Assembly (NCBI GenBank): GCA_963652335.1
Contig: CAVJSS010000001.1
Coordinates: 125,179 to 189,178 of the forward strand
Direction of reading: 5' to 3'
Source of the DNA: an uncultured Eubacteriales bacterium
GTDB taxonomy: Bacteria; Bacillota_I; Bacilli_A; RFN20; CAG-826
Length of the DNA stretch: 64,000 bases
A program made the position numbers and the translations under genes. Under the pieces are notes generated by a model. It made no database searches and was not told the origin of the DNA. It worked only from the letters and a program-made list of their open reading frames with translations. Positions 1-64,000 of the stretch are shown piece by piece; position 1 is the first letter of the stretch, and the number at the start of each line of letters is the position of its first letter.

Positions 1-294
1 TTCGGCGCGACGTTCATGCTGACTGATCCGGTTACTTCTCCGACGAATAAGCCTAATCGAATCCTCTATGGGATGATCGCTGCCACTTTCACGGTTATCA
101 TCCGCTTGTTCGGCGGACTTCCGGAAGGCGTCGGTTTCTCAATCCTTTTAAGCAACATGCTCGTTCCTGTCTTGGATTACTATAAATGGTCGAATCCAAG
201 GTTCGGCAAGAAATTTTGGATCATTGGGAGCGTTTTGCTAGCCATCGGAATTTTGGTGATTTGCTTGGCCCTTGCTATCGGAGGTATCAAATAA
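1..294 (+). CDS. rnfD: RnfD/NqrB-family subunit, C-terminal fragment (5' end outside window)
   Basis: Frame 1 is open from nt 1 (FGATFMLTDPVTSP...GGLPEGVGFSILLSNMLVPVLDYY), a typical RnfD C-terminus. It is followed by rnfG-E-A. The stop overlaps the rnfG start (TAATG). Confidence 0.85.
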   Translation, partial: FGATFMLTDPVTSPTNKPNRILYGMIAATFTVIIRLFGGLPEGVGFSILLSNMLVPVLDYYKWSNPRFGKKFWIIGSVLLAIGILVICLALAIGGIK

Positions 295-836
295 TGGCTC
301 TGAAATTCGACAAAAAATTCATTACCCTCGGCTTGCTTTTGGGTGGCATGGCGGCTATTGCGGCCGGAATTTTGGGCGGAGTCAATCTTTTGACCGCCAA
401 AACCATTGAAGAAAACGACAAAAAAGCCCAGCAAACCGCCTTGGCTAAAGTCTTCAAAGAAGCCGATCATTATTCCGAGAAAATCAATGTTGAGGGCTGC
501 ACGTACATCTCAAATTACTATGAGGCTTACAAAGCCGATAATTCCTTATATGGCAACGTTTATTACACCGTTGGCAAAAACGCTTATGGTTCCGTCTCTC
601 TTATGATTGGCATAAAGGACGAACGCATTGCCAACTTTGTCGTGGTTACCAATACAGAATCTTATGCCACAACCTTGGAAGAAAATTATATTGGCAAGTT
701 CTTGGCCGATCCGGAAAACACCGATTTGGATGACATTGATACCCATTGTGGCGCTACTTATGGCGCCACCTTGGTCAAGGCCATGTGCGATGAAGCGCTA
801 AGCTATTCGAGTCAAAAAGATGAGGGAGGCAAATAA
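294..836 (+). CDS. rnfG: Rnf complex subunit G (FMN-binding, membrane-anchored)
   Basis: The ATG at 294 is inside ORF 186-836. There is an N-terminal TM anchor (ITLGLLLGGMAAIAAGILGG) and a flavinylation-type motif D-T-H-C-G-A-T (canonical D-x-x-S/T-G-A-T). The gene sits between rnfD and rnfE. Confidence 0.85.
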   Translation: MALKFDKKFITLGLLLGGMAAIAAGILGGVNLLTAKTIEENDKKAQQTALAKVFKEADHYSEKINVEGCTYISNYYEAYKADNSLYGNVYYTVGKNAYGSVSLMIGIKDERIANFVVVTNTESYATTLEENYIGKFLADPENTDLDDIDTHCGATYGATLVKAMCDEALSYSSQKDEGGK

Positions 837-837
837 A

Positions 838-1617
838 ATGGAAGAAAAAGTCTCTTATAAAAAAGAATTCCTCAAAGGCATTTTCATCGAGAATCCTTTG
901 TTTATCTCCTTACTTGGAACATGTCCGGCTTTGGCCACGACCAAATCGATCGAAGCCGCGATTGGCATGGGCATTTTGTTTACAATAGTTCTTATTTGCT
1001 CAAACGTTTTGATTTCTTTGTTACGGAAAGTGATCCCAGATGAAATAAGAACCCCAGCTTATATCTTGGTCATCGCTACGTTCGTTACGATCGTCAAGAT
1101 GTTAGCCCAAGCATATTTGCCAGAATTATATAGTACTTTGGGCGTCTTCATTTCCCTGATCGTCGTCAATTGCATCGTTTTGGGCCGAGCCGAAGCTTTT
1201 GCCTCCAAAAACAAGGTCCTGCCATCGTTGCTTGATGCTCTTGGAATGGGCATCGGCTATATGCTCGCTCTTATAATAATCGCTTTTTTCAGAGAGGTTT
1301 TGGGAACCGGAATGATTACCTTTGGGAAGATCTTCACTTTTATTCCTCTCACTCGAATTCCTATCTTGAAGATGGTCGAAGTCAATGCCGAAGGAATAAT
1401 CACCGGCGTGGTTTACGACTATTCAATCCCCTTATTTAGCAATCCGGCCGGAGCCTTCATCGTCTTTGGCTCGATCCTTGCCGTTATCGCCTTCATCGGC
1501 AATCGGAAAAAAGAACTTGCCGACGATAAGAAAAAGAAAGCGTTGGCCGTAGCTAGAGCCAAGGCCGCTGCCGAAAAGGCCTTAGCTGCGAAAAACAACG
1601 TAGAAGGAGGGAAATAA
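838..1617 (+). CDS. rnfE: Rnf complex subunit E, with Lys/Ala-rich C-terminal tail
   Basis: NPLFISLLGTCPALATT...VVNCIVLGRAEAFA is the RnfE/NqrD signature. The internal ATG at 838 (MEEKVSY) follows GGAGG. Confidence 0.9.
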   Translation: MEEKVSYKKEFLKGIFIENPLFISLLGTCPALATTKSIEAAIGMGILFTIVLICSNVLISLLRKVIPDEIRTPAYILVIATFVTIVKMLAQAYLPELYSTLGVFISLIVVNCIVLGRAEAFASKNKVLPSLLDALGMGIGYMLALIIIAFFREVLGTGMITFGKIFTFIPLTRIPILKMVEVNAEGIITGVVYDYSIPLFSNPAGAFIVFGSILAVIAFIGNRKKELADDKKKKALAVARAKAAAEKALAAKNNVEGGK

Positions 1618-1619
1618 GC

Positions 1620-2198
1620 ATGGGCTTTGTTACATTCTTGTTAGCCGTTCTAAGCGCGATGTTGGTCGATAATGTCGTCCTATCCAGATTCTATGGCATT
1701 TGTTCCTTCATAGGCGTCTCAAAGAAAGTCAATTCCGCCTTGGGAATGGGCTTGGCTGTAGTCTTTGTCATTATCATGGCAACTTTGATCTGCTACCCGC
1801 TTTATATGTTATTGGAAGCTGCCGGCATCCAATTCATGGACACGATAGCCTACATTTTGGTCGTGGCATGTTTGGTTCAATTAGTTGGCTTGTTCATCAA
1901 AAAATATTCGCCATCTTTATACAAATCTTTGGGCATTTATCTTCCTCTAATCACAACCAACTGCGCCGTTCTCGGCGTTGTTCAAGGAAATACAGATACC
2001 GGAAAGACCTTCGTTGAAGCATTGGCCAACGGCGTTGGAACCTCGGTTGGCTTCTTGCTTATAATCGTGGTTTTCAGTTGTATTCGCGTCAGATTGGATT
2101 CCGCCAATACCCCAAAAGCATGGAAAGGGGTTCCGGTGGCTCTTGCTACCGCGGCAATCATGGCTATCGCGATGATGGGCTTGACAGGACTTATCTGA
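1620..2198 (+). CDS. rnfA: Rnf complex subunit A
   Basis: VDNVVLSRFYGICSFIGVS...YLPLITTNCAVLGV is the RnfA/NqrE signature. The product is a polytopic membrane protein. Confidence 0.9.
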   Translation: MGFVTFLLAVLSAMLVDNVVLSRFYGICSFIGVSKKVNSALGMGLAVVFVIIMATLICYPLYMLLEAAGIQFMDTIAYILVVACLVQLVGLFIKKYSPSLYKSLGIYLPLITTNCAVLGVVQGNTDTGKTFVEALANGVGTSVGFLLIIVVFSCIRVRLDSANTPKAWKGVPVALATAAIMAIAMMGLTGLI

Positions 2199-2199
2199 T

Positions 2200-2412
2200 A
2201 TGTTGTTTCTTTCGAAGGGCGGTTATTTGGCCATCGCCATAGTCATCTTGGTTATCTTAATAGCTACCTTTATCGTTTCTTTTATCATCTATAGAAAAAC
2301 TCCGGTTCCAAAAGGCTGTGAGAACATAAAGATCGGTGGGGATAATTGCAAAGGCTGTTCGCATAAAGAATGCAGCCATCGCATACCTGATGAAAGTGAG
2401 GAAAAACAATGA
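2200..2412 (+). CDS. Small membrane protein with C-terminal Cys cluster (resembles FeoB-associated Cys-rich mini-proteins)
   Basis: 70 aa with one TM helix (LAIAIVILVILIATFIVSFIIY), then C-x9-C-x2-C-x4-C. The start is 1 nt after the rnfA stop, and its stop overlaps the next start (ATGA). Confidence 0.55.
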   Translation: MLFLSKGGYLAIAIVILVILIATFIVSFIIYRKTPVPKGCENIKIGGDNCKGCSHKECSHRIPDESEEKQ

Positions 2413-2792
2413 ATACGCCATATATCTCAATTAATTTGCTAGAATCTTCTTCCGCTGATGGATCTGTTTCCGGCATGACCATTCTCTGGGCCGTTTTGAT
2501 TCTTTTGGGAATTGGCCTTATCTTTGGGATCATTTTAGCCATTGCTTCAAAAGTCCTTTATGTCAAAGAAGACGAACGAATCGATGAGGTTGCCAAAATG
2601 CTTCCTGGCGCCAATTGCGGTGCGTGTGGCTATGCTGGGTGTCGCGCCTTGGCTGAGGCCATAGTCTCAAAGAAAGAAGAATGCATATCCAAATGCAAAG
2701 TCGGAAAGAAAGACAAGAATTTTGATCCTATCTTAAAATATTTGGAAGCCCATCCAGACGAGGACGGAACCAAATTCAAGACCCATCTATGA
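2409..2792 (+). CDS. rnfB: RnfB-like protein consisting only of the N-terminal TM anchor plus Fe-S domain (no polyferredoxin domain)
   Basis: TM helix (ILWAVLILLGIGLIFGIILAIA), then LPGANCGACGYAGCRALAEAI...CISKC, the RnfB N-terminal cluster motif. The ORF ends at 127 aa with ATGA overlap to apbE, and no CxxCxxCxxxCP motif follows. Confidence 0.75.
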   Translation: MNTPYISINLLESSSADGSVSGMTILWAVLILLGIGLIFGIILAIASKVLYVKEDERIDEVAKMLPGANCGACGYAGCRALAEAIVSKKEECISKCKVGKKDKNFDPILKYLEAHPDEDGTKFKTHL

Positions 2793-3757
2793 AAAAAGGT
2801 CTTAAGCTGCTGGCTTTATGGCCGTTGGCAACAGGATTGTCTGGCTGCGATTCGAATAAGATATACACCAAAACGGTGTATGCCTTTTCTACTTTTTTGG
2901 AGATGAAAATATCAGCAAAGGACGAAAAGATAATCAATCAAGCCGAATCGATGATTTCATATTTCAGCGAGATAACGGATTCATACAAAAAGTCAGACCA
3001 ATATGTCGGGGTTTATGATGTTAATCACACAAATGAAAAAATAGAGGTAAGCAAAGAATTATACTATATCCTCTATTTGGCTGATTGCATGAAGGAAGAG
3101 ACAAACGGCAACTTTTCGCCATATCTTTTCAATTTGTCGGTTCTTTATAAAAACGACTTTGCGATCAACGCCGTTCCTTCTTCATCGGAGATCGAGCCAT
3201 TGTTAGCGGAAGCCAACGAGACCAATTTGATGTTTTTCAAAGAAGACGGGGCCTATTATGTTCAAAGGAATGGAACAGGGCAAATTGACTTGGGTGGGAT
3301 AGCCAAAGGAGCTTGTTTGGATGCTTTGCATTCTTTGCTTGAAGAAAATGGGATAACTTATTATTTGGTAAGTTCCCAGAGTTCCATTTTGATGGGCGAA
3401 AAGGATTATTCCCCATCCTATTTCAAAATCGCCATCAGAGACAAACCAAACTGTCTTTTGAAACTCCAAAACTGTGGCTTAGCGACTTCGTCCATAAGTG
3501 AGCAGCGCTACGATATAGACGGAATAACCTATTCTCATATAATAGATCCCAAAACCGGATCGGCGGAAGCCAAACGTACGGCGGCTATCGTCAAAGGAGG
3601 CTTGGACGAAAATGCCAAATTAGATGCCTATGCGACGGCTTTCATGAATATGGAAGATAACGAAATAAAGGATTTCGTCGAAAAGCACAGTCTAAGTTCC
3701 TTGATAATAAACGGATCGGACAGCGTTTCGTATAATTTGGATACTTATGTCATTTAA
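2789..3757 (+). CDS. apbE: FAD:protein FMN transferase (ApbE/Ftp), lipoprotein
   Basis: Lipobox LATGLSGC. ApbE-type motifs IDLGGIAKG and YSHIIDPKTG. The gene is adjacent to flavinylated Rnf subunits. Confidence 0.85.
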   Translation: MKKGLKLLALWPLATGLSGCDSNKIYTKTVYAFSTFLEMKISAKDEKIINQAESMISYFSEITDSYKKSDQYVGVYDVNHTNEKIEVSKELYYILYLADCMKEETNGNFSPYLFNLSVLYKNDFAINAVPSSSEIEPLLAEANETNLMFFKEDGAYYVQRNGTGQIDLGGIAKGACLDALHSLLEENGITYYLVSSQSSILMGEKDYSPSYFKIAIRDKPNCLLKLQNCGLATSSISEQRYDIDGITYSHIIDPKTGSAEAKRTAAIVKGGLDENAKLDAYATAFMNMEDNEIKDFVEKHSLSSLIINGSDSVSYNLDTYVI

Positions 3758-4142
3758 AGAAACGGTTAAGAAACATAAAGCCGACATCATCCTTGCCGGA
3801 GTGATTTCCTTTATTTGCGTTTCAGCGATTGTGATTTTCGCTTGCGTTAAAGGCAAAAACGCCGCGAATTACGCGAAAATCTATGTCAAAAACAAATTGG
3901 TGGATGAGATAAATCTGAATACCGCGCCTGAGACGGACGCCGATTTGCTGGTTCATGGTGAAAACGGCGATATGAAAATCGCATATCATAAAGGCGAAAT
4001 AAAGGTGAAGGAGAGCAATTGCCCACACCAATATTGCGTCAACAAAGGCTATATAAAATCAGCATCAGACCCGATAATCTGCGTCTATAATGCCGTTTAT
4101 ATCGTTATAGAGGGTACATCGGATTTCGATGTGGTTATCTAA
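3747..4142 (+). CDS. NusG domain II-containing membrane-anchored protein
   Basis: N-terminal TM helix, then a beta-rich domain containing CPHQYC. This is typical of NusG_II (ex-DUF1312) proteins found beside Gx transporters. It overlaps the apbE end by 11 nt. Confidence 0.6.
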   Translation: MSFKETVKKHKADIILAGVISFICVSAIVIFACVKGKNAANYAKIYVKNKLVDEINLNTAPETDADLLVHGENGDMKIAYHKGEIKVKESNCPHQYCVNKGYIKSASDPIICVYNAVYIVIEGTSDFDVVI

Positions 4143-4633
4143 TGAGCATACGCAAAATAACGAGATTGGCGATGCTTTTGGCGATATCGATTGTATTATC
4201 GATTATCGAAGGTTTGATTCCGACTGGCCCTATACCAGGCATTAAGCTAGGACTAGCCAATGCGGTGGCACTCTATATTTTATACAAAGATGGAGTTTTG
4301 GATTCGATCGTTATCTCTTTACTTAGGGTTACATTGGCAGGATTGATCAGAGGGACAATTTTCCAAATGGGTTTTTGGATGTCTCTTGCCGGCATGGTCC
4401 TGTCTTTGTCGATGATGATTTTGTTCAAATTGGCATTTAGGAAATTTTCGATAATAGGAGTATCGATAATTGGGGCTATTTTCCATTCGATTGGGCAAAT
4501 TTTGGTGGCGATTATCTATTTAGGCACCATATATGTGGGTTACTATTTGCCAATATTGGTTCTTGTTTCGGCTGGGACTGGGATATTGACCGGATTCATC
4601 GCAAAAGGCCTTTTGAAAATTAAAATCGAATAG
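4142..4633 (+). CDS. Gx transporter family membrane protein (Hpre_diP_synt_I-like)
   Basis: 163-aa polytopic protein (LSIIEGLIP...GIKLGLANAV) characteristic of the family. TAATG overlap with the NusG_II gene. Confidence 0.65.
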   Translation: MSIRKITRLAMLLAISIVLSIIEGLIPTGPIPGIKLGLANAVALYILYKDGVLDSIVISLLRVTLAGLIRGTIFQMGFWMSLAGMVLSLSMMILFKLAFRKFSIIGVSIIGAIFHSIGQILVAIIYLGTIYVGYYLPILVLVSAGTGILTGFIAKGLLKIKIE

Positions 4634-4657
4634 GAAATCAAATATTTTTGTTTTGAT

Positions 4658-5149
4658 TCAATATAATAAAGGCTTTCTTAAATAATAAACGTCTATGTCT
4701 TTTCCCATTTTATGAGCCACATTGTGAAGATTGCCTTCCAGCAAGAAGCCGTTTTTAAGATGGAACGCCAAAGAATTTTCGTTTTCGCTTGTGATTATCG
4801 AAATGATGCTTTTCAAGCCAAATTCCTTCGCTTGTTTTAGAATTTCTTCCAAAAGAAGCTTTCCGATATGCTCAGAGAGATGGTCTTTGTTAACATAAAT
4901 CGATAAATCCGCCGTCTTCTTATAGGCGCTGCGAGGATTGAAGGTGTTTAGATAAGCATATCCTATCACTTTGCCTTTTTCGTTCAGGAAAACAATGAAA
5001 GGATATTTGCTCGCTATGTCCTCCACACGCTTTGAAAAGTCATTCAAATTGAGTTTATCCTCCTCTAAGGTAAAACAAGTGTTCTCGATGTAATAGTTAT
5101 AGATATCCAAGCACCCTTTAATATCCCGTTTCTCTAATTTTCTTATCAT
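4658..5149 (-). CDS. GNAT family N-acetyltransferase (phosphinothricin-acetyltransferase-like)
   Basis: 163 aa. GNAT core motifs (IGYAYLNTF...HIGKLLLEEILKQAKEFGLKSI...NENSLAFHLKNGF). Confidence 0.8.
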   Translation of the reverse strand: MIRKLEKRDIKGCLDIYNYYIENTCFTLEEDKLNLNDFSKRVEDIASKYPFIVFLNEKGKVIGYAYLNTFNPRSAYKKTADLSIYVNKDHLSEHIGKLLLEEILKQAKEFGLKSIISIITSENENSLAFHLKNGFLLEGNLHNVAHKMGKDIDVYYLRKPLLY

Positions 5150-5190
5150 TGGATCGACGCCTCCTTAGGAAATGTCAGTCATGCTTTTTC

Positions 5191-5220
5191 AAATAAAAAC
5201 GGCCCAAGTTTCTTCGGGCC
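5191..5220 (-). terminator. Rho-independent terminator after the tRNA pair
   Basis: On the minus strand, GGCCCGAAGAAACTTGGGCC is followed by GTTTTTATTT. Confidence 0.5.
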
Positions 5221-5233
5221 ATATTCTACACGC

Positions 5234-5307
<74 letters not shown>

Positions 5308-5309
5308 GA

Positions 5310-5386
5310 TGGCGGACCATAAGAGATTCGAACTCTCGATCTCCTCCGTGACAGGGAGGCATGTTAGACCGCTACACCAATGGTCC
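5310..5386 (-). tRNA. tRNA-Asp (anticodon GUC)
   Basis: The reverse complement GGACCATTGGTGTAGCGGTCTAACATGCCTCCCTGTCACGGAGG...GTTCGAATCTCTTATGGTCCGCCA has a 7-bp acceptor stem GGACCAT/ATGGTCC. Confidence 0.9.
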
Positions 5387-5437
5387 ACTGGGTGCGAATG
5401 GAAATATACCATAAAGCAGTCAGTTATGGAATATCTT

Positions 5438-5746
5438 TTATTCAACTCCGACAAACTTCTTCAATAAAGCAGCTGGTATAAAGCCAACCTGAGAACGGAT
5501 TTCCTTGCCGTTTTCGAAATAACGGAGGTCAGGAATGCTATAAACGTTGTACCTAGCGGCGATTTTTCCCAATTTATCGCAATCTACCTTAATGAAAGTT
5601 ATTTCAGGGTGTTGTTCAGCCAATTCCTCTATAAGTGGGCTAAGGCGCATACAAGGACCGCACCATGTCGCAAAGAAATCCACGACCACCTTATCGTTTT
5701 TCATTGCCTCTAAGAATTCGGCTTCGTTTTCTACGTGAATGAGCAT
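5438..5746 (-). CDS. trxA: Thioredoxin
   Basis: WCGPC active site. 102 aa from the internal ATG (MLIHVENEAEF), preceded by AGGAGAA. The longer ORF to 5869 overlaps the TraX gene. Confidence 0.9.
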   Translation of the reverse strand: MLIHVENEAEFLEAMKNDKVVVDFFATWCGPCMRLSPLIEELAEQHPEITFIKVDCDKLGKIAARYNVYSIPDLRYFENGKEIRSQVGFIPAALLKKFVGVE

Positions 5747-5762
5747 TTTCAAATTCTCCTTC

Positions 5763-6674
5763 CTATAAAGATAATAAAACAAAGATCGTTCCAATGATAA
5801 GGATATGCACCGGATAGTAAAGGTAGCTAACCCATCTGAACCATTTGGAATCATATCCACGCTTGCCATTATAAAGAATCAAAAAGAAACAAGAGATCAA
5901 TGCGAAGCTTCCTATCGAAGAGAAACACAATGGATCCCTTGAACCATAAACGAAAGACAAGCCATACATTATGACGACGCTGATGACCAAGACGCAAACA
6001 TTGGCCAAATTGAACATTCCTTGTCTTTTTTCAATGATTTCTTTCTCGTTCGATTCATATAAAAACGCTTTATCCGACAGCTTCGATGCCAAAGGCTCAG
6101 CGTAATAGAACCCTATCCCAAGCAACAAGGCGAACACCGAATAATCGGCTCTGATGAATTCAGGGAAATAGAGATAAAAAGAATCAAATCCATAAGCCCC
6201 AGCCAAATCGAAGCCATATGAGCAGCCAATCAAAATCAAAGGCAAAACGCATAGGGGTCGGAACTTTTTGCTTTCGTTGTTCAATAAAAAGAGAAATAAG
6301 CCAACATATAATAAGTCATTGAAAGCATTGGCTGGCATAGAACCCCCAAGACTGTTAAATTGCTCTATCTTAAGTCCGCAGGCTGCGGCGATGAACACCC
6401 CTAATCCGATTGCGAAAAAGGCTGCCCACATTATGAAAATCCTCAAAAGATATTTCTCGGGATTTTTAGATTTCTTAAGCGCTTGAACCAACAAAAATAT
6501 GAATATCGGCAATGCCAATCGTCCGACACATCTAAAAGCCTGTCCGACTCTTCCGATATCGGAAACGCTTGAATAAAATATGCCGATAAAGATTCCTATA
6601 TGATCTAATGTCATTGTCACAAAGCCGATTAATTTAAGCCAAAAAGAAGATAATATCTGCGTTTTTCCATTCAT
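5763..6674 (-). CDS. TraX family membrane protein
   Basis: LKLIGFVTMTLDHIG at the N-terminus and a polytopic 303-aa protein. Confidence 0.7.
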   Translation of the reverse strand: MNGKTQILSSFWLKLIGFVTMTLDHIGIFIGIFYSSVSDIGRVGQAFRCVGRLALPIFIFLLVQALKKSKNPEKYLLRIFIMWAAFFAIGLGVFIAAACGLKIEQFNSLGGSMPANAFNDLLYVGLFLFLLNNESKKFRPLCVLPLILIGCSYGFDLAGAYGFDSFYLYFPEFIRADYSVFALLLGIGFYYAEPLASKLSDKAFLYESNEKEIIEKRQGMFNLANVCVLVISVVIMYGLSFVYGSRDPLCFSSIGSFALISCFFLILYNGKRGYDSKWFRWVSYLYYPVHILIIGTIFVLLSL

Positions 6675-6675
6675 A

Positions 6676-7464
6676 TCAAATCACCATCAAAATCAATGCG
6701 AATATGTTGTTCATAATATGGGCGATCATCGATGCCCCGATTCCGAATCTATCGTTCGCAAAACACAATATAGCCCCGCAAATAACGTAATTCGGGATGT
6801 TTAGCCATTCTGCCAAATCAGGGTTGCTGAAATTGAAATGGATAAACCCAAAGAAAATCGCACATACGACATAAGCGATGGCTATGTGAGCTCTTTTTAG
6901 CAAATCGAACAGCCCTAAACGATATGTTATTTCTTCGCATATAGGACCAGCCAAACCCAAAAACATAAAGGCTAAGGGCTTAGAAAAAGAAAATACTTTT
7001 TCCAACGATTCCTGATTGGCGTTGGAGGAGATTCCATAATGAGCCAAAATCGCCGAATACCCGACATTGAATCCGACCAGGATTATTCCTACCGCGAATC
7101 CAAAGTACGTTCTTTTGTTCAAAAAACATTTGCCAATCGTCTTCCAATAATCGAAAGCGATCAAACTTAATATCAAAAAAAGGATTCCATAGGATGCATT
7201 CTGAACGATGCCATAATACGAAACGCTGTCGACAGGGTAAAACTTTTCGGTTATCGCAGCTACGATCAAAACGATCAATTGCAGTCCGATAAAACCAATT
7301 GCAAAGAAAAGGACTTCTTTTAGCAAAGAAGCCGATTCATTGACCGGATAGAGCTTTCTTGAAAATTCCGGATTGCTTCTTTTGCAATTCGGACAATGAC
7401 TGGCAGTCGGATCATAGAACGATCCGCAGCCTTCGCATTTTCTGTTCAAAAACCTAATTTTCAC
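6676..7464 (-). CDS. CPBP family intramembrane glutamic endopeptidase with N-terminal zinc ribbon
   Basis: CPBP motifs EEITYR, FGFIHF and HIMNN. N-terminal CxxC-x13-CxxC. Apparent GTG start with no clear SD, so the start is uncertain. Confidence 0.75.
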   Translation of the reverse strand: MKIRFLNRKCEGCGSFYDPTASHCPNCKRSNPEFSRKLYPVNESASLLKEVLFFAIGFIGLQLIVLIVAAITEKFYPVDSVSYYGIVQNASYGILFLILSLIAFDYWKTIGKCFLNKRTYFGFAVGIILVGFNVGYSAILAHYGISSNANQESLEKVFSFSKPLAFMFLGLAGPICEEITYRLGLFDLLKRAHIAIAYVVCAIFFGFIHFNFSNPDLAEWLNIPNYVICGAILCFANDRFGIGASMIAHIMNNIFALILMVI

Positions 7465-7603
7465 CAGATGATATTAACATAAAAAGTTCGATTGTTTGAT
7501 ATTAATCGTTTGGTTTGGCGCCATCAAACAAGCTTGCTTCTTAAATCGCACGCATACACGATGTATAATAAAAAAACGTTGACCAATCCTTGGAGGTTTA
7601 GCC

Positions 7604-10600
7604 GTGAACCTATTAATTGATGCAAGCAGCATTGTCAAATACGAGAACATAGCTTTATGGGTGTTGTTCGGACTTGTCCTTTTCGTTTTGCTATTTTCCA
7701 TTTTCCGCGGTGCTTTCCGCGGGTGGGCATATGGAACATATCGTTTGATTTTCTTTGCCATCGTCATAACCGTTTTGTTTTTGACATTGGGCAAAGTAAC
7801 CGAAGCGATAGGCAATATCGACCTCTCGAAATGGATAAGCCAAAGCATAAATCTCACAATCAGCGATAAAACGATAACCGCTCCAGTAACCAGCGTTTCT
7901 GGTACCATCACGGCGTTGATCGAAGATGCGATAAAAAAGTTCGACATGAATGTCGACCCGACCAATTTGGCTCAAATGGCGACTGGATTGACGCAATCTT
8001 TATTGAAGGTCTTGATGATATTCATCTATGGCATTTTGCTTTGGACGGTCGGCAAATTCCTTTGCTGGATCCTTTGGCACGCCGCTTTCAAATTCATCAT
8101 CCCAAAATCGAAACGCAAACTCACCAAAGAGGAAAAAACCGCAAATGACGCCCTTCCCCGCAGGCAAAGAAAGAAGACCATCTATCAAAAGGTTCGCGGC
8201 GTTTCCATGGCCCAAGAAGTGGTCATCAACCTTCTCCTTTTATCGATGCTGATCGTTCCGATAAGTGGTACCATCAATTCGATTGCCAACTCTTTCAACG
8301 GCACTTCGAAAGAGTCAACGGCAAGCGAAAAGCTAAAAGCCGATAATGATACGTTGAACACCATCCAAACCGCTTTGGATACCTATCAAAATTCCGTTTT
8401 CTCCAAAGCCTTTTTCGGATGGACGGTCAACCAAGAAGGCAAAAGCTGGGACACCCAACTTCTTTCTTTCTTGTCAAAATCGAACGTAACGAAGGATATG
8501 ACCATCTCCGTCATCGATGTCGTTTCGGAAGCAGCGGGAATCGGAAAAGAGGTGATTGAATCCGGACTGCTTTCAGAGGGAGGAACGACCTTCGATAAAA
8601 TCTATCTTTTGCTTACTACGGAATATGGCGTGAAGATTATCTCTACATTAGCAAACTCTGAATTAGTCACTTCTATTTTGCCAATGGCATTGGAATTCGC
8701 CGCGAACATCGATACGATCAAAAACTACATAGGGAATTCCTTAGGCATCGATTATTATGGCTACAACTGGTCAGCGACAGTTGAAGAATTGGGCAACATG
8801 ATCACCGATCTTCAATCATCTGATATTTTCACTTTCTTCACCGATGAAAACGGAGAGGCTCATTTCGATACCGATTCGGTGGCTTCTATTTTCTCTGAAA
8901 ATTCCAAAAAGGCGATGAACGCTTTGTTTGAAAGATTCGCCAAACGTCCAGACGAAAAGAATTTATTCAGTGATTTGATTACAGTGTTCTTAGTCAACTA
9001 TGCCTTGAATTCAACCAGCGATTCCGAAGGTATTGCTTTAAATGACTTCTTGCCGAGCACCGATGGATGCGAATATGAAACCGATGACAACACAGGTCGG
9101 AAATACATTTCCAAATTGAATGAAGATTACGAAAATCTTTCGTTAGGAGATGAACTCCAAGTCGTTTACGGGTCTTTATGCGATATCAATGATTTGGACG
9201 ATAGATTGACCGCTCTTATCGTCGATTCCTTAGTCGATGAGGAAAAAGAATTGGACACCGATGTTTTGATCGATATCGTTGTTGATAACATCGACGAAAT
9301 AAACGAGATCATCGTTGGCAAAGACGATATAGAAGAAGGCAAAACATGTTTGCTTGATTGTTCATTTATCACTTATGGCATGGGCGCCATAACGGATTTG
9401 ATCGGTAGCAGTGTTTCAAGTGCTTTGAACGTCGAAATCGACATGAGCGGCGTCAGAAATGAGCTTTTCTCCGAAACTCTTCCGTTCGAAACCAGAAAGG
9501 CCAACGCCAAATCGGAATTGGGAGGAATGCTCAATTTGATAAAATCCTTCGTGAACGCCGACCCAATTTGCAAAGAATTCATCAAAGATTTGGATGCGAC
9601 CCCGGGAATCGTTTATGAGCCTAATGGCAATTTGCATTCCATAGAAGATGGCTTATTGGATGGATTTATCGCCTTATCTGAAGGCATTGACGATTCAAAG
9701 ATATTGACTGCGATTCTGCCTAAGGCTGCAGAAAGTCTTTTATCCAACAATGAAGCGTTGAAAGAATTGGGCATAGATGGATTGAATACCGATGTGGATG
9801 GTTTTGGCAAAGAACTAGCCAAATTACTTAAAGTAGCCAAAGAATGCATGCCGTTGATCCAATTCGTAACCAACAACGCCGCTTCTTTGTCTGGCGCCTC
9901 TTCAAAAGAAATCAGCGAAGTCTTAAATGGCTTAGCCGATTATCATGACCAAATGGTCACATTGTTAAATGGAATCTGTGCCAACAAGATCATAAATGAC
10001 GAAAACAACACCACGTATCGCAACTTATTGCAAAAATTGCTTGGGAACATATTGGGAAGGGAAATAAATTTGCCTGCCGACATTGATCCATCAACCGAAA
10101 ATGTCGTGGTAGCCGACCTTATTTATGGATTGGGCAAAAACTGCACCCCAACCGTCCTCAACGCTCTTTTAAACGGCGGTTCCGTTTCCCTGTCTGATTT
10201 AGGGGGCGTTGATTTCGCCGAAATATTGAAGCCTTTGGATTCTTCCGATGTTTTTGGTGATATAATCGCCGATCTGCTCGATGACGCCATCGTTCCGCTA
10301 TTGGGTTCGTCGGCAACCGATTCCAATCTTTCCTTCAAAAATGTCACGAGTTGGCAAAATGAGGGAGACGCTTTGAATTCTATTATCAAATTCGGCGCGG
10401 AAATCGGTGATATTTCGAATATCGATCTATTCAATTCCGACCCTGATGCCATCTCTTCGATTATCAAGGCATTGTCGCAATCCCAGATTTTCAACAACAA
10501 AACCAGCGACGGAATAGAATATACGTTCGGTAAATTTTTCTATAAGACGATCATTGACTCTTTAGGCGATTCTATTTCATTCTTCGAAGACAAAGACCCA

Positions 10601-13600
10601 AATGGGAAAACCGCTGAAGAAAGAACCCAAGCTCTTTGCAATTCGATGTCATCCGTAAGTCAAAGCGGGTGGGAGCAAGAAGCGGAAGCTTTCGGCGATA
10701 TTCTGGCCAATTTGAATAAGGTATTAAACGGTAGCAGCCTTTCTGGAACTTTGAATATCAAAGACATCAAAGCTGCTGCGGTAAAAGGATTGTTGGAAGA
10801 GTTAACGACATCAACGACAATCGGGCGTCCGATCTCCTATCATTTATACGAACAAATCGCCACCAATTTGATTGATGCAGGCATCGATATCGGAATGGGC
10901 GATCACGGATACATGAATATCGATTGGATTTGGGACGCTTTCGAAAGCGAGACACCCGATGCCATTTATAACGAAATGTACTACTTGAGCCTTTTGATAG
11001 AAACCGTGTTGGATCCTTCCTATGGCTTGCTAGATGATTCAGGCAATATATCCTCTGATGGGTTGGATTTGTCTAAGATGTCAGGGAAATATATGCTCAC
11101 TCCTTTGACCAAATCGATGGCTAAATCAATCGTTTTCAATACCATTCCAGACGGAGAAACAACTCCTACGGCTTTCGAAAATCTTCTTACCGAGATGATT
11201 GCCGATTCCGGAATCTATGGAACGAATGACAAACAAAGCAAAGCCGAAATATTGGAATATGTCCAAAATGTTTCGCCAGGCACCCAAGAGATTTCCAAAG
11301 CCAAATTCTCTAACCGTCTTTCTGACGATGGGCCTTGGAATGAGGAATGCGAGGCTTTAGGAAATTTGGGCGATTCGATCAACGAATTGGGAATCAGCAT
11401 CTCTGATTTCAGCCCATCTTCGATCTTCAAAAATTCAGTTGGCGAATTGCTCAATGAGCAAGAACGCGAGACCAAGCGATTGGCTTTAAACGATGTCGTT
11501 TCTGCAGTCAACGATTCAAAAATCCTTTACCATTTGCTCCCTAATCTGATCAAGACCGGTATCGATAGCGTGGCCTCTAGTTTGGGCGGAAGCGCAACAC
11601 CTAATTATTATTACGTGGGCAAAGGCATTAACGCCGATCCGTACGGAAAGGATGAAATCGAGAACCTTACTTATATTATCTATTATGCGGCCCAAGCCGA
11701 TTTAAGCGTCGATATCAACGAATTGGATATTGATTCCGCTTCCGAGATTTTAACCTGCTTGGCCAAATCCCATATCTTCAATAGCGTTTCTAACGACGAA
11801 ACAAGCAACGAGACATTCTTCCAATCCGTCATGGCGGATGTCTATTCCAAAGACGAAATAGCGAATTACTATTATCGAGTCGAAAACCCAAAGGACAATC
11901 CTGAATACAATAAGTCGATTTCCTACACGGATTCGCGGAGCAAAGCCATCGAAACGTTGGCTGAATTGTTCCCGGCTATGGAAACCAGTTCTAGCTGTGA
12001 TTCCCAAAAGAACCTCGAATTGCTCAACGGCGATTCCAATTCTTTGAAGAGTTTCGTCAAAGTCATCCAAGACAATAAAAAGGCTTATGAAAAGATAACG
12101 TCAAACAACGTTATGGAATTAGACAGCGAGACGATTAAAACGATTTTCAAAGAATTGTCGGGCAACAAGCTATTCGCCGATATCTTGGTTAATGCTTTGG
12201 GAAAGACGTTCTCGGATGGCTTTGCTTCATCGATGATCGATATGAGCAACGCCAACCCATACTATTGCTATTGGCTTAGAGACGATGGGACTGTCGAATC
12301 CAATGATTCGGAAGCCGATTTCACCAAGACGATAGGCGATGACGAAATCGATGTTTTGGCCGACTTCATCCCATTCTTCAATGAAAATTCGAAGATGTTC
12401 GACGATCTTTCTTCTTTGTCTATCGCTTCTAGCACAATAGAAACTTTTAAGAGCATGCTTAATATGCTTTATGATTCCTATATTTTCCATAACGGTTTGG
12501 CGTGGGATCAAATGGGTACGAAAGCCAAATCATCCTGGCAGAGCGATCTAACCGTATTCGAACAGGCATATGGTCTGATCATCAAAGAATCTGGTTTGGC
12601 TGATATGAATTATTCTTCTAGCTTTGATGCGAAATATGCTAGTGCCGAAGAAAAATTGAACGATTACATAAAATCATTTACTGCCGGTAAGTTGGTCTCT
12701 TCTCATTCAAAGGATTGGAAAAAAGAAATCGATGCCTTGACAACCGATGGAAAAAACGGTGGAGCGTTGAATGTCTTACTTAATCTCGGAGTGATCGGCG
12801 AAGACGGAATGTCTGCCGAAAGCATAGATTTGATGAGTTTCTCCCCTGACAAGCTTTCCAAGATGCTCAAAGCCTTGAATGGAATCGATATCGTAAAAGA
12901 AGTCGTTCCTTATAAGATTAAGGACACCTTAAGCGATACTATCGATTTCTCTTCATATAGTAGCCTAGCCCTTTCGTCGAATTCGGTCAGTTCGTTTGAT
13001 TCGGCCGAAACTTGGGGAGACATAGGCATCTTCTCCAAACTGATCATTTCAGGAAACGGAGCTGTTGTCGTTTCTTATACTTCCGATGGCAGCAACTGGA
13101 AAGAAGCTTATAACGGCTCTCTTGCCGGATCGGAAACGATAACGATGGAAAACGCCGTCGCTTTCAAGATCGACGGATCGGCATCAATCAGCGACGTAGA
13201 AGTCGATACGGCCAACTATTTCTTATCTCAAGAGACTTATGGGGAAGATGATGGAGCCATAGATTCGCTGACTACTTTGTTAAATAGCCTATATTTGAAA
13301 AACGGCGGATCATATCCAACCATCGATTCAAGCGATCCCGATGTTATCGAAACCTTGCTAGGCAGCATTACCGATATATTGGTTTTCATCGATGATGACA
13401 ATGGATTCTATGCAAGAGGGTTCGATGAGCATTATAAATCCATAGCCGAAAACGAATCCTTCTTATCCAGAGACGTTTTCATGAGAAATATGCTTAAAGT
13501 CACTTACACCGACGATGGCAAAAACTATGATTTGGATATCGGGAATCATTTCGCTGACCCATTAAGCGACATCCATGATATTTTCGAATCGGATACATAT

Positions 13601-14302
13601 GACGCAAATGTCGAAGGAAACTGGTTTTCAAGCCAACTCAAAGAAGCCGAAAAGGTTGAATTCATCATATCCGGAAATATCGGTGAGATAACATCTGACG
13701 GCAAGACTTTGCCGCTTTACCATTCAAAGACGGAATCCCTCGCCGGCCTCAAAAACGATGCTGGAGACGAATATGTTTTCGAGACATTGATAAAAGAAGC
13801 CACAACTTCTCAATTCGGCTCCACGATCGTTGATAATATGGCCAGATCATTCTTGCTTGATACCGAAAATTATGCGGTTGCTGGCGTTTATTTCAAAGAA
13901 GGCGTCGTCAGCGATCCTAATGATGACGAAATCAGAAAGTCCTCATCGACGGAAGCCAAAGAAATCAACGAAGGATATCGTGATTCATTCAAAGTCGTCG
14001 AAGTCGAAGCTGATAAAAACACGTTGATCAGGATGCTGAAGATTACAGAAGCCTATGGCATCAAAGCGTTCGCCGATGGCACTTCAAGTGCAGCCGACTT
14101 CAAAACCCTTATGTCAGAAATGGATGATAATAATTCGATTATTGATAAATTCTTCTACAACGCCGCGATTTATGATTACATGGTCAATCGTGGTATCTAT
14201 CATGGTGAGATCGAAATTCCATCCCATATGGATAAGATTTCCATTCCAAACGCTTTCGCAACTGATTTCACGTTTGCATCCGTTGGGGCTTTAGCTAATT
14301 GA
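7604..14302 (+). CDS. Giant (2,232 aa) membrane-anchored acidic protein of unknown function
   Basis: Uninterrupted 6.7 kb ORF. GTG start 7 nt after GGAGG, with an extended -10 (TGTATAAT, 7562-7569) upstream. About 4 TM helices lie in the first ~225 aa. The remainder is D/E/S/N-rich with no motif I recognise. Confidence 0.8.
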   Translation: MNLLIDASSIVKYENIALWVLFGLVLFVLLFSIFRGAFRGWAYGTYRLIFFAIVITVLFLTLGKVTEAIGNIDLSKWISQSINLTISDKTITAPVTSVSGTITALIEDAIKKFDMNVDPTNLAQMATGLTQSLLKVLMIFIYGILLWTVGKFLCWILWHAAFKFIIPKSKRKLTKEEKTANDALPRRQRKKTIYQKVRGVSMAQEVVINLLLLSMLIVPISGTINSIANSFNGTSKESTASEKLKADNDTLNTIQTALDTYQNSVFSKAFFGWTVNQEGKSWDTQLLSFLSKSNVTKDMTISVIDVVSEAAGIGKEVIESGLLSEGGTTFDKIYLLLTTEYGVKIISTLANSELVTSILPMALEFAANIDTIKNYIGNSLGIDYYGYNWSATVEELGNMITDLQSSDIFTFFTDENGEAHFDTDSVASIFSENSKKAMNALFERFAKRPDEKNLFSDLITVFLVNYALNSTSDSEGIALNDFLPSTDGCEYETDDNTGRKYISKLNEDYENLSLGDELQVVYGSLCDINDLDDRLTALIVDSLVDEEKELDTDVLIDIVVDNIDEINEIIVGKDDIEEGKTCLLDCSFITYGMGAITDLIGSSVSSALNVEIDMSGVRNELFSETLPFETRKANAKSELGGMLNLIKSFVNADPICKEFIKDLDATPGIVYEPNGNLHSIEDGLLDGFIALSEGIDDSKILTAILPKAAESLLSNNEALKELGIDGLNTDVDGFGKELAKLLKVAKECMPLIQFVTNNAASLSGASSKEISEVLNGLADYHDQMVTLLNGICANKIINDENNTTYRNLLQKLLGNILGREINLPADIDPSTENVVVADLIYGLGKNCTPTVLNALLNGGSVSLSDLGGVDFAEILKPLDSSDVFGDIIADLLDDAIVPLLGSSATDSNLSFKNVTSWQNEGDALNSIIKFGAEIGDISNIDLFNSDPDAISSIIKALSQSQIFNNKTSDGIEYTFGKFFYKTIIDSLGDSISFFEDKDPNGKTAEERTQALCNSMSSVSQSGWEQEAEAFGDILANLNKVLNGSSLSGTLNIKDIKAAAVKGLLEELTTSTTIGRPISYHLYEQIATNLIDAGIDIGMGDHGYMNIDWIWDAFESETPDAIYNEMYYLSLLIETVLDPSYGLLDDSGNISSDGLDLSKMSGKYMLTPLTKSMAKSIVFNTIPDGETTPTAFENLLTEMIADSGIYGTNDKQSKAEILEYVQNVSPGTQEISKAKFSNRLSDDGPWNEECEALGNLGDSINELGISISDFSPSSIFKNSVGELLNEQERETKRLALNDVVSAVNDSKILYHLLPNLIKTGIDSVASSLGGSATPNYYYVGKGINADPYGKDEIENLTYIIYYAAQADLSVDINELDIDSASEILTCLAKSHIFNSVSNDETSNETFFQSVMADVYSKDEIANYYYRVENPKDNPEYNKSISYTDSRSKAIETLAELFPAMETSSSCDSQKNLELLNGDSNSLKSFVKVIQDNKKAYEKITSNNVMELDSETIKTIFKELSGNKLFADILVNALGKTFSDGFASSMIDMSNANPYYCYWLRDDGTVESNDSEADFTKTIGDDEIDVLADFIPFFNENSKMFDDLSSLSIASSTIETFKSMLNMLYDSYIFHNGLAWDQMGTKAKSSWQSDLTVFEQAYGLIIKESGLADMNYSSSFDAKYASAEEKLNDYIKSFTAGKLVSSHSKDWKKEIDALTTDGKNGGALNVLLNLGVIGEDGMSAESIDLMSFSPDKLSKMLKALNGIDIVKEVVPYKIKDTLSDTIDFSSYSSLALSSNSVSSFDSAETWGDIGIFSKLIISGNGAVVVSYTSDGSNWKEAYNGSLAGSETITMENAVAFKIDGSASISDVEVDTANYFLSQETYGEDDGAIDSLTTLLNSLYLKNGGSYPTIDSSDPDVIETLLGSITDILVFIDDDNGFYARGFDEHYKSIAENESFLSRDVFMRNMLKVTYTDDGKNYDLDIGNHFADPLSDIHDIFESDTYDANVEGNWFSSQLKEAEKVEFIISGNIGEITSDGKTLPLYHSKTESLAGLKNDAGDEYVFETLIKEATTSQFGSTIVDNMARSFLLDTENYAVAGVYFKEGVVSDPNDDEIRKSSSTEAKEINEGYRDSFKVVEVEADKNTLIRMLKITEAYGIKAFADGTSSAADFKTLMSEMDDNNSIIDKFFYNAAIYDYMVNRGIYHGEIEIPSHMDKISIPNAFATDFTFASVGALAN

Positions 14303-14306
14303 TAAC

Positions 14307-14912
14307 ATGCCATTGACCATTCTTGAAGAAACGACTTTCGAGAAGGAAGTGCTTCGTTCTCGATTTATTTGTTCGCTCCGCCATTGCGAAAGCGATGATG
14401 ATTTCGATAAGCATTTGATGGATGCTAGGGCAAAATACCCGAAAGCCACGCATTATTGCTATGGAGCCAAAATCGGATCCAATGAAAAAATGGGCGATGA
14501 TGGTGAGCCAAACCATTCGGCCGGACTTCAGATATTGTCTTCGATCCGCCATAAAAAGCTCGAAAACGTTTCTTTGATTGTCATTAGATATTTCGGAGGG
14601 ACAAAACTCGGGTTGCCCAGATTGACTAGGACTTATAGAGAATGCGCGGAAGAAACGATTTCCCTTTCGAGAATCAAAGAAGCGAAAAAGGGGATGGGCG
14701 TCACCATTTCCCTTTCTTATTCGGAACTAGATCAAATTCGTTATCAACTTGATAGGAGTGGGTTCCAAATTGGTGGTATCATTTTTGAAGATGAAGTTAA
14801 AGTCTCTTTCTTAGGCGAAGAGAGGAAGATCGAAGATTATCTTAAGAATTTCAAAAAGGAGAGCATCCTCTCCAAAAACGAAACCACAATATATTCGGAG
14901 GTAAAAATATGA
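14307..14912 (+). CDS. yigZ: IMPACT/YigZ family protein
   Basis: ATHYCYGAKIG...DDGEPNHSAGLQIL is the UPF0029/IMPACT N-domain signature. The gene starts 4 nt after the giant ORF stop. Confidence 0.8.
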   Translation: MPLTILEETTFEKEVLRSRFICSLRHCESDDDFDKHLMDARAKYPKATHYCYGAKIGSNEKMGDDGEPNHSAGLQILSSIRHKKLENVSLIVIRYFGGTKLGLPRLTRTYRECAEETISLSRIKEAKKGMGVTISLSYSELDQIRYQLDRSGFQIGGIIFEDEVKVSFLGEERKIEDYLKNFKKESILSKNETTIYSEVKI

Positions 14913-16210
14913 TTCCAGCGTCGGAATTCGAAATGCGTAGGGAGCGTTTGTTGGAAACATTGCCAGATAGATGCGCTGTTCTTTTGTTCGGAGGTGTCCC
15001 AAAGATTTCTTCGGCGGACGAGGATCTTCCTTTCGAAATAAACCGCAATTTTTATTATTTGACGGGAATCGATCAGGAGGATTCCGCTCTTTTGCTGGTC
15101 AAAGCAGATGGAGAATCCAAAGAATGGCTTTTCATTCTGCCCTTCGATCGCAATAAGGAACGCTGGTACGGCAAACGTTTGACCATTGAGGAAGCTAGCG
15201 AAAAGTCTGGGATCAAAAACGTCCTTTTGAACCAATCATTGGAATCTAAGTTCGAATCGATATTCAACCCTTCATTAAGGGAATATGGGGATGTCAAAGA
15301 ACTTTATTTGGATTTGGATCGCGAGATAAAAATCGCCGACGGAGAATCGACAAAGACCTTAAAAAGCAAAATCAAAACCCGTTACGAAGAAATCGACATA
15401 AAAGATGTCTATTCCAATATCACTAAGCTGCGCTTGAGGAAATCAAATAGAGAGATTTCCGAATTGAGAAGCGCTATTTCCGCCACGAAAATCGGTCTTA
15501 TGGCCACTTGGAAGAAAATGCAGCCAGGAGTTAGAGAATATGAATTGGCGGATGAATTTCTCAGGGCGATAAACGATGACACTGGTTATCAAGGTCTTTC
15601 CTTTCCGACCATTATGGCTTCTGGGATCCACGGCACCTGCCTCCATTATCCAACGCCGCTAGATCTTATCCATGATGGCGATTTGGTTTTGATGGATTTG
15701 GGGGCTAGGCATGGATATTATTGCGCCGACGTTTCCCGAACCCTTCCAGCCAACGGCAAATTCACCAAAGAACAAAGAATCGCTTACGATATTGTTTTGC
15801 GCTGCAACGAAATGGTTGAATCGATGGCCAAACCTGGAATGACAATCAAAGAACTCGATAGGCTTACCGTCGAATTCTTGGCCAAAGAATGCGTGAAAGC
15901 AGGTTTTATCAAGCGTGAAGAGGACATTGTTGAATATTTCTTTCATGGCGTATCGCACTTAATCGGTTTGGATACCCACGACCCTTATGGTGCGCCATTG
16001 GACCGTTCTTACAAAAATATCCCATTGGAACCGGGGATGGTGATTTCCAATGAACCCGGATTATATATGGAAGATCGTTGTATCGGCATTCGCATCGAAG
16101 ACGACCTCTTGATCACTCCAAAAGGCGCGGAATGCCTGACCAGGGATATCATCAAGGATCCAGACCAAATCGAGACTTTCCTTGCTTCAAAAAACAAGAA
16201 AAACAAATAA
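14909..16210 (+). CDS. pepP: Xaa-Pro aminopeptidase (M24B)
   Basis: M24 metal-ligand motifs (DLGARHGYYCADVSRT, HGVSHLIGLDTHD, NEPGLY, IRIEDD). ATGA overlap with yigZ. Confidence 0.85.
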   Translation: MIPASEFEMRRERLLETLPDRCAVLLFGGVPKISSADEDLPFEINRNFYYLTGIDQEDSALLLVKADGESKEWLFILPFDRNKERWYGKRLTIEEASEKSGIKNVLLNQSLESKFESIFNPSLREYGDVKELYLDLDREIKIADGESTKTLKSKIKTRYEEIDIKDVYSNITKLRLRKSNREISELRSAISATKIGLMATWKKMQPGVREYELADEFLRAINDDTGYQGLSFPTIMASGIHGTCLHYPTPLDLIHDGDLVLMDLGARHGYYCADVSRTLPANGKFTKEQRIAYDIVLRCNEMVESMAKPGMTIKELDRLTVEFLAKECVKAGFIKREEDIVEYFFHGVSHLIGLDTHDPYGAPLDRSYKNIPLEPGMVISNEPGLYMEDRCIGIRIEDDLLITPKGAECLTRDIIKDPDQIETFLASKNKKNK

Positions 16211-16229
16211 CTATCAGATTGGAGATTTT

Positions 16230-17714
16230 ATGGAAAAATACGTACTTTCGATTGACCAAGGCACGACTTCCACCCGCGCAATTTTAATCAATGGCAAAGG
16301 AAGAGGCGTTTATATGGCCCAACGCCCCGTTGATTGTTATTACCCAGAGCCTGGTTGGGTCGAGCAAGATCCTGAACGTATTTGGATTTCCGTGGTCGAC
16401 GTCATCAACGAATTGTTGATCATATCCGGCGCCATTTGGGATGATATCGCCGCAATAGGCATAACCAATCAGCGCGAAACAACCATCGTTTGGGACAAAA
16501 ACACCGGCAAGGCTATCTATAACGCAATCGTTTGGCAGTCCAAACAAACCCAATCGATCTGCGAAAAGATGGAAGACAAAACCGAATTCATCGCCGAAAG
16601 GACCGGCTTAAGGCTTAACCCTTATTTCTCCGCATCGAAGATTCGCTTCATTTTGGATAATGTCGGCGGTGCCCAAGAAGCTGCCGAAAAAGGTGATTTA
16701 TGCTTTGGCACGATCGATAGCTGGATAATCTACAAATTGACCAAAGGCAATCGTTACACTGACTGCTCAAATGCCTCAAGGACGATGTTATTCAATATCC
16801 ATACGATGAAATGGGACGATGAACTTCTTTCTCTTTGGAATATTCCCAAATCGATGTTGCCTGAAGTGTTGGATAATGACGCTGATTTCGGCAGTGCGAA
16901 TTTCTTTGGGCAAAACAGTGTCCATATTCATGGCGTGGCTGGGGATCAACAAGCCGCTTTGTTTGGACAATGCTGTTTTAAAATAGGAGAATCGAAAAAC
17001 ACATACGGAACCGGCTGCTTTATGCTTATGAATACCGGAGATAAGGCCGTAGCATCCAAAAACGGCCTCTTGACTACGGTGGCTTGGAGAGTGAATGGTA
17101 AAACGACCTACGCTTTGGAAGGCTCCGTTTTCATTGGTGGTGCCGTTATCCAATGGGTCCGTGATCAGACTCGCTGGATCGAAGATGCGTCGGATTCGGC
17201 CTATTATGCCGCTAAGCGCCCGGATACCGGCGGAGTTTATTTCGTCCCGGCATTCGTTGGTTTGGGCACTCCGTATTGGGATGACGACGCAAGAGGCGCT
17301 ATCTTTGGTCTAACCAGGGGAGTCGATAGGCATAATATAACAAGAGCTGCCCTTTATTCGATCGCATATCAAAGCAAGGACGTCATCGACACCATGAAAA
17401 AAGACGCAGGATTGGATTTGACCGTGCTGAAAGTCGATGGTGGAGCTTCCAAAAACGATTTGTTGCTTCAATTTCAATCCGATATCCTCCAATGCGAGGT
17501 CAGAGTTCCTGTCCAAGTGGAAACGACCGCATTGGGCGCTGGATATTTGGCTGGCTTGGGATCTGGATTTTGGAAGAGCTTGGAAACCATTTCCAAACAG
17601 CTTGTGATCGATCGAGTTTACCAGCCTAAAATGGAAAAAGAAGAAGCCGAACGCCTTTCTAGAGGCTGGAGAAAAGCCGTTGAAGCAACCAGGGTTTTCA
17701 AGGTGGATCAATGA
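16230..17714 (+). CDS. glpK: Glycerol kinase
   Basis: MEKYVLSIDQGTTSTRAIL...NQRETTIVWD...GDQQAALFGQ. The internal ATG at 16230 follows GGAG. Confidence 0.95.
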   Translation: MEKYVLSIDQGTTSTRAILINGKGRGVYMAQRPVDCYYPEPGWVEQDPERIWISVVDVINELLIISGAIWDDIAAIGITNQRETTIVWDKNTGKAIYNAIVWQSKQTQSICEKMEDKTEFIAERTGLRLNPYFSASKIRFILDNVGGAQEAAEKGDLCFGTIDSWIIYKLTKGNRYTDCSNASRTMLFNIHTMKWDDELLSLWNIPKSMLPEVLDNDADFGSANFFGQNSVHIHGVAGDQQAALFGQCCFKIGESKNTYGTGCFMLMNTGDKAVASKNGLLTTVAWRVNGKTTYALEGSVFIGGAVIQWVRDQTRWIEDASDSAYYAAKRPDTGGVYFVPAFVGLGTPYWDDDARGAIFGLTRGVDRHNITRAALYSIAYQSKDVIDTMKKDAGLDLTVLKVDGGASKNDLLLQFQSDILQCEVRVPVQVETTALGAGYLAGLGSGFWKSLETISKQLVIDRVYQPKMEKEEAERLSRGWRKAVEATRVFKVDQ

Positions 17715-18805
17715 TGCGGAAGTTAGACGGAAAACAATTCGATCAGGTTTTGGAGGCGTTGAATGTCCCATCAAGCATCGATAAAGAATTCCTTTATTCA
17801 TGCTATTCGGACGCTTTGGAAGGAATCGAAGGCCTTAATAACGTTACGCCATCTCTAAATTCTTATCAGATCAATCATGTTCAATTGATTCTCTATATCG
17901 TCAATGAATTGGCTCTTTATGCCTCGATGTTGCCGTCTAAAATCCTTAAAAGCGAAGAATTCGAGAGGCAATTGCTTTCGACGGCGGTGGATAAATATTA
18001 CACGAACGAGCATCTCTCTTGGCAAGATAACAAGCTTACGAATCGTTACCTTCCGGAAATTTCGACCATCAGCCTCTATTTGAATTTCATTCTTTCGATG
18101 TTGGACAAATATCCTTCCGGAGATCCTGAAAAGACATTGCTGATCGATGTCATGAAAAAAGGCTTTTCGATGGCTAGATGCGTCATTTCCTTATTAAACG
18201 AAGGATTTGAGACCGAAGCTTTCTCAACCTGGAGAACTTTGCATGAAAACGAATGCATCCTTACTGTTTTGGTCTCGTATGGGGCTCCCGTGATCGAACG
18301 TTATTTGGCTCACATCCAATATGCATTGGCATTTAGGAACGCTTTGCCTAAGGACATTGGCGATTCTCTGTTTGTGAAAATCAAAGAAGAAATGCATCAA
18401 CGTGGATTGAAATCGAAAGATACCAAACGTTTTATCGAATATGGTTGGCTTTATGGGGTTCCTAATGTAGAAAAAACCGAGGATTTCAAGCTTAATTTCC
18501 GCGATGGGGTCGAACGCATCGCCGGATTGAGAGACAAGGCTAAAATCTATGAAATGTCATCGGAAATAGCCCATTCATCGCCTTTATTGATCTATAGTAG
18601 GAAAGAATATTTCCATCACCTTACTATTTTGAATGTCTATGAATCTTTCATCCGCTTGGAAAAGATATTCACGGCTCTCTATCTTTCGAACGTTCCCATA
18701 GAAGAAAAACAAAGATATATGGCTATGCGCGCGGTTTACGGAATCCAAATCGAAGCCATAATGAATCACGAAGCCAAACAATTGGCGTCTTTGAAAGATA
18801 AATAA
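17711..18805 (+). CDS. Hypothetical protein, possibly DUF5677-like
   Basis: 364-aa ORF overlapping the glpK stop (ATGATG). The central helix pair ARCVISLLNEGFETEAFSTWRTLHENECIL and the later YEMSSEIAHSSP resemble what I recall of DUF5677. This is unverified. Confidence 0.55.
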   Translation: MMRKLDGKQFDQVLEALNVPSSIDKEFLYSCYSDALEGIEGLNNVTPSLNSYQINHVQLILYIVNELALYASMLPSKILKSEEFERQLLSTAVDKYYTNEHLSWQDNKLTNRYLPEISTISLYLNFILSMLDKYPSGDPEKTLLIDVMKKGFSMARCVISLLNEGFETEAFSTWRTLHENECILTVLVSYGAPVIERYLAHIQYALAFRNALPKDIGDSLFVKIKEEMHQRGLKSKDTKRFIEYGWLYGVPNVEKTEDFKLNFRDGVERIAGLRDKAKIYEMSSEIAHSSPLLIYSRKEYFHHLTILNVYESFIRLEKIFTALYLSNVPIEEKQRYMAMRAVYGIQIEAIMNHEAKQLASLKDK

Positions 18806-18810
18806 ACGAT

Positions 18811-18849
18811 TAAAAAAGCGAGAACAAAACGGTTCTCGCTTTTCCTTTT
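18811..18849. terminator. Bidirectional rho-independent terminator
   Basis: AAAAAAGCGAGAAC-aaaacg-GTTCTCGCTTTTCCTTTT lies between convergent genes. Confidence 0.6.
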
Positions 18850-18859
18850 CATCGATCCA

Positions 18860-20512
18860 TCAAACGTCCGAGAAACATGAACCACCGATGAATTCGCGTA
18901 TTATCGAATTGTTTGGGACCCATTCGTCAGGTATATCGACGAAGAATTTCAACATTTTAAGAAGCCTTCTGGCATCCGGTGAATATGGGCTTTCTTTATC
19001 AATTGCCTCAAGCATTGGCTGAGCGACTTTCTTCATGATAGGCAATTCGTATGGAAGGAATGAATTGAAAACATAATCGCTGTCTTCTTGGGTTTCGTAA
19101 ATCCATTTGAATTCCCCTTGACGGACACCCGGCCACATCGACAATGTTTCTTCGGCCGACGAACCGCGGAACTTTTTGTCTCTGACGATGCGGCGAATCA
19201 AACGAAGATCGGTAAGGGATACCGGATTATGATTGTCGATGTTTATCTGAGCGACGGGAGCGATGAAGATTTTGAATTTGTTTTGCTTTGGGATGGCCGA
19301 AGTCATCAATTCGTTCAAGGCATGGATGCCCTCGATGATGATCGGCTCGTTCTTTCCTATCTTTAGCACCCTGCCTGGAACGGAATGGCCTAAGACGAAA
19401 TCGAAATGCGGCAATGTCACTTCTTTTCCGGCAATAAGATCGAACATATCCGAATTGAATTGATCGATGTCCAAAGCCTCTATCGATTCGAAATCCAACG
19501 AACCGTCTTCTAGTCTCGGTGATTCTTCCCTAGGCTTATAATAATCATCCAAAGAAATGCGAACCGTATTTATGCCTCTGGCCAAAAGTTCGATTCGGAG
19601 CCTGTTTGCGAAGGTCGTTTTGCCAGAGGAAGAAGGACCGGCGATGCAAATAAGACGAATTTGGTCGATATCATCTTCGATCAATTGGCCCAATTCGGTA
19701 AGTTGTCGGTAATGTCTAGCTTCGCCAACGTTGATCAATTCGATGGCGCCGGCTTCTTCGATGCGCTTATTGATGGCAGCGACTGAGCTTAAGCCAACCG
19801 TGCTTTGCCATGCATGTCCTTCTTGAAGGACTCTGGAGAAGGTCGAAGCGTCACGGAAATCAGGGATTTTTCCTCCGCATTCGCTTCTTGGATATTGCAT
19901 CAAGAATCCCGGCGAATACAAACGAAGCCTGAAATCTTTTATATAACCGGTGGATGGGACCATTACTTGGTAGTTGTAATTCAAATAGCCATCGCATTCA
20001 TAAAGGTGTACGGTTTTCTCTTGGCGGTAATTAAGGATGTCTTCTTTATCGTGATATCCAAGCTTCTTATATATTTTCCTGGCTTTATCGTTGGTTACGA
20101 CCACGCGGTTGAAAGGGAGGTCGGCGGCGATGATCGATTCCATTTCGTGTTTGATTTTCAATAACATCGCCATGTTCGGCGTGTATCCATCATCAAGCAA
20201 TTGGATAAGGACGCAACGTGAAACATTATAAGAGAATTTGACATTCAGCTTAGGGTAACAGCGTTTGAAAGCCATTGCGCAGATATACCGGAGGCAAGAT
20301 TCGTATATTTTCACTGATTCATGGTATGTAAGATCTAGAAATTCTACTTCGGCGTCGTAATATATTTCGTAGCTTAATTCCCTTACGCGGTTATTGACTT
20401 TGGCGCAGATATAACGTTTGTCGTTCATCCCTAGTTGGTCTAGCAATCCGACCAACGAGATTTTCTTATCGAATGACATCTTCTGCCCAAATGTGGTGAT
20501 TTCGAACGGCAT
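18860..20512 (-). CDS. Uridine/nucleoside kinase-family protein with long N-terminal (ThrRS/TGS-like) extension
   Basis: P-loop ICIAGPSSSGKTTFANRL in the C-terminal half. The start at MPFEITTF is preceded by AGGAGGGA. Confidence 0.75.
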   Translation of the reverse strand: MPFEITTFGQKMSFDKKISLVGLLDQLGMNDKRYICAKVNNRVRELSYEIYYDAEVEFLDLTYHESVKIYESCLRYICAMAFKRCYPKLNVKFSYNVSRCVLIQLLDDGYTPNMAMLLKIKHEMESIIAADLPFNRVVVTNDKARKIYKKLGYHDKEDILNYRQEKTVHLYECDGYLNYNYQVMVPSTGYIKDFRLRLYSPGFLMQYPRSECGGKIPDFRDASTFSRVLQEGHAWQSTVGLSSVAAINKRIEEAGAIELINVGEARHYRQLTELGQLIEDDIDQIRLICIAGPSSSGKTTFANRLRIELLARGINTVRISLDDYYKPREESPRLEDGSLDFESIEALDIDQFNSDMFDLIAGKEVTLPHFDFVLGHSVPGRVLKIGKNEPIIIEGIHALNELMTSAIPKQNKFKIFIAPVAQINIDNHNPVSLTDLRLIRRIVRDKKFRGSSAEETLSMWPGVRQGEFKWIYETQEDSDYVFNSFLPYELPIMKKVAQPMLEAIDKESPYSPDARRLLKMLKFFVDIPDEWVPNNSIIREFIGGSCFSDV

Positions 20513-20700
20513 TTTAAGGATCCCTCCTCTAGAAAAGAATGAAATCATATCGATAAGAAAGACTTAAATCAAGGATTAGGAAAACAACTCATCGATTATT
20601 GAACGAACGTTCACCTAAATAAACTTTAATTTCTCAAGAAATTACCGAAAAAAGCAAAAGAGGTTCGATTAAATTTTGGTTTGGAGTAAAATAAGGGCAT

Positions 20701-21165
20701 ATGGCCAACAAGACCAATTCGAAACTCGTCGACAAATATCTTTCTTTAAGCAAAACGAAGAAAGAACTTTTTTGGACGGTCCTCGTAGATTTGGCCGTTT
20801 TTATTATCCTTGTGCCGTTTTTCACAATCGGCTGGCTCAAATTGTCTTTGGGCTGGCTCATTGGCTCATCGGCTTCCATTGCCTCCAATCTTTTGACAAA
20901 TCTTTCCGCCAAAGCCATCTTCAGCCAAAGAGATCCTGACAAAAAATCGGGAGCCATCAATGGCGTTGTCTTTTATATGGCACGTATCTTTATTTGGGCG
21001 ATAGTCTTGGTCATTTCTGGCATCTGCACATTCAAAGCGAAGTGGTTCAACGGATTCGATCTATTTTATTTTTGGACTGCATTTGCGGCCTATTTCCCTG
21101 GTTTGATCATCTTGATCATCAACAACACGATTTCAAAAAGGCGTATCGAAGGGGAAAGAAAATGA
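20701..21165 (+). CDS. atpI: Putative ATP synthase protein I
   Basis: 154 aa, 4 predicted TM helices, immediately upstream of atpB with ATGA overlap. The assignment is positional. Confidence 0.5.
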   Translation: MANKTNSKLVDKYLSLSKTKKELFWTVLVDLAVFIILVPFFTIGWLKLSLGWLIGSSASIASNLLTNLSAKAIFSQRDPDKKSGAINGVVFYMARIFIWAIVLVISGICTFKAKWFNGFDLFYFWTAFAAYFPGLIILIINNTISKRRIEGERK

Positions 21166-21989
21166 CTTTTGAAGAGAGGATTGGTTCGATGTTTGAATGG
21201 GGAGATATCGACGCCCCTCTCTATTCTTCTTTGCTGGTCATCATCATCTTGATAATCATCTGCCTTATTGTTTTTTTCCGTTTCAAGAAAGCCTTAAAAA
21301 AGGAAGAATGGAAGAAACCGCCAAGGGGCGTGGTGCTTTTCGGCGAATGGTATTATGATTTTTGCTCCGATTTCGTAAAAAAGAACATGGGTGAGCCTTT
21401 CGAGGGCTTCACCGTCTATTTCATGTACCTTTTCGCTTATTTGCTTCTTTCCTTCATTTGGGGTCTTACCGGCCTTCCTTCCATCATCGATTGGATAGCC
21501 GCTCCTTTGTGTTTGTCGCTTACGATGTTCATCGTCATTCAAGTGACTGCCATAAAATACACGAAATTTCGCTATTTCCATCGCTTTATTGAGCCGTTTG
21601 CTTTCTTTGCGCCCATCAATCTCGTCACCTATTGGTCCCCGATTATTTCCACGACCATGCGTATGTTTGGAAACGCCTTGTCAGGATCGATAATCCTTGG
21701 GCTGATCCAATGGGCTTTATCCAGCGCTTCAGGAAAAATCTTCGGGGCTTTGACATCGGCCGCTCAGGCAAGTTATATCCCTTATTGGGACGTCAATCAT
21801 GGGACCGTTTGGACTCAAATCTTTTTGGCTCCTATTCCAATAGGCGTCTTGAATCTTTATTTCACCTTATTCACCTCTGTCATTCAGACTTTGGTGTTTG
21901 CCATGCTAAATGCCTTATGGATTTCGGCTGAGAGGCCGGAAGACTATCTCCCAAAGGCTAAGAAAGCCAAAAAAGCAAAGGCAATATAA
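21162..21989 (+). CDS. atpB: F0 ATP synthase subunit a
   Basis: Conserved region including the arginine (ISTTMRMFGNALSGSII). Operon position. Internal ATG at 21162. Confidence 0.9.
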   Translation: MTFEERIGSMFEWGDIDAPLYSSLLVIIILIIICLIVFFRFKKALKKEEWKKPPRGVVLFGEWYYDFCSDFVKKNMGEPFEGFTVYFMYLFAYLLLSFIWGLTGLPSIIDWIAAPLCLSLTMFIVIQVTAIKYTKFRYFHRFIEPFAFFAPINLVTYWSPIISTTMRMFGNALSGSIILGLIQWALSSASGKIFGALTSAAQASYIPYWDVNHGTVWTQIFLAPIPIGVLNLYFTLFTSVIQTLVFAMLNALWISAERPEDYLPKAKKAKKAKAI

Positions 21990-22016
21990 GGGCTTACGCT
22001 ATAAGGAGGATTCATT

Positions 22017-22259
22017 ATGAATATCGGATTGATCGCCATAGGGGCGGCCATCGCAGTCGGCTTAGGAAGCTTATCCGCCATCGGCGAAGGCTTGATTATA
22101 TCTCATGCCATCGATGCCATGAGCCGCAACCCGGAAATGCAATCGAAGATTCAAAGCACGATGATCATCGGCGTTGCTTTGGATGAATCGACGGCTATTT
22201 ATGCTTTGGTCGTCGCGATTTTGATCATTTTCATTTTGGGCGGCAAAGTGACTGCGTAA
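22017..22259 (+). CDS. atpE: F0 ATP synthase subunit c (Na+-type ion-site signature)
   Basis: 80-aa hairpin protein. IGEG in helix 1, RNPE loop, and ALDESTAIY in helix 2. Confidence 0.9.
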   Translation: MNIGLIAIGAAIAVGLGSLSAIGEGLIISHAIDAMSRNPEMQSKIQSTMIIGVALDESTAIYALVVAILIIFILGGKVTA

Positions 22260-22298
22260 TTCCGCGTTGCTTTATTATTTCGTTTTATGGAGCGAACC

Positions 22299-22865
22299 AT
22301 GCTTGACTTAACGCTCGCATTGCTTGAAGAAAGCACATCTTCCCCTCCGTTTACCGGAGAAGATTTCCTTAGGAAATTGTTTCCTAATTTTTGGAGCTTC
22401 CTCATCAATTTCTTGGCTTTGGGAGTCCTTTTCCTTTGCGTGTTCTTTTTGGCATATAAGCCTATAAAGAAATTCGTTCAGAAAAGGAAGGAATACATCG
22501 CTGACAATTTAAAGGATAGCGAGGAATCCAAAGCCAAATACGAAGGACTTTTAAAAGATTCCGATTCGGTGGTGATTGACGCCAAAAAGCGCGCCGATCA
22601 GATCGTTAAGGAGGCCCAAGCTGACGCAAATGCCGAGGCCTTGCGGATCAGAGAAAACGCCAACGACGAAGCGAGCCGTCGTTTGAAAGCGGCGGATGAA
22701 GAAATCAAGCAAGCTAGAAAAAAGGCCCAAAAAGACATAAGGGACGAAATAGTGAATGTGGCCATGGATGCTTCAAAAGCCGTATTAGGCCGAGAGGTTA
22801 ACGAAGAAGACGATCATCGATTGGTCAAAGATTTCATCGATGATCTTAAGGAAGGGAAACGATGA
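22299..22865 (+). CDS. atpF: F0 ATP synthase subunit b
   Basis: N-terminal TM helix then a long charged helix. The ATG at 22299 follows GGAG. An alternative ATG is at 22287. Confidence 0.8.
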   Translation: MLDLTLALLEESTSSPPFTGEDFLRKLFPNFWSFLINFLALGVLFLCVFFLAYKPIKKFVQKRKEYIADNLKDSEESKAKYEGLLKDSDSVVIDAKKRADQIVKEAQADANAEALRIRENANDEASRRLKAADEEIKQARKKAQKDIRDEIVNVAMDASKAVLGREVNEEDDHRLVKDFIDDLKEGKR

Positions 22866-23407
22866 TGGCAAGGTTCGAGACAGAAGATCATCGTTTGGCC
22901 TTGGCTTTGATAGAATTAGCCAAAGAAGACAAGAAAATCGATGAATACATGATTGCTCTCAAAGGCATCCAAAACGATTTCGTTAAAGAGCCGAAGCTCC
23001 TTCAAATATTTTCAAGTTATATGATACCTATCGAAGAATCTTATAAGCTGGTCGATAAGCTTTATTTCAGTGAGGAACTGAAGCATTTGTCGTCTTTCCT
23101 CAAGATACTTATCAAAAAAAGATACATACGCCGATTTGACGCCGTATTGAACGAATATGTCTTTGAGGCAAATAAACTTTTAGGTGTCGAAGAGGGCATT
23201 GTTTATTCGGCCAGGCTTTTAAACGATACGGAAATCGATCAATTGGAAAAGATGTTTGAAGAGGAGCTCAAAAAGAAAGTTCATTTGCTTAATAGGACCG
23301 AACCAAGCCTAATTGCCGGAATAAGGGTGTTCATAGGCGGAAAGGCCTACGATGGTTCCTTGATAACCAAACTGGAAAACCTAAAGAAAGAATTGCTGAA
23401 AGCGTAG
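22862..23407 (+). CDS. atpH: F1 ATP synthase subunit delta (OSCP)
   Basis: 181 aa. Operon position between atpF and atpA. C-terminal IGGKAYDGSL motif. Confidence 0.8.
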   Translation: MMARFETEDHRLALALIELAKEDKKIDEYMIALKGIQNDFVKEPKLLQIFSSYMIPIEESYKLVDKLYFSEELKHLSSFLKILIKKRYIRRFDAVLNEYVFEANKLLGVEEGIVYSARLLNDTEIDQLEKMFEEELKKKVHLLNRTEPSLIAGIRVFIGGKAYDGSLITKLENLKKELLKA

Positions 23408-23422
23408 CGGAGGTAGCGTTTT

Positions 23423-24928
23423 ATGAAAATGGAAACCAAAGACATAACGGCTTTGATAAAGGAACAAATCAAATTCTTTGAAGGACAGGTCGAAAGCGAT
23501 GATGTCGGTTCCGTTATAAGCGTGGGCGATGGTATTGCTTTGATATATGGGCTTCGCGAAGCTATGCTTGGCGAATTGCTGCTTTTCCCAAATGGGATAA
23601 GTGGGATGGTCATGAATCTTAACGTGGATGATGTCGGAGCGGTTTTATTAGGCCCGGATACCCTTGTCAAAGAAGGCGATATAGTCAAACGTTCTCATAA
23701 AATCATGGAAGTTCCTGTCGGAAATGGGCTTTTGGGAAGGGTAGTAAACCCACTCGGGAAGGCAATCGACGAAGGTGGCCCAATAGAATTCGACAAGACT
23801 AGGCCTGTGGAAAGAATCGCGCCTGGGGTCATGTCGCGCAAGAGCGTGGATACGCCGTTAGAGACCGGAATAAAGGCCATCGATTCCATGATTCCTATCG
23901 GTCGTGGGCAACGCGAGCTTATCATCGGCGACCGTCAAACTGGCAAAACCTCAATTGCCATCGATACCATAATCAATCAGAAAGGCAAAGATGTCTATTG
24001 CGTTTATGTGGCCATCGGACAAAAAAATTCGACGGTAGCTTCGATCGTCAGCAAGCTCAAAGATGCAGGATGCATGAATTATGTCACGGTCGTTAATTCC
24101 AGCGCATCCGAACCGGCTCCGTTACAGTATTTAGCGCCGTTTTCGGGAATCGCCATCGCCGAAGAATGGATGGAACAAGGCAAAGACGTTTTGGTCGTTT
24201 TCGACGATTTATCGAAACACGCGGTTGCTTATCGTACATTGTCTTTGCTTTTAAGAAGGGCTCCAGGACGCGAAGCTTATCCAGGCGATATCTTCTATCT
24301 TCACAGCCGTCTATTGGAAAGAGCGTGCAAACTCAATGAAGAGAACGGAGGCGGATCGATAACCGCATTGCCTATCATCGAGACGCAAGCCGGCGATATA
24401 TCTGCTTATATCCCAACGAATGTCATATCGATCACGGATGGTCAGATTTTCTTGGTGGCTGATTATTTCGCTGCCGGTCAACGTCCCGCCATCGATTCGG
24501 GATTCTCGGTTAGCCGCGTTGGATCGGCCGCTCAATTCAAATGCATGAAGCAAGTCTCTTCTTCGCTGAAAATCGAGCTAGCCAACTATAGGGAAAATCT
24601 GGCCTTCTCCCAATTCGGATCTGATTTGGACAATGAAACGAAAAGGATATTGACCCATGGCTCAGCTGCGATGGAAGCCTTAAAACAAGTAAATTACGCT
24701 CCCTTGACCTTAGCTGAGGAAACCTTGACATTGTTCGCCATCAAATATCGTTATCTAGATGATATCGAATTAGAGAAAATAAGCGACTTCCTGAAAGATA
24801 TGCTTTCCTATATTCATGGACATCACTTAGATATATGGAACGAAATAGAAAAAAAGAAATCATTTGACGATCAGCTTATTTCCTTAACGAAATATGCCAT
24901 AGAGGAATTCAAGGGAACAAGAGGATAA
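23423..24928 (+). CDS. atpA: F1 ATP synthase subunit alpha
   Basis: Walker [12 protein letters not shown]. Strongly conserved alpha sequence throughout. Confidence 0.95.
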
Positions 24929-24929
24929 T

Positions 24930-27513
<2,584 letters not shown>

Positions 27514-27524
<11 letters not shown>

Positions 27525-28281
27525 CAAATTCGTATGTTTGTAGGTTAAATTTGCTTAAAGCTTCAGATTTTTCATTCGGGGTCAAACATCCGTAATCCAA
27601 AACGTATGTTTCTCTGTCATATGAGGATTTGAATTCTTTCGAATAAAGGATTTGGGAAGATGCGTCGCTAGAATCATATAAGCAAAGGCGGACGGATTGG
27701 TTGGAATTCAACGCCAGTTCAAACGTAGCCATGTCTGAAAATCTATAGAAAGAAGTTTGCTTTGTTTCATAATTCATGAAACTGGCGAATTTATCGCTTG
27801 AGGAAGCATCGTTATAAATATCCAGCATTTTGGCTGATGATTCATAAAGACGATACAAGCGCGGGGTGGCTCCGTCTATTCCGCCATTTTTTATGTCGGT
27901 TCCGTATTTGCTTTTGAATTCCAACAGATTCTCGTCATAGAAATCCTTCCCGTCGAGATCATCTTCGGAATAATAAAAAACGTGGACGTACTTTTTCGTT
28001 TTCTTCATCGCACCTATGAAACTAGGTTCGAAGTTTCTGCACCAATAGCAAGATTCCCTTGCGAACAATACATATGTCGGAATCCCTGCCTCTGCTTCGC
28101 CAATCAACGATGCTGCGGTCCTTGATGTTTTTATATTTTCATATCCATTGATGGAAGATGAAGAAAAAGCAAACGAACCTGAGCATTCGATCAAGGCGGC
28201 GTCAGAGTCCGCTCTCTCACAAGATGTAAGGGCTACCATTGAAACGACAAGAAAAAGGGCCAAACGTTTTTTCATCACCAT
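27514..28281 (-). CDS. Thioredoxin-fold lipoprotein (CxxC)
   Basis: Signal peptide plus lipobox VALTSC. A CYWC motif in FARESCYWCRNFEP. Confidence 0.6.
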
Positions 28282-28336
28282 AGTATAGACTACACAAATG
28301 GATTTTTTCCGCTAAACTTTATGCGAGGAAAATTTC

Positions 28337-28867
28337 ATGAATATTTTTGACACAATACCTGAAAGCAAAATCACCCCAGATTCTTTCTATGCTTGCATCG
28401 AAATCCCAAAAGGAAGCAAATGCAAATACGAAGTCGATCATGAATCTGGACTATTGCTTTTGGACCGTATTTTACATACGGCAACCCACTATCCGCACAA
28501 CTATGGTTTTATTCCAAACACCTTATCGGATGATGGCGACCCTCTTGACGTTTTGGTAATCTGCTCCGAACCAATGGTGCCGCTTTCCATCACGGTCGCT
28601 TACCCAATCGGCATTTTGGAAATGATCGACGGCGGAAAGCTGGACGAAAAGATAATTGCGGTGTGCGCACATGATGCCAATTATAACGAAGTGAAAGATA
28701 TTTCGGATTTGGCCGCTCACGTTTCTGAAGAAATCAAACATTTTTTCTCCGTATACAAGCAACTCGAACACGGTAAAGAAACGGTGGTTAAGGAAATTGA
28801 AGGAGCAGATGCCGCCAAAAAGGCTATAGCCAGAGCCATCGAGGCTTACAAAAATTCCAAAAACTAA
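28337..28867 (+). CDS. ppa: Inorganic pyrophosphatase (family I)
   Basis: YPHNYGFIPNTLSDDGDPLDVLV and DEKIIAV motifs. Confidence 0.9.
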   Translation: MNIFDTIPESKITPDSFYACIEIPKGSKCKYEVDHESGLLLLDRILHTATHYPHNYGFIPNTLSDDGDPLDVLVICSEPMVPLSITVAYPIGILEMIDGGKLDEKIIAVCAHDANYNEVKDISDLAAHVSEEIKHFFSVYKQLEHGKETVVKEIEGADAAKKAIARAIEAYKNSKN

Positions 28868-30252
28868 AGTTTGGTGGCGGAATCGACCAATTGTTTAGCC
28901 AAAGCGGAGACTGAGGAAATCCGTTTTATCCGATAATCCTTAAGAATGACCTGGCCAAGGCTGTTTCCTTGCCTAACGTCTCCCCTATTGGCGATTTGGA
29001 CGACTCCATCTTCTCTAGAAGAGAGATAGACGATCATTTCGGAAGCCAAAGATATTTCTTCTTCCGAAGGGTTGTCTTTTTGTATTAGCAAATGCGAGCC
29101 ATGCTCTCCTTCTATATGAAGCCAAACGTGATTTTTCGAACGTGACAAAAAGAAAGTGAGGTACCGATTTTGGATTCCGTTTTTCCCAAACATATAAGTT
29201 GTGCCGTCATGGACTACCTTATACGGCAGCTCTTTAGAAGAAAGAGCGTTGACATTCCTGGCTTTCTTTTTTTGTTTGTCGTCTTTGACCCATTGTGCCA
29301 ATTTGGCGTCGTCTCCGTTTGAAAACAAATAGAGAGTAGATTCTAATTGATCGATTTCTTTTCTTGCCCTTTCCAAATTGGCTTTCGCATTGTTTATCGT
29401 AGCTTTGGCCTTTTTCTCGGACTTGAAATATTTTTGGGCATTTTCGCTTAAAGACAAAGACGTGTCCAGTTCAACGACGGTGCCTTCGTATTCTATTTGG
29501 GCTATACCAGGTTTAATTTCGTTCCAGCATGTATATATTGCTTCAGCTTTTTTGGAATCGGAGAGATGGGACTCAGCCCTTTTGATATCGCTTAAAATGG
29601 CTTTTTCTTTCTTCTTGGCTGAAACAAGCCTTCTCTTCAGTGATTTTATGTGGTCTCCGAACTTCTCCTTTTTTCTAGAAGCGAAAAGGCTTTCCTCTAA
29701 GAATTCCGCATATTGCTCATATTCATCAAAGGTGAGGGATGTATTTGTATCTTCTCCGCTTGGTTTTAAAGGAAATTCGTAGGTCAGATTAGCCATCAAG
29801 GGGCGTTTGGTGGTCAGGGACATTTCCCGATAGACATCAATTATCTTGTTTGATGAATCGCAAAGTATCATGTTCGGGTGATGTGGTATCAACTCGATAT
29901 ATAAATGCCTTGATTCCTCTTTGAACACCTTGTTTATTATTTCCAAATCAAAACGGATTATCATGTCGGAATTGACCGCTTTTACGTTTTGGACAAAAGC
30001 ATTGTTCAATTCCCGGCGCAGTTTCGAAAGGAACCGCGTTTCGGATTGAGAAGGCTGGTGTTTCAATCCGGAAATGTATATTCTTGGAAATTGCTGATCC
30101 AATACAATCCCCAATGTTTTGTTTTTTTCGCCAGAAATCTTAAAGAAAGCGGAAAATTCCGTAATGAAATCGGGATGCGATATGTAGTGCCCTTTTAATA
30201 TTTCGTTTAGCCGCTCTGCGTAATATTCCAAAAACTTCGGATTGATTTTCAT
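28864..30252 (-). CDS. rqcH: NFACT-family ribosome quality control protein (RqcH/FbpA-like), short form
   Basis: NFACT-N-like N-terminus (LYIELIPHHPNMILCD). Central K/E coiled coil. C-terminal NFACT-R/DUF814 motif (VWLHIEGEHGSHLLI). 462 aa. Confidence 0.7.
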   Translation of the reverse strand: MKINPKFLEYYAERLNEILKGHYISHPDFITEFSAFFKISGEKNKTLGIVLDQQFPRIYISGLKHQPSQSETRFLSKLRRELNNAFVQNVKAVNSDMIIRFDLEIINKVFKEESRHLYIELIPHHPNMILCDSSNKIIDVYREMSLTTKRPLMANLTYEFPLKPSGEDTNTSLTFDEYEQYAEFLEESLFASRKKEKFGDHIKSLKRRLVSAKKKEKAILSDIKRAESHLSDSKKAEAIYTCWNEIKPGIAQIEYEGTVVELDTSLSLSENAQKYFKSEKKAKATINNAKANLERARKEIDQLESTLYLFSNGDDAKLAQWVKDDKQKKKARNVNALSSKELPYKVVHDGTTYMFGKNGIQNRYLTFFLSRSKNHVWLHIEGEHGSHLLIQKDNPSEEEISLASEMIVYLSSREDGVVQIANRGDVRQGNSLGQVILKDYRIKRISSVSALAKQLVDSATKL

Positions 30253-30343
30253 GAAGGCATTATAGCATAAGAAGTTGCGGCAATTAGTGGTAATTTCGGC
30301 GCTTTGCTATGGCTTTTAAATTTTATAAGCATATAATTCAGTC

Positions 30344-30916
30344 ATGGGAAACAAAGGTCTTTTGATTATAATTTCCGGTCCGTCGGGTGTAGGTAAGGGA
30401 ACGATAAGAAAACAACTGATTCAAAATTCCGTGCTTCCTTTTTGGTATAGCGTATCCATGACTACCAGACCGATGCGTCCTGGCGAGGTCAACGGAGTGG
30501 ATTATATATTCGTCGATGACAAGACATTTAACGAAAATATAAAAAACGGCAATTTCTTGGAACATGTCGAATTTGTAGGCCATCAGTATGGAACGCCTAG
30601 ATCAAATGTCGTTGATAAACTGAATCAAGGAATAAACGTCATTTTGGAAATCGAGGTCATCGGCGCGGACAACGTTGTCAAAAACGCAGCGGATCTCCAT
30701 CCGATCACTTTCTTCCTGGTTCCTCCAAATTTCGATGCGTTGGAAAAGAGAATTCGCGGAAGATGCACGGAAGATGAAAAAACGATTGAAAAGCGTCTAG
30801 ATAAAGCTAGAACCGAATTGGCAAGAAAAGACGAATATGACCATATCATCGTCAACGATTCTGTCGAAAGAGCCGCCCACGAAATCGAATCGATCATAGC
30901 TTCTTGCCAAAAGTAG
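30344..30916 (+). CDS. gmk: Guanylate kinase
   Basis: P-loop ISGPSGVGKGT and the TTRPMRPGEVNGVDYIFV motif. Confidence 0.9.
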   Translation: MGNKGLLIIISGPSGVGKGTIRKQLIQNSVLPFWYSVSMTTRPMRPGEVNGVDYIFVDDKTFNENIKNGNFLEHVEFVGHQYGTPRSNVVDKLNQGINVILEIEVIGADNVVKNAADLHPITFFLVPPNFDALEKRIRGRCTEDEKTIEKRLDKARTELARKDEYDHIIVNDSVERAAHEIESIIASCQK

Positions 30917-30957
30917 TTTATCTAACTTTTGGCTTTTTGTTTTGTTAGACTAATCTT

Positions 30958-33162
30958 ATGAAGATTCTCGATGTTTTGGTCGAATATGCCGCCAAGTCTT
31001 TGGATAGGACATTCAGCTATCTTTATAATGGCGATATCAATGTCGAAAAAGGGTGCCGAGTTTTGATTTCCTTTGGTGGAGGAAAACGTAATATCGTCGG
31101 CTTCGTTGCCAATGTAACCGAAACTTCCTTGACGGAAAACGAACTAGAAAAGTCAAACGGATATTCTATGAAGCACGTTATCGAAGTTCTCGACAGGGCC
31201 CCTTTGGTTTCTGACGAATTACTTGAATTGGCGGAAAAGGTCTCTTCCTATTATCTTTCGTCGAAAATATCCGTTCTTCAGGCCATGTTCCCGAAATCAT
31301 TGGCGCCTCGTCGTTCTTCTTTGAAAGGCCCTAAAATAGCCTATGACACGTGGGTTACGGTTTCAAATTACAGTGAAATCGGATTGACGCCAAGGCAAAT
31401 CGAAATCATGCGATTATTGAAAAACAACGGAGATATGCTTAAAAGAGAAATCAAATCTCCTTCCGTTTTGGAAAAGCTATATGAAAAAGGTCTTATAATT
31501 TTCGAAAAACGAGAAAGGCTGCGCTCTCCTAAAAGAATATATTCAAACAGAGAAATATCGCATCCTTTGACAAACGACCAGAGGAAAGTTTTTTCCGAAA
31601 TCCTCAAGTCAGAAAAACCAACGATTTTATTGCAAGGAGTAACCGGTTCCGGCAAGACAGAAGTCTACCTTCATTTAGCTGAGCGCATGCTTAATGAAAA
31701 CAAAGGAGTTATCATGCTGGTTCCTGAAATCAATCTCACTCCGACGATGGTCGATTATTGTTCGAGGAGATTTGGGGACAAGGTAGCCATTCTCCATAGT
31801 GGGTTAAGCGATGGCGAACGTTACGATGAATATCGTCGTATTTCAAGAGGAGAAGCAACTTTGGTCGTGGGAACCAGAAGCGCGATATTCGCCCCTTTGA
31901 AAAATATCGGTTTAATCATTATCGATGAAGAACATGTCGAATCATACAAAGAGGAAAGACCTCCTTACTACCATGCGAGAGAAGTAGCTATCATGCGTGG
32001 CAAAATGCATGGCGCGAAAGTCATTTTAGGTTCAGCTACTCCATCGTTGGAAACGAAAGCCAAAGCCAGGAGAGGCATATATGGCTATTGCGAATTGCCA
32101 CATAGAATAAATTCGCTTCCGCTCCCGAAAACCGAAATCATCGATTTATCCAAAAGAAACAATCTATATAAAGGATCCAATAAAGTTTCTAAAGCCTTAT
32201 ACAATCGTCTATATGATTGTCTAACCAACAACACCCAAGGAATTATTTTAATAAATCGTCGCGGTTATTGGACAACGATCATGTGTCCGAATTGCGGATA
32301 TTATTTCACTTGTCCGAATTGTATGTCTTCCCTCACCTATCACAAAAACGACGAAATGCTCAAGTGCCATCATTGCGGTTATGTGGAACTTTATCCTTCT
32401 TCTTGTCCGCAATGTGGGAACAAGAAACTGATGCGAACCGGCTTTGGAACCGAGAGAGTGGTTAAAGAATTAGAGGACCTCTTCCCAAATTGCAAGGTGG
32501 AAAGACTAGACACCGACATTACCAAAAAAGAGTGCAATCTTCATAACACATTAGCTTCATTTCACGATCATAATGCCGATTTTCTTGTCGGAACTCAAAT
32601 GATTGCCAAAGGACACGATTTTCCTGATGTTACTTTATCCGCGATCATAAACGCAGATATAGGGCTCAATAATCCTTCCTTCAGAGCGACTGAGAGAACT
32701 TTCGATTTGATAGCCCAAGCAGTTGGCAGAAGCGGCCGTTCCAAAAACGAGGGCACGGCTTTGATTCAAACTTATAACCCACAACACTACGCTATCGTTT
32801 TAGGCGCCAAGCAAGATTACAAAAGCTTCTATGAAAGGGAAATGAGAGAAAGAAAAACCGGCAATTATCCTCCGTTCGTTAATTTAATGTTGCTTAGCTT
32901 TAAAGGCGGCAGTGAGGAAAAGGTCATTTTGGCTGCTAAGGACTTTAAGCGAATCATTGACATGGAAGGTTTCAAAGACGCTTCCATTATCGGACCCATG
33001 GTGCCATTTTATTCGGTGCAAGACGGCAAATATGTCCGTAGCCTTCTTATAAAATACAAGTCGAGAGATGGTTTAGATGCATTCGTCGATTCGTTGATAA
33101 AACGTTTCTCAGGCAAAGCCGGAATCGATATTTCAATAAATATCGACCCATTGGATTACTAA
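30958..33162 (+). CDS. priA: Primosomal protein N' (replication restart helicase)
   Basis: Walker A GVTGSGKTEVY, DEEH box, and a Cys-rich zinc-binding insert (CPNCGYYFTCPNC...CHHCGY...CPQCG). Confidence 0.9.
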   Translation: MKILDVLVEYAAKSLDRTFSYLYNGDINVEKGCRVLISFGGGKRNIVGFVANVTETSLTENELEKSNGYSMKHVIEVLDRAPLVSDELLELAEKVSSYYLSSKISVLQAMFPKSLAPRRSSLKGPKIAYDTWVTVSNYSEIGLTPRQIEIMRLLKNNGDMLKREIKSPSVLEKLYEKGLIIFEKRERLRSPKRIYSNREISHPLTNDQRKVFSEILKSEKPTILLQGVTGSGKTEVYLHLAERMLNENKGVIMLVPEINLTPTMVDYCSRRFGDKVAILHSGLSDGERYDEYRRISRGEATLVVGTRSAIFAPLKNIGLIIIDEEHVESYKEERPPYYHAREVAIMRGKMHGAKVILGSATPSLETKAKARRGIYGYCELPHRINSLPLPKTEIIDLSKRNNLYKGSNKVSKALYNRLYDCLTNNTQGIILINRRGYWTTIMCPNCGYYFTCPNCMSSLTYHKNDEMLKCHHCGYVELYPSSCPQCGNKKLMRTGFGTERVVKELEDLFPNCKVERLDTDITKKECNLHNTLASFHDHNADFLVGTQMIAKGHDFPDVTLSAIINADIGLNNPSFRATERTFDLIAQAVGRSGRSKNEGTALIQTYNPQHYAIVLGAKQDYKSFYEREMRERKTGNYPPFVNLMLLSFKGGSEEKVILAAKDFKRIIDMEGFKDASIIGPMVPFYSVQDGKYVRSLLIKYKSRDGLDAFVDSLIKRFSGKAGIDISINIDPLDY

Positions 33163-33199
33163 AGAAGCGATGATATAATCATGAACGGAGTGTTTGTAT

Positions 33200-33691
33200 A
33201 TGATTCTTATTTCAATTTTTGGGTTGGATCAATTCGTCGTCGGAAAATATAGCAGCGAGCATACCGAAAATCTCGCTCTGGCTTTCGAATGCAGCGAAGA
33301 CGAAATCAATTTTTATGCCCCATATTCGATGATTTTCCATAAAGGCGTTGAACAGACTTCATGGAATTCTTTGGTTGTTGTCTCTCTGGAAGAAAAATAT
33401 CGCCCTTTCGAGGAAAAAGCCGTCGATTATATCTTCAAGACCTTAAAAGATTTCTGCATCCATATAGAAATCCGTTTCGATTATCATGCAAACGGTTCGG
33501 CTTATAAGCTGATAAACGATGATTATCCTCTCTATTTGACGGAGAATAACATCGTTGAGGCGGAAGAAGAAACGTTCGAGGAAGATAATCTTCCTAATGA
33601 TGACGAACTATATACCGGAAATGTCTTCGAAGGAATGGAAGACAAATTGGAAAAAGCCCTTAACCCAGAAATATTCAAGGACAAGAAATAG
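33200..33691 (+). CDS. Hypothetical protein (possibly DUF1904-like) with acidic C-terminal tail
   Basis: ATG 9 nt after GGAG. The ~100-aa N-terminal domain (ILISIFGLDQFVVGKYSSEHTENLA) weakly recalls DUF1904. The tail is rich in E/D. Confidence 0.45.
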   Translation: MILISIFGLDQFVVGKYSSEHTENLALAFECSEDEINFYAPYSMIFHKGVEQTSWNSLVVVSLEEKYRPFEEKAVDYIFKTLKDFCIHIEIRFDYHANGSAYKLINDDYPLYLTENNIVEAEEETFEEDNLPNDDELYTGNVFEGMEDKLEKALNPEIFKDKK

Positions 33692-33704
33692 GAGGAACCA
33701 AAAT

Positions 33705-35033
33705 ATGAAAGAATTAGATTTATCCCTTTTGATCCTAAACGACATCATAGACAATGACGTTCCTTTCGGTGAGGCTTTGAAAAAAGTATTTAAGGCAGAC
33801 GTCGAAAAGCGCCCATATCGTTCTACGGTTGCCGCAATCGTCGGCTGCGAATTAAGGCACCACATCCTTTTTGAATATGTCCTTAACGACGTCGGTTTGT
33901 CCTTGGAAGAAAATCGTTTCACCGCTTTGGTTCTCGGAAACATCGCTTTCGCTAAGAAAATCGACAACGAAACGTCCAAAAAAGAATTGGAAGACAAATT
34001 GGGAGAAAAATACGATTTGGTAAAAGAATTCGTTGAGACAGCCAAAAGTGGAAAGTCATTCATCCCAGACGATATGAGCCGCACTTCCAACCGCTATCTT
34101 TCTTTAAGATATAACACCCCTGAATGGGTCTTGAAGATTTGGCAACATTATGGTTTTGGCGTCACCTATAAGATTTTAAGAAAGAACGTTACCATCGATT
34201 ATGCGACCTTGCGCGTCAGAGCCCCTTTGACCGTTGAAGAAATGATCAAACGCGATTCGGATTTCGTCCCGACTCCAATCGAGGGAATAATCACTTACAA
34301 AGGAAAGACGCCAATCAGAAAGATTCCCGAATATCAACGCGGCGAATTGTTCAAAGAAAAGCCAGGCGTCAAAGCGGTAGTCGACCGTTTTTATATCGAA
34401 GAGCCAAAGGAATTGATGGCTTATGAAGGAAGCGAAGATTCATCCCTCCTTTATGAATTGCTTGAAACTTACAAAGATTCCATCGGAATGAATTTGGTCG
34501 TCAGAGACATGGATGCTCACATGCTTGTCGGCAAACAGATCAGAAAGCAAAGTCTTAAAAACGTCAATTTGTTTGCTGCTGAATCTGATTCAATGACCTC
34601 AGGAATCTCCCGCCTTCAAGATTTGGTTTTCGTCTCTCCAAAGAGCACAGATTTCGATAAAATCCGCGAAGAACCGGATTATTTGCTTCATTTTCATAAG
34701 CAAGACGGCGAATCCAAACTTTATTCAGATGAAAAAGAAATATTGGAAAACTGTTCAAAATTCGTTGCTGAAAGCGGAACTCTTATCTATATGATAAAAA
34801 CCATTTCCAAAAAGGAAGGCCATAATCTCATCAACGCTTTCTTGGCTAATCACCAAGAATTCCATCTCGTCGAAGAAAAGCAGATGTTCCCATTCGAAGC
34901 CACGGATACCGCCTTGTATTATGCGGCGATGATGAAGCAAACTCTAAACGTCAAGGAATCCGTTCCTCTTTCTCCGCTTTTGACAGAAATGCCTACCATC
35001 AGCGTTTGTTCAAATGCCGAGCCAAGAAAATAA
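33705..35033 (+). CDS. RsmB/Sun-like protein lacking catalytic and SAM-binding motifs (probable pseudoenzyme)
   Basis: ATG at 33705 after AGGAGGA. NusB-like N-domain. The C-domain is colinear with RsmB, but CAAPGGK reads YEGSEDS, DAPCSG reads VSPKST, and YSTCS reads YMIKTIS. Confidence 0.7.
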   Translation: MKELDLSLLILNDIIDNDVPFGEALKKVFKADVEKRPYRSTVAAIVGCELRHHILFEYVLNDVGLSLEENRFTALVLGNIAFAKKIDNETSKKELEDKLGEKYDLVKEFVETAKSGKSFIPDDMSRTSNRYLSLRYNTPEWVLKIWQHYGFGVTYKILRKNVTIDYATLRVRAPLTVEEMIKRDSDFVPTPIEGIITYKGKTPIRKIPEYQRGELFKEKPGVKAVVDRFYIEEPKELMAYEGSEDSSLLYELLETYKDSIGMNLVVRDMDAHMLVGKQIRKQSLKNVNLFAAESDSMTSGISRLQDLVFVSPKSTDFDKIREEPDYLLHFHKQDGESKLYSDEKEILENCSKFVAESGTLIYMIKTISKKEGHNLINAFLANHQEFHLVEEKQMFPFEATDTALYYAAMMKQTLNVKESVPLSPLLTEMPTISVCSNAEPRK

Positions 35034-35042
35034 AAGATAACC

Positions 35043-36092
35043 ATGAAAGACAATTTATTCGGCTATTCGCTCAAGCGACTCCAAGAAAAAATGGTTTCGA
35101 TGGGCGAGAAGCCTTTCAGAGCCATTCAATTGTATCAATGGATTTACGAACACCATGTTTTCGATTTCGATTCTTGGAGCGACGTCTCTAAGAAATTCCG
35201 TGAAGTCTTAAACGAGAGGTTTTGTTTGACTTTGCCTAAAATATTCAAAAAGCAAGTGTCCTTAGACGGAACGATCAAATTGTTGCTTGAAATGGAAGAT
35301 GGAGCCAAAGTCGAAACGGTTTTGATGCGTTATGATTACGGAAACGCCGTGTGCGTTTCTTCTGAAGTCGGCTGTTCCATGGGGTGTGCTTTTTGCGCAT
35401 CTGGCCTTATAAAGAAAACGAGAAACCTGACTGCCGCCGAAATGGTTGGTCAGGTCATGATGATCAATGGGATCCTTGAGGAAGAAGGGCAAAGGGCAAC
35501 CCATATCGTTGTTATGGGCACCGGTGAGCCTTTCGACAATTACGATAACGTGATGGAATTCATAAGGATAATGAATGAGCCTCATGGCTTGGCTATTGGG
35601 GCCCGTCACATAACTGTCTCTACCTGTGGTTTGGTTGAAGGAATAAGAAAATACGCAGAGGAAGGCCTTCAGATCAATTTGGCCATTTCTTTGCATGCCC
35701 CAAACCAAGAAATCCGTTCCAGACTGATGCCAATCGCCAGAAAATACGATCTCAACGAATTGATGGACGCCGTCAAATATTATGAGAAAACGGCAGGAAG
35801 GCGTGTTACTTTTGAATATATACTTATCGAAGGGATCAATGACGGCGTTGAGCAAGCCGATGAATTAAGCGATTTGATCAGGGGCACATTGGCTTATGCC
35901 AATTTGATCGTATATAACGCCGTTAAGGAAAAGCCTTTTAAACGTCCTTCGGAAAATAGGGTATCGGCTTTTTATGATAGATTGAAAAAGAGAGGCGTCA
36001 ATTGCACGATCCGCAAGGAATTCGGCGGTGATATCGATGCGGCTTGCGGTCAGCTAAGAGCAAAATACGAAAAGGCAGGGGAAATCAAATGA
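35043..36092 (+). CDS. rlmN: 23S rRNA/tRNA A2503 C2-methyltransferase (radical SAM)
   Basis: CSMGCAFCASG radical-SAM motif and a conserved C-terminal Cys (DIDAACGQL). Confidence 0.9.
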   Translation: MKDNLFGYSLKRLQEKMVSMGEKPFRAIQLYQWIYEHHVFDFDSWSDVSKKFREVLNERFCLTLPKIFKKQVSLDGTIKLLLEMEDGAKVETVLMRYDYGNAVCVSSEVGCSMGCAFCASGLIKKTRNLTAAEMVGQVMMINGILEEEGQRATHIVVMGTGEPFDNYDNVMEFIRIMNEPHGLAIGARHITVSTCGLVEGIRKYAEEGLQINLAISLHAPNQEIRSRLMPIARKYDLNELMDAVKYYEKTAGRRVTFEYILIEGINDGVEQADELSDLIRGTLAYANLIVYNAVKEKPFKRPSENRVSAFYDRLKKRGVNCTIRKEFGGDIDAACGQLRAKYEKAGEIK

Positions 36093-36850
36093 AAAAAGAA
36101 ACGATTGTTTATGAAGGCTCCTTTGCCTCAAATACCGATGTTGGCAAAGTTCGCCACAACAACGAAGACAGAGCGAATGTCATAACCAACGCCGAAGGCG
36201 ACACGTTCATTATGGTCGCCGATGGCATGGGCGGAGCCAACAAAGGCGATTTGGCTTCTGATATGGCTAAAGAGATAATGGGTGAAGAATTCATCGAGAA
36301 AAAGCATTTTTTGCAAAAAACGAGAAACAAACTTTGGCTGACTATGGCTATCAAAAGAGCCAATCGGGCCATATATGACAAATCCCAAGAAGATCCATCC
36401 TTTCAGGAAATGGGAACGACATTGGCATGCTGTCTAATAGTCGGCGACAATCTTTATTTGGCTAATTTAGGCGATTCCCGAGTATATTTGGATGATGGGA
36501 ACGAACTAAAACAGATTTCCGAAGACCAAACATACGCCAATTATTTGGTCAAAACCCTTCAGATTTCCAAGGAAGAAGCAAAATCGCATCCGGAACGGCA
36601 CGTTTTGATGAATGCTTTAGGGATTTATCCCTCTTTGTCTTTGCAAATCGAGATTTTTCCATATTCCGGAGAAAAGATCTTATGCTGCACGGACGGTCTT
36701 TATAACCAAGTCAGCGATGAAGCCATCCATGCGATAATATCAACCGACGAACGCGTCGATCAAAAGGTCAACACCTTGATTGGGACGGCTAATGCCGCCG
36801 GCGGCAATGATAATGTCGGGGTTGCTTATTGGGAGTGTTTCGATGCTTGA
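36089..36850 (+). CDS. stp: PP2C-family Ser/Thr phosphatase
   Basis: GKVRHNNEDRA, VADGMGG and NAAGGNDNV motifs. ATGA overlap with rlmN. Confidence 0.85.
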   Translation: MKKETIVYEGSFASNTDVGKVRHNNEDRANVITNAEGDTFIMVADGMGGANKGDLASDMAKEIMGEEFIEKKHFLQKTRNKLWLTMAIKRANRAIYDKSQEDPSFQEMGTTLACCLIVGDNLYLANLGDSRVYLDDGNELKQISEDQTYANYLVKTLQISKEEAKSHPERHVLMNALGIYPSLSLQIEIFPYSGEKILCCTDGLYNQVSDEAIHAIISTDERVDQKVNTLIGTANAAGGNDNVGVAYWECFDA

Positions 36851-37721
36851 GGTAGGAGATAATTTAGCGGGACGTTATCATGTAACGAGCAAAATCGGCC
36901 ATGGCGGAATGGCTGATGTTTTCGAAGCGTATGATTCTCTCAAACATAGAACGGTCGCCATAAAAATGCTTCGTCCGGAAATCGTTAAAGACAAATCAAA
37001 CGTCGATCGTTTCGAACATGAATGGGTTGCCGCTTCATCCCTTTATGATCCTAACATAGTCGCGATATATGATTATGGCAGCCATGATGGCCTTCCATAC
37101 ATGGTAAACGAATATGTCAAAGGACAAACGTTAAGGGAAAAACTCAATTTCTCCGCAAACGGAACATTGTCAAACAAAGAAGCCGTATCGGTGATTTATC
37201 AGCTTTGCGACGTTGCGACTTATATTCATTCCCATGGTTTGGTACATCGTGACATAAAACCCGAGAACATTTTTTATTCCGTAGATGGGACGGTGAAAAT
37301 ATCCGACTTTGGAATTTCGACCGAAATCGGGGAGAAAATCGTCGGCGATACAGTGGATGGCACTGTGGAATATTCCGCCCCTGAGATACTGACCGGGAAA
37401 ACTTCAACCCCTTCCGCGGACATTTACGCAATCGGCATCGTTTTCTTCGAAATATTGGTCGGAAGACTTCCTTTTACCGGAAAAAAGACCGAAGATGTGG
37501 CAATGAAACAAATCTATAACCCCATGCCTTTGGCTTCGGAAATACGGAAGGACATTCCGAAAACTTTCGATGAAGTCATAATAAGAGCTACCAAAAAACG
37601 TCCTGAGGAACGTTATTCCAGCGCCAAGGAATTCAAGGAGGCTTTGGAAAAAGCCGTTGAAGAAGCTGGCCAAATAAAGGAAAAGAGAGGAATCCTTTCA
37701 AGGATTTTCGGATTCAAATGA
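36843..37721 (+). CDS. prkC: Hanks-type Ser/Thr protein kinase, catalytic domain only (no TM segment, no PASTA)
   Basis: GHGGMADVF, AIK, HRDIKPEN, DFG and APE motifs. The ORF ends at 292 aa. It overlaps the stp stop by 8 nt. Confidence 0.85.
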   Translation: MLEVGDNLAGRYHVTSKIGHGGMADVFEAYDSLKHRTVAIKMLRPEIVKDKSNVDRFEHEWVAASSLYDPNIVAIYDYGSHDGLPYMVNEYVKGQTLREKLNFSANGTLSNKEAVSVIYQLCDVATYIHSHGLVHRDIKPENIFYSVDGTVKISDFGISTEIGEKIVGDTVDGTVEYSAPEILTGKTSTPSADIYAIGIVFFEILVGRLPFTGKKTEDVAMKQIYNPMPLASEIRKDIPKTFDEVIIRATKKRPEERYSSAKEFKEALEKAVEEAGQIKEKRGILSRIFGFK

Positions 37722-38422
37722 AAAAGAACCTACACGATTATGCTTATCCAGCCGCTGATCCATCCCTGCTTGCGGCCAATAAAGAGAAAATTAAAGAAGA
37801 AATTCTTTATGCCGAAAAGTGCGGGGCCCGCTTTATTCATATTGACGTGATGGATGGCAAGTTCGTTCCTGCGACTTCTTTGGGGCTGGACTTCGTTAAG
37901 AAATATTCTTTTGTTCATCATATGGTCAACGACGTCCATTTGATGATTGAAGAACCTTGGAAATACGTCGGCGAATATGTGAAGGCTGGCGCCGATATCG
38001 TGACTTTTCATATTGAAGCGTGCCCGAATGAAGAAAAAATCAGAGAAACAATCGAAAAAGTCATTGATGATGGGGCAAACGTTGGCATTTCGATTAAGCC
38101 GAATACCCCTGTTTCGATCCTAAAACCATACATAAAAGACATTGACGTTGTTCTTCTTATGTCCGTCGAGCCGGGAAAGGGAGGCCAAAAATTTTCGTCA
38201 TCGAGTCTCGATAGACTTGACGAAATCAACGAATTATTAAAGGATTTGGAGCCTTCTAAGCGGCCTTTGCTTGCAATTGACGGAGGAATTAACGAAAATA
38301 CGTCTAAGGAGGCCCTTAACCATGGGGCTCAGTTGTTGATTGCTGGCAGTTATCTTTATGGCCATGATGACTTTAAGGATAGGCTACGAACTTTAGAAAA
38401 TTCAAAAGGAAATTCGAAATGA
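37718..38422 (+). CDS. rpe: Ribulose-phosphate 3-epimerase
   Basis: HIDVMDGKFVP, MSVEPGKGGQKF and DGGIN motifs. Confidence 0.9.
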   Translation: MKKNLHDYAYPAADPSLLAANKEKIKEEILYAEKCGARFIHIDVMDGKFVPATSLGLDFVKKYSFVHHMVNDVHLMIEEPWKYVGEYVKAGADIVTFHIEACPNEEKIRETIEKVIDDGANVGISIKPNTPVSILKPYIKDIDVVLLMSVEPGKGGQKFSSSSLDRLDEINELLKDLEPSKRPLLAIDGGINENTSKEALNHGAQLLIAGSYLYGHDDFKDRLRTLENSKGNSK

Positions 38423-39159
38423 ATATTTATGCCGATTCCGCAAATAACAGCAATTTGATAAAAATCGGTTTCTATTTCGGACTTGCATGTTTGATTATTT
38501 TCCCGATTATGATGCTCGTCTATATCTCTTTTGCCAAGAGGCAGGATCGAGTTCCTTTTCATTATAGGAATTGCTTCCCTTATGAAGCTTTCGTTGACAA
38601 GGAAAAGAGACAGGATATTTTGGCCCGAGTCCTTTTGACTCTTGTTTTATTGGTCAGTTTGATTCCTTCGGTTTTCTCTTTGAGCGCGTTTGTCAATACC
38701 AGAATTGATTTGAATTTTACTATTTATAATGTCTTTTTCTTTATTTTGTCCGTATTGGCAGCGGTGGGATTCGCCTTGATCAGCATAATTCCATTAAGGC
38801 AGCCAAGAAGCCATTTGATCATCTATTTCGCTTATATCGCTTCGCTGATATTGAAAAAAACCGTCGGAGGATTGACTTTGCTTCAAATCGGCAGCGGCTT
38901 CAGCGATGCCACCAAGATTATCGGAATCATCGTTTTGGTCAGCTTGGTGATAGAAATCGCATTATTGGTCAACCCAAAACTCAAATCTTGGGACAAGATG
39001 GAGAGAATAACGAACAAAAAAGGAGAAGAAGTCTTAGCCCGCCCTAAATGGTTTGTCCTTGCTTATTCGGAATGGGCTGCCTTTATCTCATCAGCCATCA
39101 TCGATATTCTTCTGACGGTTGGTGTCTTCCTGGCAACTTCTGGAGCTAAATCCATTTGA
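38419..39159 (+). CDS. Polytopic membrane protein, unknown function
   Basis: 246 aa, ~6 hydrophobic helices. ATGA overlap with rpe. No motif recognised. Confidence 0.5.
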   Translation: MNIYADSANNSNLIKIGFYFGLACLIIFPIMMLVYISFAKRQDRVPFHYRNCFPYEAFVDKEKRQDILARVLLTLVLLVSLIPSVFSLSAFVNTRIDLNFTIYNVFFFILSVLAAVGFALISIIPLRQPRSHLIIYFAYIASLILKKTVGGLTLLQIGSGFSDATKIIGIIVLVSLVIEIALLVNPKLKSWDKMERITNKKGEEVLARPKWFVLAYSEWAAFISSAIIDILLTVGVFLATSGAKSI

Positions 39160-39204
39160 TCAACTGACTCCTTCTTGGACGTTTTTATAAAAACAAAGAA
39201 AAAA

Positions 39205-39223
39205 CCTCGCTGATCAAGCGAGG
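39205..39223. terminator. Bidirectional terminator hairpin
   Basis: CCTCGCT-gatca-AGCGAGG flanked by an A-run and a T-rich tract, between convergent genes. Confidence 0.5.
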
Positions 39224-39242
39224 CTTAATTCTTTTGAATGGA

Positions 39243-39440
39243 TTAGTCGGCTTTCTTAGCGTCACGGTTTAAGGAACGCCAAGCACGGGAGCTCATGCGG
39301 ACCTCGACAACCTTGCCATTGATGTTAACTTTGTGTTTCTGAAGGTTAACGCCCCAAGTGCGACGAGTCGCACGGACGCTGTGGCTGCGGTTGTTACCGC
39401 TCATAGGACCTTTTCCACTGATTGGGCAAACTCTTGACAT
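39243..39440 (-). CDS. rpmB: 50S ribosomal protein L28
   Basis: MSRVCPISGKGPMSGNNRSHSVRATRRTW, 65 aa from the internal ATG. Confidence 0.9.
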   Translation of the reverse strand: MSRVCPISGKGPMSGNNRSHSVRATRRTWGVNLQKHKVNINGKVVEVRMSSRAWRSLNRDAKKAD

Positions 39441-39677
39441 GTCTTTTACCTCGTAGTTCGCGTAAAACGCGATATGAAATATACCACAAGAGCCAAATAG
39501 CCGCAACCATTTTGTTAGGCTTTATCTTAACTCTTACTTTGTAAGTTGGATTTTCAACTGCTTTATAAAGGGCGAAAAAAGAGTATAGTAGGTAAGTGCT
39601 TTCGTTAACGAAAAGACCTTCTTTGAATCGATTACGACAATTCAAGGGAGAACCGATAACTTTTGAGAGGTATTCCT

Positions 39678-42080
39678 ATGAGCTATGACCCAAATCAAAT
39701 AGAGCCGAAATGGAGAAAATTTTGGGCTGATAACAAAACTTTTTATTGTGACACGCATGATTTCTCCAAGCCAAAATATTATGTTTTGGACATGTTCCCG
39801 TTCCCTTCCGCGCAAGGCTTGCACGTTGGGCATCCTGAGGGATATACGGCTACCGACATCGTCGCTAGGATGAAAAGGATGCAAGGCTATAACGTTTTGC
39901 ATCCGATGGGTTGGGACGCTTTCGGATTGCCGGCTGAGCAATTCGCCATAAAAAACAATGTCCATCCAGAAGAATTCACCAGGAAGAACATCGACAATTT
40001 CCGCAATCAGATCCAAATGCTAGGAATGTCATACGATTGGGACAAGGAAATTGCCACCATCGATCCTGATTATTACAAATGGACACAATGGATCTTCGTT
40101 AAGATGTTCGAACACGATTTGGCTTATGTTGCCGACATACCCGTCAATTTCTGCCCTGAATTAGGAACCGTTTTGGCAAACGAAGAAGTAATCAACGGTT
40201 TCTCCGAACGTGGCCATTTCCCTGTAATCCGCATGCCAATGAGGCAATGGATTCTTAAAATAACCGCCTATGCCGATCGTCTCGAAAAAGATCTCGACGG
40301 ATTGAATTGGCCAAAAGGCACATTGGATATGCAACGCAACTGGATCGGTCGCTCAAGCGGCGTCCAAATAACTTTCAAAATGGAAAAATCGGACGATACT
40401 TTTGATGTCTTTACCACTAGAGTCGATACGTTGCATGGCTGCACATATTGCTGCTTGGCGCCAGAACATCCTTTAGTCAAGAAATTGGTAACGCCTGCCC
40501 AAAAAGAAGCGGTAGCCGCTTATATAAAAGCTACACAAGCTAAATCCGACATGGATAGAACAACCCTTGAAAAGGAAAAAACCGGCGTCTATTTAGGCGT
40601 TAACGCCATCAATCCAATCGATGGAAGAATCATTCCTGTTTATGTCGCTGATTATGTCCTTGGCTCTTATGGAACGGGTGCCGTTATGGCAGTCCCAGCC
40701 CACGATGAAAGAGATTATGCCTTCGCTAAAAAACACAGCCTTCCGATGATTCAGGTTTTGGAAGGCGATATATCGACTGAAGCGATGGTGGGCGATGGGA
40801 AACATATCAATTCAAAAGAAGCAAACGGATTGAACATCGCCGAAGCAAAGGCCGCTATCGCTAAAATTTTGGAAGAAAAAGGAGTCGGCAAGGTCGTCAT
40901 CAACTATAAACTTCGCGACTGGACATTCTCTAGGCAACGCTATTGGGGAGAACCGATTCCTACTTTCCAAACCGAAGACGGGACGGAACACGCCTTATCC
41001 GAAGATGAACTGCCATTGGTTTTGCCTATCATGGAAGACTATCGTCCAAGCAAAGACGGCAAGCCTCCTCTTTCTCGCGCACCTAAAGATTGGCTAAATT
41101 TCGAATACGATGGCCAAAAAGCCCAAAGAGAAACCAATACGATGCCGCAATGGGCTGGCTCTTCTTGGTATTACCTTCGCTACATCGATCCGAAAAACCC
41201 AAACGCCATCGGCGATCCGGAATTATTGAAACATTGGCTTCCTGTCGATTTATACATCGGCGGTCAAGAACATGCCGTTTTGCATCTTTTATATGCCAGA
41301 TTCTGGCATAAATTCCTTAAAGATATCGGTGTCGTTGATTGCGATGAGCCTTTTGCCCGTTTGTATCACCAAGGTATGATTTTGGGCGAAGACAACGAAA
41401 AGATGTCCAAATCCCGCGGCAACGTCGTCAATCCAGATGCGGTCGTAAAGGAATATGGGGCAGATTCGCTTCGTTTGTTCGAAATGTTCGCCGGACCTTT
41501 GGCTGATGCCAAGCCTTGGAATACGACTGGCATAAACGGAGCCCGTCGCTTCATAGAAAGAGTCTATCGTTTGGTTGATGAAGAGGAAAACGTCAAAAAG
41601 ATCGTCGATGATGATAACGGGTCCTTAAAATATTCATATAATCAATTGGTCAAAAAATGCAGCGAGGATTATGAGGCTTTGGCCTTCAACACAGCCATTT
41701 CCCAAATGATGGTCTTCGTCAACGACTGCTACAAAGCCAAAGAAATCTATCGTCCTTATTTGGAAAATTTCATCAAGATGTTCTCTTGCGTTTGCCCATT
41801 CGTCGGCGAAGAGATTTGGCGGAAATTGGGACATAACGATTCCATTGCCTATAGCGAGTGGCCAAAATACGATCCTTCCGCTTTGGTACTTCCGACCATC
41901 AAGTTGGCGGTTGCCGTGAATGGAAAGACAAGATCCATCATCGAAGTCGATTCATCCGCTTCGGAAGATCAAATCAAAGAAAAAGCCTTAAAGGACGAAA
42001 AAATAGCTTCCTTCATCGGAAATAGCCCGATCAAGAAAACGATCGTCGTCAAAGGCCGCATGATCAACTTCGTTATCTGA
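39678..42080 (+). CDS. leuS: Leucyl-tRNA synthetase
   Basis: HVGHPEGY (HIGH) and KMSKSRGN (KMSKS) motifs with full-length conservation. ATG at 39678. Confidence 0.95.
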
Positions 42081-42495
42081 CTTGCTTTTGAAGCAAGATG
42101 GCCGTTTCCTTATCTTTCGGTAGGAAAACGGCTATTTTTGATTGTTCAGGGAATTTTTCCCATAGTTTTTTCGGATACAAGCCAAGCAAAGGAACGTGCT
42201 TTTGATTCCTTTTTATATAAGGCGCATTGGTTTCTGCTTCATAGAAGATTTGGGTTTTCAGAAAATCGCCTTCGCTTTTGACTTCCTTTTTGAAGTTCAG
42301 AATCAAAAGCTTATAAAGGTAATAGCAAGAAAAGAGAAAATAAAGAAAGCAAAGAATCAAAATAGCTAGATACCACGATAGCTCCTTTATGCATAGCAAT
42401 GCAATCCAAAGGCCAATCAGACCCAAACAAAGCAATAAGAAAGAGATTCCCAATATCAAGAATTTTGCAAAACCATAGATTTTCGAATATGTCAT
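42073..42495 (-). CDS. Small membrane protein, unknown
   Basis: 140 aa, two N-terminal TM helices. Convergent with leuS with an 8-nt overlap. No homology recognised. Confidence 0.4.
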
Positions 42496-42597
42496 GGGCT
42501 AATGATACCTTTCCTATGGCTAATTTGATACCAAAGTATATAATTTTACGTGCTCGGTACATGACAAAAGGCCATGACCGAAGCGGAGGCATACAGA

Positions 42598-43353
42598 ATG
42601 CTATTAACTATTGATGTTGGCAATACGCTGACCAAATTCGCCGTCTTTGATGGCGATGAGCTTGTATCGACCTTTAAGATCTATTCCGAAACGAATAAGT
42701 CCGAAGACGTTTATCGTCACGGTTTTTTGACGTTGTTGAAAGACTTGGATCCGAAAGGCGAAATCGACAAAGCCATAATCTGCAGCGTAGTTCCGGTCCT
42801 TACCCACGTTTGGGTATCGATTGCCAAAAAAACTTTGAAGGTAAGGCCTTTGATCGTTGGCCCAGGTCTTAAGTGTGGAATCCCAATCAAAGTGGATGAG
42901 CCGGGATCCGTCGGAACCGATCTTGTGGCCGACGCTTTGGGAGCTTTGGTCGAATTCGGGCCAAGCTGCCTTATTTGCGATATGGGAACCGCGACCAAAT
43001 TCATCCTTTTGGACAAAGATGGCGCTTTCGGAGGCGTTGCCATCGCCCCTGGATTCGGAGTCTCGATGGATTCTTTGGTCAAAAAAGCCGCGGCATTGCC
43101 AGAAGTAAGCGGCATCGCCCCCAAGAAGGTCATTGGCAAAAATACCGCTGATTCGATGAATTCCGGAATTGTTTATGGTGCGGTTTTCGAAATCAAAGGC
43201 TTCGCTCAAGCCATTGAAAAAGAATGCGGTTATCCACTAAAAAAGATTTTAACCGGTGGATATGCTCAATTTGTCGCCAAGCATCTGCCTGAATTCGAAT
43301 TGGATTCGGATTTGACCGTCAAGGGGATCAAGGAAATCGAGAAAAGGAACTAA
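42598..43353 (+). CDS. coaX: Type III pantothenate kinase
   Basis: MLLTIDVGNT start after GGAGG. GTDLVADALGA and TGGYA motifs. Confidence 0.85.
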   Translation: MLLTIDVGNTLTKFAVFDGDELVSTFKIYSETNKSEDVYRHGFLTLLKDLDPKGEIDKAIICSVVPVLTHVWVSIAKKTLKVRPLIVGPGLKCGIPIKVDEPGSVGTDLVADALGALVEFGPSCLICDMGTATKFILLDKDGAFGGVAIAPGFGVSMDSLVKKAAALPEVSGIAPKKVIGKNTADSMNSGIVYGAVFEIKGFAQAIEKECGYPLKKILTGGYAQFVAKHLPEFELDSDLTVKGIKEIEKRN

Positions 43354-43361
43354 AACACAAC

Positions 43362-44069
43362 ATGAACGCACTAAAAATCGTATTTTGGGTATTGCTTGCA
43401 GCCCTTTTGGTCGGAGTTTTCTATTTCTTGGCCAAAGTAAATGCCAAAAAGAGCGACCCAACCACTTCGAAAAAGAACATCATAGCCCAATTGACCAAGG
43501 ACGCATTGTTCCTGGCTATCATTTTGATCATGGGTTTCGTCCCTCAAATGGGATATATAACAATCGCTCCAGGAGTATCTTTGACCCTCATGCATGTGCC
43601 AGTATTGATAGGATGCGCTTGCTTTGGCTGGAAAAGAGGATGGCTCTATGGCTTGTTTTTCGGTGCCACCAGCTGCATCCAAGCCCTTTCCAATCCTGTG
43701 GGATTCAACGCTTTCTTCATATATCCTTGGATATCCATCCTTCCTCGTGTTATCTTTGGTTTGCTCGCCGGCCTTGTCTTCGATTTGCTAAAGAAGCTTC
43801 CGAAGGTCCTAAGAGGACGCCTAGGCATTGGCTTGGCAGGCTTCTTGATGACGATCATCCATACTGGATTGGTCTTCTTGGATCTTTTTATATTCTATCC
43901 AAGCGAGATCACCGCCATGTTCCATAGCACCTCGACTATCGGAAATGGCTTGGTTGTGGGCTTTGCGGTAGCGATCTTGATAGGCGCTTTAGGCGAAGCT
44001 CTCTTAGGTGGGATCGTCACCGCTATTTTGGGACCGATATTGAAAAAACTAGGCGAAAGGAAGGAATAA
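43362..44069 (+). CDS. ECF transporter S component (substrate possibly pantothenate, by context)
   Basis: 235-aa, 6-TM protein with ECF-S-like helix 1/2 features (LFLAIILIMGFVP...ITLMHVPVLIG). Directly downstream of coaX. Confidence 0.6.
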   Translation: MNALKIVFWVLLAALLVGVFYFLAKVNAKKSDPTTSKKNIIAQLTKDALFLAIILIMGFVPQMGYITIAPGVSLTLMHVPVLIGCACFGWKRGWLYGLFFGATSCIQALSNPVGFNAFFIYPWISILPRVIFGLLAGLVFDLLKKLPKVLRGRLGIGLAGFLMTIIHTGLVFLDLFIFYPSEITAMFHSTSTIGNGLVVGFAVAILIGALGEALLGGIVTAILGPILKKLGERKE

Positions 44070-45430
44070 TGCCAAATTTCAAGAAATTGACAAAACAATA
44101 TCAGACAAACGCCTGCGTGGCGTTGCAACAATTCGTGAAAATCAACAGCGTCTATGACGCTTCTTCGATCGCTCATAATGCCCCCTTTGGGGCAGGGGTC
44201 AAAAAAGCTCTCGATTACGTTGCCAAATTAGGCAAAGACATGGGCTTTAAAGTCGATAAGTGCGACGGATATTGCACCGAATTGACCGTCGGGGACGAAG
44301 GACCGATCATCGGGATTTACGCCCACTCTGACGTAGTTCCGGTCTCTGGCAAATGGGATTTGCCTCCGTTTTCCGGCCAATTGAAAGACGGTCGTATTTG
44401 GGGTCGCGGCTCAATCGATGACAAAGGACCTCTTATCGCTTCTTTATATGCTATCAAAGCATTGAAGGATGCTGGGCTTATAAGAGAATATAGAGTCCGT
44501 TTGGTTTCCGGCGGAGACGAAGAAAGAGGCTCATCCTGCTTGGAATATTATTTTCATCATCTTAAAAAAGAACAAGCGGTCTATGGATTCACCCCAGATG
44601 CCGATTTCCCTTTGATATATGGGGAGAAGGCAATCAGGCGCTACAACTTATCGTTTACCGGCCAATTGGGGCCAATAATCGCCGTGGAAGGCGGAGTCGT
44701 TGCCAACGCCGTTTGCGACAAAATCGTGGTCACGATGAAAAAAGACCCAAAATTCCTCTCTCTTTTGAAAGAAAAGAAAATCGATGTCGACATCTCTGAA
44801 GCTGGCGATGTTTCCATCTTGGCTTTCAAAGGGAAATCAGCCCATGGATCGACTCCGGCAGAAGGCATCAACGCCGCTGGAACAGCCTTTTCTTTGATCG
44901 GCGATTTCTACCATTTGGAAAGCCTTTCGAAATTTGCGAAAGCCATCTCGTCCCCTGATGGAAAAGTTTGGGGAGGATATTCCCATTCCAAAGAATTGCT
45001 GGATGCCACTTATAATTATGGAATTGTCAAATACGACGGAAACAAGCTTACTTCCACTTTGGATTTCCGCTTTGGCGAAGAAGCCGATCCTGATCAACTG
45101 ATTGGCAATCTTTCTAAATACGTCGGCCTTGAAGCCCAATTGGTGTCTGACACTGAAGCTTTGTTATTCGATACCAAATCCACTTTGGTTTCGACATTGA
45201 TGAAATCGTATAAGAGACAAACCATGCAATTCTTTGCCAAACCCTTCACGATTGGCGGAGGGACGTATGCCAAAGAATGCAAAAATACCGTCGCTTTCGG
45301 AGCCGTCTTCGAAGGCCACCCAGGCAACATGCATTCCCCTAATGAATACATCTACCTCGAAGACTTCAACAAATGCATGGCGATCTATGCCGATGCGATC
45401 TATTCCTTGGGAAAGGCCGCCAAAAAATGA
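44069..45430 (+). CDS. pepV: M20 family dipeptidase (PepV/Sapep-like)
   Basis: YAHSDVVP...GRGSIDDKGP...SGGDEERG metal-ligand motifs. Confidence 0.8.
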   Translation: MPNFKKLTKQYQTNACVALQQFVKINSVYDASSIAHNAPFGAGVKKALDYVAKLGKDMGFKVDKCDGYCTELTVGDEGPIIGIYAHSDVVPVSGKWDLPPFSGQLKDGRIWGRGSIDDKGPLIASLYAIKALKDAGLIREYRVRLVSGGDEERGSSCLEYYFHHLKKEQAVYGFTPDADFPLIYGEKAIRRYNLSFTGQLGPIIAVEGGVVANAVCDKIVVTMKKDPKFLSLLKEKKIDVDISEAGDVSILAFKGKSAHGSTPAEGINAAGTAFSLIGDFYHLESLSKFAKAISSPDGKVWGGYSHSKELLDATYNYGIVKYDGNKLTSTLDFRFGEEADPDQLIGNLSKYVGLEAQLVSDTEALLFDTKSTLVSTLMKSYKRQTMQFFAKPFTIGGGTYAKECKNTVAFGAVFEGHPGNMHSPNEYIYLEDFNKCMAIYADAIYSLGKAAKK

Positions 45431-46035
45431 GAGGCCGTTTCAAGCCTTGGGCTAAGCCTTATTTGGAAGAACACAAAGAACTTGTTTGTTTCGACGCTAA
45501 ATCAATAGACGCTTCGTTGCCTTTGGATTTGGAAATCGGCGCGGGAAAAGGCGATTTCGCCGTCTCCTATTGCCTCGTCAATCCAAACCGTTATCTTATT
45601 TCCTTGGAGAGAGACATTTCAATCGCCGGATTGTTCGCTAAAAAAGCGGTGGAAGCAAAGATAGAAAACCTTTCCATCATCCCTTTGGATTTCGATAAGG
45701 CTTACGAAGATTTGAGCCATTTCCGTTTCGATAAGATATTCATGAATTTTTCCGACCCTTGGCCGAAAAAGAAACATGAAAAGAGGAGACTTACCTTCGC
45801 CCCTCGCTTGTTTAAGATTGCTTCTTTGCTAAACGAGGATGGGAAAATCGTCATCAAGACCGATAACGATCTCTTTTACGAATTCAGCAAAGAACAGATA
45901 GCGATTGCCGAAATGCGTATCATCGAAGATCAACCATATTATAATGAATTGGCCCAAAACGATTTCATGACGGAATATGAAAGAAATTTCCGAAACGAAG
46001 GGAAATCGATCCATAGGCTGATCGTCTCTAAATAA
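45427..46035 (+). CDS. trmB: tRNA (guanine-N7)-methyltransferase
   Basis: LDLEIGAGKGDF, FSDPWPKKKHEKRRL. ATGA overlap with pepV. Confidence 0.85.
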   Translation: MRGRFKPWAKPYLEEHKELVCFDAKSIDASLPLDLEIGAGKGDFAVSYCLVNPNRYLISLERDISIAGLFAKKAVEAKIENLSIIPLDFDKAYEDLSHFRFDKIFMNFSDPWPKKKHEKRRLTFAPRLFKIASLLNEDGKIVIKTDNDLFYEFSKEQIAIAEMRIIEDQPYYNELAQNDFMTEYERNFRNEGKSIHRLIVSK

Positions 46036-46047
46036 GGAGGAAGGAAT

Positions 46048-46644
46048 ATGTATCGTTTCTTCTATAATCACGATGCATGCGGAGATATCTTGTTTTTGGT
46101 TTTAAGCCCAACAGATAAAGCCGACCATATAATCAAAAAAGGCAACGTCGCAGCATTATACAAAGGAGACAAACTGATTGGCGTCAATTTTTTCGATATT
46201 GGAAAAGTCATTAAAATCCACGCTAAAGGAATGATAAGGACTCCAGGGCAGCCGATGCTTGATTGCGTCAATTCCATGCTTTCCAACGCTTCGCTTTCGA
46301 CCTTGGAGCCGTTGAAAGACACTGGATACAGAGTGATGCAAATAAAGGCCTTGGAAGAGCATCCTATCGATCAGAAAGCTTTTATAGTCACTTTGACCGA
46401 TGGAACGAACACATTCCATTCCGTCTATCGCGATCCTTCTTTGAAAACGGAAGACAAAGTCGTCGTGGCCACCCCTGGATGCATAGCATATGATGGAACG
46501 TTGATTGAAAAAGCTATCGAAAAGAACATTCCTATCGATGTAAGGATATGCAGCGAAAAGGAACTTAAGATTTCCGATGATGATAGCAAAGCCTTCAAAG
46601 CCAAAGAAGAAAGAGTCGGTTCCGACTTCTTTTTAGGAGAATGA
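46048..46644 (+). CDS. ytpR: YtpR-like protein (DUF4479 plus tRNA-binding OB domain)
   Basis: The N-terminal GDILFLVL...IGVNFFD pattern and a C-terminal OB-like segment resemble B. subtilis YtpR. Confidence 0.6.
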   Translation: MYRFFYNHDACGDILFLVLSPTDKADHIIKKGNVAALYKGDKLIGVNFFDIGKVIKIHAKGMIRTPGQPMLDCVNSMLSNASLSTLEPLKDTGYRVMQIKALEEHPIDQKAFIVTLTDGTNTFHSVYRDPSLKTEDKVVVATPGCIAYDGTLIEKAIEKNIPIDVRICSEKELKISDDDSKAFKAKEERVGSDFFLGE

Positions 46645-46647
46645 AAC

Positions 46648-47748
46648 ATGGAACATGAAATCCATTTGAAAGAGGAAGGGAAACTTTCCCGTTTGACCAA
46701 CAAAACCTTCCAATTCGACAAAAGGATCGGAGAAGGATATTTCTCCGCGAATTATTTCCTTAAATCAAGGAAGATCGCTGACGAATGCTTATCCGGACAT
46801 ATCGTCAAATGCCAATGGTTCCAACGCCGCGACAATGCCACTTTATGCGGAATCGACGAATCCATCGCGATTTTGCATACCTTTGCCAGAAATCCAGAAG
46901 ACCTCGTCATCGAAGCCCTCGATGACGGCGATATCATAAATTATGGCGAACCGGTTTTGAAAGTGACTGGACGATATGAAGACTTCGGATTTTTGGAATC
47001 CATCATCGATGGAATCTTAGCTAGGCGTTCCAGCGTCGCCACCAACGTCGCCGAAGTCGTCAAAGCCTTAAGAGGAACGAATTGTTTTTCTATGGCGGAT
47101 CGCCAAGACGATTATCTAACTCAACACGGAGATGGATATGCCACCTATGTCGCCGGAATCAAGAAATTCTCGACCGACGCCCAAGGCGAATGGGTTGACG
47201 TCAAAGGCATGGGCACCATGCCACACGCCCTCATCGCTTTAAGCGGTGGTTCCATCGAAAAAGCGGCCCGTTTGTATCATGAAACCTTTCCAAACGAAAA
47301 AGTCACCGCTTTGATCGATTACAATAACGACGTGGTCACAGACACAATCAAATTGGCCAAAGCCATAGGCCATGGCTTAGGCGCTGTTCGCGTTGACACT
47401 TCCAAATCCTTGATTGACCACTATTTTGATGATAAGGATACCTCTGGCTTTGATCCCCACGGAGTCTGCAAGCAATTGATTTACGCCTTAAGAAAAGCAT
47501 TGGATGAAGAAGGCTTTGATTGGGTCAAAATCATAGTCTCTTCAGGCTTTACGGCCGAAAAGATCGACGAATGGACCAAAGAAGGCGTTCCGGTGGACAC
47601 TTATGGGGTTGGGACATCCTTAGTCAACAACACGACTGTCGGTTTCACCGGAGACTTGGTTGAATTGGATGGGAAGCCACAAGCCAAAGAAGGAAGACAT
47701 GACGTTCCAAGCGATAGATTGAAACTTGTGCCATACCCGATCGCTTAA
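46648..47748 (+). CDS. Nicotinate phosphoribosyltransferase family protein
   Basis: 366 aa. SANYFLKS...CGIDE and GTMPHALI...VRVDTS motifs of the NAPRTase/QPRTase superfamily. Confidence 0.7.
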   Translation: MEHEIHLKEEGKLSRLTNKTFQFDKRIGEGYFSANYFLKSRKIADECLSGHIVKCQWFQRRDNATLCGIDESIAILHTFARNPEDLVIEALDDGDIINYGEPVLKVTGRYEDFGFLESIIDGILARRSSVATNVAEVVKALRGTNCFSMADRQDDYLTQHGDGYATYVAGIKKFSTDAQGEWVDVKGMGTMPHALIALSGGSIEKAARLYHETFPNEKVTALIDYNNDVVTDTIKLAKAIGHGLGAVRVDTSKSLIDHYFDDKDTSGFDPHGVCKQLIYALRKALDEEGFDWVKIIVSSGFTAEKIDEWTKEGVPVDTYGVGTSLVNNTTVGFTGDLVELDGKPQAKEGRHDVPSDRLKLVPYPIA

Positions 47749-47767
47749 GGATAAATCGACGGATTTT

Positions 47768-47800
47768 AAGCATCGCAATCATAAGCGGTGCTTTCTTTTT
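47768..47800 (+). terminator. Rho-independent terminator
   Basis: AAGCATCGC-loop-GCGGTGCTT followed by TCTTTTT. Confidence 0.55.
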
Positions 47801-47866
47801 ACACGGTTTTCATTGATTTTCAGCAACGCTAGGCGTAGTCTCTTATACTCTTATGAAAGGGGTTTT

Positions 47867-48868
47867 ATGAACAATTTGAAAGATCGAGTCACGATATACC
47901 AAGTGGCCCAAGCCGCCAACGTCTCCCTAGCTACGGTCTCACGCGTCATCAACAAAAAAGGCAACGTGACGGAAGAAACCAGAAAAAGAGTAGAAGAAAC
48001 CATTGCGAAATTAGGGTACAAACCATCCGCTTTGGCTCAAGCCCTGGCTACCAATAAATCGACTACCATCGGCATAATCATCCCATCCGTCAATTACGTT
48101 TATATTTCAAATTTGCTTACTGGATTGACCGAAATAGCCAAGGAACTGGGCTTTATCGTGACATTGTTCACTACTTCCCGTTCAAGGGAAGAAACTTTAG
48201 CCACAATCGAAAGGGTCATCACTTCCCATGTCGATGGGGCAATCATCTTTGACGACGAATTGGATTATCGCGATATCGAAACCATCAATTCCTATCACGT
48301 CCCAACGATTGTCATAAATTCCCATATGACAGGCGAACAAGCTGGGTCATTAGCCTTCAATTATGATGAAATATTGCTCAAATTGATCAAGGAATATTAT
48401 CAAAAAGGAAACAATGTGGCCCCGACCTTCTTGCATGTCCATAATGGTGGCCGTTTGGTTTCGAAATGTGAGAAATCCTTTGTCAGATATCATGAAGAAA
48501 GGGATCTTCCGTTCAATATCATCAATTGCGACGATTCATACACTAGGACATATGGAGATTTCAAAGAATATTTCAAATCGCATAAGAAAGGGACGTTTGT
48601 GTGCAACCGCGATTCAATCGCCGCAGCGATCCTCAATGCCGCGACCGAAGCCGGATTATCCATCCCTAACGACGTCCAAGTCCTTTCCATCGTTGGCGGC
48701 AAGTATGCCCATATAGTCAAACCGTATCTTTCCGCAATTTACATCAATATGCAGGAAGTCGGACGCAGAGCGATGTATATGCTTGATGATTTGATCAAAG
48801 GACAGTTGATCCAAAAGACATATACTTTCGAAGGCAAATATGAAAAGAGGGATTCGACCTTGTTCTAA
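47867..48868 (+). CDS. LacI family transcriptional regulator
   Basis: N-terminal HTH TIYQVAQAANVSLATVSRVIN and a periplasmic-binding-fold C-domain. Confidence 0.85.
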   Translation: MNNLKDRVTIYQVAQAANVSLATVSRVINKKGNVTEETRKRVEETIAKLGYKPSALAQALATNKSTTIGIIIPSVNYVYISNLLTGLTEIAKELGFIVTLFTTSRSREETLATIERVITSHVDGAIIFDDELDYRDIETINSYHVPTIVINSHMTGEQAGSLAFNYDEILLKLIKEYYQKGNNVAPTFLHVHNGGRLVSKCEKSFVRYHEERDLPFNIINCDDSYTRTYGDFKEYFKSHKKGTFVCNRDSIAAAILNAATEAGLSIPNDVQVLSIVGGKYAHIVKPYLSAIYINMQEVGRRAMYMLDDLIKGQLIQKTYTFEGKYEKRDSTLF

Positions 48869-48924
48869 ATAATGATTGCTTTATATCTTTATGGTGGCAA
48901 AATACACCCCCGAGGAGATTTTTT

Positions 48925-50172
48925 ATGAACATTATCGATGATTTGAATTATCGTGGATTAATCGAACAATATTCCAATGAAGACGCAGTAAGGGAACTTT
49001 TGGAAAAACCAACCACCATCTATTGCGGATTTGACCCTTCCGCTTCTTCCATGCATGTCGGGAATTTCGTTATGATCTCTTTGCTTATGCGCTTGCAACG
49101 CGCCGGACATAAGATAATCGCCATCGTTGGCGGTGCGACTGGTATGATCGGCGACCCTTCTGGCAAAAGCAAGGAAAGAAACCTTCAAACCAAAGAGACT
49201 TTAGCAGCAAACACAGCTGCCATCAAAGCCCAACTTGAGAGATTCTTGGATCTATCCGACCCAAGCAAAGGAATCATATTGAACAACTATGATTGGCTGG
49301 GAAACATGAATATCCTCGATTTCCTACGCGATTATGGCAAATACTTTCCGATTGGCTATATGCTCAGCAAGGAAATCGTTTCTTCCAGATTGGAGGCTGG
49401 GATTTCCTTTGCCGAATTCACTTATCAGATCCTTCAAGCGGTGGATTTCTATCATCTTCACCACAGTGAAGGCGTTGCCATCCAAATCGGTGGGAATGAT
49501 CAGTGGGGCAATTTGACCGGTGGTTTGGAATTGATAAGGAAGATCGATGGAAATGACGAAAAAGTCGAGGCCATGACTTGTCGATTGATTACCAGAAGCG
49601 ATGGCAAGAAGTTCGGAAAATCCGAAAAAGGAGCCCTGTTCCTCAATCCTGAATTGACTTCCCCATATCAGCTGTATCAGTTTTTCATAAACACGACCGA
49701 CGAAGATGCGATTCGTTACATTAAGGTCTTCACTTTCCTTAATCATGACGAAATCGAAGATATCGCCAGAGAACATATCGCTAATCCTGGAATGCGCATC
49801 GCTCAAAAGAGATTGGCGTACGAAGTCACTGCTTTGATCCATGGCAAGGAAGCTGCCGATGAAGCTGTTGCCATGTCAAATGTCTTATTCACCGGAGACG
49901 TCTGCTCTTTAAGCGAGAAACAAATCGTCGAATTGCTCGGCTCCTTGGAAACAAAAATCGAAGAAGGATTGAATTTGGTTGATATTTTGGTCAAAGTAGG
50001 GGCCGCCCAATCCAAGACCCAAGCCAGAACTTTCATCGCCCAAAACTCTATTTTGATAAATGGGGAGAAAGTCACGGACGAAAATAAGGCTTTCTTTAAA
50101 AAAGACGCGATGTATCGGAAATATTTGATCATCCGCAAAGGCAAAAAGAATTATTTCTTGGCCAGTTTCTAA
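48925..50172 (+). CDS. tyrS: Tyrosyl-tRNA synthetase
   Basis: HVGN (HIGH-type) and KFGKS (KMSKS-type) motifs, plus a C-terminal S4-like domain. Confidence 0.95.
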   Translation: MNIIDDLNYRGLIEQYSNEDAVRELLEKPTTIYCGFDPSASSMHVGNFVMISLLMRLQRAGHKIIAIVGGATGMIGDPSGKSKERNLQTKETLAANTAAIKAQLERFLDLSDPSKGIILNNYDWLGNMNILDFLRDYGKYFPIGYMLSKEIVSSRLEAGISFAEFTYQILQAVDFYHLHHSEGVAIQIGGNDQWGNLTGGLELIRKIDGNDEKVEAMTCRLITRSDGKKFGKSEKGALFLNPELTSPYQLYQFFINTTDEDAIRYIKVFTFLNHDEIEDIAREHIANPGMRIAQKRLAYEVTALIHGKEAADEAVAMSNVLFTGDVCSLSEKQIVELLGSLETKIEEGLNLVDILVKVGAAQSKTQARTFIAQNSILINGEKVTDENKAFFKKDAMYRKYLIIRKGKKNYFLASF

Positions 50173-50277
50173 ATCGATTTGAATAGGCGCTCTTGAAATC
50201 GGAACGCCTTTTTTATTTGAAAATAGAAGAAAAAAGCACCCATGAGGATGCTTAGTTCGCTACTTGGATGGAATGGA

Positions 50278-50883
50278 TTACAACAAACGGTTGTAGTATT
50301 CGATGATTTGGGCTTCGTTGATATTGAGAGCGAGTTCGTTTCTTTCTGGCAAACGAGCGAATGTGCCGGTGAATTTTTCTTCATCGACGGTGACGTAGGC
50401 TGGAACGACCGGCTTTCCTTCGAGAGACTCTTTGACGACCTTAAGTGGGCTGGTCTCGACGAATCCGATGACATCTCCGACTTTGCAGAGATAGCTTGGA
50501 ATATCGACTTTTTTGCCGTTGACTGTGACATGGCCATGGTTGACCAATTGACGGGCTCCGGCACGGGTGCGAGAGAATCCCATACGATAGACAAGGTTGT
50601 CCAAACGAGATTCGAGGATGCGGAAGAAGGCCAAACCGGTAACGGTGGTTTCTTTCTTAGCAAGGACGAAAAGACGACGGAATTGACGTTCGGAAACGCC
50701 ATAAAGCTCGCGAAGTTTCTGCTTTTCGACGAGCTGCTGTCCGTATTCTGACGGCTTGCGCTTGCGATCTTGGCCATGTTGGCCTGGCCCATAAGCGCGC
50801 TTTTTCAATTCATCGCCGGTCTCGGAGATGGAAAAGCCAAGACGACGAGATTGTTTCCAAGTGGATTTGGTGTATCTAGACAT
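50278..50883 (-). CDS. rpsD: 30S ribosomal protein S4
   Basis: MSRYTKSTWKQSRRLG...RLDNLVYRMGF. 201 aa from the internal ATG. Confidence 0.95.
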   Translation of the reverse strand: MSRYTKSTWKQSRRLGFSISETGDELKKRAYGPGQHGQDRKRKPSEYGQQLVEKQKLRELYGVSERQFRRLFVLAKKETTVTGLAFFRILESRLDNLVYRMGFSRTRAGARQLVNHGHVTVNGKKVDIPSYLCKVGDVIGFVETSPLKVVKESLEGKPVVPAYVTVDEEKFTGTFARLPERNELALNINEAQIIEYYNRLL

Positions 50884-51141
50884 TGAAATGTCTCCTTTCT
50901 TTGCGCTTAAACAAAGTCCGGGGGTATCCCTGTTTCCCGGGTGTCGTTCCTTTCGGCCTTGTAGCTTGAGGCTTACTTTGATTAAATGAACGACGTCAGG
51001 CGGAAACATGACAACCTGCTGCTCTATATAAGCGTGAATACTTTAAGTATTCGGGGCTTCTTCGTCAAGCGAAAAATGCTTTTGAAAGAAAATATCTTCC
51101 CTTGTATGCGTCCGTATTATGCGTGTGCTAAGATATTACGT

Positions 51142-52881
51142 ATGAGCTACCGCTTTTCTTTCCTTGCAACCTCTTTATCCACGTTATCGATTGTTCTGAT
51201 AGCCGTCAGCTGCGTGGTTTTCTTAGGGCTTTTATTCTGCGTTTTGTATTTCACGGTCTTCAGAAATGCCAAAACGGCCAAACTGGTAAGGGAAACCCTA
51301 AAGAAATACGAAGCTGCCCACTCTTTGCTTTTTGGCGACATCAACAAATACATTAAACGTTTGGAACATATCGCTTCGATGAATCTTTCCTACGCCGAGG
51401 ACTGCACGGCTTATAAACGAAGGTATAGCGACTTAAGGGATACTACCGACCAAATGGCCGGAAATGCATGCGATCAGCTTGATGGTTTGCTGGATGACAA
51501 GCGCTACAAAGACATCCGTTCCGAATTCGATGGATACAATGAAATAATAACCGAATATGTGAACATGGTGGATGATTTGAATAACGCCCTCAAATCGAAA
51601 TTCCAGGAAGAAGAGGACACAAATGCGGTTCTCATCGATTTGGGAAGCAAATTGAGGACTTTGAAGCAAACTTATTTCAACGAACAATCTCAATTGGCTT
51701 TGCTTTCGCATTCCTTTGAGATGGTTTTCACCAAAATAGATAGTTGCTTTGACGAAGCTAACACCAACATCGAATCAGCCAATTACGTGAAAGCCAATCG
51801 CATTTTGAGAGGGACGGTCGATCCAATCATCTCTGAATTAAGCAGGCTGATAGTCAATCTCCCAAATATGTGCCTTTCTGCCCAAAATATCCTTCCTGAT
51901 AAGCTTTCCTCCCTTAAATATCGCTATGAAGAGTTGTCCAATGAAGGATATCCTTTGAGGGATATCATAACCCCAGACAAATTCGTCAAATACGAAAATG
52001 AGATAAAATCGATCGTTGAAAGGCTAAAAAGATTCGAAGTCGATGGGATGCAGGATGAGATAGATAGCATTCTGACATCTTTCGAAAAATATAACAAAGC
52101 GTTGGATAAAGAAGTCGAAGCCAACAAAGTTTTCTTTTCCGAACACGATACAATCTACAAAGATCAGCAAAGGATGGAGAACCGCTGGGTTAACCTTTGC
52201 CATGCCCTGCCTGATATAAAGAAGATATTCGCTTTTTCCGCCAATGATTGCCAAATGGTTGATGACATCAAAGCCAAAGTAGACATATCATCCGGGACAA
52301 AAAGGACCTTGGATACCTTCGAACATTCAAGCAACAGGCAACCATATACGATTTTAGTCGAAAAGATGCACGAACTTCGCGATCAAACCAATGGTTCCCT
52401 AAATCAAATCGATAATTTTCAAAAGCATCTTTCCGATATGAAAAAAGACGTCGAATCCGCCAATAACGACCTTCCTCTTTATTGGATCAAAGCCAGGGAA
52501 GCCGAAGCATTGATAAGAGAAACCAATATCGAGAAGATCCAAAAAAAATATTCCCCTTCCATCGATACGATTTTCGACTTGATCGATAGCCTTTATAAAA
52601 AAGTCTCCACAGTCCCAATCGACGTTATCGCCGCAAACGAAATCCATAAAGAGCTCCAAGACACGGCCAATTCCGTTTTCTCGCTTTTAAACAAAGAAAG
52701 CGAAAGTCTCCACGAAGCCGAAGAATGCATAGTTTTTCGAAATCGTTATAGGGATTGTCTATCAAACGATAGTCTCCTTCATCAAGCTGAAGGCCTATTC
52801 ATGGATGGGGAATTCTCTTCAGCCTATGAGATGGCCTCTTCCACTCAGGACCCATCATCATTCCAATCCGACAATTTATGA
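51142..52881 (+). CDS. ezrA: Septation ring formation regulator EzrA-like
   Basis: Single N-terminal TM helix, ~550-aa coiled coil, and a C-terminal RNRYR patch resembling the EzrA QNR patch. Bacillus-like synteny (rpsD ... ezrA-nifZ-thiI). Confidence 0.7.
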   Translation: MSYRFSFLATSLSTLSIVLIAVSCVVFLGLLFCVLYFTVFRNAKTAKLVRETLKKYEAAHSLLFGDINKYIKRLEHIASMNLSYAEDCTAYKRRYSDLRDTTDQMAGNACDQLDGLLDDKRYKDIRSEFDGYNEIITEYVNMVDDLNNALKSKFQEEEDTNAVLIDLGSKLRTLKQTYFNEQSQLALLSHSFEMVFTKIDSCFDEANTNIESANYVKANRILRGTVDPIISELSRLIVNLPNMCLSAQNILPDKLSSLKYRYEELSNEGYPLRDIITPDKFVKYENEIKSIVERLKRFEVDGMQDEIDSILTSFEKYNKALDKEVEANKVFFSEHDTIYKDQQRMENRWVNLCHALPDIKKIFAFSANDCQMVDDIKAKVDISSGTKRTLDTFEHSSNRQPYTILVEKMHELRDQTNGSLNQIDNFQKHLSDMKKDVESANNDLPLYWIKAREAEALIRETNIEKIQKKYSPSIDTIFDLIDSLYKKVSTVPIDVIAANEIHKELQDTANSVFSLLNKESESLHEAEECIVFRNRYRDCLSNDSLLHQAEGLFMDGEFSSAYEMASSTQDPSSFQSDNL

Positions 52882-54020
52882 TCTATCTCGATAATGCTGC
52901 GACAACCTTGCCTTATGAAGCCGTGCTGAAAAAATACAACGCGGTTTCTCTTTTGACGTTCGGCAATTCTTCTTCCAATCATGCATTAGGCAGGAAATCC
53001 CTTCATCTTTTGGAAGAAGCAAGAAAAGAAATCCTTTCTTTGGCCAAATTGGATAAAACCCATGATCTTTTGTTCGTTTCAGGGGCGACCGAAGCCAACA
53101 ATCTAGCCATTAAAGGCATCGCCTTCAAATATGCAAACAGAGGCAAAAAACTGATAACCACGTCATATGAGCACCCATCTGTTTTGGAGACTTTCAAGCA
53201 ATTAAGGGATAGTTTCGGCTACGAATTGACTATTTTGGAGCCAAACGGGAAAGGCATTATCGATCCGATTGATTTGGAAAAAGCGATGGATGATAAAACG
53301 ATTCTCGTCTCGATAATGGCTATCAATAACGAAATCGCAACGAAAAACGATTTGAACAAACTCAAAGAAGTCATAGCCAACTACCCGAAATGTTTTTTTC
53401 ATAGTGACGCTACCCAAGGAATTGGAAAACTTCCTTTGGACCTTAAAAGCGCGGATCTGATATCTTTTTCCGGGCATAAGTTTGGCTCAGTCAAAGGAGT
53501 CGGCGGGCTGTTTGTCAAAAAGAACCTTCAATTAGCCCCTATTCATAATGGCGGAGGGCAAGAAGAAGGAATAAGGCCTGGAACGGTGGATGTAGCCGGA
53601 ATAGTTGCGATGGCGGAAGCTCTTAAGATCTCCTATTCAACGATGGAGGAATTCAATAAGAATTGCGTTCGTTGGTATAATGATCTTTATTCGTTCTTTT
53701 CGTCTCTAGATGGGATAAAATTGAATTCCAATCCATTAAGCGATTATCAAACCCCTTTTATAATCAATGTCGGCTTGCTCAAAAAGAAAGCTTCGGTCGT
53801 TGTCGAGGCTTTATCGAACGAAGAGATATACGTTTCCAGCGTCTCGGCGTGTTCTAGCAAAAGTAAGCCGATATCCGACACGATAAAAGCCATAACCCAT
53901 AACGAACAGCTTGCTGCCAATTCGATCCGCATATCTTTTGGCCATCAAACCAAAGACGACGATATTGAAACATTCAAAAAGGCCTTCAGGAAAGCCTTGG
54001 AAGGAGTATTTTCCAAATGA
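52878..54020 (+). CDS. Cysteine desulfurase (NifS/NifZ class)
   Basis: PLP-lysine motif SFSGHKFG and catalytic Cys in SSVSACSS. ATGA overlap with ezrA. Confidence 0.85.
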   Translation: MIYLDNAATTLPYEAVLKKYNAVSLLTFGNSSSNHALGRKSLHLLEEARKEILSLAKLDKTHDLLFVSGATEANNLAIKGIAFKYANRGKKLITTSYEHPSVLETFKQLRDSFGYELTILEPNGKGIIDPIDLEKAMDDKTILVSIMAINNEIATKNDLNKLKEVIANYPKCFFHSDATQGIGKLPLDLKSADLISFSGHKFGSVKGVGGLFVKKNLQLAPIHNGGGQEEGIRPGTVDVAGIVAMAEALKISYSTMEEFNKNCVRWYNDLYSFFSSLDGIKLNSNPLSDYQTPFIINVGLLKKKASVVVEALSNEEIYVSSVSACSSKSKPISDTIKAITHNEQLAANSIRISFGHQTKDDDIETFKKAFRKALEGVFSK

Positions 54021-55222
54021 ACGCCCACTTATTGATCCATTTCGGAGAACTTTCCACAAAAGGCGGAAACCGCAAACTTTTCATCAACAAATTGGCGCAT
54101 AACATAAGACGTGCGTTAAAGAAATACGAAAATGTCACGGTTACAGCCGATCACGACCATATCCACGTTTATCCAAAAGACGCTCCCTTTGATGAGATTT
54201 GTTCAATTATGAAAGAAATCCCTGGAATTCAAAGGGTGTCCGTCATCGAAAACTGTTCCAAGGAATTGGAAAAAATGGAAAAGATGGCCTTGGAACTGGT
54301 AGAGAAAGAAAAGGGCAAGACATTCAAAATAAACACTAAACGCGTAGACAAATCCTATCCTTTGGATTCTTATGGGATATCAAGGGCGTTAGCTTCTCAC
54401 ATCCTTAAAAACAGTGGCCTTAAAGTCGACGTTCACAATCCGGATATCAATCTTAACGTCGATCTTAGAAGGGATTGCGTTTATATGAGCTGCCATTCTT
54501 TTTTGGGAATAGGCGGATATCCTTTGGGAATGAACGGAAAAGTTCTTCTTTTGCTTAGCGGAGGCATCGATTCCCCGGTCGCGGCTTACGAACTTATCAG
54601 ACGCGGAATCAGGATCGAATGCATCCATTTCGCTTCCCCTCCATATACTTCATCTGCAGTATTGGATAAATTGGAAGACATCATCAAGGAACTCTCTTTC
54701 TATCAGGAAGACATCAAATTAAACATCGTTCCGTTTACAAAGCTTCAGGAAGAAATATATAAGAATGTCGACGAATCATATTGCATAACCATAATGAGAA
54801 GGATGATGGTCAGAATCGCGGTGGAAGTGGCCAAAAAGGAACATTGCTTAGCTATCGCGACCGGAGAATCGATAGGGCAAGTGGCTTCTCAGACTCTTGA
54901 ATCGATGCAAGTCATTAACGAAGTTACTAACTTTCCTATAATCAGACCTCTCGCCGTCAAAGACAAACTATCGATCATCAAAACAGCGAAAAAGATCAAT
55001 ACTTATGATATCTCGATCCGTCCATACGAGGATTGCTGCACGATATTCTCCCCAAAGAGCCCCAAGACCAAGCCTCAGTTGAATCATTGTTATCATTATG
55101 AAAAGAAATTCGGATGGGGACAAATCTTAAGCGATGCAGTCAGCAATCGCGAAAAAGTCTTCTTTAAAGATGGCATAAAAAAAGTTTTCGAAGAAATCAA
55201 AACCGAATCTTGCGATGAATAA
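54017..55222 (+). CDS. thiI: tRNA 4-thiouridine synthase
   Basis: THUMP-type N-terminus and PP-loop LLLSGGIDSPVAAY. No rhodanese domain, as in Bacillus. Confidence 0.9.
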   Translation: MNAHLLIHFGELSTKGGNRKLFINKLAHNIRRALKKYENVTVTADHDHIHVYPKDAPFDEICSIMKEIPGIQRVSVIENCSKELEKMEKMALELVEKEKGKTFKINTKRVDKSYPLDSYGISRALASHILKNSGLKVDVHNPDINLNVDLRRDCVYMSCHSFLGIGGYPLGMNGKVLLLLSGGIDSPVAAYELIRRGIRIECIHFASPPYTSSAVLDKLEDIIKELSFYQEDIKLNIVPFTKLQEEIYKNVDESYCITIMRRMMVRIAVEVAKKEHCLAIATGESIGQVASQTLESMQVINEVTNFPIIRPLAVKDKLSIIKTAKKINTYDISIRPYEDCCTIFSPKSPKTKPQLNHCYHYEKKFGWGQILSDAVSNREKVFFKDGIKKVFEEIKTESCDE

Positions 55223-55227
55223 GCTTC

Positions 55228-55253
55228 AGCCAGTCCCTAGCGACTGGCTTTTT
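55228..55253 (+). terminator. Rho-independent terminator
   Basis: AGCCAGTC-cctagc-GACTGGCT followed by TTTT. Confidence 0.6.
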
Positions 55254-55323
55254 GAGATGGCTGGGTTATCGAATAATGAAATAAAAAAACACTCCGGAGA
55301 GTGCTTTTTAATCCTTTTATCGC

Positions 55324-55680
55324 TTATTTGGCTGCTTTCTTGGCAGTTTCGACCAAGGAAGCGAAGGCTGCTGGATCATTGATGGCCAATTCGGAGAGCA
55401 TCTTTCTGTTAATGGAGATGTTGCTCTTTTTCAATCCATCCATGAAGCAGGAATAAGAGATGCCGTTTTGATGGCAAGCGGCATTGATGCGCTTGATCCA
55501 AAGCTTGCGGAAGTCGCTCTTGATCTTGCGACGGGAGACATAAGCGTATTTCCAGGAATGGAGGACTTGCTCTTTGGCTGTTTTAAAGAGCAAGTGTTTG
55601 CTGCCGAAATATCCTTCGGCGGCATTTAAGATTTTCTTGCGACGCGCTCTGGTTTGAACGCTGCCTTTGACTCTAGCCAT
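55324..55680 (-). CDS. rplT: 50S ribosomal protein L20
   Basis: [18 protein letters not shown]. Confidence 0.95.
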
Positions 55681-55697
55681 TGTTCTTTATCCTCCTC

Positions 55698-55901
55698 TTA
55701 TTTGGCCTTGTAATTGATCATGTCGCGGATGTGCGGCATATCAGCCTTGTTCATGTAAGTGAATTTCGCCAAGTGCATTTTCTGCTTATGGGATTTGTTA
55801 GGCGCTAAGTGGCCCATGTAGGCGTGTTTTCTTTTGATTTTGCCCGAAGCGGTGACTTTAACACGTTTCATCATCGAACGGTTGCTCTTCATTTTTGGCA
55901 T
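55698..55901 (-). CDS. rpmI: 50S ribosomal protein L35
   Basis: MPKMKSNRSMMKRVKVTASGKIKRK. 67 aa from the internal ATG. Confidence 0.9.
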   Translation of the reverse strand: MPKMKSNRSMMKRVKVTASGKIKRKHAYMGHLAPNKSHKQKMHLAKFTYMNKADMPHIRDMINYKAK

Positions 55902-55912
55902 AACTGTGTCTC

Positions 55913-56464
55913 CTATTGTTTCTTCTTCAAAGGGGCAATGATGCATTTGTACCATTTGCCTTCCCAGAACGGTGGTTTGTCAACTCCGCTGATGTCAGCC
56001 AACTGATCGCAGAAGGTTTTCATGACCTCTTCTCCAAGGTCCTTGTGAGCCATCTGACGGCCGCGGAAGATGACGCATACCTCAACCTTGTTTCCATCCT
56101 CGATGAAGCCTCTGGCGTGTCTAGCTTTGGTGTCCAAGTCATGCATGCCGATCTGCGGGGTAAGCTGCACTTGCTTAAGCTCGGTGGACTTTTGGTTCTT
56201 CCTTGCTTCTTTGGCGGCTTTTTGCTTCTCGAATTTGAATTTGCCGTAATTGAGGATCTTGCAGACTGGCGGTTTGCCTTGTGGAGCGACGCAATAGAGG
56301 TCCAATCCGTATTTCATGGCAAGTTCATTGGCGGTTCTGGAAGACATTTTCCCGAGTTGCTGCCCTTCCGGCCCGATTACCAACACTTCCGGATAACGGA
56401 TGTTTTCGTTGATGGGGTCCTGGTTTTTGTTAGGGCGGCGATTTGGTTGCTGGTTGTAGGCTAT
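55913..56464 (-). CDS. infC: Translation initiation factor IF-3, with non-AUG (ATA) start
   Basis: The in-frame extension of ORF 55913-56386 reads IAYNQQPNRRPNKNQDPINENIRYPEVLVIGPEGQQLG. AAAGGAGG lies 8 nt upstream of ATA at 56464. Confidence 0.85.
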   Translation of the reverse strand: MAYNQQPNRRPNKNQDPINENIRYPEVLVIGPEGQQLGKMSSRTANELAMKYGLDLYCVAPQGKPPVCKILNYGKFKFEKQKAAKEARKNQKSTELKQVQLTPQIGMHDLDTKARHARGFIEDGNKVEVCVIFRGRQMAHKDLGEEVMKTFCDQLADISGVDKPPFWEGKWYKCIIAPLKKKQ

Positions 56465-56611
56465 GGTAATTACCTCCTTTGGGACGAAAATAGCGCACAG
56501 TCCGTGCGCTCCGATTCCAGTAACTTACTTGTTGGGTAGCCTGGACCGATCTCTTAGAGAAATCCGGTGAGTTCGAGCACGAACTGCTTTCTACTTTTAT
56601 CGACAGCCCTA
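56465..56611 (-). promoter_or_regulatory. infC-rpmI-rplT leader with terminator-like hairpin (L20-leader-like attenuator)
   Basis: On the minus strand, the hairpin AGCGCAC-ggac-TGTGCGCT followed by ATTTT (56492-56510) sits just upstream of the SD. The context matches the Firmicutes L20 leader. No covariance-model check was done. Confidence 0.4.
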
Positions 56612-56639
56612 ATTATCCAAACATTTCCTTTTGCGTCAA
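56612..56639 (-). promoter_or_regulatory. Sigma-A-type promoter for the infC operon
   Basis: On the minus strand, TTGACG, 16 nt, then GATAAT. Confidence 0.4.
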
Positions 56640-56663
56640 GCACATTCGTATGCGAAAAGGCCT

Positions 56664-57281
56664 TTATTTCTCGAAAAGTCGTCTTTTGAGATAAATAGAG
56701 TCGTTTTCATCTATCCTCCTTATCGGTTTGCACGGGTTTCCAAAAGCCAAGTATCCATCCGGTATGTCTCTTGTTACCACGGATCCCATGCCAATTACGC
56801 AGTTCCTACCGATTTTCAAATTGGGGCCGATAATGACGTTACTGGCCAACCATGTCCCCGATCCGATTTCAATCGAACCTCCATATTCGTCATCGTAGGA
56901 ACTTCCATTATCATTGAATTTGGTCCTTCTTTCTTCACTTAGCAATGGGCGTATTGGGGTGGCCAACGTCACGTTGACCCCAATAAACACGTCATCGCCG
57001 ATGATAACTTCGCATGTATTCAAGACGGTGAAATTGAAATTAGCAAAGGAATTCTTCCCGATATGGATGTTATAGCCGTAATCGAAATGGCACGGAGACA
57101 TCAAAGAGAAGCTTTCGTCGGCATTTGGGAACAATTTTTTCAATATCTCTTTTCTTTTGAGATCGTTTTCCTTCAATGAATTGAATTCGGCACATAAACT
57201 ATGACGTTCGATCCTATCGTTTTTCAATCCTTCATTTGAAGGATCATATATCATCCCGGCTAACATCTTTTTTTCAGTCAT
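56664..57281 (-). CDS. maa: Maltose/galactoside O-acetyltransferase (hexapeptide repeat)
   Basis: N-terminal MLAGMIYDP motif and left-handed beta-helix hexapeptide repeats (IGDDVFIGVNV..., IGSGTWLASNVIIG). Confidence 0.8.
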   Translation of the reverse strand: MTEKKMLAGMIYDPSNEGLKNDRIERHSLCAEFNSLKENDLKRKEILKKLFPNADESFSLMSPCHFDYGYNIHIGKNSFANFNFTVLNTCEVIIGDDVFIGVNVTLATPIRPLLSEERRTKFNDNGSSYDDEYGGSIEIGSGTWLASNVIIGPNLKIGRNCVIGMGSVVTRDIPDGYLAFGNPCKPIRRIDENDSIYLKRRLFEK

Positions 57282-57517
57282 AGTAAATTCATGCCCTATC
57301 TCAATTATAAATTATGCATCGTGTGCTACGATTGGTGAGACTGTGAGGTCTCACGTTAATATTTACTATCCAAAACTGCGTCTTTACGCAATTGATGATG
57401 TCGGGAATTTGATCTTGAACATTTTTAAGGTCATTGCCTAAAACTGATTTGATGCCCTCTTTATAGTCGATTTTCACCCTATTGCCTTTTTTATTCGATA
57501 TTTAGTAAAATAATTAC

Positions 57518-58012
57518 ATGTCAGACATGTTGTATATGGTTTATGATACCGCGATTGGCGATGTTACAATCTGCGCCGATGATCGATTCGTTACCAACCT
57601 TTATTTCGGAGCATATGATCCTGCTGGTTATTACAACGAAGAAAACATCCGCTTGCTCGATGCCATAATGGAATTGAATAAATATTGTTATGGTCAGATG
57701 AAAGATCTCGATATCAGGCTCAAGCCTGATGGAGACAGCTTTGCTCAGCAGGTTTTTTCCTATATAAAGACCATTCCTTATGGCGAGACCAAAACCTATC
57801 AAGAGATCGCTAACGAGATAGGCGAGCCTGATGGCGCAAAAGAGATAATGGATGTTTTGAAAAACAATCCAATCCCCATCTTCATACCGTGTCACAGAGC
57901 TGTTGGAGAGGGGGATGACATAGGCATCTATTGCGGAAACATCGAACTTAAAAAACGCCTTATTCATATGGAAAAGGCCAATGCTCCTAGGTTCAAATTG
58001 CTTGGATTATGA
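57518..58012 (+). CDS. ogt: Methylated-DNA-protein-cysteine methyltransferase
   Basis: IPCHRAV active site preceded by YGETKTYQEIA. Confidence 0.85.
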   Translation: MSDMLYMVYDTAIGDVTICADDRFVTNLYFGAYDPAGYYNEENIRLLDAIMELNKYCYGQMKDLDIRLKPDGDSFAQQVFSYIKTIPYGETKTYQEIANEIGEPDGAKEIMDVLKNNPIPIFIPCHRAVGEGDDIGIYCGNIELKKRLIHMEKANAPRFKLLGL

Positions 58013-58017
58013 TAATT

Positions 58018-58067
58018 AAGGGTCGGAATCAGTCATCCGACCCTTTCAATCAGTCATCCGACCCTTT
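58018..58067 (+). terminator. ogt terminator with tandemly duplicated 3' arm
   Basis: AAGGGTCGGA-loop-TCCGACCCTT, then a second copy of AATCAGTCATCCGACCCTT followed by TTTATTT. Confidence 0.5.
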
Positions 58068-58134
58068 TATTTAATCTTGTTTAACGAAGATCTCTATGTA
58101 TAATTATTAAGCCGTTTTTCTTTGCGGCACCTAT

Positions 58135-58210
58135 GGGGCTTTAGCTCAGCTGGGAGAGCGCGTGCTTTGCAAGCATGAGGTCGTGGGTTCGATCCCCATA
58201 AGTTCCACCA
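58135..58210 (+). tRNA. tRNA-Ala (anticodon UGC)
   Basis: GGGGCTTTAGCTCAGCTGGGAGAGCGCGTGCTTTGCAAGCATGAGGTCGTGGGTTCGATCCCCATAAGTTCCACCA, with a G3:U70 pair. Confidence 0.95.
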
Positions 58211-58216
58211 TTAGTT

Positions 58217-58293
58217 GGCTCAGTAGCCCAGTTGGTTAGAGCAACCGGCTCATACCCGGTATGTCGAGGGTTCGAGTCCCCCCTGAGCCACCA
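58217..58293 (+). tRNA. tRNA with CAU anticodon (elongator Met, or Ile2 if lysidinylated)
   Basis: GGCTCAGTAGCCCAGTTGGTTAGAGCAACCGGCTCATACCCGGT...GGTTCGAGTCCCCCCTGAGCCACCA. It lacks the three G-C pairs of initiator anticodon stems. Confidence 0.85.
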
Positions 58294-58305
58294 ATCGATA
58301 ATGAC

Positions 58306-58333
58306 AAGCCTGATCGTTCAGGCTTTTCTTTTT
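58306..58333 (+). terminator. Rho-independent terminator after the tRNA pair
   Basis: AAGCCTGA-tcgt-TCAGGCTT followed by TTCTTTTT. Confidence 0.6.
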
Positions 58334-59189
58334 GGCCTAATCCAGTGTGTTTATTAAGCTAATTGAAGAATGAAAAACGATAGGAAGTGCCATATGTATG
58401 ATTAAATCAGCTTATTCCTTTGCCTTAAGAACGCCAAATGCCACCTAGCGGGATTTCTCCCCCTCATTTGTTCTCTTTTATAAGGACCATAAGGCTTACG
58501 GACTTTTGCGATTGATTGTGCGGGTTGATCGAAATTTGCTAAGTGCCATCCAAAAATGCGTATTCAGCTACGCTTTTGCTTTGCTTTAGTGATTGCAGTT
58601 TGAATGATGACGATTATGTTCGCTTATAGAGACAATAAGCAAAAGCTGAAAAGTGACCATTGAAGCATTCTTAAAATAAGTCGGGAATTCGTTTCGCCAA
58701 ATGTTGTTTTAGCTGTCTGCGATTTGACAAAAGGCAAAGTTCGCAGTCATCGCACATGGAGGCAAGAAACATGGGTTTTAAAGAAAGAAGAAGGGAATGG
58801 CTTCATAAACCGACATTCAATGGAGCTCCAGCTTCCTGGAACACGCGCTATTTTCAGCTCAGATTAAAGGGATTCAGAGAAGAACACGGGGAATTCGATG
58901 AATTTTTGACTGAAATAAAGAAATTGATAAGGACGGGAAACAATGCTTTTTCAAAAACATAAAAAATTCTTGGATGGCGAAGCTGAGGGCAATTGGATTT
59001 CGCCTCGTCCATGTCACGGCATTTGCGATAATTCCTTAATGCTTGCGACTTCAGTTTCTCATTGACCATAAATACCATTTCGGTTATTGGTACAGTTTTT
59101 TGTCCGTAGTCCCCTCTCGGAAACGAGCAAAAAGAAGTCAAAGATTCTGAGCCAAATCATGGTATCGATAAGAAGCAGAAAGACAAAAC

Positions 59190-59490
59190 GATTTTGGAAA
59201 TATTGCAAAACGCTATGAAAAAGACGCAGAAGATGGCAATCCTCACGTTCAATATAGACTAGGATTCCGCTAATTGAGTGGAATTGGAATGGATTGCGAT
59301 TATGAGAAAGCGGTTTTTGGTTCACCAAGGCTGTTGAACAAGGAAATGTTGATGCTCAATATGATTTAGGTTTTTGCTATGATAGTGGCACGTGTGTTGA
59401 GAAAGATTTTGATAAAGCGGTTTTTGGTTCACCAAGGCTGATGAGCAAGGCGTTGCCGGAGCGATTGTGAAAATGTCGCTGCATCGTTAG
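59190..59490 (+). pseudogene. Sel1-repeat (TPR-like) protein remnant
   Basis: About three Sel1-like units can be read (AEDGNPHVQYRLGFR*LSGIGMDCDYEKAVF / WFTKAVEQGNVDAQYDLGFCYDSGTCVEKDFDKAVF / WFTKADEQG...). Reading them requires one in-frame TAA (59271) and two -1 shifts at GGTTTTTGG tracts. Confidence 0.55.
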
Positions 59491-59775
59491 TCTGTTTGAT
59501 GATGAGTCCTAGCATTCAACTGAATCGATAATATGAAAAGCAATCGGAAACCACATATTTTCTGTTGGCAGTTCGAGTAATTGCTAAGCTTGTCTTTGCA
59601 TGTTTCATTCCGTCGATGTCGAACGCAAGATACTTTCCACGCCGACATAGTAAGACAATTGTACAATTTCCAAATTAAAATCAGGTTTCTGACAATAAAC
59701 GGAAACTGCTTTGGGAATTCACGGCAGCCAGATATCATTATTGATCACATGGTCTATGTCTGGTAAGCTCTGAAT

Positions 59776-60993
59776 ATGGAAAGCATCCAACATATTTCGC
59801 AACTTTTTAATTTTGTGTTAGCCAATTACGGCAATGGCTTCAGAAAAATCCAAAGCGGCACGGACCCTAATATTTTAATAGTCACGAGACAAATTCCGGA
59901 TGCTTTGAAGGATTTATTTCAGACTAATAGAAAAGATTTATATATCGCTGGATCATGTGGGAAAGGCCAAAAAACCGATTATCCATGGGTAGCCATTTAC
60001 AACACGAATATAACGAGAAGCGCCATGAAAGGTCTTTATATTGTCTATCTATTCAAAAAAGATCTAAGCGGATTTTATCTCACTTTAAACCAAGGCATCA
60101 CATATTTCGCTAACGCATATGGGAAAGAGAAATATGAATGCGCAAGAAAAGTAGCGGAATATTTCAAAGACGAAATAGGGGATGACTATTTTTCGAAAAG
60201 TCAAATTGACCTAGGCGGAACGAAGGGAACGTTAGGCTATGGATACGCCCAAACGTCGATATTGTCAAAATTTTATCAGGCTAATAATTTTTCCGATGAC
60301 GAAATAAAAAGCGATTTGGAAAGAATGATGAACATATATGACGAACTTGCCGGCGTGTTAGGTGAAGATAATTATGATTATGACAAAGCCATCGACAAGG
60401 TTCTCCTTGATTATGATAAGGCATTCACTCCGGCCGAAACAGCAATACAGGAGATAAAAAATGAGATTTCGTCTCCTTTGGACGTAGACGTAATCAGGGA
60501 ATTGGAAGAAGTCGTCCCGAAAGTTAAGGCTGTCAAAAAATATTCGAAATTGCGTGCGGTGGACGCGATTAAAAAGATCGACTATATCCAAAAAGCAAAA
60601 TCTGATGCCGAAATTGGGGAGTTGGGTGAACAATTGGCGTTGGAATACGAAATAAGAAGGCTTACGGCCATCGGCCGCCCAGATTTGGTCAGCCAAGTTC
60701 GAAGGGTGTCCATCAAATCCGATGCCTTTGGATACGACATAGAATCAGTCGATGTCATTGGGTCCAAAGTTAAAAAGATATACATCGAGGTAAAAACCAC
60801 GGTCAATAAGTTGGATGTCGATTTTCAAGTTTCTAGAAATGAGGTCGAAACCTCAAACGAAAAGAAAGATTCGTATTGCCTTTTTAGGATATATGATGCC
60901 AAAAACATAAAGCCGAAATTTTACAGAGAGTTTGGCAAAATAGAAGATCATTTCATTTTGAACCCGATAACCTACATGGCACATCATATTTAG
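59776..60993 (+). CDS. Fusion protein: MrcB-like N-terminal (DUF3578) modified-DNA reader domain plus DUF3883 nuclease-fold domain. Candidate single-chain type IV (modification-dependent) restriction enzyme.
   Basis: The N-terminal half has YIAGSCGKGQKTDYPWVAIYN...GLYIVYLFKKDLSGFYLTLNQG. The C-terminal half has GELGEQLALEYE...GYDIESVD...IYIEVKTT...SRNE...YCLFRIYD. Both match family hallmarks from memory. It is the only intact ORF in the tRNA-proximal island. Confidence 0.8.
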   Translation: MESIQHISQLFNFVLANYGNGFRKIQSGTDPNILIVTRQIPDALKDLFQTNRKDLYIAGSCGKGQKTDYPWVAIYNTNITRSAMKGLYIVYLFKKDLSGFYLTLNQGITYFANAYGKEKYECARKVAEYFKDEIGDDYFSKSQIDLGGTKGTLGYGYAQTSILSKFYQANNFSDDEIKSDLERMMNIYDELAGVLGEDNYDYDKAIDKVLLDYDKAFTPAETAIQEIKNEISSPLDVDVIRELEEVVPKVKAVKKYSKLRAVDAIKKIDYIQKAKSDAEIGELGEQLALEYEIRRLTAIGRPDLVSQVRRVSIKSDAFGYDIESVDVIGSKVKKIYIEVKTTVNKLDVDFQVSRNEVETSNEKKDSYCLFRIYDAKNIKPKFYREFGKIEDHFILNPITYMAHHI

Positions 60994-61157
60994 CGGAGGA
61001 TGGCAGCGTTTATTAAAATATTCATGGCTATTTTTATAAGTATCATTTTCGTCTAATTCAAATGGCACGGAACGTCATGAGGCTGCGCTGTTACTGCGCA
61101 TTGTTAATTAATGGACATTGAAAAAGGCGCCCATCCTTATGGCTGGACGCCTTTGCT

Positions 61158-61499
61158 TCATACTTCTATTTCTTTTATCTCGACTTGATTGCCGCTTTTT
61201 AAGAACGTATGCGGTGATTTGCAATATGGACAGGTTCTTCCATATTTCACGGTTTCATATTCCTTTTTGCAATCCTCACAGAATGTGACTGCCTTGATAA
61301 CGTTTATTAGAAGCTCGCAATCAAGGAGACAATCTTCCTTCTTTTTGGCCCAGTCCCAGATTTCTGAAAGGTAGGAAGGTATGACCGACGAGACTTCGCC
61401 GAGGTCAAGGACGACTTTCTTGACCTCAGTGACATTATTCTCGATTGCGACGTTCTTCACGTCTTTGATGATATAGAAGACGATTCCGAGCTCGTGCAT
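61158..61499 (-). CDS. hypA: Hydrogenase/Ni-enzyme maturation metallochaperone HypA
   Basis: MHELGI N-terminal Ni site (MHE) and a zinc site CEDC...CPYC. 113 aa. Confidence 0.85.
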   Translation of the reverse strand: MHELGIVFYIIKDVKNVAIENNVTEVKKVVLDLGEVSSVIPSYLSEIWDWAKKKEDCLLDCELLINVIKAVTFCEDCKKEYETVKYGRTCPYCKSPHTFLKSGNQVEIKEIEV

Positions 61500-64000
61500 T
61501 ATTTGTCTTTCTCGTCGGTTTTCTTGACTTTGATCTTTTTATCACGTTTGAAGAGATATGGAAGAATGCCTTTGAATTTATCCTCGGCTCTATACATCTT
61601 CGAACATTCAGGATGGTCGCGGTGGAGATGGATTGCATCAAACATGCACTTGGTGGTGCAAATTCCACAGCCGATGCACTTATTCGGGTCGACGATGGTA
61701 ACGCCGCACTTAAGGCAACGAGAGGTTTCGATCTTGATTTGATCTTCGGTCAAGGTCTTCGAATTGTCCTTGAACGGATCGGTGATGGTAGGATCGACGC
61801 CATTGCTTTGCCTGCTGGCAGTATCATAGGATTCGGCTCTGATGTCATTGGTGTCCAACGGATAGAACAATCTTTGATCTTTGCCGATGGTCATCGAAGC
61901 GCCTCTGCAATATCTATGCAAACTATCGGCTGCCTCGTGCCCTTCGGCGATGGCGTCGATGACAAACTTCGGACCATGATAGACGTCGCCTCCGACGAAG
62001 ATGTCAGGGGTCTTGGTCTGATAGGTCTTGGCATCTGCTACTGGGTAATTGCCTCTCCAGAAATCGACTTGTTCGCCTTCTAATAGCTTGCCCCAATTGA
62101 TGCCTTGACCGATTGCGAAGATGACCAAATCCGCATCAAGGGTCAGTAATTCGTTCTCATCATAAGTCGGGGAGAATTTATGTTCTTCGTTAAAGACTGA
62201 GACACATTTCTTAAAGACGATTCCGGACACCTTGCCATCTTTCGCAAGGACTTCTTTTGGACCATACCCAGGATGGAGGATTACGCCATCGGCGATGGCT
62301 TCTTCTTGTTCTTGCTTGGAGGCCGGCATTATGTCTCTCGTTTCAAGGGAAAGCATATGGACGACCTTGGCTCCGGCGCGTTTTGAGACTCTGGCTGCGT
62401 CGATGGCGACGTTGCCGCCGCCAACGACTACGACGTTGTTGAGCTCAAGCTTCTTTTCGCCGCAGTTATAATCATGCAAGAACTCAAGGGCGGTGACGGT
62501 GCCGTCGGCATGATCGTTTTCGACTCCTGGCCTACGACCTACGTTGCAGCCGATGGAGATATAGAAAGCTTTAAAGCCTTGCTCTCTGAGTTGGGCTATG
62601 GTGATGTCTTTTCCGACTTCAACGCCTGTTTTGATTTCTACTCCAAGCTCCTTGATAATATCGATTTCGGCGTCGATCAATCTCTTTTCCAATTTATAAG
62701 AAGGGATGCCATAGCGCATCATTCCGCCTGGATGTTCTTCTTTTTCGAAAACGGTTGGCTTATATCCCAAGGTTGCCAAATAGTAAGCGGCAGATAAGCC
62801 GGCTGGGCCGCCGCCGATGATGGCGATTTTTTCATCCCAATGTTTGACAAGATTGGAACCGATGACGACTTCAGGAACGAAACGAGTTTCGGCATTGAGG
62901 TCTTGCTCGGCGATGAAACGCTTAACGGCATCGATGGAAACGGCTTCGTCGATCTTTCCGCGGGTGCAGGCTTGCTCGCATCTGCGGTTGCAGATACGTC
63001 CGCAAACGATTGGGAATGGGTTTTCTTTCTTGATAAGTTCCAAAGCTTCTTTGTATTTGCCTTCGGAAGCTTTCTTCAAATAGCCCTGGACGGCGATGCG
63101 GGCAGGGCAGTTTGCCTTACATGGCGAGGTGCCGCTCTTAAACGAATTGATGCGTGCTGTGTTTCTGTAATCCTCATCCCAATCTTTTGGTCCCCACCCG
63201 AATTTCTTCGGAAGCGGTTGTCTTGGATATTCTGGCAAAGTTCCGTCAGTGTGACAGATTTTTTGCCCTAATTTAAGGGCGCCTGCCGGGCAATATTCTA
63301 CACAACGGCCGCAAGCGACGCATTTTTCGGCTTCGACATGGGCGGCATAAGCCGATCTAGACATATTAGGGGTGTTGAACAATTGGGATGTTCGTAAGGC
63401 GTTGCAGATTTTGACGTTGCAGTTGCAAATCGCAAAGATCTTCCCTTCGCCGTCGATGTTGGTGATTTGATGGACGTAGCCATTGTTTTCGGCGCGGTTG
63501 AGGATTTTCATTGCCTGTTCATAAGTGATGTCGTGTCCACGTCCGGTTTCTCTGCACCAATCAGCCATATCGCCGACGCCGATGCACCAATCATGGAAGT
63601 CATCAGGAGATCCCTCTCCCAAGGTGTGTCTGCCATGTCGGCAAGAGCAGATCGAAGCTCCGATATGTCCTTCGTAACGCTTTAGCCAATATGAGATATG
63701 TTCGATATCGATGGTTTCGTTTTCCATCGAGATGGCTTTTTCGACTGGGATGACGTGCATGCCGATGCCAGATCCTCCTGGAGGAACCATCGGGGTGACC
63801 TTTTCAAGAGGCAAGAAGGTCATTCTCTCGAAGAACATCGCCAATTCCGGATGGCGTTTCATCAAGTCTTCGTTCATGTTGGTATATTCGCCGGACCCTG
63901 GAACGAACAAAGGCACCCAATAACGTCTGTCTTCCTTGTTGTAGGTAGTTCCAGGTATTGGTCCGTTCTTATCGTATTTGTCGCCATAGTCATATTCGAC
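61499..64000 (-). CDS. Large Fe-S flavoprotein, GltD-like (NAD(P)H-dependent glutamate synthase small-chain family) core with ferredoxin-type clusters. N-terminus outside window.
   Basis: The frame stays open to nt 64000 (VEYDYGDKYDKNG...). Dinucleotide fold IAIIGGGPAGLSAAYYL and a second VVVVGGGNVAIDAAR. CxxCxxCxxxCP motifs (CVACGRCVEYCP, CIGCGICTTKC). The stop overlaps the hypA start (TAATG). Confidence 0.8.
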   Translation of the reverse strand, partial: VEYDYGDKYDKNGPIPGTTYNKEDRRYWVPLFVPGSGEYTNMNEDLMKRHPELAMFFERMTFLPLEKVTPMVPPGGSGIGMHVIPVEKAISMENETIDIEHISYWLKRYEGHIGASICSCRHGRHTLGEGSPDDFHDWCIGVGDMADWCRETGRGHDITYEQAMKILNRAENNGYVHQITNIDGEGKIFAICNCNVKICNALRTSQLFNTPNMSRSAYAAHVEAEKCVACGRCVEYCPAGALKLGQKICHTDGTLPEYPRQPLPKKFGWGPKDWDEDYRNTARINSFKSGTSPCKANCPARIAVQGYLKKASEGKYKEALELIKKENPFPIVCGRICNRRCEQACTRGKIDEAVSIDAVKRFIAEQDLNAETRFVPEVVIGSNLVKHWDEKIAIIGGGPAGLSAAYYLATLGYKPTVFEKEEHPGGMMRYGIPSYKLEKRLIDAEIDIIKELGVEIKTGVEVGKDITIAQLREQGFKAFYISIGCNVGRRPGVENDHADGTVTALEFLHDYNCGEKKLELNNVVVVGGGNVAIDAARVSKRAGAKVVHMLSLETRDIMPASKQEQEEAIADGVILHPGYGPKEVLAKDGKVSGIVFKKCVSVFNEEHKFSPTYDENELLTLDADLVIFAIGQGINWGKLLEGEQVDFWRGNYPVADAKTYQTKTPDIFVGGDVYHGPKFVIDAIAEGHEAADSLHRYCRGASMTIGKDQRLFYPLDTNDIRAESYDTASRQSNGVDPTITDPFKDNSKTLTEDQIKIETSRCLKCGVTIVDPNKCIGCGICTTKCMFDAIHLHRDHPECSKMYRAEDKFKGILPYLFKRDKKIKVKKTDEKDK

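Follow-up and report, generated by a model that had tools for sequence, protein, structure and literature searches.

The 6.7-kb gene described here is real; it is present in a single copy, inherited vertically and kept under purifying selection. Its product is tentatively interpreted, from topology rules, composition and predicted fold, as a constitutively expressed giant cell-surface scaffold or stalk. Within the 64,000-nt stretch of DNA analysed (the window), the gene is a single ORF of 2,232 codons plus stop (Table 1). The good Shine-Dalgarno/GTG start noted in the first-pass annotation was confirmed, and the same start residue is used in orthologues (MNLL(I/L)DAS in the alignment). The extended -10 element proposed at the same time holds in part: a TATAAT hexamer with a TG is present, but the TG lies one base nearer to it than in the canonical TGnTATAAT. 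There is no convincing -35 upstream of the gene, and a consensus scan listed no two-hexamer promoter.

The possibility that the ORF is an assembly artefact or is interrupted, raised in the first-pass annotation, or that it results from ORF fusion or is a decaying pseudogene, is refuted by the present results. An independent assembly (GCA_963654045.1) contains the same 6,699-nt ORF at 99.1% nucleotide identity, with 60 substitutions and 0 indels. Intact ORFs are present in 38 species and in hundreds of metagenomic clusters, the whole length is conserved and the AlphaFold2 models are confident. The pN/pS ratio was 0.30, a value from only 57 differing codons, versus 0.07 for pepP and 0.16 for yigZ, the gene evolving faster than its neighbours. 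Nothing was found in favour of an artefact, the sole irregularity being shorter forms in two species.

Table 1. Features of the giant protein gene, its product and its neighbourhood in the window.
Feature	Residues	Position	Strand	Basis
Giant protein gene		7604..14302	+	intact in independent strain and 38 species
Shine-Dalgarno GGAGG (7592-7596), 7-nt spacer, GTG (7604-7606)		7592..7606	+	sequence
Putative -10 hexamer TATAAT (7564-7569), TG abutting at 7562-7563		7564..7569	+	sequence
N-terminal membrane anchor	1-231	7604..8296	+	hydropathy, 31-orthologue alignment, loop charges, AF2 helices
TM1	16-34			hydropathy, AF2
Cytoplasmic loop 1 (RGAFRGWAYGTYR)	35-47
TM2	48-66			hydropathy, AF2
Outside loop, includes beta-hairpin	67-132
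TM3	~133-157			hydropathy, AF2
Basic cytoplasmic loop 3 (WHxxFKxxIPKxxRK)	158-205
TM4, invariant P219, nearly invariant N225 just after	206-224			hydropathy, AF2
Conserved juxtamembrane segment, LKADNxTYxTIxxxVDxYxNSxFxKxFFxW	245-300	8336..8503	+	alignments
Predicted extracellular alpha-solenoid, degenerate tandem repeats	~300-1786	8501..12961	+	hhalign, AF2
Best conserved ectodomain motif, SFxNVTxWxxEG...IGDLSNIDxFxSDP...LxxSQIF	910-965	10331..10498	+	alignments
Super-repeat copy, reference unit of repeat search	1125-1345	10976..11638	+
Super-repeat copy	1358-1555	11675..12268	+	1125-1345 sub-profile match, E 5.9e-11
Super-repeat copy	1582-1778	12347..12937	+	1125-1345 sub-profile match, E 3e-10
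Inserted six-strand beta-sandwich	1787-1868	12962..13207	+	AF2 strands, block pLDDT ~79-89
C-terminal helical domain, conserved tail (...IPNAFATDFTFASVGALAN)	1869-2232	13208..14299	+	alignment, AF2
Co-directional downstream genes		14307..18805	+	Pfam/NCBIfam; order conserved in relatives
yigZ/IMPACT		14307-14912	+	starts 4 nt past giant stop
pepP		14909-16210	+
glpK (ORF)		16182-17714	+
DUF5677 protein		17711-18805	+
Strong bidirectional terminator hairpin, 12-14 bp stem, closing five-gene run		18812..18845	.	terminator scan
Divergent conserved block: CPBP, TraX, thioredoxin		5438..7464	-	domain matches, synteny
CPBP/Rce1-like intramembrane protease, N-terminal zinc ribbon		6676-7464	-
TraX-family membrane protein		5763-6674	-
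Thioredoxin		5438-5869	-

Originally called an orphan, the protein is better described as a member of a large unannotated family. The first search recovered 16 full-length relatives, a genome scan identified intact, syntenic, full-length orthologues in 38 genome species, and an exhaustive profile search (E<=1e-3) returned 480 clusters at 50% identity, mostly of proteins of 1,200-3,000 aa; none of these clusters is named, matches Pfam or NCBIfam, or has a PDB relative. Pfam and NCBIfam searches with the giant protein, whole and tiled, gave no match, and LPXTG, YSIRK, RTX, Walker A and HExxH motifs were absent, in agreement with the earlier remark that no enzymatic, adhesin or nucleotide-binding motif could be recognised. 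The extent of the repeat region differs by species and protein length ranges from ~1,340 to 2,809 aa, with a natural 1,340-aa form lacking the distal part in two species. The family is previously undescribed and, as far as seen, restricted to uncultured RFN20-type ('Mollicutes-like') gut and rumen Bacilli. Loci with the giant gene in the genome scan included those of Candidatus Enteromonas; Enteromonas is a member of the RFN20 family CAG-826 (PMC8035907), for which an absence of peptidoglycan is predicted, and the RFN20 order has been reported to be without srtA/B sortases (PMC10868615). Based on these relatives and on one PknB-type kinase in the window, which has no PASTA domains, the host is probably wall-less.

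The giant gene heads a five-gene run with yigZ, pepP, glpK and a DUF5677 gene. Synteny in 38 species and the terminator map bear out the earlier proposal of a core operon, and the fixed neighbourhood across species likewise places the gene outside a mobile island. Downstream order is kept in relatives (yigZ in 22/25, pepP in 23/23). Of the terminator-like hairpins scanned, the one closing the run had the longest stem; from 7604 to 18805 only weaker matches were found on the plus strand, with 5-8 bp stems and 3-4 GC pairs. Constitutive expression is suggested because the gene lies in a yigZ/pepP/glpK run ending at one strong terminator. On the opposite strand, the CPBP gene is directly upstream in 32 of 35 loci and TraX is next in 30 of 33; this divergent block is retained beside family members of only 21-23% identity. 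The divergent CPBP/TraX neighbours, like the internal repeats, the beta-sandwich and the family size, were absent from the first-pass annotation.

The approximately four hydrophobic helices originally noted in the first ~225 aa were confirmed, and this four-helix anchor is the best conserved portion of the protein, with G36, G40, W158, H159, F162, K163, R171, K172 and P219 invariant in the alignment of 31 orthologues. In the juxtamembrane segment, Y261, S264 and D283 are invariant in the same 31 orthologues and D259 in the 16 closest relatives; the aligned Y-x-x-S pair is also invariant in 24 distant members. The anchor domain alone is possibly a distant relative of CvpA (Colicin V production protein, PF02674). 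CvpA has four membrane helices and exposes both termini on the outer face, as predicted for the anchor, and in both TM1 is followed directly by a basic G-x-x-[RK]-G motif (RGFVRE in E. coli CvpA, RGAFRGW in the giant protein, GLxKGxWK in distant members). In a profile-profile alignment the two are in register from TM1 through the motif to TM2 (probability 63%, E 6.9e-5, 49 columns); alignment of TM3 and TM4 required global mode, with a probability of 12.6%. Weak Colicin_V matches were obtained for 2/31 and 2/24 relatives (best E 0.023 and 1.2e-4), VTT_dom matching equally weakly, and the window protein itself had no match in Pfam, Colicin_V included. The anchor differs from CvpA in that TM2 and TM3 are separated by a 65-aa outside loop and basic loop 3 is longer. 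Some CvpA-family proteins, for example M. tuberculosis MarP, have a C-terminal extracytoplasmic domain.

In line with the early description of a Cys-poor tail, which listed D, E, S, N, I and L as abundant, the ~2,000-aa ectodomain has a high content of S, D, N and T, with a net charge of -184 (-59 to -293 in orthologues), and contains 0.65% Cys and 1.2% Arg versus 1.6% and 4.3%, respectively, in other window ORFs. AlphaFold2 models had a pLDDT of 74.8 and pTM of 0.55 for residues 1-1114, indicating moderate confidence for this half, and of 85.0 and 0.69 for residues 1115-2232. The ectodomain, with 58% helix in 96 helices, was modelled as a continuous alpha-solenoid. Its top Foldseek neighbours (CRM1, transportin, CAND1, cohesin SA2, BIRC6, UBR4 and mTOR) were alpha-solenoids and nothing else, at TM-scores of ~0.1-0.14 and with one E-value below 1e-3 (BIRC6, 5.8e-4); together with the conserved anchor, this is in line with the large helical membrane-anchored scaffold first proposed. 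The eukaryotic HEAT/ARM proteins among these neighbours (CRM1, transportin, CAND1, BIRC6) share the fold class of long superhelical paired-helix arrays, but the giant protein has no HEAT or Arm match in Pfam and is predicted to be extracellular, whereas the HEAT/ARM matches are intracellular. HEAT repeats are ~40-47 aa long, and the ~105-225 aa unit of the giant protein is far longer. Extracellular alpha-solenoids this large are no established class, and there is little precedent for such a scaffold role.

Comparison of the family profile with itself by hhalign gave off-diagonal matches (E 6e-36, 1.5e-18 and 7.6e-15) at offsets of ~105, 225, 345-460 and 600-690 residues. The base period is ~105-110 aa, paired into super-repeats of ~215-225 aa, and beta-hairpins recur along the solenoid. 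The aligned W-x-x-E pair of the best conserved ectodomain motif is also invariant in 24 distant members. Conservation in the alignment falls to its lowest value (0.23) at residues 1801-1850, within the beta-sandwich, which resembles small jelly-roll modules including Ena 7a02 (probability 0.99, TM 0.45), YPM and C-CPE.

Across the 31 orthologues, loops 1 and 3 had mean net charges of +3.7 and +6.3, compared with -1.6 for the N-terminus, -2.5 for loop 2 and -3.4 for the stretch after TM4; a cytoplasmic position suits both basic loops. Because of these loop charges and the acidic, Cys- and Arg-poor composition, an outside location is favoured for both termini of the anchor and for the ~2,000-aa domain. 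Of the two readings offered in the first-pass annotation, surface location is therefore favoured and a cytoskeletal or division tether disfavoured. An EzrA-like tether whose large domain lies in the cytoplasm is very unlikely, even though the ~105-aa helical repeats recall spectrin-like repeats, alpha-solenoids are mostly intracellular, as are all Foldseek matches here, and the gene is a core gene linked to housekeeping genes. It would turn the basic loops outwards in all 31 orthologues, against the positive-inside rule, and other window proteins contain 2.5 times as much Cys and 3.6 times as much Arg as the large domain. The protein also had no match to EzrA models in NCBIfam, and a separate EzrA-like gene is present in the window (50986-52881).

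For the surface scaffold or stalk, TM4 may act as a signal-anchor through which the solenoid would be exported by the Sec machinery, remaining tethered via the four-helix domain, whose invariant cytoplasmic loop 3 may touch lipid head groups or a partner. Many copies on a sortase-less, probably wall-less cell could make up a semi-rigid, negatively charged coat or layer of stalks that would space and protect the membrane and present a large binding surface. The core role would lie in the membrane-proximal half, with the variable distal half and its beta-sandwich as an optional contact or ligand-binding end. Were that end the main purpose, the protein would be an adhesin 'leg': the repeats would form the stalk, and a distal head made up of the beta-sandwich and the C-terminal domain would be held to host mucus, plant particles or other cells. 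Such a role is possible though doubtful. The variable beta-sandwich resembles small binding modules such as C-CPE, the gene evolves faster than its neighbours, and a lineage reported without sortases would need membrane-anchored adhesins; yet the gene is single-copy and strictly syntenic within a housekeeping run in every species and in no variable island, it is the membrane-proximal half that is conserved, the distal half is missing in two species, and Pfam/NCBIfam searches detected neither lectin nor Ig domains, nor any other known binding domain. The layout resembles that of the Gli349 'leg' protein of Mycoplasma mobile, itself from a wall-less cell, with an N-terminal membrane segment, ~100-aa repeats and a distinct C-terminal region (PMC6376172), whereas the repeats here are modelled as helical and packed rather than as beads on a string.

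Unlikely in turn is a processed precursor, in which the four-helix domain is a leader or export module, the CPBP protease (perhaps with TraX) matures the protein and the shed solenoid joins an S-layer-like or matrix layer. The persistent adjacency of the CPBP/TraX block agrees with it, although conservation of neighbourhood alone does not show a functional link. TM4, following a basic stretch and with P219 and N225, resembles a signal peptide, but the -1 and -3 positions after TM4 show no conservation of small residues in the 31 orthologues. S-layer proteins are typically acidic and low in Cys, but matches to SLH, CWB2 and other S-layer anchoring domains were absent, and a most conserved four-helix domain, with invariant residues in a cytoplasmic loop, is unexpected for a discarded leader.

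Among known surface proteins, the giant, acidic, largely alpha-helical, membrane-anchored Ebh/Embp proteins of staphylococci (Bacillota), with tandem repeats of ~125-170 aa (PMC9302970), share these general features with the protein predicted here. Matches to the FIVAR and GA helical repeats of Ebh/Embp, and to DUF1542, were absent from the giant protein in Pfam/NCBIfam, and it is modelled as a packed solenoid and encoded by a core syntenic gene, whereas Ebh/Embp are strings of three-helix bundles and accessory adhesins. Ebh/Embp are anchored by a signal peptide and a C-terminal membrane segment, unlike the N-terminal four-helix anchor of the giant protein. Gli349 was compared by its published description only, the giant protein having no NCBIfam match of any kind at E<=0.01. 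No Gli123/Gli521 partners or gliding ATPase paralogue were seen near the giant gene, and atpA and atpD of the window score as ordinary F1 subunits.

The giant gene (7604..14302, +) is a single unbroken ORF of 2,232 codons with a GTG start, and its G+C content is the same as that of its surroundings. The ORF recurs at the same length (6,699 nt) in a second assembly (GCA_963654045.1), which differs by 60 substitutions and no indels; 27 of the differing codons are synonymous and 30 non-synonymous. In this one strain pair, for which counts are small and the ratios rough, pN/pS was about 0.30 for the giant gene against 0.07 for pepP and 0.16 for yigZ, indicating that the gene is under purifying selection and more loosely constrained than these neighbours. 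No paralogue was present within the window, and each genome record had one giant locus. The first-pass annotation had considered that the ORF might be an assembly artefact or interrupted; this is refuted by the intact ORF in the second assembly and by intact orthologues in 38 species, which make an artefact next to impossible and on which a pseudogene was likewise rejected. Its description of the ORF, the start signals, four membrane helices, a motif-free acidic remainder and yigZ downstream holds.

The same annotation had called the protein an orphan, which was not borne out. A word-indexed search identified 16 relatives of 1,573-2,791 aa and 21-99% identity, most of them aligned over most of their length and none with a name or a Pfam domain. 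A genome scan (one genome per GTDB species), for which the query was an alignment of the eight closest sequences, returned 38 giant loci. With a profile of residues 1-1114, an exhaustive HMMER search reached 480 clusters (50% identity level) at E<=1e-3, of which 307 passed E<=1e-10 and 212 passed E<=1e-30; the best 150 of the 480 were nearly all 1,200-3,000 aa long and aligned from their own N-terminus. None of ten clusters looked up had an informative name (one was labelled 'hypothetical protein'), none of 24 distant members had a Pfam domain, and a literature search found no description of the family. Further word-indexed protein searches returned known members only with the 16-sequence profile and no matches with an N-terminal profile, where hydrophobic words probably crowded the candidate list. 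Orthologues are 2,098-2,809 aa long, apart from two short forms of 1,340 aa. The giant proteins form a new, sizeable and unannotated family of clear architecture, from a bacterial lineage about which little is known.

RFN20, the GTDB order of the relatives, and related 'Mollicutes-like' Bacilli are found widely in the guts of humans, poultry and ruminants; to our knowledge no such gut Bacilli have been cultured, and their cell surface is almost wholly uncharted. The carrier genome records are uncultured 'Bacilli', 'Bacillales', 'Mollicutes' and Candidatus Enteromonas MAGs from human, chicken, goat, reindeer and similar samples; Enteromonas belongs to family CAG-826 of RFN20 (PMC8035907). For the 'cleanbin' MAG loci L002, L007, L012, L014, L016, L022 and L025, NCBI titles name unrelated taxa (Alistipes shahii, Roseburia hominis, Lachnospiraceae, Oscillospiraceae, Bacteroidales, Paludibacteraceae) despite a Bacilli-type block, and these labels look wrong.

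The yigZ gene starts 4 nt past the giant stop codon, with pepP, glpK and a DUF5677 gene after it. The proposal that the giant gene heads a housekeeping operon (yigZ-pepP-glpK) agrees with the order kept in relatives and with the position of the first strong terminator, which lies beyond the DUF5677 gene (see table). The wider window is also housekeeping in character, with Rnf complex genes, ATP synthase, priA, rlmN, leuS and tyrS. Where the flanks of a relative's locus were long enough, the opposite strand encodes thioredoxin, a TraX-family membrane protein and a CPBP/Rce1-like intramembrane protease, and yigZ, pepP, usually glpK, and the DUF5677 gene follow the giant gene on the same strand. 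This divergent CPBP/TraX/thioredoxin block (5438-7464, - strand) is retained across the whole family (loci L001-L038 and L048-L050), even at 21-23% identity, whereas the outer flanks beyond the conserved block vary among members at that distance. Its protease has an N-terminal zinc ribbon, and a functional link between the block and the giant gene is possible. The giant protein diverges far faster among relatives (22-67% identity) than PepP (45-85%) or GlpK (61-87%). Just outside the conserved block, the contig of a distant member encodes an RHS/YD-shell repeat protein of more than 1,900 aa (L048, 1-2631). The convergent gene at 18860-20548 (-) encodes a 562-aa protein with 59-66% identity in relatives, of which residues ~292-500 alone match uridine kinase; NCBIfam gave no assignment for its N-terminal ~290 residues.

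Coordinates of features in the window and in the giant protein, with gene retention at relatives' loci
Feature	Position	Strand	Remarks
TATAAT hexamer	7564-7569	+	TG immediately 5'; no good -35
GGAGG (Shine-Dalgarno)	7592-7596	+	7 nt 5' of GTG start of giant gene
DUF5677 protein gene	17711-18805	+	last of the five-gene run headed by the giant gene, 364 aa; kept in most relatives, 47-81% identity
Terminator hairpin	18812-18845	bidirectional	12-14 bp stem; first strong terminator after giant gene; shared with convergent 562-aa gene
Stp1-type PP2C phosphatase	36044-36850	+	upstream of PknB-type kinase
Stk1/PknB-type Ser/Thr kinase	36780-37721	+	313 aa; matches 2-272 of 563-position PASTA-kinase model
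CPBP protease, relatives' loci	immediately upstream	opposite	32/35 loci
TraX, relatives' loci	next upstream		30/33 loci
yigZ, relatives' loci	downstream		22/25 loci
pepP, relatives' loci	downstream		23/23 loci
Membrane helices TM1-TM4	residues 16-34, 48-66, ~133-157, 206-224		hydropathy
AlphaFold2 model, N-terminal half	residues 1-1114		pLDDT 74.8, pTM 0.55
AlphaFold2 model, C-terminal half	residues 1115-2232		pLDDT 85.0, pTM 0.69
Six-strand beta-sandwich	residues 1787-1868		AlphaFold2; followed by helical C-terminal domain

In 31 species, the aligned first 400 residues define the anchor as TM1, a basic loop RG(L/A)FRGW(R/K/A)YGTYR, TM2, an outside loop of ~65 aa with a beta-hairpin, TM3, a second basic loop and TM4. 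The strongly basic loop 3 has invariant W158, H159, F162, K163, R171 and K172 in these species; in TM4, P219 is invariant and N225 nearly so. In the AlphaFold2 model the TM3 region is one continuous helix (119-165), indicating four spans and not five. Loops 1 and 3 are positively charged (mean net charge +3.7 and +6.3), and the N-terminus (-1.6), loop 2 (-2.5) and the 40 residues that follow TM4 (-3.4) are negative; the positive-inside rule then predicts an outside location for the N-terminus and for all of the C-terminal domain.

The anchor, the part that was compared, resembles the CvpA family in having four helices and a motif after TM1, which in distant members reads GLxKG(I/V)WK and recalls the RGFxRE motif of CvpA. 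The giant protein did not reach the gathering score of Colicin_V (PF02674) and had no match even at E<=10; searches with Pfam and NCBIfam of 31 N-terminal domains and 24 distant relatives gave weak Colicin_V matches in a few anchors only (2/31 at E 0.023 and 2/24 at E 1.2e-4), VTT_dom matches being equally weak. Using hhalign, a profile of 93 anchor sequences was compared with eight proteobacterial CvpA proteins from public records. Locally, TM1, the motif and TM2 were in register (residues 24-72 against CvpA 7-55; 49 columns, probability 63%, E 6.9e-5), whereas the global alignment of all four helices had a probability of only 12.6%. Bona fide CvpA was not found by phmmer among all fetched loci. 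Given the weak Pfam matches and this split between local and global alignments, a relationship of the anchor to CvpA is plausible but not established.

Beyond the helices, S, D, N and T are abundant and the net charge is -184. Its ectodomain (the ~2,000 aa after TM4) contains 0.65% Cys and 1.2% Arg, compared with 1.6% and 4.3% in the window's other 59 ORFs. Comparison of the family profile with itself gave off-diagonal alignments (E 6e-36, 1.5e-18, 7.6e-15 and weaker ones) at offsets clustering near 105, 225, 345-460, 510-590, 600-690 and 800-857 residues, and a sub-profile of residues 1125-1345 matched further copies at 1358-1555 (E 5.9e-11), 1582-1778 (3e-10), 924-1071 (8e-6) and 370-470 (2e-5). 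Together these show residues ~300-1786 to be degenerate tandem repeats. The base period is ~105-110 aa, pairs form super-repeats of ~215-225 aa, and W-x-x-E...L and S-x-(I/V)-F-N are among the signatures that recur.

In AlphaFold2 models of the two halves, made with the 16-sequence alignment, the ectodomain comprises 96 helices interspersed with short beta-hairpins (58% helix, 6.5% strand). For the C-terminal half, pTM is fairly high, which suggests that the array is continuous and packed and does not consist of independent beads. Foldseek against the PDB placed CRM1 first for the N-terminal half (E 7e-3) and BIRC6 for the C-terminal half (E 5.8e-4), followed by transportin, CAND1, cohesin SA2, UBR4 and mTOR, all of them alpha-solenoids at TM-scores of about 0.1. 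Taken by itself, the beta-sandwich is similar to small jelly-roll modules such as the Ena spore-appendage subunit 7a02 (prob 0.99, TM 0.45) and YPM, as well as the claudin-binding domain of C. perfringens enterotoxin. Modelling and Foldseek comparison, as advised in the first-pass annotation, thus gave no specific match to a characterised family, either for the two models in the PDB or for the C-terminal half in BFVD (viral). By sequence, the 16-sequence profile gave only noise against all PDB chains, the best E-value being 0.3 (influenza HA2).

The anchor and the juxtamembrane segment VDxYxNSxFxKxFFxW are the best-conserved parts, residues around 910-965 (SFxNVTxWxxEG...IGDLSNIDxFxSDP) are also well conserved, and the beta-sandwich is the least conserved. 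The short forms (L006 9995-14023, 1,342 aa; L008 9786-13802, 1,338 aa; species UBA6865 and UBA4691) are intact, end past the region aligned to residue ~1307 and have yigZ directly downstream. They are natural deletions of the distal half including the beta-sandwich, and the distal half is therefore dispensable in some lineages.

Known protein classes were compared with these features. The earlier remark that no enzymatic, adhesin or nucleotide-binding motif is recognisable was confirmed by a motif scan (no LPXTG, YSIRK, RTX, Walker A or HExxH) and by Pfam and NCBIfam, neither of which matched the whole protein or five tiles. A nucleotide-binding or metalloprotease enzyme was rejected since Walker A and HExxH are lacking. 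A sortase substrate, with an N-terminal signal peptide and a C-terminal LPXTG, hydrophobic segment and basic tail, was rejected because LP.[TSA]G is absent throughout, the C-terminus being ...FTFASVGALAN, and sortases A and B are reportedly absent from the entire order RFN20 (PMC10868615). An RTX/Big/Rib-type or Ig adhesin built of beta-rich repeats was rejected on the mainly helical model and the absence of GGxGxD and of Pfam matches. The closest functional analogues are Ebh and Embp, giant helical-repeat surface proteins of Bacillota (PMC9302970); their anchor differs, however, and they consist of FIVAR/GA repeats, of which none occurs in the giant protein. Membership of that type was rejected on the lack of any Pfam family in the whole protein, its five tiles and the 24 distant relatives. 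Nor is this a typical Bacillota S-layer protein, which would carry a wall-binding module and a cleaved signal peptide: SLH, CWB2 and other wall-binding Pfam domains are missing and the N-terminus is a conserved four-helix domain. Eukaryotic HEAT/ARM proteins are the closest fold class, in general architecture only (Foldseek TM ~0.1); their repeats are helix pairs of ~40-47 aa, in contrast to the period of ~105-225 aa here, and the giant protein has no HEAT/ARM Pfam repeat.

We infer that these are a kind of giant repetitive membrane-anchored surface protein, and the family is likely extracellular. The observation stands and has gained in definition, its function being inferred. We tentatively favour a tethered extracellular scaffold or coat on the cell surface. 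TM4 and the preceding basic loop would act as a signal-anchor, so that the solenoid is exported and stays tethered. CAG-826 and CAG-288 are predicted to lack peptidoglycan (PMC10868615); many giant molecules on cells without sortases, and probably without a wall, could form a negatively charged, semi-rigid layer that spaces, shields and organises the surface. The membrane-proximal half would carry out the conserved task and the distal end would make contacts.

The order of parts is the same as in Gli349 of Mycoplasma mobile (PMC6376172), and this layout, with the variable tip, could instead speak for a primarily adhesive 'leg' following Gli349 logic. We consider this rather unlikely given the core-gene behaviour of the gene and the naturally short forms. 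By NCBIfam, in which the giant protein has no match, there is no detectable sequence relationship to Gli349. The window's atpA and atpD encode ordinary subunits, not gliding ATPase paralogues. An S-layer-like protein that is shed after processing by the neighbouring CPBP protease appears quite improbable because the anchor is strongly conserved, its cytoplasmic loop included. The first-pass annotation had offered a surface layer or a cytoskeletal or division-related tether: loop charges and composition favour the former and contradict the latter, leaving a cytoplasmic tether highly improbable. An EzrA-type division scaffold was separately rejected, as NCBIfam gave no match, the loop charges put the large domain outside, and an EzrA-like gene (50986-52881, +) indicates that a division scaffold is already present in the organism. 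To return to the tethered scaffold, it would be a long shot that the CPBP/TraX/thioredoxin block and the giant gene form a dedicated sortase-independent surface-display system, in which the protease and the TraX-type membrane acyltransferase mature or modify the anchor and the exported solenoid polymerises into an exoskeleton-like coat that mechanically replaces the peptidoglycan wall in RFN20.

The giant gene makes up about 0.4-0.5% of a genome of 1.2-1.8 Mb (size from two MAGs; PMC8035907), and each of the 38 species that the genome scan returned has it, with no change of genomic place. This genome share and constancy make the protein a strong candidate for the main protein displayed to host, phages and immune system. 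It would also be a rare example of an alpha-solenoid of very large size that functions on the outside of a bacterium. An HMM from the present alignments could now define the family, which could serve as a lineage marker and as a target for metaproteomics, surface labelling or cryo-ET of enrichment cultures.

The window's PknB-type kinase is a bare kinase domain with no PASTA repeats, consistent with a lineage that lacks peptidoglycan; rpe is the next gene and overlaps the kinase end. The EzrA-like protein (631 aa) matched with a best E of 3.4e-39, under the curated cut-off, and ~70-170 residues precede its best EzrA matches. An Rnf complex in this reduced genome is indicated by the genes at 820-3757 (+), which encode RnfE, RnfA, an ApbE-like flavin transferase and a short RnfB-like protein of 127 aa that covers the N-terminal part only. 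The 462-aa RqcH/fibronectin-binding-protein-A-like ORF at 28864-30252 (-) has two separate matching stretches against models of 567-645 positions and may be a reduced form.
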